64,000 bases of DNA from Malacoraja senta (taxonomy: Eukaryota): the NCBI GenBank assembly GCA_038087875.1, contig CM075991.1:12402001-12466000 (forward strand). The letters are read 5' to 3'. The notes under the pieces were generated by a model. It had not been told where the DNA came from. It ran no database searches and was given only the letters and a program-made list of their open reading frames with translations. Position numbers and translations under genes: made by a program. This document shows positions 1 through 64,000 of this stretch, one piece after another (position 1 is the stretch's first letter; every line of letters starts with the position of its first letter).

Positions 1-6684
<6,684 letters not shown>

Positions 6685-7544
6685 TAACCCCCCCTCCCAC
6701 TCAGATGGAGCCCACTATGCCATGCCCGGCTGGAGTCTCTGGCCCAGAGTGAGTGAAGCAGGACATCGTTTACAATGGGACACTGTAATATTCAGCAGTA
6801 TCCCAGGTGGGAACTCAGTCTCCTCTTCTGTATTTATTTGCGGTTCGATGGAGCCAGCACCGCCAGTTCAATGTGATCATGTCTGATCATTGAAATTCCC
6901 TCGATGAAAGGTCCCACAAAGCAGCTGCCTCTTTTTGCAAGTTATTTTTTAAGCATTATCGTTCTTGGTCTGTGCATCTTCTAACACAAGCGCACTGGGG
7001 ACTCTGATTCACGATACAATACGTTTAAACCAGCATCTGCAGTTCCTTCTTGCACAGTATATTTATCCAAGGAGGGAAATTGATCTGCCAACAATCATAG
7101 AAACACGAAATACATGAAACATGAAATTAAAGTGAGGAGTGGAAAGGCTTGGGGGATGTGCAAAGATTGGGGGGGGGGGGGGGGGTGAGTCTCAGTCAAT
7201 ACTCAGTTACTTTTGTTTTTCTTTTCAGCCTATAACCCATAAGAACACTAAAACTGGGCCAATATCTGAACAGGAATCCCTTGGGATCACCCGCTGGGAA
7301 TAAAAAGTAGGTCAAAATTCTCCTCCACCATCTCTGTTGTGTAAATTTGCCCAGTTTGTCAGCCTCTCTCTTTCACTACACCCGCTCCTTTCCAACCCCA
7401 AGTTCATCTGCCTCAGTAGAAGGGTCTCGAGCCTAAACGTCACCCATTCCTTCTCCTCCAGAGTTGCTGCCTGACCCGCTGGGCACTTTGTGTCTGTCTT
7501 CATCAGTTGATTGCTCTGGATTCCCGTACTGCTGAAATCATGAG

Positions 7545-8510
7545 TCATTAAGATAAATGTGAGGTTATCCACTTTGGTAGCAAAAACAGGAAGGCAGATT
7601 ACTATCTAAATGGTGTCGTTGGGAAGTACAGCGGGATCTTGGGGTCCTTGTTCATCAGTCTATGAAAGTAAGCATGCAGGTACAGCAGGCAGTGAAGAAA
7701 GCAAATGGCATGTTGGCCTTTATAACAAGAGGAGTCGAGTATAGGAGCAAAGACGTCCTTCTGTAGTTGCACAGGGCCCTAGTGAGACCACACCTGGAGT
7801 ATTGTGTGCAGTTTTGGTCCCCTAATTTGAGGAAGGACATTCTTGCTATTGAGGGAGTGCAGCATAGGTTTACAAGGTTAATTCCCGGGATAGCTGGACT
7901 GTCATATGCTGAGAGAATGGAGCGGGGGTGGAAGATTGCAACCTTCATGTGGTCCGCCTTGTTGCGACTAATGCAATCAACTCGACGTGCACAAACGGAA
8001 GATCAAATAGAACAAGTTGTCCAACAACTTTAGGCTGTGCACGCCACACGAAAGAAGAAGAAGTAGAAGAAGAAGAAGAATGGAGCGGCTGGGCTTGTAC
8101 ACTCTGGAGTTTAGAAGGATGAGAGGGATCTCATTGTAACATATAAGATTGTTAAGGGTTTGGACACGCTAGAGGCAGGAAACATGTTCCCGATGTTGGG
8201 GGAGTCCAGAACCAGGGGCCACAGTTTAAGAATAAGGAGTAAGCCATTTAGAACGGAGATGAGGAAACACATTTTCTCACAGAGAGTGGTGAGTCTGTGG
8301 AATTCTCTGTCCCAGAGGGCGGTGGAGGTCGGTTCTCTGGATACTTTCAAGAGAGAGCTAGATAGGGCTCTTAAAGATAGCGGAGTCAGGGGATGTGGGG
8401 AGAAGGCAGGAACGGGGTACTGATTGGGGATGATCAGCCATGATCACATTGAATGGCAGTGCTGGTTCAAAGGGCCGAATGGCCTACTCCTGCACCTATT
8501 GTCTATTGTC
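7545..8510 (+). mobile_element. CR1-clade LINE (HER1-like), 5'-truncated 3' fragment with a nested insertion
   Basis: RT C-terminal peptides [29 protein letters not shown]; 3' end ...GAATGGCCTACTCCTGCACCTATTGTCTATTGTC. Confidence 0.92.
7926..8076 (+). mobile_element. Short retroposon 3' end with (GAA)n tail and 12-bp TSD
   Basis: AGAATGGAGCGG duplicated at 7914-7925 and 8077-8088; insert ends in GAA repeats; removing it restores the CR1 sequence. Confidence 0.8.
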
Positions 8511-9309
8511 TAAAGCTCCCCATGTCTGGTCATTATTTCCCAGAACCTGTCATTATTGAACTCTTCACGGCAGCTAAACAAAATTGTGCACCAATGTCGA
8601 CTGGTTTCTCGCCGTCCAAAAAGACATGTCAAAAGTCAGGTCAAATCAAATTTATTGTCATTTGCACAAGTATGGTGAGATACAGGTTGAATGCAAATCT
8701 TACTTGCTGCAGAATCACTGGCACGTCAGACTCAGATAATCACACAGAAACATAAATCATACATAAACTGTACGTGGTTCTGGTCGACCCATTGCAGGAA
8801 GGAGGTGGGGACTTTGGAGAGGCTGCGGAAAAAGTATAACCAGAATGATTCGGGGGGATGAGCTACGAGGAGAGGTTGGTCAAACTTGGATTGTTTTCTG
8901 TGGAACGTTGGAGTTGAGTTACATGATAGAAATATATAAAATGATGAGAGGCATAGATAGGGTAGACGGTTGGAACATGTTTCCCAGAGTGGAAATGTCA
9001 AAGACTAGAGGCATAGCTTTAAGATGACAGGGGCAAAGATCAAAGGAGATAGAACATAGAACAGTACAGCACAGGAATGGGCCCTTCAGCCCACAATGTT
9101 TATGTTAACCTGATCTAATCTAATCCATACCCCTCTATTCCCTGCATTTCATTGTGCCAATCCAAAAGCCTCTTAAACGCCATTACAAGGCAAGTTTTGT
9201 ACTTATTGTGCTGCCAGGGCTGGTGGTGCAGACAGATATAGTGGCTTCCAAAGACTTTTAGATAGGCACATGGATATACATGGAATAGAGGAATATGGTT
9301 CATAGACAA

Positions 9310-9705
9310 TATATAATAGGTGCAGGAGTAGGCCATTCGGCACTTTGAACTAGCACCGCCATTCAATGTGTTCATGGCTGATCATCCACAATCAGTACCC
9401 CGTTCCTACCTTCTCCCCATATCCCTTGACTCTGCTATCTTTAAGAGCTCTATCTAACTCTCTCTTGAAAGCATCCAGTGAATTGGCCTCCACAGCCTTC
9501 TGAGGCAGAGAATTCCACAGATTCACAACTCTCTGGGTAAAAAAGTTTTTCCTCATCTCCGTTCTGAATGGCTTACCCCTTTGGCCCCTGGTTCTGGACT
9601 CCCCCAACATCAGGAACATGTTTCTTGCCTCTAGCGTGTCCAATCCTTTAATAATCTTATATGTTTCAATAAGATTCCCTCTCATCCTTCTAAACTCCAG
9701 AGTAT
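9310..9705 (-). mobile_element. CR1/HER1 LINE 3' fragment
   Basis: ORF 9392-9718: LEFRRMRG...ESRTRG...LWNSLPQ...ELDRAL. Confidence 0.9.
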
Positions 9706-10016
9706 ACGAGCGTTCCATTCAAGCAGAGGAGATTAATTTAACTTGGCCTCATGTTGGACATGGGCATTTTGGGCTAGAGGCTTGTTACTGTGCTGTACTT
9801 TTTCTCATTACTGCTATCTCCAGTCTGTTTGACTCCAACCTGGCATCTCCCACTTCCTTTTCATTTACTTCCTGTAACCTATTTCTTTCCCCAGTTTTGG
9901 CTGTGTTCTGAACGAACATTAACCAAAAGGCTTCGTCATGACAAACATAAAGTGCTGGAGTAACTCAGCGGGTCAGGCAGCATCTGTGGTGAAAATGGAT
10001 GTAGGGTCCCGACCCA

Positions 10017-10230
10017 AAACGTCACCTATCCATGTTCTCCAGAGATGTTGCCTGACCCGCTGAGTTACTCCAGCACTCTGTGAAACGTCACCTATCCATG
10101 TTCTCCACAGATGCTGCCTGACCCGCTGAGTTACTCCAGCACTCTGTGAAACGTCACCTGTCCATGTTCTCCACAGATGTTGCCTGACCCGCTGAGTTAC
10201 TCCAGCACTCTGTGAAACATCACCTGTCCA
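10017..10230 (+). repeat. 66-bp tandem array (about 3 units) derived from the Penelope 3' terminus
   Basis: Unit GAAACGTCACCTATCCATGTTCTCCACAGATGCTGCCTGACCCGCTGAGTTACTCCAGCACTCTGT; gives the 22-aa periodic ORF. Confidence 0.9.
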
Positions 10231-10569
10231 CCCTGGGGACAAGGTTCTGACTGTCTACCCCTAACTGCTCCAGGCGATCATCAATTAAAACCAGTCTCAC
10301 TCCCGGGCAAGTCCCTAGTTAGTCGTGATTCCACTACAGCAAGGTTCACAAACTCACCACACTTTACATGTCCAACCCACAGTAGCAGTGAAACCTGAGG
10401 CTGTTTAAATGCCTTTAATCACAAATTAAAATAAAATGCAAATAAAATTACATCCTGGAAATTGTGCTCTGAAAGTCATCTTTTGATTTTTTTCCTTCAG
10501 ATAGAAGTATCATATTGTGGCATGAAACAGGAGGCAAATAGTCAGCCTTTCAAACTGAAGGAACAGAGT

Positions 10570-11285
10570 CTTAGTTTAGAGAGACAGCATGGAAACAGGC
10601 CCTTCGGCCCACCGAGTCCGCGCCGACCAGCGATGACCTGTTTACACTAGTTCTCCCTTATCCCACTTTCTCATCCACTCCCTACCCATTCAGGTCAATT
10701 TACAGAGGGCCAATTAACCTACAAACCCACACGTCTTTGAGGTGTGGGAGGAAACCGGACAAAACCCACGCAATCACAGGGAGAACGTTGGCACTCCACA
10801 CAGACAGCACCCAAGGTCAGGATGGAACCCGGGTCTCTGGCGCTGTAAGGCAGCAGCTCTACCCGCTGTGCTGCCGTGCCACCCAAAGATGTCAATTTGT
10901 GAATGGGTTTTGATGGGTTGGGGGGGGGGGGGTGAGAGACCAGAGGGCTCACAACATACAGAAGTGAATATTAAAATGAATGAACCTGCAAACAGGCCCT
11001 TCGGCCCATCGATTCCATGTGGACCATTGATCACCCGTTCACACTAGTTCTATGTCATCCCACCTTTGCAACATCCTCTCCCTACACATTAGGGACAATT
11101 TACACAAGCCAATTAACCTACAAACCCGCACGTCTTTGGGATTTGGGAGGAAACCGGAGCACCCGGAGGAAACCCGCGCGGTCACAGGTAGCACGTGCAA
11201 ACTCCAGACAGACAGCATCCAAGGTCAGGATGGAACCCGGGTCTCCGGCGCCGTGAGGCAGTGGCTCTATCCGCTGTGCCGCCCA
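10570..11285 (-). mobile_element. Two HE1-type V-SINE copies (about 10570-10880 and 10990-11285)
   Basis: Reverse complement of tRNA-derived head (GGCACAGCAGCGGGTAGAGCTGCTGCC-like, GGGTTCCATCC B box), central V-domain and GGGCCGAAGGGCCTGTTT tail. Confidence 0.85.
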
Positions 11286-11458
11286 CGGTTTGCGTCAGTG
11301 CTTGAATAATTTGCAGTTTGTTGGCTCAGTGCTTCACCAGTCTCCACTTGCACCAGCTTCCAGTCACTGACAGCTTTTAGTGAAGTCTCCGTGCCTCAAT
11401 CCTTCTTCTCCTGGAAGCCTCAAGGAGGGTGAAAGGCCGTCAGCGCCCATTAGTCCAT

Positions 11459-11464
11459 TTTATT
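11459..11464 (-). promoter_or_regulatory. Candidate KCNIP3 polyadenylation signal
   Basis: AATAAA on the - strand about 310 nt after the stop codon, in non-repeat sequence. Confidence 0.35.
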
Positions 11465-11771
11465 CCATCCCATTCCTTTAAAGTCCAGAGAATGTTGGAA
11501 TCTGTCAGATTCAGGATGTTGGACGGAATAACATTATTTCCATTGGAAAAAATATCTTCTACCCTAGAGGAGCAGTCCTTGCTTAGTCAAACCTTGTTGA
11601 GAAAAGCCACGATGCAACGGAACAATTATTCCTCTTTGTTAATTGAAGTTTTTAAAATAGTTTTGTCAAGGAAATAGCATACTTGGAGATCCTCAGGATT
11701 ACAAAGTGTGTGAGACAAGATATAGAATTCCTGCCTGCGTTGTCCCAACTCAGTAGAGGGTTCCGATGCTT

Positions 11772-11819
11772 CTAAAGAGCGTTCTCAAAGAGCTGCATAG
11801 AATGCATGATATTCTCATC
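11772..11819 (-). CDS. KCNIP3: KCNIP3 last coding exon [15 protein letters not shown]
   Basis: Acceptor ctctcctgcag, 48 nt, TAG stop. Confidence 0.95.
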   Translation of the reverse strand, partial: DENIMHSMQLFENAL

Positions 11820-14800
11820 CTGCAGGAGAGAGGAGAGGAGCAGTATTAACAGCACGGAAGCTCACCAGATCTCTGTCAGAGGGCAGTCTGTACCCGGAAC
11901 CAGCTGCCAGAGGAAGCTACAGCAGCCGATAATTCCGGCTTTTAAAAGACATTTGGACAGATACACGGCCAAGAAAGGTTGAGGTGGATATGGGCCAGAA
12001 TGACAACTTGGTCGGCATGGACAGGGTGGGCCGAAGGGCCTGATTCTGTGCTGTACAGCTCTGTGGTGAGTGGTGACAGAATGAATACAGAATTGGCAAA
12101 GGGTCAGAAAATCCAGGTGTAGGAAGGAACTGCAGATGCTGGTTTACACTGAAGATAGACACAAAATGCAGGAGTAACTCAGCAGGACAGGCAGCGTCTC
12201 TGGAGTAAAGGAATGGGCGACATTTCGGGTCAGTCTGAAGAAGGGTCTCGACCCGGAACGTCACCCATTCCTTCTCTCCAGAGAAGCTGCCTGTCCCGCT
12301 GAGTTACTCCACCATTTTTTGTCTCTCTTCAGGGTTGTTTTTCGATAGGGAGGGGGAGTGTGTGTGGGGGGTGGGGTGGGGGGGGGAGGAGTATTGGGAT
12401 TGCTTCTCTTTTCGATGTACGTTAACAAGCTGAACTTGAGTTGACGGGGGTAAGTTTTCACTCAGCACCTCCTTCCCAGGATGGAAGAATCAAATACTAG
12501 AGGCCATAGCTTTAAGGTGAGTGGGGGAAAGTTTACAGGAGATGTGCGGCCAAGTTTTCTCTAGAGGCTGGCGAGTGCATGGGACCCGCTGCCAGGGGTG
12601 TTGGTGGAGGCAGATACAATAGCAGTGTTACAAGACTTCTAGAGGGGCACATGGATATGCAGGGGATGGAGGAATATGGTTCATGTGTAGATGAATGCGA
12701 GTTGGTCTTGGCATACTGTTCAGCACAGACATTGTGGGCCGAAGGGCCAGCTCCTGTGTTGTACTGTGTTATGTTCTATGTTCTATCTTGTGTGACCTCA
12801 GATCGGCCGACTTGGGGTTGCTGAACATCCCGCGGTCTAGGCATAAGCTCAGGGGCGACCGCGCCTTTGCGGTTGCAGCTCCAAGACTGTGGAACAGCAT
12901 CCCTCTTCCCATCCCTCTGCCCCCTCCATCGACTCCTTTAAGTCGAGACTTAAAACTCATCTCTACTCCCAAGCCTTTCTTGACGTCCTCTGAGCGAGGG
13001 CTATATAGAAACATAGAAAATAGGTGCAGGAGTAGGCCATTCGGCCCTTCGAGCCTGCACCGGCGCGAATTGGTCGCTGCTGCTCTCTCCTCAAACTTGT
13101 GTTTCTTATTTTCTTTTGGTGCTTTTGAAATTGAATTCTGTCCTTGATTTGTGTACTGTGGTGTTTTTTTTATTTTTTATTTTATTTATTCCGATTATGT
13201 GTTATTTTGTTTTGTGATTCTATGCATTGTAAGGTGTCCTTGGGTTTTAGAAAGGCGCCAGTAAATAAAATGATTATTATTATTATTATTATAATATGAT
13301 CATGGCTGATCATCCAACTCAGTATCCTGTACCTGCCTTCTCTCCATACCCCCTGATCCCTTTATCCACAAGGGCCACATCTAACTCCCTCTTGAATATA
13401 GCCAATGAACTGGCCTCAACTACCAGCTGGCCTCATATATGTATGTAGTGATGTTTGTATTTAATCTATGAACCACTGTTGTTTGTTATACTATTCTTAT
13501 ACCAATGTAAAGCACTTTGGCCAATGAGAGTTGCTTTGTAAATGTGCTATAGAAATAAAAGTGACTTGACTTGACTTGACCTGACCTCCCGCTGCCAAGG
13601 GAGTTGCTGGATTTAGGGAGGAAGGTGTTTGGGCCTTGTGAGACTGCAGAGGCCGTCTACTGTCCCCAAGAGCTGGAGGAGGAATGTGTTCCTCACCGTT
13701 TGACAGGTCTCCAGGAACTCATCAATTGTCACCACACCATCACGGTTTCTGTCCATCTTCTGAGGAATTAAACACAGATGAGTCTGCTGAGTTACCGTCC
13801 GACATACAAGACCAACACTCCCGAGCCTAACCCAGACCATCACGCAAACCAACCTCCTTTCCATCGACTCCATCTACACCTCACGCTGCCTCGGCAAGGC
13901 CACCAGCATCATCAAGGACCAGTCTCACCCTGGTCACTCCCTGTCCCACCAGGCAAGAGGTACAGAAGTGTGAAAACGCACACCTCCAGATCCAGATTCA
14001 GAGGTAGACAAAAATGCTGGAGAAACTCAGCGGGTGAGGCAGCATCTATGGAGCGAAGGAAATAGGTGACGTTTCGGGTCGAGTTCACTTATTCCTTCAC
14101 TCCACAGGTGCTGCCTCACCCGCTGAGTTTCTCCAGCATTTTTGTCCACCTTCGATTTTTCCAACATCTGCAGTTCTTTCTTAAACACCTCCAGATTCAG
14201 GGACAGTTTCTTCCCAACTGTTATCAGGCAACTGAACTGTCCTCTCACCAACTGGAGAGCGGTCCTGACCTACCATCTACCTCATTGGAGACCCTTGGAC
14301 GATCTTTAATCGGACTTTATCTTGCACTGAGTGTTATTCCCTTTATCCTGTATCTGTGCAGTGTGGATGGTTTGATTCTAATCATGTGTAGTCTTTCCAC
14401 AGACTCGATAGTGAGCAACATAAAAGCTTTTCTTAGTATCTCAACACAAGAGACAATAAACTAATCTAAACTAACACCCTAAGCATGCAACAAGAAAGCT
14501 TTTTGCTGTACCTCAGTCCACGAAACAATAAACGGTACTGGCTCGAAGGGCCGAATGGCCTCCTCCTGCACCTATTTTCTATGTTAATGAAGTAAATTAA
14601 ACTAACGCCCCTCTGTGATTGGAATTCTTCCCGGATTTCCATCATCCTCTCCCATTCCCCATTCCAATGTCCACCTCTGCATTGTTCCATTCCCATCAGC
14701 CCTTTCACCATTAATCGCCACTGACCCTCCGCTTGTCATCGTCCCTCCGCCTCCTTCCACAAACGCCGCCTCATTTCACGTCTCCCCTTTCCGATGAAGA

Positions 14801-17800
14801 GGCAGTGGGGGTTGTTAATGCAGCTTCTGCCACCACAGATGTTGCCCGACCTGCATGGCTCTGCAGGTCCATCCCCCCCCCCCCCCCCCCGAGATACATT
14901 GACCCACTGATTGCTCCCAGCATCTCCAACCTCTTATCCCAGACTAGATGCCATTCAGCTCCAGCTCTCCATCATACCTGGAAGAACCTCTCCACATGTT
15001 CAAGGGGGCTCTCTTGGTGCAGGGCTGGGTACGTGTAACGCCCCATCATGTCATAGATCGACTGAATAATTGCCAACATTTCCTGCAAGTAGAAGAGGAG
15101 GAACGGTGACACCAGGGCCAGACCGCGCCAACTTCATCACATCTGCTCGCTGAATCAGGCCAAGTACTTCATAAACTAAACCCTTCCCCTCCCACACCTC
15201 ACCCCTCACCCTTCCTTATCTCTGTGTCTCCCTCTCCACCCCACTCTCAGTCTGAAGAAGGGTCTCAGCCCAAAACTCAGCGGGACAGGCAGCATCTCTG
15301 GAGAGAAGGAATGGGTGACGTTTCGGGTCGAGACGGAAGAAGGGTCTCGTCCCGTAATGTCACTCATTCCTTCTCCAGAGATGCTGCCTTGTCCTGCTGA
15401 GTTACTCCAGCATTTTATGTCTATCCTAAGTGACAGGTGGATACAGGCAAGGGGATTTTTGATTGGCAAATGGCTGTAAAAAGGCCAGAGGTGAAAGGAC
15501 ATAAAGTGGGAGATAAGAAGATGTGAGGTCAAACCAGAGGAAGGAGTATAGATGGAAGATGATGGTGGTGGGGGGAGGGGGGGGGTGCAAAGTACTTATG
15601 ATACAGAGGCATTATATATAGCAGGTAGACAAAAATGCTGGAGAAACTCAGGGGGTGAGGCAGCATCTATGGAGCGAAGGAAATAGGCAACGTTTCTGGT
15701 CGAGACCCTTCTTCAGACCCGACCCGTCTCGTCCCGAAACGTCGCCTATTTCCTTCGCTCCATAGATGCTGCCTCACCCGCTGAGTTCCTCCAGCATTTT
15801 TGTCTACCTTCGGTTTTTCCAGCATCTACAGTTCCTTCTTAAACATATATCATTGCAAGTACTTTAATTTGTATACATACGGAGACCATTGTGATAAGTA
15901 CTGCAGGCTCCGAATCGTAAGTTGAGACTAAAACACATCATCTCTGGCACAAGGTGGTGGTGGGGTGGAAAACCTGACATGGATTAGGGATCAGGTCATC
16001 ATCAGCAAAACTAGACAGGGATCAAATCAGCAATACTATTTGATCTACGGGGGTGGGGGGGGGGGGGAAGCTAACGACTCCATTATTCCATTATTGGGCA
16101 GAAGCACAGGTGAGGCACCAATGTAGCCTGTGAGAGGAATAGAAGGGTTGGCACTGTCTTATACCCAGAGTGGTGGAATCAAGAACCAGAGGACATAGGT
16201 TTAAGGTGAGAGGAGAAAGATTTAATAGGAACCCGAGTCAACAATTTTTTGCGCAAAGGGGTTGGGTGTATGGAACGACCTGCTGGAGGAGGTAGTTGCG
16301 GCCGGTGCCATCACAACTTTTAACAAGCATTGGATCGTGTAGGTTTGGAGGGATATGGGCCAAACACCGGCAGGCAGGTGGGACAGGTGTAGATGGGACG
16401 TATTGGTCATTGTGGGCAGGTTGGGCCACTGGGCCCGTTTCTGTGCTATATAACTCTAGCTTCAACAAGGCTGCTGCTAGGGTTATAAATGCACTTAAGA
16501 TAGACACAAAATGCTGGAGCATCTTAGCGGGTCAGGCAGCATCTGTGGAGAAAAGGAATGGGTGACGTTTTGGGTTGAGACCCTTCTTCAGACTGAGGTC
16601 TGATGCAATTTACTAGGTCTGACACTTCCAATGAGCATTTGTCCAAGTTTTTTGCTCTTCAGTGACATTAGAGATATTCCATTAAATACATCAGACATTC
16701 TGAAGTAGGGTCCCAACCAGAGACATTGCCTGTCCATTCCCTCTCCAGATGCTGCCTGGCGCGCCGAGTTCCTCCAGCGCTCAGTGTCTCAGCCACAGTC
16801 GGTGCGTGCAGGACAGCAGGCGGTGTTGGCCCTACCTCCTTGGTCACGTAGCCATCCTTGTTGATGTCGTACAGGTTAAAGGCCCAGATGAGCTTCTCGT
16901 TCACGGTTCCCCGCAGTAACACAGACAGACCGATAACAAAATCCTGAGAGGTGGGAGAGTTGAGGAGGTGAAGGGGAAAGTGAATGATCTGTAATAAACT
17001 GCACCAAAAAAAACAAAAATCCAGCAGCGACTGCGCGGTGACGCCTGTTTGGTCGTGAGTAGTCGCCCAAAGAGTCGTACCTTTTTCTGGTCACCGCTGG
17101 ATTTTCAACATTTTGAACATTTTCGGCCACCTGCTGCGACTATGACGGGTCCTTTATGGAGGGCATACCTTTACGGTGAGAGGGGCAACGTTTAAAGGAG
17201 ATGTGCGGGGCAAGATTTCTTACACAGAGGGTGGTGGGTGCCTGGAACACACTATCTGGGTGATGGTGTTTAGTTTAATGTCATTTATACTGAGGTACAG
17301 TGAAGAGCTTTCTGGTGGCAGATACAAGGTAGAGGTGGAGTAAGAGGCTTTTAGATAGGCACATGAATACGCAGGGAATGGATGGATATGGATCACGTGC
17401 AGGCAGTGGAGATCAGCTCAATTTGGCATCATGTTCGGCACGGACATGGCGGGCCGAAGGGACTGTTCTATGTTCTATGACTGGGAAGTGTTCTAAGTTG
17501 ACTCGAGGTCAGGTAAGCTTCTTTAGAAATGTGTTTTTGTACTGATCCCAACCTTCAGATGCATTAGTCTTTCTCAAATTATGTTTCACCTCAAATCGAA
17601 TGGCTCCACTGTTGTCCGTGTCGAACGCGTTAAACAGGAAGTGTGCGTACGTTGTAACATCTGCAACGAGAAAAGGAACGATTTCAGGATAATCCTGACC
17701 ATTAACAAGAACGATCCCAGGAATGAGTGGGTTAACAAATGATGAACGTTTGTCGGCACTGGGCCTGTACTCGCTGGAGTTTAGAAGGATGAGGGGGGAC

Positions 17801-20800
17801 CTCATTGAAATTAACCCAATAGTGAAAGGCCTGGATAGAGTGGATGTGGAGAGGATGTTTCCACTAGTGGGAGAGTCTAGGACTAGAGGTCACAGCCTCA
17901 GAATAAAAGGACGTTCCTTTAAGAAGGAGATGAGGAGGAATTTCTTTGGTCAGAGGGTTGATGAATCTGTGGAATTCATTGCCACAGATGGCTGTGGAGG
18001 CCAAGTCAGTGGATATTTTTAAGGCAGAGATAGATAGATTCTTGATTAGTACGGGTGTCAGGGGTTATGGGGAGAAGGTTGGAGAATGGGGTTAGGAGGG
18101 AGAGATAGATCAGCCATGACTGAATGGCGGAGTAGACTTGATGGGCCGAATGGCCTAATTCTGCTCCATTGACCGTGGTATGAGTGGAATCAAATCGATT
18201 GGCAATCCATCCATCACCGACATGACAACATTCACAAGCATTCTAATGAACAGTGTAGAAGTACATTGAGACAACCTCATGCCGTAAAATCACAACCCTT
18301 ATTATGATGTGTCCAGGAGTTAGTTAAATCTCTTACCTCCCTGAGGGAAAACTGGAATAAATTGATTTGAAAGTTTTCTCGTCCACCATTCCACTAGGAC
18401 ACTCCTGGAAACACAAAATATTCATGCTCACGCTTTATCTGACAACAGCGTATCATATTTTCACAAACTTCTGTATTTCTGGAAAATACTATTCTGCAAA
18501 GTGGCAAAGAAAATAGACACAAAGTACTGGAGTAACTCAGCGGGACAGGCAGCGTCTGTGGAGGGAAGGTAGACAAAAGTGCTGGAGAAACTCAGCGGGT
18601 GCAGCAGCATCTATGGAGCGAAGGAAATGGATGACGTTTTGGGTCGAGGCCCTTCCTGAGAGGAGGTTAGGAGCAGGGAGGTGGGACAACAGGGAGAACT
18701 GGGGAGGAGTGTCAGTGGGCAGGGAATGAGGGAGACGTCTGTGTCTGTGTCTGTGGACCTTCCATCACCTCAGCGAGTCCCAACGTCAATGACAAACCGT
18801 ACACAACAAGATCCCACAACTGTGATTATGGTCAACTTCTCTGCCGCAATCAAACCCCTACTGTGCTTGAAAATAGACACGAAATGCTGGAGTTACTCAG
18901 CGGGACAGGCAGCATCTCTGGAGAGAAGATATGGCTGACGTTTCAGGTTGAGACCCTTCTGCAGACTGCTCCTTCTCTCCAGAGATGCTGCCTGTCCCGC
19001 TGAGTTACTCCAGCATTTTCTGTTTATCTTCGGTGTCAGCCAGCATCTGCTGTTCCTTCCTAAGCTATTGTACTTGAGTTTGACTTGATTGTATTTATGT
19101 ATAGTATTATGTGTATTTATCTGTTGGGGCTGCACAGTGGTGCAGCGGTGGAGTTGCTGCATCACAGCGCCAGAGGCCCGGGATCGATCCTGACCAAGGG
19201 TGCTGTCTGTGTGGAGTTCGCACGTTCTCTCCGTGACCGCGTGGGTTTTCTCCGAGTGCTTGGATTTTCTCCCACATCCCAACGACATGCGAGTTTGTCG
19301 ATTATTGCCCCGAGTGTGGAGGGAATGGATGGGAAAATGGGATAACATAGAACTAGTGTGAATGGATGGTCAATGATCGGTGTGGACTTGGTGGGCTGAA
19401 AGGCCTGTTTCGGTGCTGTATGGAACACAGAGAACAGTACAATGCAAGAATAGTTCCTCCGTGCAGATCAATCACTATCGCTGATTTGATCCATGCCTGG
19501 TTTTGCTATTGTTGACCCGATCCATGATCCATGCCGGGTTTCCACTATGTCATCTTGTGGTATGCGATGGGCTTCATTCTGATTATGACGCGGAACCTTA
19601 CGCCATGGTCTCTGTATGTTATTTGAATAAAGTACTTTTTATCAAGTTAAACAACATATGGTTATCATTGCTTCATACATGGTGTCAGAAGTGGGATGCC
19701 ACCACCAACTCTTATCTGCCTTCACATAATCCATATCCCACTACTCCCTGCATATCCATGTACCCATGCTGAAGTCTCTTAAATGCCACTATCACATCTG
19801 GCACTGTCTTATCACAGAATATAGAATAATGAAAGGCATAGTTAGAGTGGATGTGGAAAAGATGTTTCCACTGGTGGGAGAGTCTAGGACCAGAGGTCAC
19901 AGCCTCAGAATTAAAGGGGGCTCTTTTAGAAAGGAGGTGAGGAGGAACTTGTTTACTGAGAGGGTAGTGAATCTGTGGAACTCATTGCCACAGAGGGCTG
20001 TGGAGGCCAAGTCAGTGGATATATTTAAGGCAGAGATAGACAAATTCTTGATTAGAACGGGTGTCAAAGAACCAGATCATTTCCACCTGACGTGGTCTGC
20101 ATTTATAGAATTATTACAAACATAAGGTGCAAAAGTACTTAAAAAAAAAAAATTGAGGTCAGGTAAGGGGGGACGATAGTTGAAGAGTTGGTATGTCCAT
20201 TTTGCGTAATGCTCATAAAAATATTTGTTTCTCTCTTTTTCCTCTTTCTCTCTTTCTTTTTTTCCTAGGGTCTATTTCTTAACTCTTTTTCTTTTGTTTT
20301 TAATTTTGCTCTTATAGGGTCTTCGTCCTTTTTTGTTGTCACATTTCCTACACTTCCACTTTTTCCTTCACTTTCTTCTTTCTTTCAATCTTTTCCTTTT
20401 CTAGTGTAAAAATAAATGGAGTACATTAATTGTAAGAAGATATAAATGACAAGTACTAATGTATGTGGTTGTAATGTAATGTACTTCTAATAAAATACAA
20501 ATTAAAAAAAAAAAAGAACGGGTGTCAAAGGTTATGGGAAGAAGGCAGGAAAATGGGATTAGGGAGGCAGAGATCAGCCGTGATTGCATGGCGGAGTAGA
20601 CGCGATGGGCCGAATGGCCTAATTCGACTCCTATAACTTGTGAACTTGTCTGTCTATGATAAACTACATAAAAACTGAGACTCTCTTTCAGTTGAAGATA
20701 GAATAAATTACAGCAATATTAGTGGAGATGAGCGCTATGCCTGTGCCGTTAGGATGGGATATTAAAACCATGGTACATCTGTGCCAGAAACCTCTTCCAA

Positions 20801-23800
20801 AGATCCCTTCTCGAGGCCAGCTTTCATGAATGATATTTTTAACCTCTTTACCATGAGAATTATAGTCCATAAAAATCTTTACACAAATATTTAATTGTTT
20901 CAAGTAATGCTGAATCATCAGAATTGCATGCAGATAATGCAGATAATTCTCCAATGGTTTTGGGGCTGAGTTCTGCTAACGCTGACTCACTTGGCAATGC
21001 AGGAGTAGGGATAGACTTAAATGTTGGGATAATCCCTGCCTCAACTGCCTCCTCTGGCAGCTGTTCCATAGTCCCTGCCTCAACTGCCTCCTCTGGCAGC
21101 TTGTTCCATAGTCCCTGCCTCAACTACCTCCTCTGGCAGCTTGTTCCATAGTCCCTGCCTCAACTACCTCCTCTGGCAGCTTGTTCCATAGTCCCTGCCT
21201 CAACTACCTCCTCTGGCAGCTTGTTCCATAGTCACTGCCTCAACTGCCTCCTCTGGCAGCTTGTTCCATAGTCCCTGCCTCAACTATCTCCTCTGGCAGC
21301 TTGTTCCATAGTCCCTGCCTCAACTACCTCCTCTGGCAGCTTGTTCCATAGTCCCTGCCTCAACTACCTCCTCTGGCAGCTTGTTCCATAGTCCCTGCCT
21401 CAACTACCTCCTCTGGCAGCTTGTTCCATAGTCCCTGCCTCAACTACCTCCTCTGGCAGCTTGTTCCATAGTCCCTGCCTCAACTGCCTCCTCTGGCAGC
21501 TTGTTCCATAGTCCCTGCCTCAACTATCTCCTCTGGCAGCTTGTTCCATAGTCCCTGCCTCAACTACCTCCTCTGGCAGCTTGTTCCATAGTCCCTGCCT
21601 CAACTATCTCCTCTGGCAGCTTGTTCCATAGTCCCTGCCTCAACTACCTCCTCTGGCAGCTTGTTCCATAGTCCCTGCCTCAACTACCTCCTCTGGCAGC
21701 TTGTTCCATAGTCCCTGCCTCAACTACCTCCTCTGGCAGCTTGTTCCATAGTCCCTGCCTCAACTACCTCCTCTGGCAGCTTGTTCCATAGTCCCTGCCT
21801 CAACTACCTCCTCTGGCAGCTTGTTCCATAGTCCCTGCCTCAACTACCTCCTCTGGCAGCTTGTTCCATAGTCCCTGCCTCAACTATCTCCTCTGGCAGC
21901 TTGTTCCATAGTCCCTGCCTCAACTACCTCCTCTGGCAGCTTGTTCCATAGTCCCTGCCTCAACTACCTCCTCTGGCAGCTTGTTCCATAGTCCCTGCCT
22001 CAACTACCTCCTCTGGCAGCTTGTTCCATAGTCCCTGCCTCAACTACCTCCTCTGGCAGCTTGTTTCGTAGTCCCTGCCTCAACTACCTCCTCTGGCAGC
22101 TTGTTCCATTAACATCACTGGATGTTTTCAAGAGAGAGTTAGATTTAGCTCTTAGGGCTAACGGAATCAAGGGATATGGGGATAAAGCAAGAATGAGGTA
22201 CTGATTCTGGATGATCAGCAATGATCATATTGGTTGGCATGGGCAGGGTGGGCCAATTTCATGCTGTATCACTCTATGACTAAGGGTTTCAACCCGAAGT
22301 GTCGTCGGTCCATTCCCTCCGCAGATGCTGCCTGACCCGCTGAGTTACTCCAGCACTCTGTGAAACGTCACCTATCCATGTTCTCCACAGATGCTGCCTG
22401 ACCCGCTGAGTTTCTCCAGCACTCTGTGAAATGTCACCTATCCATGTTCTCCACAGATGCTGCCTGACCCGCTGAGTTACTCCAGCACTCTGTGAAACGT
22501 CACCTATCCACTTCTCCACAGATGCTGCCTGACCCGCTGAGTTACTCCAGCACTCTGTCATATTTTAAATTCCGGCATCATATTGCTAGGTGATCTTTAC
22601 AGCATTTTTCTGCATTCTAAGATAATTGATATTGTTGTACATATGGTGTGTATGTGAGAGAGGAATAGATATGACTTACATAATCAAGGCTAAGTGAAAT
22701 CTTCAATGGAAATGGATTAGATAATAGGAGATGATTGAACCAAAAGACAAAGCCTAGCTCAGTATTCCTTTTAAAGTGATTGATTCAGGCACTTTAATAT
22801 TCCCATTTTAACTTGCAACATCTATATTTATAATGGAAACTGTGTGTGTGTGTGTGAGATCCACACTCTAATACAACCTCCTGCCTGTGATGTTACTGCA
22901 GAGGTTTCACTAAGGGGCATCACATGGTTGGCCGTGGGAATTCCCTTTGGAAGTCAGCTAATTGGAAGCAAGACGCAATGGCAGCGGTGAAGTCACTCCG
23001 AGACTCACGGTGCAGGGAGATTTAGACGCCATGAGATTGAGAAAGGTCTGGGCAGTCTGACAAACCCCAGACAGGCTTTGCAAGTGGATGTAGAAACGTG
23101 TAGGAAGGAACTGCAGGTGCTGGTTTAAACCGAAGATAGACACAGAGTGCTGGAGTAACTCAGCGGGTCAGGCAGCATCTGTGGAGAGAAGGAATGGGTG
23201 ACGTTTTGGTTGAGAGACCCGTCTTCAGACTAACATTTCGGGGCAAGACACTTCTCCAGTCTGAAGAAGGGTCTCGACCTGTAAACGTCACCTATTCCTT
23301 TTCTCCAGAGATGCTGTCTGACCCACTGAGTTGCTCCAGCATTTTGTGTCTATCTTAGAAATAAGGAACTGCAAATGCTAGATAATACAGAAAAGTGCAG
23401 GAATAACTCAACAGGTCAGGCAGCATGTGTCAGAAGGAACTGCAGATGCTGGTTTACTCCGAAGATAGACACAACATGCTGGAGTAACTCAGCGGGTCAG
23501 GCAGCAACTCTGAAGAGAAGGTTGTTCCGGGTCGAGACCCTTCATCAGACTTCAGACACTGAGTTACTCCAGCACTCTGTGAAACGTCACCTATCCATGT
23601 TCTCCACAGATGCTGCCTGACCCGCTGAGTTACTCCAGCACTGTGTGAAACGTCACCTATCCACGTTCTCCACAGATGCTGCCTGACCCGCTGAGTTACT
23701 CCAGCACTCTGTGAAACGTCACCTATCCATGTTCCGGCAGCATCTATGGAGCGAAGGAAATAGGCAACGTTTCGGCCCCGAAACCCTTCGGGTTTCGGCC

Positions 23801-26800
23801 CGAAACGTTGCCTATTTCCTTCAGGGTTTCGGCCCGAAAGGTTGCCCATTTCCTTCGCTCCACAGATGCTGCCTGACCCGCTGAGTTACTCCAGCACTCT
23901 GTGAAACGTCACCTATCCATGTTCTCCACAGATGCTGCCTGACCCGCTGAGTTACTCCAGCACTGTGTGAAACGTCACCTATCCATGTTCTCCACAGATG
24001 CTGCCTGACCCGCTGAGTTACTCCAGCACTCTGTGAAACGTCACCTATCCATGTTCTCCACAGATGCTGCCTGACCCGCTGAGTTACTCCAGCACTCTGT
24101 GAAACGTCACCTATCCATGTTCTCCACAGATGCTGCCTGACCCGCTGAGTTCCTCCAGCACTCTGTGTTTTTTGCTTCATATAAACACTGATTTACATGT
24201 ATGTTGAAGGAAGAAACACTTCACACACGAGGACATTGGAGCAGGTTGTCCACACAGAGAGTGCGGTCACATTGTACGCACGTTTTTGAAGCCCCTGTAC
24301 AGAGACTGGATTTCTCTCTTGGAGAACATGGTCCGAGCTTGGAGACCATCCAGGCCTTCGGGCTGGTGGCGGGCCGCTGACAACTCGTCATCGATGTCGC
24401 AGTCATCTGCAGGGAAACACGAGAGGTGACTTGGTGCCCCACCCCTGCCCACAGCAGTCCCCTCCTGCCAGCCCAGATGTGGTGTGGCACGGTGGCACAG
24501 CGCCAGAGACCCAGCTTCCATCCTGACCTTGCTTGTGCGCTGACTGTATGAAGTTTGCACGTTCGCCCCGTGACCGCGTGGGTTTTCTCTGGAGGCATCG
24601 GTTTCCTGCCACTCTCCAAAGACGCGCAGGTTTGAGGGTTAATTGGCCAGTAAATTGTAAATTGTCACGAGCGTGTGTAGGGTGGTGTAATAGCCCTGTC
24701 CCACGGTACCAGTTCATTCCAAGACCTCTCCCAAGTTTTAAAAAAATCAGACTCGTGGTAAGCACGGAGAATGAACGTAGCGGGTACGTCGGAGCTCGGG
24801 GACGTCTCTTAGCGGCTCGTAAAGCTAACGGCAGGTACTCGGGAAGACTCGCTAATGGCAGGTAAGCTCGGGAAGACTCGTGAAGATTTTTCAACATGTT
24901 GAAAAATGTCCACGAGAGCCCCGAGTACCGACGAGTGGCCATTACCGTGAATCTCCGAGTTCGAGTCAGGGCAAACTCGGGGAGAGCTCTTGGAATGAAC
25001 TCGTACCGTGGGACAGGGGTTTTAGTGTGCGGGGATCGGCGGTCGGCGCGGACTCACACACTAACCTATCACTTCTCAACATCAGAATCTACTCGCAAGT
25101 TTGCACCAACTCGCTGCTATAACGATATCTTCCTGTAATTTACTCGTACTCTTTGTTCCAGTTCCGTACTTTAGGGGGCGGCACGGTGGCGCAGCTGCTT
25201 CACAGCCCCAGAGACCTGGGTTCGATCCTGACCACGGTTGCTGTCTGTGTGGAGTTTGTACGTTCTCCCTGTGACCGGGTGCGTTTTCTTCGGGTGCTCT
25301 GTTTCCCACCCACATCCCTATAACGTGTGGGGGTTTGTAGGTTAATTGGCTTCTGTACATTGTCCCTAGTGTGTGTAGGATAGAACTAGTGTACGGGGTG
25401 ATTGTTGGTGGGCCGAAGGGCTTGGCTAGAAGTCAGCCCTGAAGGTCCGGTTGCTGGTGGTAGAGCAGTGGGAATTGATTGTGTGAGTGAGGCCGAGAGT
25501 TGGCTCAGTTGGACTGCCAGCATCCTGTTACTGTCATCTGGGACTGATGTACTCCAGGATCAGGTTGCCAGCCTCTGGGCTGAGAATCGTTAACAAAGCA
25601 CATCACACCGAATGGGAAATGGAGATGTTAAAAAAACCCGACTCAATGTTATTGTCCGGAACAACAGCAGAAACCGGAGGCCACTCTGCCCCTCCAGCCC
25701 GCCCTGCTATCCACAAAGGTAGAAACAAAATGCTGGCGTAACTCCGCGGGACAGGCAGCATCTCTGGGGAAAAGGAATGGGGTCAAGACCCTTCCTCAGA
25801 CAGAAGAATGTCCTTCTCTCCAGAGATCCCGCTGAGTTACTCCAGCATTTTGTGTCTATCTTCAGTGTAAACCTGCATCTGCAGTTCCTTCCTACACATT
25901 TTGCCTGCTGATGGAGCTGATCTTACACCTCAGCTCCATGTTCCAGAATCACCTCCACCATCCTCGAACCCCTGCCCTCTCCGCTCTACCTATTGGACGT
26001 GAGATTGACGTGATTGTATTCATGCACGTTATTTATCTGATCTGTTTGGGATAATATGCGAGACAAAGGAACACGAGGAACTGCAGGTGCTGGTTTACAC
26101 CAAAGGACACAAAGTGCTGGAGTAACTCAGCGGGACAGGCAGCATCTCTGGAGAAGTGGAATGGGTGACGTTTCGGGTCGAGACCCTTCTTCAGACCCTT
26201 CAAACTAGGCATGCAAAACAAAGCTTGGTACAAATGACAATACTATGCCTAAAGCCAAACCATCTATGACATCTTCACGCTGGGACAAAAAGGTTTGCAT
26301 CTGAGCTTGCTCCATCCTTCCACAAAGGAAATTAAACTCTTGCAAAGTTGTCTCTCAAATCTCCATTCAACCCAACACCCATTTATTGCAAAGCTGAGTG
26401 AAAACTGCAGGAGCGATGAGCTAACTAAGGGTGGCAGGGTGGCGCAGCGGTAGAGTTGCTGCCTTACATCGCATGCAGCGCCGGAGACCCGGGTTCCATC
26501 CCCACTACGGGTGCTGTCTGTACGGAGTTTGCACGTTCTCCCCGTGACCTGCGTGGGTTTTCTCTGAGATCATCGGGTTCCTCCCACACCCCAAAGACGT
26601 GCAGGTTTGTAGGTTAATTGGCTTGGGATAAGTGTAAATTGTCCCTAATGTGTGTAGGGTAGTGTCGGTGTGTGGGGATCGCTGGTCGGTGCAGACTCGG
26701 TGGGACAAAGAGCCTGTTTCTGCGCTGTATCTGTATCTGTATCTGTAACTGAGGTTGCTTCATTGATGTTACACAATGGGGTGCAGGAAAGCACTTATCC

Positions 26801-29800
26801 CCGCAGCTGAGGATACTTCCCCAAGACGCATCAACCTGCAAGGCTGCTGCCAGCCGGTGCATTCCTCTCTTCCCTGTGTTCTGCATCACTGCTGTGCTGT
26901 GTTGCTGGTAATCTGACCCCCGACTTGGCTCGACCTTGTCACATCAGGACTGGCTGCCCGTCCTGTGGTGAGGCCGGGACTCTGTGCTGTCGTCAGCAGA
27001 CCGCTACTTCATTAGTGTTAGTTTAGAGATACAGCGGGGAAACAGGCCCTTCGGCCCACCAAGCCCGCACCGACCAGCGATCCCCGCACATTAACACTAC
27101 CCTACACACACGAGGGACAATTTACACTTATACCAAGCCAATCAGCCTACAAACCTGCACGTCTTTGGGGTGTGGGAGGAAACCGAAGATCTTGGAGAAA
27201 ACCCACGCGGGTCACGGGGAGAACGTGCAAACTCCGTACAGACAGCGCCCGTAGTCGGTATCGAACCCGGGTCTCCGGCGCTGCAAGCGCTGTAAGGCAG
27301 CAACTCTACCGCTGCGCCACCAGGCCGGGTGTCAGGGATTATGGGGAGAAGGCAGGAGAATGGGGTTAGGAGCGAGAGATAGATCAGCCACGATTGAATG
27401 GCGGAGTAGACTTTTGATGGGCCAAATGGCCTACTTCTGTTCCTTATGAACTTATGAGACATGGAGACAGGACTCTTTAGCCAGAGGGTGGTGAATCTGG
27501 AATTCATTGCCACAGACAGCTGGAGGCCAAGTCAATGGATATTTTTAAGGTGGAGATTAACAGATTCTTGTTCAGTGCGGGTGTCAGAGGTTATGGGGAG
27601 AAGGCAGGAGAATGGGGTTGAGAGGGAGAGATAGATCAGCCATGATTAAATGATGGAGTAGACTCAATGGGAATCTTTAACTCCTTTTCCTAATACTCTC
27701 TAGCCTCAACTACCCATCTGCTCACTGCTCTCATTACTCGTGTATACGTGTACAGTACACTTGGACACACATATCCTTCTACATATCAGGGTTCCACTAG
27801 CTCTCAACGCTTAGATAACCTCGCTGGGATTTGTATGTTTGACCTGGTCCTGAATCTGGCTTTCACCCTGGGCCCATTACAGCTCAGTCCAGGACAGCAC
27901 ACATACAGCAGGAGAGACTTTAGTTTAGTTTATCATCGTGTACCGAGGTTTCAGTCAAAAGCTTTTAGTTGCGAGCTATTCAGTCAGCGGGAAGACAATA
28001 CAGGATTACAATCGAGCTGTCCACAGTGCACAGATACAGGATAAAGGGAATCACGTTTAGGATAAGATAAAGTTCGGTAAAGGGAGACACAAATATGAAT
28101 GTCTTTTTTGGCGAAAAAAAATAGTCCCAATATTCCTTCCACCAAGGAGAAACAAGGAACAACAGATAGGTGACGTTTCACAGAGTGCTGGAGTAACTCA
28201 GCGGGACAGGCAGCATCTATGGAGAGAAGGAATGGGTGACCTTTCAAGAAGGAAAGGGGGACTGCCCTTCAGGGTCTCGACCCGAAACGTCATCTCCAGA
28301 GAAAGTGGACAGGTGACATTTCGGGTTGGGACCCTTCTTCAGACTCATTCAAAATTAGATTAATCACCTCATCCACATTCTCCACAGATGCTGCCTGACC
28401 CACTGAGTTACTCCAGCACTCTGTGAAACATCACCTATCTGCTGTTCCTTGTTTCTCCTTGGTGGAAGGAATATTGGGACTATTTTTTTTCGCCAAAAAA
28501 GACATTCATATTTTGCCACATGCTGTTCTCTGCCCCATGCACTTGGCCTACCTATAGCCCTTCACAGTGTCTCCTGATGTTCATCAGTATCAGAAGTTGA
28601 TTTGTAGACACAAAATGCTGGAGTAACTCAGCGGGTCAGGCAGCATCTCTGGAGAGAAGGAATAGGTGACGTTTCTTTCTTCAGACTCGACCCGAAACTG
28701 CGGTTGAAAAGGCGGAGCTGAGCTTCCAGCAGTCCCCAGAGGAGAGGGCTGTGCACAATATGAAATTCTTAAGGGATTGGACAGGCTGGATGCAGGCAAA
28801 ATGTTCCCCAAGTTGGAGGAGTCCAGAACTAGCAGTCACACAGTTTAAGAATAAGGGGTCGGCCATTTAGGACTGAGATGAGGAAAAACTTTTTCTCCCA
28901 GAGAGTTGTGAATCTGTGGAATTCTCTGCCACAAAAGGCAATGGAGGCCAATTCACTGGATGTTTTCAAGAGAGAGTTGGATAGAGCTCTCAGGGCTAAT
29001 GGAATCAAGGGATATGGGGAGAAAGGAGGTCTGGACTCAAAATGTTACCCATTCCTTCTCTCCAGAGATGCTGCCTGTCCCGCTGAGTTACTCCAGCATG
29101 TTGCATCTATCTTTGGTTTAAACCAGCATCTGCAGTTCTTTCCTACACATAAATTCATACAGTAAGTCACAGGAGCAGAATGAGGCCATTCGGACCATCA
29201 CGTGGACTCGGTGGGCTGAAGGGCCTGTTTCCATGCTCTATCTCTAAACTACACTAAATGGAGACAACGTTTGGGAGGCAGGGCCCTTCTTTAAGAGACA
29301 TTTACACAAGGAAGAGAAGGGTCATCCCCCCCACAGATGCTGCCTGACCCGCTGAGTCCCTCCAGTAATTTGGATTTTTCTCAAGGTTCCAGGATCTGGG
29401 AGTCTCTGCTGCCATAACTTCATAACTTCTAGGAGCAGAATTAGGCCATTCGGCCCATCGATTCTACTCAGCCATTCAATCATGGCTGATCTATCTTTCC
29501 CTCTCAACCCCATTCTCCTGCCTTCACCCCATAACCTCTGACACCCGTTCCTTTCCTTGCTTCAGTGATGGAAGGTTTAGGAGTACAACCGTCGACTGAT
29601 TCTCCGTGCCCATGGTGTGGATCTTGCTGGATGGACAGCAGGCGAAATGTGTAGGAAGGAACCGCAGATGCTGGAGTGGCTCAGCAGGATCTCAGGAGAG
29701 AAGGAATGGGCGACATTCTTCTGTCTGAGGAAGGGTGTTGACCCCATTCCTTCTCTCCAGAGATGCTGCCTGTCCCGCTGAGTTACTCCAGCTTTTTGTG

Positions 29801-32800
29801 TCTATCTTCGGTTTAAACCGGCATCTGCAGTTCCTTGCTACATGGAGGGAAGATCAGTCACCGTCCCAGCCACTACACTGCCAATGAGTTCAGAGCCACA
29901 CTCCAGTGGCTACGATGAGAACACATTGATTTCTGATATGTTTCCATCTCTCTGCATCCTTGCCTTCTCGAATTTCACTTACAATTCAGACATGCTATTT
30001 TTAATCTACCTTTTACTGTAAATAGAACAACTCTGCAACAAAGAAGTCTCTTCTGTAAGCTTGTCGATCGTTGTGCTGTAAATAACGCAGAAACCCGATC
30101 TGAGTCTACGTGGGTCCAGGAGAGACCAGTGAGGGAACGCTGGTGACAGTGCCATCGACTGACTGATTCAAAGAGACAGCATGGAAACAGGCCCTTCGGC
30201 CCACCCACCCACCCAGCCACCCAGCAGCTGTGAGATTGTGATCTGTTTTGGGCCCCGTATCTGAGGAGGGATGAGCTGGTTTTGGAGGGCAGGTTTACGA
30301 GAGATGATTGAGTTAATGTGTGATGAGCGTTTGATGGCTCTAAGCCGGTAGTCACTGGAGTTTAGAAAGATGAGAGGGGATCTGATTGAAACTTACCGAA
30401 TAGTGAAAGGCCTGGATAGAGTGGATGTGGAGAGGATGATTCCACCAATGGGAGAGTCTAGAACCAGAGGGTGCAGCCCCAGAATTAAAGGACGTACTCC
30501 TGGAAAGGAGATGAGGAGGGATTTCTTTAGTCAGAGGATGGTGAATCTGTGGAATTCGTTGCCACAGACGGCTGTGGAGGTTATTTTTGGTTATTTTTAA
30601 AGCGGAGTTTTCTTGATTAGGTTCTTGATTGGACAGGGTGTCAAAGGTTAATGGGAGAAGGCAGGAGAATGGGGTTTAGAGGGAAAGATAGATCAGCCAT
30701 GATCAAATGGTGGGCTGAATGGCCTGATTCTGCTCCTGTATCTTGTAGTCTTATGATTGGGGAGGTGTGTTTAAAAATTGAGTAAGTTATGAACTTATGA
30801 ACAATAACTTAGTACAAGTACATAGTTTCCTAAAAGTAATGTCACGGGCGGCCAGGGTGGTGGAAAAGGCTATTGGCACAACTGCCTTTGTCAGTCTGGG
30901 CTTTGAGTTTAGAAGTTGCGACATTATGCTGCAGTTTTACAAGATGTCGGTGAGGCCACATTTGGAGTATTGTGTTCAGTTTTGGACACCCGGCGTTAAG
31001 CTGGAAAGATGAAGAGGACACTGCCTATGGTGCTGCCGGGACTCGAGGGTTCCAGGGGGAGGTTGAGTAGGCTGGGACTTTATTCTATGGAGCGCAGGAG
31101 GATGAGGGGTGATCTTATAGAGGTGTATAAAATCATGAGCGGAATAGATCGGGTAGATGCACAGAGTCTCTTGCTCAGAGTAGGGGAATCGAGGACCAGA
31201 GGACATGGGTTTAAGGTGAAGGGGGAAATATTTAATAGGAAGATGAGGAGCAACTTTTTTCACACAGAGGGTGCTGGGTTTTTGGAACGAGCTGCCGGAG
31301 GAGGTAGTTGAGGCTGGGACAATACAACATTTAAAACACACTGGGTCAGGGATAGGAAAGGATAGGTTTAGAAGGATATGGGCCAATCACAGGCAAATGG
31401 GACTAGCTTAGATGGGGCATGTTGGTCGGCATGGACTGGTTGGGCTGAAGGGCCTGTTTCTGTGCTGTAAGACTCTATAGTGGAGTAATGGCAGGGTGAG
31501 GATAGTGTTGTTACAGGTGTGTATGGGTCGGGGTGTATGGGGATAGCAGTGGGTAAGGTTAGGGTTGTGTGGTTTAGGGATAAGCAGGCCCTTCGGCCCA
31601 ACTTGCCCATGTTGACCAACATGCCCCATCCACACTAGTCCCACCTGCCTGCATTATCCCTCTAAACCTATCCTATCCATATACCTCTCGTAACGTTTCC
31701 TAAATGTTGTGATAGTCCCAGCCTCAACTACCTCCTCCGGCAGCTCGTTCCATACTCCCACCACCCTCTGTGTTAAAAGGGTTCCCCTCAGGTTCCTATT
31801 AAACCATTCCCCCCTCACCTTAAACCCATGGCCTCCGGTTCTCAATTCTCCCACTGGGCAAGAGACTCTGTGCATCTGTCTACCCGATCTATTCCGCTCA
31901 TGGCCTTATACACCTCTATAAGATCACCCCTCATCCTCTGGTGCTCCAAGGAATAGAGTCCTAGCCTGCCCCAACCTTCTCTGCACCTTGCCCAGCTGAA
32001 CAACATGGACGGGTTTGGGGTACCACACACACAGGCTAGGGTAACAGTGGTGTAGAATAGGGTCGGATTAAGAAGGGTCTCGACCCAAAACGTCCCAGAG
32101 AGTGGTGAGTCTGTGGAATTCTCTGCCTCAGAGGGCGGTGGAGGCAGGTTCTCTGGATGCTTTCAAGAGAGAGCTAGATAAGGCTCTTAAAAATAGCAGA
32201 GTCAGGGGATATGGGGAGAAGGCAGGAACGGGGTACTGATTGGGGATGATCAGCCATGATCACATTGAATGGCGGTGCTGGCTCGAAGGGCCGAATGGCC
32301 TACTCCTGCACCTATTGTCTATTGTCACCCATTCCTTTCCACCACAGATGCTACCTGACCCGCTGAGTTACTCCAGCATTTTATGGCCATCTTGGGTTTA
32401 AACCAGCACCTGCAGTTCCTTCCTACACAGCATAAGGAGAGGTTGGGGCAGGATAGGAGTTATACCTTGGAGCGCAGGAGGATGAGGGGTGATCTTGTAG
32501 AGGTGTATAAGATCATGAGGGGATTGGGTTAGAGTTCCTTCGTCTCTCTTGATCTCTCGTTTTCACACCTTACCCTTCCTTATCTCTGTGTCTCCCTCTC
32601 CCCTGACTCCCAGACTGAAGAAACGTCATCCATTCCTTCCCTCCACAGATGCTGCCTGACCCGCTGAGTTACCCTAGCATTTCGTGTGTCTATCTTTAGA
32701 GTAGGCGTCGGCTCAGGGGAGCGACCATTCGGTCCAGTTGATCCTACTAGCCCGCCATGGGGTAACGGCAGGAACGCCCGACCCTGCCTTGCCCCGTCCA

Positions 32801-34166
32801 GCGCTCCCTGGACGTCCCAGCCACTGCCCCGCCTGGGAGTCCGGCCCTGGGACACACACACATCTGCACTTGCCCCGCCCGCCCCAACACCACAGCTGGA
32901 TCCCCCTGAACTGTGCCCACTCTCGCCCGGCCGAGGGTTCGGGTCCCGCAGCCCCGGACTAGACGGGACCCCCCCCGCCCCTCTCCCCCCACAAACAACT
33001 GTCCGCACTGCCCTGCAAGTGTGTGTGTGTGTATGTGTGCGTGGGGGGAGGGGGAGAAAAGGCGACCCTTCGGCCCGCCGCGCCTGTACTAATAAACAGC
33101 GGACCTCGCAGATCTCTCTCTCACCCCACTGTGAATGTGGGAGCGTCCCTGCGCTCAGACTGAGTTCCAGATCCTCCCCTCTCTGCTCCCTCTCCATCTC
33201 CCCTCTCTCCTCCCTCTCCATCTCCCCTCTCTGCTCCCTCTCCATCTCCCCTCTCTCCTCCCTCTCCATCTCCCCTCTCTCCTCCCTCTCCATCTCCCCT
33301 CTCTCCTCCCTCTCCCCTTTCTCTCCTCTCTCCCCCCCTCTCTCCCCATCCTCTCCAACTCCCCTCTCTCCTCTCTCTCCCCTCTCTTCCTTCTCTCTCC
33401 CCTCTCTCCTCTTCCTCCCTTCTCTTCCCCCCACTCCCTCTCCCTCCCTCTCCCTCTCCCCCCTCTCTCCATCTCTCCCCCCAGCATAAACCTCCCATGA
33501 TGACATGAATCAGCGTCTATGCCCGCCTCCTCACCTGAACCTCCCCGCGATCTCTCTAAAACTCTTTCCCGCAGCCAGAGAGGGAAGGGGGGGGGGGGGG
33601 TGTAGCTGAGTCATAGCACGAGAGGTCTGGATGCGGGCCGAAGGGTCTGACTGCCCTTGCAGTTCCATTGCTAAGGAACAAGCGTGGAAGTGAACCTTGG
33701 TCTGCCCTGTGCCCTGTGCCCTGTGCCCCAGCCACTGCAGTACAACTCCTACCCCTGCCACTACCCCTGCCCCTGTCCCTTGCCCCTGCCCCTGTCCCTG
33801 CCTTGCCCCTGCCCCTGTCCCTTGCCCCTGTCCCTTGCCCCTGTCCCTTGCCCTGCCCCTGTCCCTGCCCTGCCCCTGCCCCTGTCCCTTGCCCCCTGCC
33901 CCTGTCCCTGCCCCTGCCCCTGCCCCTGCCCCTGCCCCTGCCCCTGCCACTACCCCTGCCACTACCCCTGCCCCTGCCCCTTGCCCCCTGCCCCTGCCCC
34001 TGCCCCTGCCACTACCCCTGCCACTACCCCTGCCCCTGCCCCTGCCCCTGCCCCTTGCCCCTGCCCCTGCCTTCCTACCTTCCATGGACATGGGCTCCAA
34101 GATGCCGAACTGCCGCAGAACTCCGATGAACAAGACGATGACCACGGCCACTGCTATTAACTCCAT
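11772..34166 (-). CDS. KCNIP3: Kv channel-interacting protein 3 (KChIP3/calsenilin/DREAM), KChIP3x-type isoform, 8 coding exons, about 225 aa after repairing exon 3
   Basis: join(34166-34079,24406-24282,18404-18337,17660-17590,16943-16836,15082-14978,13759-13697,11819-11772), all GT-AG. EF-hand loops [40 protein letters not shown] motif. KCNIP3-like features as recalled: QFGILEPx[25 protein letters not shown]. Confidence 0.93.
12795..13580 (+). mobile_element. L2-clade LINE 3' end fragments interleaved with CR1 pieces
   Basis: [36 protein letters not shown]; tails TGTAAAGCACTTTG...AATAAAAGT(GACTT)n and ...AATAAAATG(ATT)n. Confidence 0.75.
13697..13759 (-). CDS. KCNIP3: KCNIP3 exon 7 (EF4) [21 protein letters not shown]
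   Basis: 63 nt, cctcag / gtgagg. Confidence 0.96.
14978..15082 (-). CDS. KCNIP3: KCNIP3 exon 6 [35 protein letters not shown]
   Basis: 105 nt, ttgcag / gtatga; not in the ORF track. Confidence 0.96.
15622..15845. mobile_element. Fold-back (inverted) Penelope terminal-repeat pair, representative of many
   Basis: AGGTAGACAAAAATGCTGGAG...GGCAACGTTTC followed by its reverse complement; similar pairs at about 12118-12325, 14002-14152, 23095-23355, 51325-51525, 53445-53677. Confidence 0.8.
16836..16943 (-). CDS. KCNIP3: KCNIP3 exon 5 (EF3) [36 protein letters not shown]
   Basis: 108 nt, ctctcag / gtaggg. Confidence 0.97.
17590..17660 (-). CDS. KCNIP3: KCNIP3 exon 4 (EF2) (D)[23 protein letters not shown]
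   Basis: 71 nt, ttgcag / gtgaaa. Confidence 0.96.
17710..18170 (+). mobile_element. CR1/HER1 LINE 3' fragment
   Basis: [16 protein letters not shown]...[13 protein letters not shown]; tail GGCCGAATGGCCTAATTCTGCTCC. Confidence 0.9.
18337..18404 (-). CDS. KCNIP3: KCNIP3 exon 3 (EF1) [17 protein letters not shown][QFFPQG], 2 nt short as assembled
   Basis: tttccag / gtaaga; 68 nt, but the flanking exon phases (0 in, 1 out) require 70. Confidence 0.93.
19417..19697 (+). mobile_element. Single LTR (263 bp, probably Gypsy-type) plus tRNA-Leu primer-binding site
   Basis: TGTATG...CATACA inverted ends (19417-19679), AATAAA at 19626-19631, then TGGTGTCAGAAGTGGGAT (19680-19697), complementary to the tRNA-Leu 3' end. 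Confidence 0.82.
20070..20514 (+). mobile_element. 5'-truncated L1-clade insertion with poly(A) and 16-bp TSD inside a CR1 fragment
   Basis: AGAACGGGTGTCAAAG at 20054-20069 and 20515-20530; ORF end [18 protein letters not shown]-rich 3'UTR, AATAAA plus A tail; target TT/AGAA. Confidence 0.82.
21029..22109. repeat. 40-bp minisatellite, about 27 copies, derived from CR1 ORF2 3' end
   Basis: Unit ATAGTCCCTGCCTCAACTACCTCCTCTGGCAGCTTGTTCC; its reverse complement matches the CR1 copy at about 47161-47200 ([13 protein letters not shown]). Confidence 0.96.
22322..22558 (+). repeat. 66-bp Penelope-derived tandem array (about 3.5 units)
   Basis: Same unit as 10017-10230. Confidence 0.9.
23559..24168 (+). 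mobile_element. Composite element: 66-bp units + fold-back core + 66-bp units
   Basis: Core GTTCCGGCAGCATCTATGGAGCGAAGG...GGGTTTCGGCCCGAAAGGTTGCCCATTTCCTTCGCTCCACAG shared with 46367-46913, 55560-55965(-) and 59350-59657. Confidence 0.8.
24282..24406 (-). CDS. KCNIP3: KCNIP3 first core exon (D)[41 protein letters not shown]
   Basis: 125 nt, ccctgcag / gtgcgt. Confidence 0.96.
24691..25021. mobile_element. MITE with about 45-bp imperfect TIRs (PIF/Harbinger-like), nested in an HE1 SINE
   Basis: AGCCCTGTCCCACGGTACCAGTTCATTCCAAGA...TCTTGGAATGAACTCGTACCGTGGGACAGGGGT; TAA/TTA flanks; SINE continues on both sides (about 24484-24690, 25022-25053). Confidence 0.82.
26429..26745 (+). mobile_element. 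Full-length HE1-type V-SINE (representative; 15 or more copies in the window)
   Basis: A/B-box head GGTGGCGCAGCGGTAGAG...GGGTTCCATCC, V-domain, tail GCCTGTTTCTGCGC(TGTATC)n. Others at about 19127, 25175, 27015(-), 41298, 44400(-), 48590(-), 50716, 58726(-), 60689, 61272. Confidence 0.88.
28091..28513. repeat. Long inverted repeat (about 135-bp arms)
   Basis: 28091-~28225 is the near-perfect reverse complement of ~28380-28513. Confidence 0.9.
30225..32325. mobile_element. Cluster of CR1/HER1 LINE 3' fragments in both orientations
   Basis: Repeated [25 protein letters not shown] peptides (ORFs 30370, 30797, 31009, 31654, 31842). Confidence 0.88.
33170..33482. repeat. Polypyrimidine tract with 24-bp units
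   Basis: CTCCCCTCTCTCCTCCCTCTCCAT about 5 times, then degenerate CT. Confidence 0.9.
33700..34071. repeat. (CCCCTG)n hexamer-type array; (GGGGCA)n on the transcribed strand
   Basis: Begins a few nt after the exon-1 donor. Confidence 0.93.
34079..34166 (-). CDS. KCNIP3: KCNIP3 alternative first exon (KChIP3x/KISD type) [29 protein letters not shown]
   Basis: 88 nt, phase-1 donor GAAG/gtagga; closely resembles the recalled mammalian KChIP3x MELCAMAVVVLLFIAVLKQFGILEPISME. Confidence 0.93.
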
Positions 34167-34511
34167 GGTGCAGCCAGCGCCGAGATCCAGCTGTGTAGTT
34201 GGAGACTGTCAGAGGAGAGCAGAGAGAGACGGGCCGAGAGGCTGCCACTGCCTGTACACGGGCTGGCTCTGTCCCACGAGGGGAGGGAGCTGTGTGGCCG
34301 GGTCAGTCACTGCCATACTTCCTGATCCTCCTGCATTGATCTTGGTAATGGAATTACCATGGCGACCTGAAGGATATCCAGCGGCTGAGATCAGCCCGGC
34401 CCGGCCCGGCCCGAGGTCGCTCCTCCTCTCAGCTGCCAACTTCACTCACTTTCACTCTGGTGGCCCCTGGGGCGGTGATTAGTGGCTTTAACTGGAGCCT
34501 TTCCCACAGCG

Positions 34512-34512
<1 letters not shown>

Positions 34513-34551
<39 letters not shown>

Positions 34552-34692
34552 ACACACACACACACACACACACAGAGACACACACACACACACACACACA
34601 GACAGACACATACACAGACACACACACACACACACACAGACAGACACACACACACACAGAGACACACACAGACAGACACAGACACAGACACA

Positions 34693-34753
<61 letters not shown>

Positions 34754-34754
34754 A

Positions 34755-34845
<91 letters not shown>

Positions 34846-34858
34846 ACACACAGACACA

Positions 34859-34907
<49 letters not shown>

Positions 34908-34971
34908 ACACACACACACACTCACACACAGATACACACACTCACATACACAGACGTACACGCACTCACAC
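34513..34971. repeat. Degenerate (CA)n tract just upstream of the KChIP3x first exon
   Basis: About 460 bp of CA/GA. Confidence 0.95.
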
Positions 34972-37216
34972 GTGGACAATAAATACAGCCACACACAAAT
35001 AGCCAAGTACATGTTGTCTATGGAGTAGGAGATTGAGGGGGGATCTTATAGAAACGTACAAAATTCTTATGGGGTTGGACAGGCTAGATGCAGGAAGATT
35101 GTTCCCGATGTTGGGGAAGTCCAGGACAAGGGGTCACAGCTTAAGGATAAGGGGAAATCCTTTAAGACCGAGATGAGGAAAAACGTTTTCACACAGAGAG
35201 TGGTGAATCTCTGGAACTCTCTGCCACAGAGGGTAGTTGAGGCCAGTTCATTGGCTATATTTAAGAGGGAGTTAGATGTGGCCCTTGTGGCTAAAGGGAT
35301 CAGGGGGTATGGAGAGAAGGCAGGTACGGGATACTGAGTTGGATGATCAGCCATGATCATATCGAATGGCGGTGCAGGCTCGAAGGGCCGAATGGCCTAC
35401 TCCTGCACCTATTGTCTATGTATCTATGTATCTATGAAACGTTGACACACACATACACACACACACAGGCGCTGTGGGTTGCAGAGACAGAGAGACCATC
35501 CATAGAGGCAACTAAAAACATTTTTAAAAAGGTTCCAAACATGAAGCTGCCTGACCCTCGGAGTTGCTCCAGCACTTTGTATCTTTTTGAGTAAACCAGC
35601 ATCTGCAGTTCCTTGTTTCTACAGAAAACATTAAAAACTGGTGAATGCTTAGCTGGGACTTTTGGTGGGTGGATGAGGTGACTATTTAGTGTCTAAGTCA
35701 GTGCCATTCCACTGTGAAATCCCCACCAGCCATGTGTGGTAATCCTAATGCTGCTGACTCAGCGGTCTTCCACTGTTAGAAGCCGTCTCCAACACAATCC
35801 AGTTCCCTCACTTGTAACGGCATCACCTTAAACAAGGGTTCCCAACCTGGGGTAAATTTACCCCCAAGGGTAACAGATGAACAGATACCGGGGATACCAG
35901 AACCAAACACAGTCAGCCAATGAGAAAAACTATGTACAAATCCAGAATCAACAAATGTAACCCCTGGGTAGGTGAAATGTACCCGGTGTGGGCAAGTTGG
36001 GCTGAAGGGCCTGTTTCCACAATGTTTCACTCTATAACACTATGAGTGATGGGCAGGCTGGGTTTGTTTCCCAGAAGTGAAGGAGACTGAGGGGTGCTGG
36101 ATAGAACTATGATCACAATCTCTGTCCCATAGTTGGACAATAGACAATAGACAATAGGTACAGGAGGAGGCCATTCAGCCCTTCGAGCCAGCACCGCCAT
36201 TCAATGTGATCATGGCTGATCATCCCCAATCAGTACCCCGTTCCTGCCTTCTCCTCATATCCTCTGACTCTGCTATCTTTAAGAGCCCTATCTAGCTCTC
36301 TCTTGAAAGCATCCAGAGAAACCGCCTCCACCGCCCTCTGAGGCAGAGAATTCCATAGACAAAAGTATCATAAACTAGAGGACACAGGTTTATAGTGAGA
36401 GGAAAGAATTTTAAAGTAGATCTGAAGTGTATTTCTTTTACCCAGAGAGTGGTTGAGTGGTTGGAGCATATTCCCAAAGGAGGCGGTGGAATTAGATGCA
36501 ATCTCTATCTTTAAGCAACATTTAGAAAGTTGCTTAAATTGTTTTTAGTTTAATTTAGTTTAATTTATTGTCACGTGTACCGAGGTACAGTGAAAAGCTT
36601 TTGTTGCGTGCTAACCAGTCAGCGGAAAGACAATACATGATTACAATCGAGCCGTCCACAGTGTATAGAAACTAAGAAATGCCACTGTTGGAGTGGAGAT
36701 TTAGGAGTGGAGTGTTTGTAATATATGATTGCAGATCCACTTCTGTCATATGTATTTATTATCGTGTATAGAGTTACAGTGAAATGCTTCTTCTGCATGC
36801 TATCCAGTCAAATCATGTGATAGGAGCAGAATTAGGCCATTCGGCCCATCGCGTCTACTCCACCATTCAATTATGGCTGATCTATCTTTCCCTCTCAACC
36901 CCATTCTCCTGCCTTCTCCCTGTAACCCTTTGATGCCCGTACTAATCAAGAATCTGTCTGAAGAAGGGTTTTGGCCCGAAACTTTGCCTATTTCCTTCGC
37001 TCCATAGATGTTGCTGCATCCGCTGGGTTTCCCCAGCAATTTTGTCTACCTAAGAATCTGTCATTCTCAGCTTTAAGAATACACATTGACTTGGCCTCCA
37101 CAGTCATCTGTGGCAATGAATTCTACAGATTCACCACCCTCTGGCTGAAATCATATTCCCTGATCCTCACCCTAATGCTGCCCAGAGTACTTGTGGGAAC
37201 GGAGTTGTTGAACTGA

Positions 37217-37757
37217 GGGTAGGTAGGAGGTAGGTAGGTAGGTAGGTAGGAGGTAGGAGGTAGGTTGGAGATAGGGAGAAGGTAGGTAGGTAGGTAGGTA
37301 GGTAGGTTGGAGGGAGGTAGGTAGGTAGGTAGGTAGGTAGGTAGGTAGGTAGGTAGGTAGGTAGGTAGGTAGGTAGGAGGAAGAGTAGGTAGATAGGTAG
37401 GTAGGTAGGAGGTAGGTNNNNNNNNNNNNNNNNNNNNNNNNNNNNNNNNNNNNNNNNNNNNNNNNNNNNNNNNNNNNNNNNNNNNNNNNNNNNNNNNNNN
37501 NNNNNNNNNNNNNNNNNNNNNNNNNNNNNNNNNNNNNNNNNNNNNNNNNNNNNNNNNNNNNNNNNNNNNNNNNNNNNNNNNNNNNNNNNNNNNNNNNNNN
37601 NNNNNNNNNNNNNNNNNTAGGTAGGTAGGTTGGTAGGTTGGAGGTAGGTAGGTAGGTTGGTAGGTTGGAGGTAGGTAGGAGATAGGAGGGTAGGAGGTAG
37701 GTTGGAGGTAGGTAGGTAGGTAGGTAGGGAGTAGGTAGGTAGATAGGAGGTAGGTAG
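37217..37757. repeat. (GGTA)n tetranucleotide array spanning assembly gap 37418-37617
   Basis: Same repeat on both sides of 200 N. Confidence 0.95.
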
Positions 37758-38477
37758 AAGGGAAGAGCTGCCCTCAGCAGAGCCTCATAGGCTGAGCTCA
37801 GCAAGGCCAGCTGTGTGGGTCTTTGCTCCCATTAAATGTGGTCAATACATCGTTACCTTGACTAATGCAGAATTTGCTAAAACCTATTGATCCAGCAATG
37901 TTTAATATTTTAGAATAAAGTCCTTACTGAATGCAACTGTCATAATGAGTATGTAGAACTTTAAAAGGCAATTATTCGGACAGTGCTGAGTGCGGGGATA
38001 TTTCAATGCTCGTTAGGTGACCTCAGGTGCCTGGGGCTGCGATTTAATAAAGGCTCCGATTTATAGCTTTTTAACTGTTCATTTCTATAAAATGTTAGAC
38101 TTGAATTTAGATCTATTGTGAATCTCTATGGAACATCATTAATAGCAGAGGGGGAATGCCGGGATGGTTTTACACAAGTGGTAACAGGGCACTTGGTAAA
38201 GAATAGTTGGGGTAGGTAGAGTCAGCGTGGTGTTACTGAAGGGACTGCATCGTTTATCTTGGGCACTTGGTAAAGAAACAGCAACGCATCCATTCTGACC
38301 AAGATGCCCCATCGTAGCTGGCCCCATTTGTCCCTGTTTGACCCATAGATGCCACAGAAAAGATCATTAAATAAATTTAGCACGCACTATACTGGTATTG
38401 CATGTCAGACTCATAGAAGCGCGCAGCATAGAAACAGGCCCTTCGGCCCAACCCATCCATTCTGACCAAGATGCCCC

Positions 38478-38951
38478 CACTTTAATTCTCCTTCCCATTC
38501 AGACCTTTCTGTCCTCGGTCTCCTCCATTGTCAGAGTGAGGCTAAACGCAAATTGGAGGAACAGCATCTCATATTTCGCTTGAGCAGCTTACAGCCCAGT
38601 GGTATGAATATCGATCTCTCTCACTTCAGGTAGCCCCGGCATTCCCTCTCTCTCTATCCCTCCCCCACCCAAGTTGCACCAGCTTCTCATTCTCACCCAA
38701 CAAACAGCTTACAATGGCCAGTTTCCTTTCTCATCGTGACTTTTTTGCATATCTTTCATTCATTGTTCTTTATCTCTCCACATCACCGTCTAGATCTCTC
38801 GTTTCCCTTATCCCTAACCAGTCTGAAGAAGGGTCTCGACACGAAACGTCACCCATTCCTTCTCTCCAGAGATGCAGCCTGTCCCGCTGAGTTACTCCAG
38901 CATTTTGTGTCTATCTTCGGTTTAAACCAGCATCTGCAGTTGCTTCTTACA
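38478..38951 (+). mobile_element. Penelope-like element 3' end: GIY-YIG C-terminus + 3'UTR with hammerhead-like motif
   Basis: 38478-38633 translates HFNSPSHSDLSVLGLLHCQSEAKRKLEEQHLIFRLSSLQPSGMNIDLSHFR* (PLE endonuclease E...I..L....P.G.N pattern); CTGAAGA...GAAACGTC at 38823-38850. Confidence 0.85.
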
Positions 38952-39529
38952 TGCCCCATTTAAGCTGGTCCCATTGGCTAATAGATACCACCGAAAAGAA
39001 CATTGAACAGCTCCATAGATGCTGCCTTACCCGCTAAGTTAGTCCCTTTTGCCTGTTTTTGACCCATATCTCCCTAAACCTTTCCTACCCAAGTATCTGT
39101 GCAAATGTATTTTTAATATTATTATAGTTCCCGCCTCACTCCCCTACCCTAGTTCTCCAGCTCACAGCCAGATTAATATTACTGATGGGACGCCTCCTTG
39201 TCACCTTCCCGGCAGCCAACAGTGAACCATTCTACATCCCCTTTGATCTCTCGTTTTCACACCTTACCCTTTCATATCTCTGTCTCCCTCTCTCCCCTGA
39301 TTCCCAGTCTGAAGAAGGGTCTCGACACAAAACGTCACCCATTCATTCTCTCCAGAGATGCTGCCTGTCCCGCTGAGTTACTCCAGCATTTTGTGTCTAT
39401 CTTCTGTTCATTGTTGTGCCCTGGCTAAATAGACCACACCATTTACTGTGGGGACCTATCACATAGGCAGCACAGACACTGTGGGCCGAAGGGCCTGTTC
39501 TTGTGCTGTACTGTTCTATAATCAATGAT

Positions 39530-40024
39530 ACATAGATACATAGATACATAGAAAATAGGTGCAGGAGTAGGCCATTCGGCCCTTCGAGCCTGCACCGCCA
39601 TTCAATATGATCATGGCTGATCATCCAACTCAGTATCCCGTACCTGCCTTCTCTCCATACCCCCTGATCCCTTTAGCCACAAGGGCCACATCTAACTCCC
39701 TCTTAAATATAGCCAATGAACTGGCCTCAACTACCCTCTGTGGCAGAGAGTTCCAGAAATTCACCACTCTCTGTGGGAAAAAGTTTTTACTCATCTCGGT
39801 CTTAAAGGATTTCCCCCTTATCCTTAAGCTGTGACCCCTTGTCCTGGACTTCCCCAACATCGGGAACAATCTTCCTGCATCTAGCCTGTCCAATCCCATA
39901 AGAATTTTGTACGTTTCTATAAGATCCCCTCTCAATCTCCTAAATTCTAGCGAGTATAAGCCAAGTCTATCCAGTCTTTCTTCATATGAAAGTCCTGACA
40001 TCCCAGGAATCAGTCTGGTGAACC
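39530..40024 (-). mobile_element. CR1/HER1 LINE 3' fragment
   Basis: ORF 39630-40001; (CTATGTAT)n tail. Confidence 0.92.
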
Positions 40025-41559
40025 CGTAGTCGGGATCGAACCTGGGTCTCTGGCGCTGTGAGGCAGCAACTCTACCGCTGCATCACCGTGCCGCCCTGGT
40101 CTGTTGGGAAAGCACAAGATAGAGGGGCTGAAAGGTCCCTTATTCCGATATTCCTCGGGGCAGTGCCGTTCCCATTATTATTGCGATTCCCAACTTGGCC
40201 AGTGTCCAAGCATTAACAAACCCAATGTTACAATCAATGAAGTGCCAGGCAACATTAGCACAGCTGTCAAGTGCAATTAGATGACTTCAGTCCACTTTTT
40301 CTTGTACTTTGTCCATGAAGCCGCATTTTCTGCCTGTTAATGAGGAAATTATCATGTAACTGTAGCATTACTTGGCTTATTCTGCCTTGACAAGATGCTC
40401 TGAGAAGTTACTTAATTGAATAATATTGACCTTGTGATTTAATTGCAGCTTACGATGGCTAAGAACGCTATTTGGAGCTGTAATTGACTGTGTAATTGCT
40501 TCTTTAGATAGACTACACCTGAGTTAATTATTGAAGAGCAACAGCATCCCATATTTTTGTCTGAGTTGGCAGTTTGCAGAAACTCATTGCTCTGCAAGAC
40601 TGTATCTCGATCTTGTTGGTCCATCGCATGGCCCAGCTCAACCAAGGATTTGGGACTTCGACCAGTAGATTGGCTTGGTCAAACGTGATATACAATGGTG
40701 TCACCTATAGTTAGACTCTGTAGTTTAGTTTAGAGATGCAGCATGGAAACTGGCCCTTTGGCCCATCCAGCTTTCTCATCCACTCCCTGCACACTTGGGA
40801 CAATTTACAGATGGACAATTCACCTAATTCACCAATTCTTCCCGGCTGTTATCAGGCAACTGAACCACAACCAGAGAGCAGTCCTGAACTACTATCTACC
40901 TCATTGGAGACCCTTGGACTATCCTTGATCGGACTTTGCTGGCTTTACCTTGCACTAAACGTTATTCCCTTATCATGTATCGATACACTGTAAAATGGCT
41001 CGATTGTAATCATGGATTGTCTTTCCACTGACTGGATAGCACGCAACAAAAGCTTCTCACTGTGACGGTAAACTAAACTGAACTAAACACCTGCCGGCCT
41101 GTGGAAGGGGGCCGGAGCACCCAGAGGAAACCCCCGCGGTCACAAGGAGAACGTGCAAACTCTGCAGAGACAGCATCCAAGATCAAGATTGAACCCGGGT
41201 CTCTGGCGTGGTGAGGCAGCTGATCTACCGCTTGATGAAGATGTCAGTGATTCACGGTCCAATGAGCGACCCATCTGCAGTGCAGTGCTGTTCTGGAGGG
41301 CAGCTCAGTGGAGCAGCGGTAGAGTTGCTGCCTTACAGCACTTGCAGCCGGAGACCAGGGTTCGATCCCGACTACGGGTGCTGCCTGTACGGAGTTTGTA
41401 CGCTCTCCCCGTGACCTGCGTGGGTTTTCTCCGAGACCTTCGGTTACTTCCCACACTCCAAAGACGTGCAGGTATGTAGGATAATTGGCTTGGTATAAGT
41501 GTAAATTGTCCCTAGTGTGTGTAGGATAGTGTTAATGTGCGGGGATCGCTGGTTGTGCG

Positions 41560-42904
41560 GCTATCGACCTGTGGCACTAACGCCTGTGGTGATGAAGTGC
41601 TTTGAGAGGTTGATCATGACGCAGATCAACTCCTACCTCGACAAAAACCTGGACCCACTGCAGTTCGCTTACCGCCACAACAGATCAACGGTGGATGCGA
41701 TCTCGCTGGCCCTCCACTCCGCTCTGGACCACTTGGACAACAAAAACTCATATGTCAGGCTGTTATTCATCGATTACAGCTCGGCATTTAACACAATCAT
41801 CCCCTCCAAGCTGGTTACCAAACTCGCAGAACTGGGTCTCTGCGCATCCCTCTGCAATTGGATCCTCGACTTCCTCATTCACAGACCATAGTCTGTTCGT
41901 ATTGGTGGAAATGTGTCAGACTCGATAACAATTAGCACGGGAGCACCTCAAGGCTGCGTGCTCAGTCCCCTGCTGTACTCACTCTATACTCATGACTGCG
42001 TAGCCGGACATAGTGCGAACTCCATCATCAAGTTCGCTGACGACACCACTGTTGTGGGACATATCACTGATGGGGATGAGTCAGAGTATAGAAGAGAGAT
42101 CGAGCAACTGTCCATATGGTGCCAGCACAACAACCTGGCCCTCAACACCAGCAAAACCAAGGAACTGATTGTGGACTTTGGAAGGAGTAGGATGGGGACC
42201 CACAGTCCCGTTTATATCAACGGGTCGATGGTTGAAAGGGTCAAGAGCTTCAAATTCCTGGGCGTGCACATCTCTGAAGATCTTTCCTGGTCCGAGAACA
42301 CTGATGCCATTATTAAGAAAGCACATCAGCGCCTCTACTTCCTGAGAAGATTACGGAGAATCAGTTTGTCAAGGAGGACTCTCTCTAACTTCTACAGGTG
42401 CACAGTAGAGAGCATGCTGACCGGTTGCATCGTGGCTTGGTTCGGCAACTTGAGTGCCCTGGAGATGAAAAGACTACAAAAAGTAGTAAACACTGCCCAG
42501 TCCATCATCGGCTCTGACCTCCCTTCAATCGAGGGGATCTACCACAGTCGCTGCCTCAAAAAGGCTGGCAGCATCATCAAGGACCCACACCATCCTGGCC
42601 ACACACTCATCTCCCTACTACCTTCAGGTAGAAGGTACAGGAGCCTGAAGACTGCAACGACCAGGTTCAGGAATACCTACTTCCCCACAGCCATCAGGCT
42701 ATTAAACCTGGCTCGGACATAACACTGAACTTTATTAGCCTTTACTGTTATTTGCACTTTATCAGTATATTGACCATTGTGTATATATTTATAGAATGCC
42801 TTGTAGTCAATGCCTACTATGTTCTGTTGTGCTGAAGCAAAGCAAGAATTTCATTGTCCTACCAGGGACACATGACAATAAACTCACTTGACTTGACTTG
42901 ACTT
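41560..42904 (+). mobile_element. Rex1/Babar-type LINE, 5'-truncated, near-intact RT, inserted in an HE1 SINE
   Basis: [51 protein letters not shown]; one in-frame TAG (41889-41891); AATAAA+(CTTGA)n tail. Confidence 0.92.
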
Positions 42905-43449
42905 AGCACGGACCAGGTGGGCCGAAGGGCCAGTTTCCGCGCTGTATCTCTAAACCTAAAACTAAAATGAAAAGCTTAGGTGTGTTGGTGCTAAGTGTTT
43001 ATAGAGCAGGCACCAACGCTGTGGTCAGTGGCAGAGGGCTGGTACCAAGCAGTCTTTGTTCAGTATCCCTGCTCCTGCACCAGTACCTCTCAATGGATGG
43101 GTGCAGTTTACGAGAGAGGGAGAGAGAGAGAGAGGGAGAGGTTGCCTTGCAATAATCCTTCACCCTGAGATACATCGCAAGTTGCTTCACCAGAAAACCA
43201 TTCGCTGGAACCTTGAGTCGGGACCTGTTACCTGATTTCCTCATCTCCAATGTCCTCTCGTTTCCCCAGGCCAGGCTTTAGCAGAGGGTCAAGAGGCCAC
43301 ATTTAGAGTAACTTGTATCGGACGTTGTTGAGGCCACGCGCTCTGTTCTGGTCACCCTGCTATAGAAAAGATGTTAGACACAAAATGCTGGAGTAACTTA
43401 GCAGGACAGGCAGCATCTCTGGAAAGAAGGAATGGGTGACGTTTCAAAT

Positions 43450-43860
43450 CAATAGACAATAGACAATAGGTGCAGGAGTAGGCCATTCGGCCCTTCGAGC
43501 CAGCACCGCCATTCAATGTGATCATGGCTGATCATCCCCAATCAGTACCCCGTTCCTGCCTTCTCCCCATATCCCCTGACTCTGCTATCTTTAAGAGCCC
43601 TATCTAGCTCTCTCTTGAAAGCATCCAGAGAACATGCCGCCACCGCCCTCTGAGGCAGAGAATTCCACAGACTCACCACTCTCTGTGAGAAAAAGTGTTT
43701 CCTCGTCTCCGTTCTAAATGGCTTACTCCTTATTCATAAACTGTGGCCCCTGGTTCTGGACTCCCCCAACATCGGGAATATGTTTCCTGCCTCTAGCGTG
43801 TCCAAGCCCTTAACAATCTTATATGTTTCAATGAGATCTCCTCTCATCCTTCTAAACTCC
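43450..43860 (-). mobile_element. CR1/HER1 LINE 3' fragment inside a Penelope terminal repeat
   Basis: Reverse complement of the 8110-8510 sequence; PLE sequence resumes at about 43874. Confidence 0.88.
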
Positions 43861-46366
43861 GAGAACTCTAAAAGTCGAGACCCTTCTTCAGACTGAGAGT
43901 CAGGGGGGAGGGAGACATGGAGATATGGAAGGGTAAGGTGTGGAAACGACAGATCAAAGCAGACAATGCTAAGGAAATGTAGAATGTTTCGTTGTTAGCT
44001 GAGAGGTTGTCGCTGGAAAAGGGGCCGAGAAGATTGACGAGGATATTGCCAGGACTTCAGGATCTGTCTATCTGCAGAACAAAGTGCTGGAGGAACTCAG
44101 CGGGTCAGGCAGCATCTGTGGAGGCGATAGATACAGGACGATTCGGGTCCGCACCCTTCTTCAGTCTGAGCAAGAGTCGCAACCCAAAAAGTAGACTGTG
44201 CAATGCTTGCGTATTTGGTCATCAAGGTTATCGCTTAAAAGAGTGGACGGTGGCAGCTAATTTTATCATCGGGATTAGTGCGTAGAATTAATGGCTCCTT
44301 TATCTTCCCTTACGAGGTCAGGTCAATAAACTCGTTCCTGCGCTCGTGTCGGGTCAGCAGAATATTTCTCAAGGCTTGATGGAGATTGGCACATCTTTAG
44401 ACTTTAGAGATACAGCGCAGAGATGGACCATTCAGCCCGCTGGGTCCGCGCCGACCGGCCATCACCCCTATACTAGTTTAGACTAGAGATACAGCGGGGA
44501 GACAGGCGCCCCTTCGGCCCACCGAGTCCACACCGACCGGCAACACTAACACTACCCTACACATATTAGGGACAATTTACACTTATACCAAGCCAATTAA
44601 CCTACAAACCTGTACGTCTTTGGAGTGTGGGAGGAAACCGGAGCACCCGGAGAAAACCCACGCAGTCACGGGGAGAGAACGTACACAAACTGCGTAGTCG
44701 GGATCGAACCCAGGTCTCTGGCGCTGTGAGGCAGTAACTCTACCGCTGCGCCACCGTTCCGCCCACAAAGTGTGGTTGTACGGAGCAAGATTGTAGTTGA
44801 GGCAAGTACAATTACAACATTTGGACAGGTACGTCAACAGGAAAAGTTTCCAGCGATTTTGGCCAAACTGGGACAAATGGATTCCCATATTCAGGGTAAA
44901 AGACTCTGTGCATCTAACCTACCTATTATGATGTTATACACATCTATACAATCACCCCTTAGCCTCCTGCGCTCCAAGGAATTAAAATCCTAGCCTGTCC
45001 ATCCTCTCTCCGTAGCTCAGACCCTCAAGTCCTGGTTTCATTCACTCTTGGGCATGTTGGAGGCCACCCCAGTCCTGACCATTGCCTCTGTGATACGGTT
45101 GGCACAGCAGGCATGAGTTCCCTGGTGCCAGTGTGGGCAGGGGCACTCACAGTCCTGGCATTAGCTCTTGGGTTTTCCGTGGCACCGTCGAAGATGACTG
45201 AGGGTGAATTAACTGGTGGGATTTGACCGCACCCAGCGGTGGCAGCTCGGAGAAGGTTGGCACCAGCCCATCCCATCTGATGATGGTCCACTTAACCTGC
45301 CGACGTAAAACACACACCTCCAGATTCACGGACAGTTTCTTCCCAAAGGTAGACACAAAATGCTGGAGTAACTCAGCGGGACAGGCAGCATCTCTGGAGA
45401 GAAGGAATGGGTGACGTTTCAGGTCAAGACCCTTCTTCAGTTTCTTCTCAGCTGTTATCAGGCAACTGAATCGCCTCATCAACTAGAGTGCGGTCCTGAC
45501 CTATTTATCTCTTTGGAGACCTTAGAACGGCCTTTAATCAGTCTTCAATATTACATTACACTAAATGTTCTATCTTTTATCCTTTATCTGTGTACTGTGG
45601 GCAGATTAATTGTATTGTCTTTTCTTTGTGTGGGCAGGAGCTGCAGATGCTGGTTTAAACCGAAGATAGACACAAAATGCTGGAGTAACTCAGCGGGTCA
45701 GGCAGCATCTGTGGAGAGAAGGAATGGGTGACGTTTCGGGTCGAGACCCTTTTCTTTTACTGGATGGCACAAACATCTTGATCAGTACGGGTGTCAGGGG
45801 TTACGGGGTGAAGGCAGGAGAATGGGGCTAGGAGGGAGAGATAGAGCAATAGACAATAGACAATAGGTGCAGGAGTAGGCCATTTGCCCCTTCGAGCCAG
45901 CACCGCCATTCAATGTGATCATGGCTGATCATCCCCAATCAGTACCCCGTTCCTGCCTTCTCCCCATATCCCCCGACTCCGCTATTTGATGATTTAATGG
46001 CGGAGTAGACTTGATGGGCCGAATGGCCTAGGTCTGCTCCTATCACTTATGATCTTATGAGAAACAAAAGCTTTTCACTCCATCTTGGGACCCTAATATA
46101 CTTACACACTCGTGACAATAATGAACTACTCAAACTAAACCAGAGATGAAACTGAACTAAGTCACTAGAACACTACGATAGTGAGACTAAGGTGAGCATA
46201 TTTATTAATGAAGAATCAACCACAGGGCGATAGATAGATCACTAATAGACCAGATGACCAGAGCTGGTCGATTATTTGGCCGTGTGTAACACGATAAGGC
46301 TGGAACAATAGATTCTGTACTCTGGTATTTCTCTTGTTTTCACTTTGCACTATGTGTTGTGTATGA

Positions 46367-46913
46367 TTCACCTATCCACGTTCCCCACAGATGCTGCCTG
46401 ACCCGCTGAGTTACTCCAGCACTCTGTGAAACGTCACCTATCCATGTTCTCCACAGATGCTGCCTGACCCGCTGAGTTACTCCAGCACTCTGTGAAACGT
46501 CACCTATCCATGTTCTCCACAGATGCTGCCTGACCCGCTGAGTTACTCCAGCGTTATTCTGTGAAACGTCACCTATCCATGTTCCGGCAGCATCTATGGA
46601 GCGAAGGAAATAGGCAACGTTTCGGCCCGAAACCCTTCCGGGTTTCGGCCCGAAACGTTGCCTATTTCCTTCTGGGTTTCGGCCCGAAACGTTGCCTATT
46701 TCCTTCAGGGTTTCGGCCCGAAAGGTTGCCCATTTCCTTCGCTCCACAGATGCTGCCTGACCCGCTGAGTTACTCCAGCACTCTGTGTGAAACGTCACCT
46801 ATCCATGTTCTCCACAGATGCTGCCTGACCCGCTGAGTTACTCCAGCACTCTGTGTGAAACGTCACCTATCCATGTTCTCCACAGATGCTGCCTGACCCG
46901 CTGAGTTACTCCA
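46367..46913 (+). mobile_element. Composite 66-bp array/fold-back core element, copy 2
   Basis: Same junctions as 23559-24168, with one extra internal core unit. Confidence 0.8.
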
Positions 46914-47654
46914 TTCTTCCAATCGAGTCTACTCTACCATGCATCATGGCTGATCTATTTTCCCCTCTCAATCCCATTCTCCTGCCTACTCCCCAGGAGG
47001 ATGGGGATCTTATAGAGGTGTATAAAATCAAGAGAGGAATAGATCGGGTAGATACACAGAGTCTCTTGCCCAGAGTAGGGACATAGGTTCAAGGTGAAGG
47101 GGTAAAGATTTAATAGGAATCTGAGGGGTAACATTTTCACACAGAGGGCGGTGGGTGTATGGAACAAGCTGCCAGAGGAGGTAGTTGAGGCTGGGACTAT
47201 CCCAACGTTTAAGAAACAGTTAGACGGGTACATGGATAGGACAGGTTTGGAGGGATATGGACCAAGCGCAGGCAGGTGGGACTAGTGTAGATGGGACATT
47301 GTTGGCCGGTGTGGGCGAGTTGGGCTGAGGGGCCTGTTCCACTCTGTATCACTCTATGACTCTTTAAATTCATAAGGGATAGGAGCAGAATTCGGCCATT
47401 CGGCCCATCGTGTCTATGCCGTTATTGAATCATGTCTGATCTATCTCTCCCTCCTGAGCTGCAGTCTGACTCATCACCTCGCTCTGCTTCCTCCAGCTGC
47501 TCAGGTTACTCCTGGTGATATTTTTATCCCAGCTTGCTCGACCACACTGATGTGACGGTGAGGTATTGATTGGTGGCCTGGTAAACACCACGCACTCCAC
47601 TGGAGCTGCCTGCCGGGCTCTCCGCTACAGGAGAGTGGGACGGGACGGACACTT

Positions 47655-48138
47655 GGGCAGCATGGCAGGTGAGGGCAGCAGGACAGGTGAGGGCAGCAGG
47701 GCAGGTGAGGGCAGCAGGGCAGGTGAGGGCAGCAGGGCAGGTGAGGGCAGCAGGGCAGGTAAGAGAAGCAGGGCAGGTGAGGGCAGCAGGGCAGGTGAGG
47801 GCAGCAGGGCAGGTGATGGCAGGTGAGGGCAGCATGACAGGTGAGGGAAGGTCAGGGCAGCATGACAGGTGAGGGCCGCAGGGCAGGTGAGGGCAGCAGG
47901 ACAGGTGAGGGCAGCAGGACAGGTGAGGGCAGCAGGACAGGTGAGGGCAGCAGGACAGGTGAGGGCCACAGGGCAGGTGAGGTCAGGTGAGGACAGCAGG
48001 CAAGGTGAGGGCAGGTGAGAGCAGCAGGACAGGTGAGGGCAGGAGGACAGGTGAGGGCCACAGGGCAGGTGAGGTCAGGTGAGGGCAGCAGGAAAGGTGA
48101 GGGCAGCAGGACAGGTGAGGGCCGCAGGACAGGTGAGT
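47655..48138. repeat. 18-bp GC-rich minisatellite (GCAGGTGAGGGCAGCAGG)n
   Basis: About 25 degenerate units; yields the CPAALT/RAAGQV ORFs. Confidence 0.93.
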
Positions 48139-48919
48139 GCAGGGTCAAACACACCACGAACTGCAGGCGCTGCAACCTTGACCAAAACACAAACTGCTGG
48201 AGGAACTCAGCGGGTCAGGCAGCATCTGTGGAGGGAAGTGGACAGGTGATGCATTGTGACCATTCTTCAGACTGATGAAGAAGGGTCCCAAAGGCAGATG
48301 GGTCCCCTGATGAGGACTGGAGAAAGGGGGGTCTGGGGGAGGGTGTAGAGAAAGCTGGCTAAGAGAGCTGGAGTAACTCAGCGGGTGAGGCAGCATCGCT
48401 GTCAGAGACACTGCCTCACCTGCTGAGTTACTCCAGCATTTTGTATCCACCTTGGATTTAACCAGCATCTGCAGTTCTTTCTTGTGCAGGGTATGTTTGC
48501 AGTTCCCATCATGGCCACTGGAGGTCTCTGGTCTGCTTTACAATCCACCCAGAGCTCATCATTCTTCATGGTGGGGACACTTTGAGTAGATTTTACAGGG
48601 GGGGGGGGGGGGGGCAATTAACCTTCAAACCCGCACGTCTTTGGGATGTGGGAGGAAACCGGAGCACCCGGAGAAAACCCCGCACGTCACAGGGAGAACA
48701 TGCAAACTCCACACAGACAGCACCCATGGTCAGGATCGAACTTGGGTCTCTGGGGATGTACTAAGGCCATAAGGTCACAAGGTATAGGAGTAGAATTAAG
48801 CCAGTCGGCCCATCAAGTCTGCTCTGCCATTCGATCACAGCTGATCTATCTCTCCCTCCTAACCCCATTCTCCTGCCTTCTCCCCGTAACCCCCGACACC
48901 CGTACTGATCAAGAATCTA

Positions 48920-49192
48920 TCATATTCCGCTTGGGCAGTCTACATCCTGGTGGCCTGAACATTGAATTCTCCCAATTCTGCTAGCCCTGGCTGTCCCCTC
49001 CCCTTCATCAGCCCTCTGGCTGTCTCCTCCCCTCCCCCAGCCCTCGGGCTCCTCCTCCGCCTTTTCCTTTTTTCCTTTCTTCTCCCCACCCCCTATCAGT
49101 CTGAAGAAGGGTTTCGGCCCGAAACGTTACCTATTTCCTTCGCTCCATAGATGCTGCTGCACCCGCTGAGTTTCTCCAGCATTTTTGTGTAC
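48920..49192 (+). mobile_element. Penelope-like element 3' end, second subfamily
   Basis: IIFRLGSLHPGGLNIEFSQFC*; CTGAAGAAGGGTTTCGGCCCGAAACGTT at 49101-49128. Confidence 0.8.
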
Positions 49193-49407
49193 CAAGAATC
49201 TATCTATCTCTGCCTTATAAATATCCACAGCCTTCTGTGGCAATGCATCCCACAGATTCACCACCCTCTGACTAAAGAAATTCCTCCTCATCTCCTTTCT
49301 TTAAAGAACGTCCTTTAATTCTGAGGCTGTGAGGCAGCAGCTCTACCCGCTGCGCTGCCCGCTGTTAAATCACCAAACCCTCGCTTCTCACCCTCTCCGG
49401 CCCCTCT

Positions 49408-49421
49408 GTCGCCATGGCAAC
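49408..49421. promoter_or_regulatory. RFX X-box motif GTCGCCATGGCAAC
   Basis: 13/14 match to the palindrome GTTGCCATGGCAAC, in non-repeat CpG-containing DNA. Confidence 0.55.
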
Positions 49422-49569
49422 ATGCACGCTCCGTAGGTGAGTGTTGCCCTTTTACCTGCAAACTCAAAGCATAACATGAAAGTTGTTGTGGAAATAAACA
49501 GTGCCCTGTTTAGTCGGGCATGTTTACTAAACAGCTGGAGTCTGAGCATCACGCACAAGCTCGCACAAA

Positions 49570-50065
49570 CATAGAAACATAGACAGTAGGTGCAGGAGGA
49601 GGCCATTCGGCCCTTCGAGCCTGCCCCACCATGGCTGATCGTCCCCAATCAATTACCCGTGCCTGCCTTCTCCCCATATCCCTCGATTCCACTAGCCCCT
49701 AGAGCTCTATCTAACTCTCTCTTAAATTCATCCAGTAACTTGGCCTCCACTGCCCTCTGTGGCAGAGAATTCCACAAATTCACAACTCTCTGGGTGAAAA
49801 AGGTTTTTCTCATCTCAGTTTTAAATGGCCTCCCCCTTAATCTTAGACTGTGTCCCCTGGTTCTGGACTCGCCCATCATTGGGAACATTTTTCCTGCATC
49901 TAGCTTGTCCAGTCCTTTTATAATTGTATACGTTTCTATAAGATATCCTCTCATCCTTCTAAATTCCAGTGAATACAAGCCCAGTCTTTCCAGTCTTTCC
50001 TCATATGACAGTCCCGCCATCCCGGGGATTAACCTCGTGAACCTACGCTGCACTGCCTCAATAGC
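49570..50065 (-). mobile_element. CR1/HER1 LINE 3' fragment
   Basis: ORF 49649-50098 AIEAVQRRFTRLIPG...LWNSLPQ. Confidence 0.92.
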
Positions 50066-50119
50066 AAACACACGCGCCGACTTAATGACCCAACTCATTA
50101 GACAATGGTGAACAACACT

Positions 50120-50452
50120 GGATCATCAAGGGCCACAGCCACCCAGCACCCAGACTGTACTCCTTGTTCCCGTCAGGCAGACGATACAGGAGCATGGCTG
50201 CACGTACCACCAGACTTAAGGACAGTTTTTACCATCAGGCCATCAGGCTTCTGAACTCATAAAGACATTTCACATCATATATGTTGATAATTTTATTTAT
50301 TATTGTCTTTTTACCTTACCAATGTCATTTTAATTCTATTTTACCCTTGTTATATTATTGCTGAGGTGACCCGTTGTCTAGTCAAACACATTTCATTGTA
50401 CCGCTGACCCTGTGTTAACCCACATATGACAAATAAAACGGAATTCAATTAA
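50120..50452 (+). mobile_element. Rex1/Babar-type 3' fragment
   Basis: IIKGHSHP...PSGRRYRS...RLKDSFY..AIRLLNS*, resembling the 42570-42720 end; AATAAA tail. Confidence 0.7.
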
Positions 50453-53400
50453 AACTTCTCAACCCCAATAACCTACAAAGTGACACAATCCTCCTCCGTT
50501 AACATTCCAACCCCTCCACCCACCTTCATCTGTCCTCCCTTCTGCCTAATGATCACTAAAGCTTGGTGTCGGACAGCACAGAGAGGGGCCCTTCGGCCCA
50601 CTACATCCATGCTGACCCTTGAGTCACGCTGACCAAGATGGTTTCATCCCCTCAGGCACCTTGGGATAAAGAACCCCATTAAAAGACGCTATGTAAATAT
50701 AACAATGTTTCTGTAGGTGGCACAGCGCCAGAGACCCTGGTTCGATCCCGACTACAGGTGCTGTCTGTATGGAGTTTGTACGTTCTCCCCGTGACCGCGT
50801 GGGTTGTCTCCGGGTGCTCCGGTTTCCTCCCGCACTCCCGAGACGTGCAGGTTTGTGGGTTAGTTGGCTTCGGTTAAAAAAAAAAAGTACATTGCCCCTA
50901 GTGTGTGTGTAGGATGGTGTTAGTGTGCTGTATCTCCAAACTAAACTAAACTAGTCGGCCCATTGAGACTCGGTGGTGGAGGATGTGTACGATTCCTCGC
51001 GTTACACAGAGACACACACACACGTTCCTCACTGAATAATATTCCCTGGTTTCCATCCAAGGATGCGGGACTACAGCCGGAAGTATGGATCGGAGAAGCT
51101 GGAATTACCCTCCTGAGAGCCGCAGGTTTAAAAACTGCGTAGTTTTATGAGAATAACAGAGAAGGTTTGGAGTGTTTGAAGGATCAGTTTTATTGTGGGT
51201 TGTTGAGTCAGTGATGACAGAGGAGAGAAACCAAAAGGAAAGCTGACAGACCTACCCCTGGAACATGCCTGGATTTCACTGCCCTCGTGGTGACAACATC
51301 TGGACACGTACTGGACATAGACAGGAAGGAACTGCAGATGCTGGTTTAAACCAAAGATAGACACAAAATGCTGGAGTAACTCAGCGGGACAGGCGGCATC
51401 TCTGGAGAGAAGGAATGGGTGACGTTTCGGATCAGGCTGAAGAAGGGTCTCGACCCGAAACGTCACCCATTCCTTCTCTCCAGAGATGCTGCCTGTCCCG
51501 CTGAGTTACTCCAGCATTTTGTGTCCATTATGGACGGGAAGGATTTGGAGGATAAAACAGGTAACTGCAGATGCTCGAATCCTGAGCAAAACACAAAGTA
51601 CTGGAGTACTTCAGTTTAGTTTATTGTCACGTGTATCGAGGTACAGTGACAAGCTTTTGTTGCGTGCTAACCAGTCAGCGGAAAGACAATACATGATTAC
51701 AATCGAGCCATTCACAGTGTACAGATACATGATAAGGGAATAACGTTTAGAGCAAGGTAAAGCCAGCAAAGTCCAATCAAGGATAGTCCAAGGGTCACCA
51801 AAGAGGCCCTTTTCAGCACTGCTGTCTGGATAGCACGCAACAAAAAGCTTTTCAATGTGCCTCGGTACACGTGGCAATATCAACTAAACTGTATATAGGC
51901 AGGCTCGAAGGGCCGAATGGCCCACTCCTGCACCTATTGTCTATTGTCTATTGTCTAAACTGATGCTGTGGTTTTAGATGGCAAGGAATAAGGAAATTCT
52001 CCATGAACACTGACATGGAACAGTCCAGTACAGGAACAGGCCCTTCGGCCCACAATGTCCGTGCTGTACATGATGCCAAGTTAAACTAATCTCCTCTGCC
52101 ACACCCCTCCATTCCCTGCACATCCTGTTGCCTATCTAAAAGCTTTCTTTACACATCCCCAATCCTGGACGTTCCACTCGTCACTTTAACTTCATGTTGC
52201 GTTTATATCTCATTGTGTTTTATGGTTGTAGGACCAACGTCCCTGCTGGGATAAATAAAGTTCTCTCGTATTGGATCGGATCACTATTCTTTTAGATTTA
52301 GTTTAGTTCATTGAGAGATACAGCGTGGAAACAGACCCTCTGGCCCAACGAGCCCACCCCGACCAATGATCACCCGTTCAGTCTGAAGAAGGGTCTTGAC
52401 CCGGAAACGTCACCCATTCCTTCGCTCCACAGATGCTGCCTCACCCGCTGAGTTTCTCCAGCATTTTTATCTACACCCGTTTACACTAGTTGAGTTTAGA
52501 GATACAGCGTGGAAACTCTTCCCAAAAATCGTTTTGAATCATCTCTAATTACCTTAAAGAGGTTTTAAATTCCCAGCATTGTCAAGATAGATACAAGATA
52601 CAAGATATATTTATTTGTCACGTGTGCCGGTTGGCACAGTGAAATGTGTGATCACCATACAGCCATACAATAAAAATAAACATCACCACACAAGACAGAG
52701 TTGAACATAAAACACACAGCAGAATCAAAGTTTCCCACTGTGGGGGAAGGCACCAAAGTCAGTCATCTTCCTCTAATGTTCCCCAATGTTCCCCCGTGGT
52801 CGGGGCCTCCCCAAGCCCTCCGCAGTCGCCGCTACGGTTGGCCCGATGTTCAGGCCCGCTCGCCAGGGTGATATAAATCCGACGTCGGGGCTGGGGGACC
52901 TCAGCGGCCTGGACATCAGAGTCGGCCCCCTCCTACCGGAGTCCGCGGCTCCCAAAGTCCGCAGGCCGCGCCGGGCGGAGATTCAACACTGGCGGCCCTC
53001 GGTAGAGGGCCCCAGGACTCCGCCATGTTGCTCAGCACCGGCCCGCGTTGGAAGCTCTCCCAAACCGCAGCTCCACGATGTTGGAGCAGCGGCCCCAACG
53101 TTCTGGAGCTCCAAAACGGCGATCCAGGTCGGCATCGCCCGCTCCGCGGTGAATTCAGCTCTGACCCCGGCAGGAAAGGCCGCGCCAATCCAGGTGGTAG
53201 GCCGCGAGGAGGGGGGGCGAGGAAGCGACTTGGAGAAATAGTCACGTCCCCGCCAGGAAGCGACTGGGAAACAGTTTCCCCCCTTACCCTACCCCCCTTA
53301 CCCTACCCCCCTCCCCCACATAGAAAAGTGAAAGTTTCCCCATTGTCTCACATCGAGTTGTTTGGACGGTGGAATGCGTCTAATACTTCTGCAACTTTCA

Positions 53401-55559
53401 ACATGCCTCAACTGCTCCAATTAAGTCCAGCTGATATTTCTCAGAAGGAACTGCAGATGCTGGAAAAATCAAAGGCAGACAAAAATGCTGGAGAAACTCA
53501 GAGGGTGAGGCAGCATCTATGGAGCGAAGGAAATAGGCAACGTTTCGGGTCGAGACCCTTCTTCAGACTGGTCGCCCTCCCCCGCCCCACCCACATCAGT
53601 CTGAAGAAGGGTCTCGACCCGAAACGTCGCCTATAGATGCTGCCTCACCCGCTGAGTTTCTCCAGCATTTTTGTCTAAGATGAGAAAACACTTTTTCACA
53701 CAGAGAGTGGTGAGTCTGTGGAATTCTCTGCCTCAGAGGGCGGTGGAGGCCCATTCTCTGGATACTTTCAAGAGAGAGCTAGATAGGGCTCTTAAAAATA
53801 GCGGAGTCAGGGGATATGGGGAGAAGGCAGGAACGGGGTACTGATTGTGGATGATCAGCCATGATCACATTGAATGGCGGTTCTGGCTCGAAGGGCCGAA
53901 TGGCCTACTCCTGCACCTGTTGTCTATTGTCTATAAGTCCGCCGGATAGATCTGTGAAATGTATATTGTGGATGAGGCTTGTTGATGTCAGGCCTGTGTT
54001 CTGCCTTTACTAAGAGGGGGGTGGACAGGCGTGTGATTTGTTCCTGGCCAACTCCAGCTGCCGGAGGAGGTAGTTGAGGCAGGAAGGAACTGCAGATGCT
54101 GGTTTAAACCAAAGATACTATAACAACCTTGAAAAGACATTTGGACAGGCAGGCCCTCTCGTAGATGAACTGGGGCCCAGGCCAATTTCAATTTTAGAGG
54201 CCCCCAAACCAAGATCCCATTGAAGCATTAAAGAAGGAACTGCAGATGCTGGAAAATCGAAGGTACACAAAAATGCTGGAGAAACTCAGCGGGTGCAGCA
54301 GCATCTAAGGAGCGAAGGAAATAGGCAACGTTTCGGGCCGAAACCCTTCTTCAATTGAAGCAGACAGGCACGAGGCCAATGCCAAATGGATTCGGTGTCC
54401 CCCCCCCCTCTGAGAGGGGCCTGTGGACAGGTGCATGGAAAGGGCTGGTTTAGAGGGATATGGGCCAAACGTGGGCAGATGGCACCAGTGTAGATGGGGC
54501 ATGTTGGTCGGCAGGGGCAAGTTGGGCCGAAGGGCCTGGCTTTCGGTGCTGTGTGACTCTGTGAGTCTGTCACTGAATTCTTTCCCCAGTGTCTGCAATA
54601 TTACGGGGGGAGCTGCGGTCAGCGGTCGATGGGGGTGTGGGTGAGGGGAGGGGGGGGGGAAACAATGGGGGAGCCGGCGTGGGGAGGGGGGAAACAATGG
54701 AGAAGTCAGCGTGCTTCATAACGTTGTGGGTGGCGGCTATCTGTACAACTTGGGCACGCAAGCAAAGAATCTCACTGTGCCATGTCGCGTGTGACTATAA
54801 AATGTTCCACTCCAGTCTCAGAGTGTGCGCGCAACGTTCTGGGGTAGTGCGCGGGACAGCAGAACGCCGGGGCGAGGAGATGGTGGAAGTAGAGGTGATG
54901 AACGTGGGGCGATGGGAACAGGACCAACGTTCGCAGGTCGGAACGGGATATCCCAGCGAGGGATGAAAGGAAGTCTAGTCAATAACGTGGGAGAAAATCC
55001 CAGCTTGGAACAGCTTCCGAAGCACTGATCCCATCCCAGTACTCCAGGAAAATGTGGCTCAGCCAACCTAGTGGCTCTCCGAACACTTATTCCCACTGGG
55101 AATGTCAGGTAACAGATCCATGCGTCTGGTTACGTCTGTCGGTAGAAAGATAATAATCGGGACAGATCCTGGCCAAGTATTCTTTATTAATGGCAGTCGA
55201 CATCCAGAGAACAAGAGTGGCTGGCACAGCTGTCACACTGCGTGGCACACACCTTTCTTTAAGGTTCCCTTTGGTACAATGAATGGAAGAAAACCCCCCC
55301 ATCTACAAGCAAATAAATAGAAATACTGAGTTGAGACAACAGTGTCGGCATACGTAGGGAGCTGAGTGACCGATTGTGACATCATGAATGCGATGGATAT
55401 TCACAAGTGGGATTGTGGCAGAGACTCCCAAGGATCAAGTAGATTAGTGGCAGTAATACCCAGACACCAGCGAGATTCCGGGATGTTGGAAGAGTCCCTA
55501 ATTGGCAATGACCAAGTCTCAAAGACTGGTCTTGTTTCCCTGGATGGACAGGTAAAGAT

Positions 55560-56118
55560 TGCTGGAGTAACTCAGCGGGTCAGGCAGCATCTGTGGAGAA
55601 CATGGATAGGTGACGTTTCACACAGTGCTGGAGTAACTCAGCGGGACAGGCAGCATCTGTGGAGAACATGGATAGGTGACGTTTCACAGAGTGCTGGAGT
55701 AACTCAGTGGGTCAGGCAGCATCTGTGGAGCAAAGGAAATGGGCAACCTTTCGGGCCAAAACCCTGAAGGAAATAGGCAACGTTTCGGGCCGAAACCCGG
55801 AAGGGTTTCAGGCCGAAACGTTGGCTATTTCCTTCGCTCCATAGATGCTGCCGGAACATGGATAGGTGACGTTTCACAGAGTGCTGGAGTAACTCAGCGG
55901 GTGAGGCAGCATCTGTGTAGAACATGGATAGGTGACGTTTCGGGTCGAGACCCTCCTTCAGACTGATGTCAGGGGAGTGGGCAGGACAGAGATAGCATGT
56001 AGTCGGAGACGGTCAGACTGGTGGGAGAACTGGGACGGTGGAGGGGATGGAGAGAGGGAGAAAGCAAGGGCTATCTGAAGTTAGAGAAGTCAATGTTCAT
56101 ACCGCTGGGGTGCAGGCT
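55560..56118 (-). mobile_element. Penelope 3' end (SLHPSGMNIDFSNFR*) running directly into the composite 66-bp array element (copy 3)
   Basis: Reverse complement of 56070-56118 encodes the GIY-YIG terminus; then UTR, ribozyme-like motif, 66-bp units and core. Confidence 0.8.
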
Positions 56119-56708
56119 GGTAATGGTAAGAATCTTTTAGCAATGGTCGGGTATGATGGGCAAGAGGGCATCGGTTTAACAGGAGAGGCAGGAGGTAGAG
56201 AGAGAGGAATATTGATTAAGGGGAGTGAGCTGCTCTCGTGTTATTTAAGAAGCAATTTGACAAGCATTTGAATCACCGAGGCAAAGCAATTGGACAAATG
56301 CCGATAGATGGGCACAATGGGTTGGCATGGACTTGGCGGGCCGAAGGGCCTGTTTCTGTGCTTGTAAGTCGCAGGCCAGCATTGGGGCGCATGTACCTAC
56401 ACGTGTGTGTACCCTGGGCTTGGAGAGGCTGCATGTGCCAACACATGTCATAGTGGGATACAGGACACAGGAGCAGCCATCCCACTGGAGTGGTTGGACA
56501 ATGGAGTGAGTATAATCAAAGCACAATCACTGGCGACCCTCCGGCAGGGGGAGCAGCACATGGTGGGTGGCAGGGCCAGCCATGAGTCAGTGTGGGGCAG
56601 CAGTCACACCACTGGATCTGTCAATGGACAAAGGAGAGAGAGAATGAAGTGAGTCACAGTCGGATAGCATGGAAATAAGCCCAGTGAGTCTGCACCCCAG
56701 CACAAAGC

Positions 56709-58437
56709 CCCCACCCACACTAACCCCACACTTACCCCACACCCACCCGCACCCACCCACACTAACCCCACACTAACCCCACACTATCCCCACACCCACC
56801 CACACTAACCCCGCACTAACCCCGCACTAACCCCACACTAACCCACACCCACCCACACCCACCCACACTAACCCCACACCCACCCACACTAACCCCACAC
56901 CCACCCACACTATCCCCACACTAACCCCACACTATCCCCACACTATCCCCACACCCACCCACACTATCCCCACACTAACCCCACACTATCCCCACACTAA
57001 CCCCACACTAACCCCACACTAACCCCACACTAACCCCGCACCCACCCACACTAACCCCGCACTAACCCCGCACTAACCCCGCACTAACCCCGCACTAACC
57101 CCGCACTAACCCACACCCACCCACACCCACCCACACTAACCCCACACTAACCCCACACTAACCCCACACTAACCCCACACCCACCCACACTAACCCACAC
57201 TAACCCCACACTAACCCCACACTAACCCCACACTAACCCCACACTAACCCCACACCCACCCACACCCACCCACACTATCCCCACACTAACCCCACACTAA
57301 CCCCGCACTAACCCCACACTAACCCACACCCACCCACACCCACCCACACCCACCCACACTAACCCCACACTAACCCCACACCCACCCACACTAACCCACA
57401 CTAACCCACACCCACCCACACTAACCCACACCCACCCACACCCACCCCACACCAACCCCACACTAACCCCACACTAACCCACACTAACCCACACTAACCC
57501 CACACTAACCCCACACTAACCCCACACTAACCCCACACTAACCCCACACTAACCCACACCCACCCACACCCACCCACACTAACCCCACACTAACCCCACA
57601 CCCACCCACACTAACCCCACACTAACCCCACACTAACCCCACACTAACCCCACACTAACCCCACACTAACCCCACACTAACCCCACACTATCCCCACACT
57701 AACCCCACACCCACCCACACTAACCCCACACTAACCCCACACTAACCCCACACTAACCCCACACTAACCCCACACTAACCCCACACTATCCCCACACCCA
57801 CCCACACTAACCCCACACTAACCCCACACTAACCCCACACTAACCCCACACTAACCCCACACTAACCCCACACTAACCCACACCCACCCACACTAACCCC
57901 ACACTAACCCCACACTAACCCCACACTAACCCCACACTAACCCCACACTAACCCCACACTATCCCCACACTAACCCCACACTATCCCCACACTAACCCCA
58001 CACCCACCCACACTAACCCCACACTAACCCCACACTAACCCCACACTAACCCCACACTAACCCCACACCCACCCACACTAACCCCACACTAACCCCACAC
58101 TAACCCCACACTATCCCCGCACTATCCCCACACTATCCCCACACCCACCCACACTATCCCCACACTAACCCCACACTAACCCCACACTAACCCCACACTA
58201 ACCCCACACTAACCCCACACTAACCCCACACTAACCCCACACTATCCCCACACCCACCCACACTATCCCCACACTAACCCCACACTAACCCCACACTAAC
58301 CCCACACTAACCCCACACTAACCCCACACTAACCCCACACTAACCCCACACTATCCCCACACTAACCCCACACTAACCCACACTAACCCACACTAACCCC
58401 ACACCCACCCACACTATCCCCACACCCACCCGCACTA
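56709..58437. repeat. About 1.7 kb 11-bp satellite (CACTAACCCCA)n, telomere-like
   Basis: Variants CACTATCCCCA, CACCCACCCA, CACTAACCCCG; G strand is TGGGGTTAGTG. Confidence 0.95.
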
Positions 58438-58525
58438 GAGTAGAGTCTCAATGGGATCCTAAGGTTTTAATTCGTGACTTAATGTCCTTTGTTCCAGCAT
58501 TAGCGGTGCATTTGTGTCTGGGTTT

Positions 58526-58725
58526 NNNNNNNNNNNNNNNNNNNNNNNNNNNNNNNNNNNNNNNNNNNNNNNNNNNNNNNNNNNNNNNNNNNNNNNNNNN
58601 NNNNNNNNNNNNNNNNNNNNNNNNNNNNNNNNNNNNNNNNNNNNNNNNNNNNNNNNNNNNNNNNNNNNNNNNNNNNNNNNNNNNNNNNNNNNNNNNNNNN
58701 NNNNNNNNNNNNNNNNNNNNNNNNN
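58526..58725. other. Assembly gap (200 N)
   Basis: Same fixed length as the other gap, so true size is unknown. Confidence 0.98.
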
Positions 58726-59349
58726 CCGACCAGCGATCCCCGCGACTAACACCACCCTACACACACTAGGGACAATTTACACTTATACCAATTAACCTAC
58801 AAACCTGTACGTCTTTGGGGTGTGGGAGAAACCGAAGATCTCGGAGAAAACCCACGGGGAGAACGTGCAAACTCCGTACAGACAGCACCCGTAGTGGGGA
58901 TCGAACCCGGGTCTCTGGCGCTGCAAGCGCTGTAAGGCAGCAACTCTCCCGCTGCTCCAACGTGGCCGCCATCTTCCCCAACTCCTTCTCCCTCGACTCT
59001 TCTGGGATCGGTTCAAAGTTTGTGAAACTCCGTCCCAACAAGTTGCTGAAGTTATGGAAGAATTCGCAGCCAGAGGGACACAGGACGAAGCAAACAGAAG
59101 GAGAGGTCAGGCCCTGGTCACAGATGGATGATAAGATTATTCCAGACAGGGGAATGTGGAGACACAGCAGAATGGGAGATGAATTTAAGCCAATTCATCT
59201 GTAAAACACGCAGAGAATTGGAAGGTAGGACAAAAAAATGCTGGAGAAACTCAGCGGGTGAGGCAGCATCTACGGAGAAAAGGAGTAGGCGATGTTTTGG
59301 GTCGAGACCCTTCTTCAGTCTTCTCAACCCAAAATATTGCCTACTCCTA

Positions 59350-63190
<3,841 letters not shown>

Positions 63191-64000
63191 GTAAGGGTCA
63201 AGGCCAGACCGCTCCCCCGTGGACTCACTCGCACCCACCTGGCTGTAGACGGCCACTGTGTCTTCACCAGTGTGTCTCTGGGCTGGAGGTAGACCCGCAC
63301 CCACCTGGCTGTACATGGCCAGTGTGTCTCTGGGCTGGAGGTAGACACTAAAAGCTGCAGTAACTCTGCTTATTGTCACATGTATCGAGGGACAGTGAAA
63401 AGCCTTTTGTTTGCGAGCTATGCAGTCAGTGGAAAGACAATACGTGATTACAATTGATCCATTCACAGTGTATGGATTAATGATCAGTGCAAGGTAGAGC
63501 CAGTAATGTCCGATCAAGGATAGTCCGAGGGTCACCAATGCAGAGCTGCCAAGTTATTTTCCGTATTTTTGTGCGGGAATGCGTTAAGAATACGGATGTA
63601 CGGATTTGCTTTGTAAAATGCGGATTTTTAAAAAGTCGGCCTGACTTCCTGTTTCATCTTGCTGCTTAAATAATGCAGGGATTTAAAAAGTCCTACTGTA
63701 ACTCTAAACATTATAGCAGATTAAATCTATTAATATTTTAAATGTCAATATCTGGGTGATTATTTTTGTAAGCTTTGATATACCTGTCCCGCTACAGGTT
63801 TAAACAGCGCTGGCAGTTTAGCCCGTGGGAATTTAAACAAAGCACTATGGCCGCAGCGCTATGGGTCAAAGACTGTTCGGGGAGGGAGAAAGAGAGAGGG
63901 AGAAGGAGAGAGGGAGCGAGAGGGAGGGAGGTAAGAAGAGAGGGAGGGAGGAAAAAGAGGAGGGAGAGAGAGTGGGAGGGAGGGAAAGAGAAGGAGGGAG

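Follow-up and report, generated by a model that had tools for sequence, protein, structure and literature searches.

Four loci in the window (the whole analysed stretch of 64,000 nucleotides) carry copies of one non-coding composite repeat, in which arrays of a 66-bp unit are joined to a fold-back core that has a single origin and was subsequently copied. Judging by its sequence, this composite consists solely of pseudo-LTR (pLTR) pieces of Neptune-like Penelope elements, the label Neptune-like being based on the CxxxxCxxC linker of one homologue, P0021. Our preferred reading, to which we give roughly an even chance, is that of a young non-autonomous Penelope derivative that was mobilised in trans and attached to resident pLTRs through homology. 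The initial annotation had described a chimeric, non-coding element of single origin copied beyond one locus, and our analysis supports that description. The plain 66-bp arrays that it mentioned were also located. The features are as follows.

10017..10230, plus strand: 3.2 units in a plain array; ahead of it, in register, lie a remnant of hammerhead stem II and an inverted arm resembling the unit (9945-10000).
22317..22558, plus strand: 3.7 units in a plain array; ahead of it, in register, lies a decayed pLTR start (22284-22325) with 74-78% identity to relatives.
23405..23550, minus strand: older inverted pLTR with tail, adjoining the 5' end of copy 1; 83-86% identity to its best relatives within the window.
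23559..24167, plus strand: copy 1, with a partial unit, 2 units, a 21-nt stub, core, hybrid unit and 4 units; its last unit extends to the unit end and leads into a T-rich tail resembling the parental subfamily.
23735..23857, plus strand: core of copy 1, with an inverted piece of the second pLTR subfamily, the tip-deleted fold-back centre, one 34-bp duplication and the start of the hybrid unit with the diagnostic letters.
28170..28430: two head-to-head pLTRs, each ended by a unit-unit junction (28187 on the minus strand, 28417 on the plus strand); the body of the minus copy belongs to the ordinary subfamily and has 96% identity to ordinary copies.
46367..46913, plus strand: copy 2, with 3 units, stub, core, hybrid unit, 1 unit and a cut unit.
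46585-46741: core of copy 2, with two 34-bp units.
55560..55940, minus strand: copy 3, with 1 unit, stub, core, hybrid unit, 1 unit and a cut unit.
55731-55853, minus strand: core of copy 3.
55934..55961, minus strand: minimal hammerhead ahead of copy 3.
55962..56121, minus strand: Penelope-like remnant, with the last GIY-YIG codons (stop at 56071-56073) and the pre-hammerhead spacer.
59232..59349: older head-to-head pLTR pair, the direct arm of which runs in register into copy 4; the inverted arm has 89.5% identity to its best relative.
59350..59657, plus strand: copy 4, with a cut unit, 1 unit, stub, core and hybrid unit; it ends 39 nt ahead of a DOCK-family exon.
59486-59608, plus strand: core of copy 4, with the GTTA variant on either side, 259 nt apart.

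The T-rich end of the parental subfamily is deduced from an exonised unit in P0036/P0037. The core of copy 2 has two 34-bp units, which corrects an earlier count of one.

The initial observation holds: a single junction, a single fold-back centre and two diagnostic letters recur at all four loci, the flanks of which are unrelated. The 23-nt unit/core junction gives four exact matches in the window (23727, 46577 and 59478 on the plus strand, 55861 on the minus strand) and none in 100 shuffles, even with 2 mismatches allowed; GAAAGGTTGCCCATTT is found 4 times in the window. Across the 16 whole units, 14 of 1056 positions deviate from the majority. The sole difference of the cores of copies 2 and 4 is a common GTTA insertion, that of copy 1 has two 1-nt indels (scored by the aligner as 5 mismatches), and that of copy 3, the most diverged of the four copies, has private substitutions at 5 of 190 positions. 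In favour of the preferred reading, all four copies have the identical fold-back centre, whereas each of the 14 ordinary head-to-head pairs has a centre of its own. As these ordinary Penelope fold-backs of the window differ in their centres, the core arose once and was then copied.

The unit corresponds to one pLTR subfamily, from the hammerhead GAAAC through the end of the pLTR hairpin, and it ends at the point where most ordinary pLTR insertions stop. A second subfamily supplied the core, a head-to-head pair that gained a 34-bp duplication, lost its tip and thereby both hammerhead boxes, and was fused into a unit array once. Unit and core come from separate subfamilies, as had been proposed. 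The pLTR subfamilies present number more than two, and the core is followed by a hybrid unit. The unit hairpin reaches -15.6 kcal/mol, compared with a mean of -9.3 in 48 ordinary copies, only 2 of which fold as stably, and this favours the preferred reading. Copy 4 folds strongly (z -11 and -12), but this is due to its inverted repeat and gives no evidence of function.

The composite has no RT or endonuclease coding capacity, and its sequence recurs at the 3' end of autonomous PLEs. We rejected a coding role because the open antisense frames are the repeat read backwards; three short peptides matched no Pfam family. In two protein searches with antisense frames, 1 matched protein had the unit junction and 2 had single units; no matched protein contained the core. 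Exact-pattern scans of metagenome and viral contigs gave no matches. No published description of the composite was found in the literature within reach, which excludes Repbase, Dfam, most subscription papers and the preprint supplementary tables; the latter cover one chondrichthyan and may bear on novelty.

From contig depth in the run matching the window, the core is present in very roughly 140 to 16,000 copies. The high copy number suggested initially was overstated: the density of the window would correspond to 62,500 copies per Gb, whereas the upper bound is ~16,000 in total. With a genome of 2 Gb or more, which we assume here, the window is enriched for the core at least ~8-fold over this upper bound. 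Very roughly, the core is more than a local duplication and far below the density of the window. In organism A, 61% of contig depth remains at each of the two diagnostic positions, in line with the preferred reading, against 10-16% in the related organisms B and C, where the core is much rarer. A contig from organism C reads across the centre of the fold-back (73 nt, 6 differences), and the unit junction is present in a CCSAP isoform of Rhinoraja longicauda. Query-word shares of 0.60-0.63 in organisms D, E and F (p 0.03-0.07, overlapping words) are weak evidence because 47% of the query words can match without any core-specific letter; six RNA data sets with shares of 0.13-0.23 were left out of all results.

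We then come to the ends of the copies. The 500-nt flanks of the four copies have only other repeats in common, as the preferred reading would predict. With pLTR remnants making up 12% of usable sequence, 5 of 6 arrays begin at another such remnant (p 0.00014, a value that is partly circular if the plain arrays grew in place), as do 3 of the 4 core copies (p 0.006). Copy 2 alone has no pLTR remnant at either end, as expected of a fresh insertion. The unit end point is reached by 45 of 48 ordinary pLTRs, which favours the preferred reading. Against it, only 3 of 6 arrays stop at this ordinary 3' end (Fisher p 0.014), a tail is seen in none of the 6 arrays versus 19 of 48 ordinary copies, and the ends of the four copies show no target-site duplication; some PLE insertions likewise have none (accessible text of PMC3846280). 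No empty site was seen, the flank contigs of organisms B and C not bridging copy 3. A 542-nt contig of organism C was rejected as an empty site, as it aligns to neither flank. Movement as a discrete unit via RNA, as proposed in the initial annotation, is not borne out: target-site duplications are missing, the 3' ends are ragged, no empty site was seen, and most 5' ends are at older pLTRs, a position that DNA-level conversion would yield as well.

Copy 3 is indeed attached to a GIY-YIG 3' end: the sequence upstream aligns with two other GIY-YIG C-terminal remnants in the window, and relatives of one such remnant have GIY-YIG and RT domains. This linkage to a GIY-YIG ORF end concerns 1 of 4 copies, and the composite is more than just the 3' end of the adjoining Penelope copy, in agreement with the earlier view. 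The junction between PLE remnant and flank ahead of copy 3 is also found in organisms B and C, where the flank has 4 and 18 differences in ~200 and the core is rare; as an age contrast this is no more than suggestive (Poisson p 0.03 with the whole array, 0.15 with only the core). Private differences number 10/177 in the remnant versus 7/315 in the composite (p 0.069), and the remnant looks older than the composite.

Membership of the retrozymes, of which the initial annotation was reminded, is not supported. Neither the hammerhead box CTGAnGA nor the U3-A8 box variant occurs in any of the 6 arrays on either strand, and with no hammerhead box in any unit or core the composite is not a retrozyme. 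The only hammerhead adjoining an array is the single one ahead of copy 3, the catalytic core box of which is altered; this change, at position 55955, is private, the usual letter being found in 96% of contig depth. The units keep GAAACGT[C/T], 2 to 8 per array. At gathering score, Rfam gave no match on the window, and on copy 3 it gave sub-threshold hairpin matches only; these negatives are no test because Rfam also missed six hammerheads of the window with an intact box. In one oligo-dT run of organism C, no dedicated RNA was found, and 96% of the examined reads continue into unlike sequence. In this run the lack of strand bias over the core, the lack of an RNA end pile-up and the diagnostic letters near background all go against the preferred reading. 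The library is blind to small circles and comes from another organism than that of the window.

Under the preferred reading, transcripts of one or more source arrays would be reverse-transcribed and inserted by a PLE protein acting in trans, each unit presenting a hairpin next to the likely start of reverse transcription. The number of units would be set by the start point, 5' truncation and later unequal exchange. Since the cDNA would be all pLTR and the PLE endonuclease is able to cut its own pLTR, copies would join resident pLTRs in register, and neither ribozyme nor RNA circle would be necessary. Supporting this idea, pLTRs are enough for trans mobilisation and microhomology annealing has been described for the PLE 5' junction (accessible text of PMC3846280). 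A purified PLE protein starts inside the stem-loop without requiring a cleaved hammerhead; it also uses RNA shortened to 6 nt ahead of the scissile site, and it cleaves its own pLTR junction (PMC11167929). On the other hand, sequence beyond the start sites was required in vitro, and these data concern a Poseidon element, not a Neptune-like one (PMC11167929). Unit variants also occupy different array positions at different loci, and this shuffling points to recombination rather than to the preferred reading. A stronger version would see a ribozyme-less Penelope hyperparasite homing into resident pLTRs and overwriting them with arrays. We consider the homing part alone rather unlikely, and its combination with half-hammerhead units trans-cut by the intact pLTR ribozyme into small circles copied by rolling circle very unlikely.

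Spread could also have occurred at the DNA level, a pLTR-derived minisatellite being pasted into pLTRs by ectopic conversion or template-switch break repair without any RNA. We regard this, the leading alternative, as possible, though on balance somewhat unlikely. It would account for 5' ends in register, ragged 3' ends, absent target-site duplications, variants shuffled across loci and positions, and the enrichment of the core in the window relative to the genome. The window is full of other minisatellites, one of which matches a dispersed-repeat fragment, and the skate predicted protein P0035 can be read as a unit junction between an ordinary pLTR start and an ordinary end with tail, which places a unit within an older pLTR (the nucleotide detail is inferred from the translation). 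The apparently greater age of the PLE remnant ahead of copy 3 (p 0.069) goes in the same direction. However, copy 2 lacks pLTR homology at both ends, three arrays end exactly at the usual PLE 3' end with a few letters of parental tail at most, and at least ~140 young core copies would be many for conversion alone.

Copy 3, which lies in register after a GIY-YIG end and a hammerhead and is the most diverged, raises the question of whether an autonomous PLE subfamily has the composite as its expanded 3' end, the other copies being ordinary 5'-truncated insertions; 5' truncation is the rule in PLEs (accessible text of PMC8557442). This is improbable, given that copies 1, 2 and 4 have more units ahead of the core than copy 3 and no hammerhead there, and that the remnant flank junction is also present in B and C, where the core is rare, the contrast being only suggestive. 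In a retrozyme-like circle by complementation, an intact pLTR hammerhead, of which the window has six, would cut arrays whose unit retains the palindromic GAAACGUC half of the minimal hammerhead and the scissile site, and monomers of 66 nt or 259 nt would circularise before rolling-circle reverse transcription. The retained GAAACGT[C/T], the proposal that minimal hammerheads act as dimers via the palindrome (PMC4209133) and copy 4, terminally redundant for the GTTA variant at a 259-nt period around the core, would fit. We nevertheless hold this to be very unlikely indeed: the catalytic box is absent from every array, copies 1-3 are not circular permutations of one monomer, helix I has only 2 base pairs by inspection, and there is no RNA end pile-up, though an oligo-dT library of another organism misses small circles. 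Least probable of all is a purely local duplication confining the core to this chromosomal neighbourhood; the enrichment of the window (at least ~8-fold over the upper bound, assuming at least 2 Gb) speaks for it, and the lower bound of ~140 copies, the organism C contig across the fold-back centre, the unit junction of the Rhinoraja longicauda CCSAP isoform and the unduplicated flanks speak against it.

If the preferred reading of a trans-mobilised Penelope derivative is true, a 66-nt pLTR piece without hammerhead core would suffice for a vertebrate PLE parasite, in agreement with the minimal in vitro template, and a fold-back usually made anew at insertion could become fixed and be mobilised again. 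A young family of this kind, with copies in the hundreds to thousands and starts in register at older pLTRs, would allow a genome-only test of the origin of PLE tandems, separating self-targeting from DNA conversion as their source. The composite does not imply a new ribozyme or host function.

On the preferred reading, the composite would be a variant form of the known non-autonomous Penelope derivatives. Putatively non-autonomous head-to-tail PLEs are known in a clade mostly without hammerheads, namely MRC1 of Chlamydomonas (Craig et al. 2021, accessible text of PMC8557442). As described there, MRC1 is likewise non-coding, akin to an autonomous PLE 3' end and multi-copy head-to-tail, with a unit devoid of hammerhead; like it, the composite forms a dispersed multi-copy family of single origin, its count being a rough bound. 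The composite differs from MRC1 as given in that text by a unit of only 66 bp, the fusion of two pLTR subfamilies, an inherited fixed fold-back, starts that mostly lie at resident pLTRs, and an RNA mobility that is putative here. With animal non-LTR retrozymes (Cervera and de la Pena 2020, PMC7229834; Li, Clavereau and Pollet 2026, bioRxiv 10.64898/2026.07.22.740005; accessible text of both) it shares tandem, non-coding, pLTR-related units in a PLE-bearing genome (PMC7229834) and a unit length within the reported 51-972 bp. Their defining type I hammerhead (accessible text of PMC7229834), to be complete in at least 2 consecutive units, is missing from every composite unit, and circular or monomer RNA was not seen in the organism C oligo-dT run.

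The core, as a head-to-head pLTR pair, and the end point of the unit recall ordinary PLE insertions that carry an inverted 5' pLTR and a tail (Arkhipova et al. 2013, accessible text of PMC3846280; Frangieh et al. 2024, PMC11167929). In contrast to ordinary fold-backs, with their 14 centres in 14 pairs, that of the composite is frozen inside an array and re-copied. Local tandem growth and shuffling of unit variants recall the TE-derived minisatellites discussed for PLE ends (Li et al. 2026). Unlike these, the composite has a unique 123-nt core in common at distant loci, and sequence was thus transferred, not only expanded in place.

The composite is real. The 23-nt junction between 66-bp unit and fold-back core, which the initial annotation had placed at four loci, occurs four times without a mismatch and never in 100 shuffles. 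The diagnostic 16-mer of the core likewise occurs four times in the window, and two plain 66-bp arrays were recovered, at 10017 and 22317. The six arrays are as follows.

10017-10230, plain array of 66-bp units
22317-22558, plain array of 66-bp units
23559..24167, + strand, composite copy 1
46367..46913, + strand, composite copy 2
55560..55940, - strand, composite copy 3
59350..59657, + strand, composite copy 4

Units also adjoin each other at two further junctions, 28187 and 28417. Across the 16 whole units, 14 of 1056 positions depart from the majority; the cores hardly differ, save for copy 3 with its five private changes in 190. Segmental duplication was ruled out, since the flanks of the four copies have only other repeats in common. 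No target-site duplication was found at any of the four copies.

The parent of these pseudo-LTRs (pLTRs) is a Penelope-like element (PLE), and 48 of the 75 pLTR anchor matches in the window lie outside arrays. A remnant at 38478-38630 matches proteins bearing both RT and GIY-YIG domains, and in one of these proteins the linker motif typical of Neptune and Nematis is present; the named proteins nearest to a local endonuclease remnant are from skates. The sequence ahead of copy 3 aligns with the 38478-38630 remnant, confirming that this copy is attached to a GIY-YIG end. The ordinary pLTRs, those outside arrays, consist of a minimal hammerhead (CTGAnGA box, stem II, GAAAC, cut site), then a hairpin and, in some copies, a tail; six retain an intact box. 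The 66-bp unit extends from GAAAC through the hairpin end, an end point found in 45 of the 48 ordinary copies, and thus contains neither box nor stem II. Its hairpin (-15.6 kcal/mol versus an ordinary mean of -9.3) is equalled in stability by 2/48 ordinary copies. A second pLTR subfamily supplied the core, a head-to-head pair from which the tip, both boxes included, has been deleted; one or two 34-bp duplications come next, then a hybrid unit. Unit and core therefore derive from two different PLE subfamilies, as had been proposed. Inverted 5' copies are frequent in PLE insertions (PMC3846280, PMC8557442). The 14 ordinary head-to-head pairs in the window have 14 distinct centres of 12 lengths, whereas the four cores have one common fold-back centre, so the core arose one time and was then copied.

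The window is crowded with pLTR remnants, among them 48 ordinary anchors as well as 14 head-to-head pairs; judged by eye, they belong to at least four subfamilies. At 28085-28515, head-to-head pLTRs each end in a unit-unit junction and have about 75 nt of flank in common, in inverted orientation, and the joint in their middle, CCCTTCAGGG, resembles the 34-bp junction of the core. Organism C, a relative (run X8, window 55767-55798), shows separate tandem duplications of the 34-bp region whose joint has different letters, and thus this duplication may arise repeatedly.

Five of the six arrays, all but copy 2, start at another pLTR remnant. The start is in register in four of them, and copy 1 abuts an inverted pLTR copy. 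At copy 2 no pLTR was found on either side. With such remnants making up 12% of usable sequence, p is 0.006 for three of four core copies starting at one. Those at copies 1, 4 and 22284 match their best relatives at 74-90% and predate the units, whereas the unit-like remnant at 10017 may be as young as they are. In organisms B (another relative) and C, the PLE remnant ahead of copy 3 borders the same flank. Its private differences (10/177 versus 7/315 in the composite, p 0.069) are only suggestive of its predating the composite. Unit variants recur at differing positions across loci, the ordinary 3' end is reached by only 3/6 arrays (p 0.014), and the ordinary pLTR tail is found in 0/6.

The likeliest reading, to which we give an even chance, is that source arrays would be transcribed and a PLE protein would copy the transcripts in trans. 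It is reported that pLTRs suffice in cis and that 5' ends can join via microhomology (PMC3846280). A purified Poseidon protein (PMC11167929) starts within a stem-loop, dispenses with hammerhead cleavage, cuts its own pLTR junction and takes RNA beginning 6 nt before the cut site, as against 7-8 nt for the unit; it also required sequence past the start sites, and such sequence is missing from every array of the window. Given the ragged array ends, the missing target-site duplications and the shuffled unit variants, conversion between pLTRs at the DNA level stays a serious, if less likely, rival. That the composite is the long 3' end of an autonomous PLE subfamily would suit copy 3 but leaves the additional upstream units of copies 1, 2 and 4 unexplained, and we hold it for improbable. 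Circles formed from units cut by intact hammerheads are an explanation to which we give very little credence: apart from the palindrome retained in the units and copy 4's 259-nt redundancy, little speaks for it. In oligo-dT RNA of C, which is not the window's organism, core strands showed no bias (235 versus 245) and no pile-up of read ends.

A 371-nt query on copy 4, sampled as 40 words, was matched at 0.60-0.80 by 14 runs from six organism labels and seven studies. Because 47% of its words are free of core-specific letters, only organisms A (0.80) and B (0.70) stand clearly above that level. Four of 23 listed runs were aligned to copy 3. In run X1 of A, one contig (depth 33.3) matches the left flank of copy 3 without a difference; A is thus probably the species of the window and possibly the source of it, so that X1 does not support the locus itself independently. 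At two positions diagnostic of the core, contig depth without the ordinary letter was 61%/61% in A, 16%/15% in B and 11%/10% in C, and reads without it numbered 14/165 and 125/2337 in RNA of C; chance changes are among these remainders, which for B and C are therefore upper limits. Contig depth over single-copy depth, each position being counted 1 to 31 times, gave 140 to 16,000 core copies in A, an order of magnitude only, as summed contig depth is not copy number and some differences go uncounted. The estimate is above four but falls far below the 62,500 per Gb implied by the window, so that the high copy number suggested initially is overstated. Nor is the core restricted to this locus: besides the estimate for A, one contig of C (73 nt, 6 differences) crosses the fold-back centre. 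The family thus looks expanded in A's lineage and enriched in the window region, and is probably present in relatives at lower number.

Predicted skate isoforms of CCSAP and AMD1 contain exonised units (proteins P0035, P0036, P0037). The CCSAP isoform predicted for Rhinoraja longicauda has a translated unit-unit junction at its end. In two skates the AMD1 isoforms carry one parental-type unit each, at an identical position in two genera. Protein searches found no core. Read in antisense, unit and core have an open frame at 59118-59636 (-) and 23821-24192 (-). The window contains one KChIP-family and one DOCK-family exon; the former lies on the opposite strand about 110 nt from copy 1 (24167-24285), and copy 4 ends 39 nt ahead of the acceptor of the latter (59657-59697). 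The window starts with a 6.7-kb CA tract. A 40-bp minisatellite of 27 copies (21029-22109) matches part of a dispersed repeat adjoining copy 2, and more long minisatellites occur at 47655 and 56714.

In ordinary pLTRs, e.g. at 49101, 51437 and 53601, the box usually follows CAG|T behind a pyrimidine-rich stretch, and helix I has just 2 bp. This recalls the Drosophila virilis element, in which an intron end maps at helix I (PMC4209133), and by this likeness splicing may complete the ribozyme.

Membership in retrozymes (Li et al. 2026, bioRxiv 10.64898/2026.07.22.740005) needs hammerheads in at least two units; the retrozyme-like nature first suggested was therefore abandoned, CTGAnGA occurring on neither strand in any of the six arrays. 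No account of the family, which the initial annotation had not recognised either, was found in the literature searched. In the way it works the composite resembles non-autonomous PLE derivatives such as MRC1 (PMC8557442). New here are a fold-back inherited and not rebuilt, the chimera of two pLTR subfamilies, a very short and ribozyme-less unit, and in-register placement at older pLTRs.
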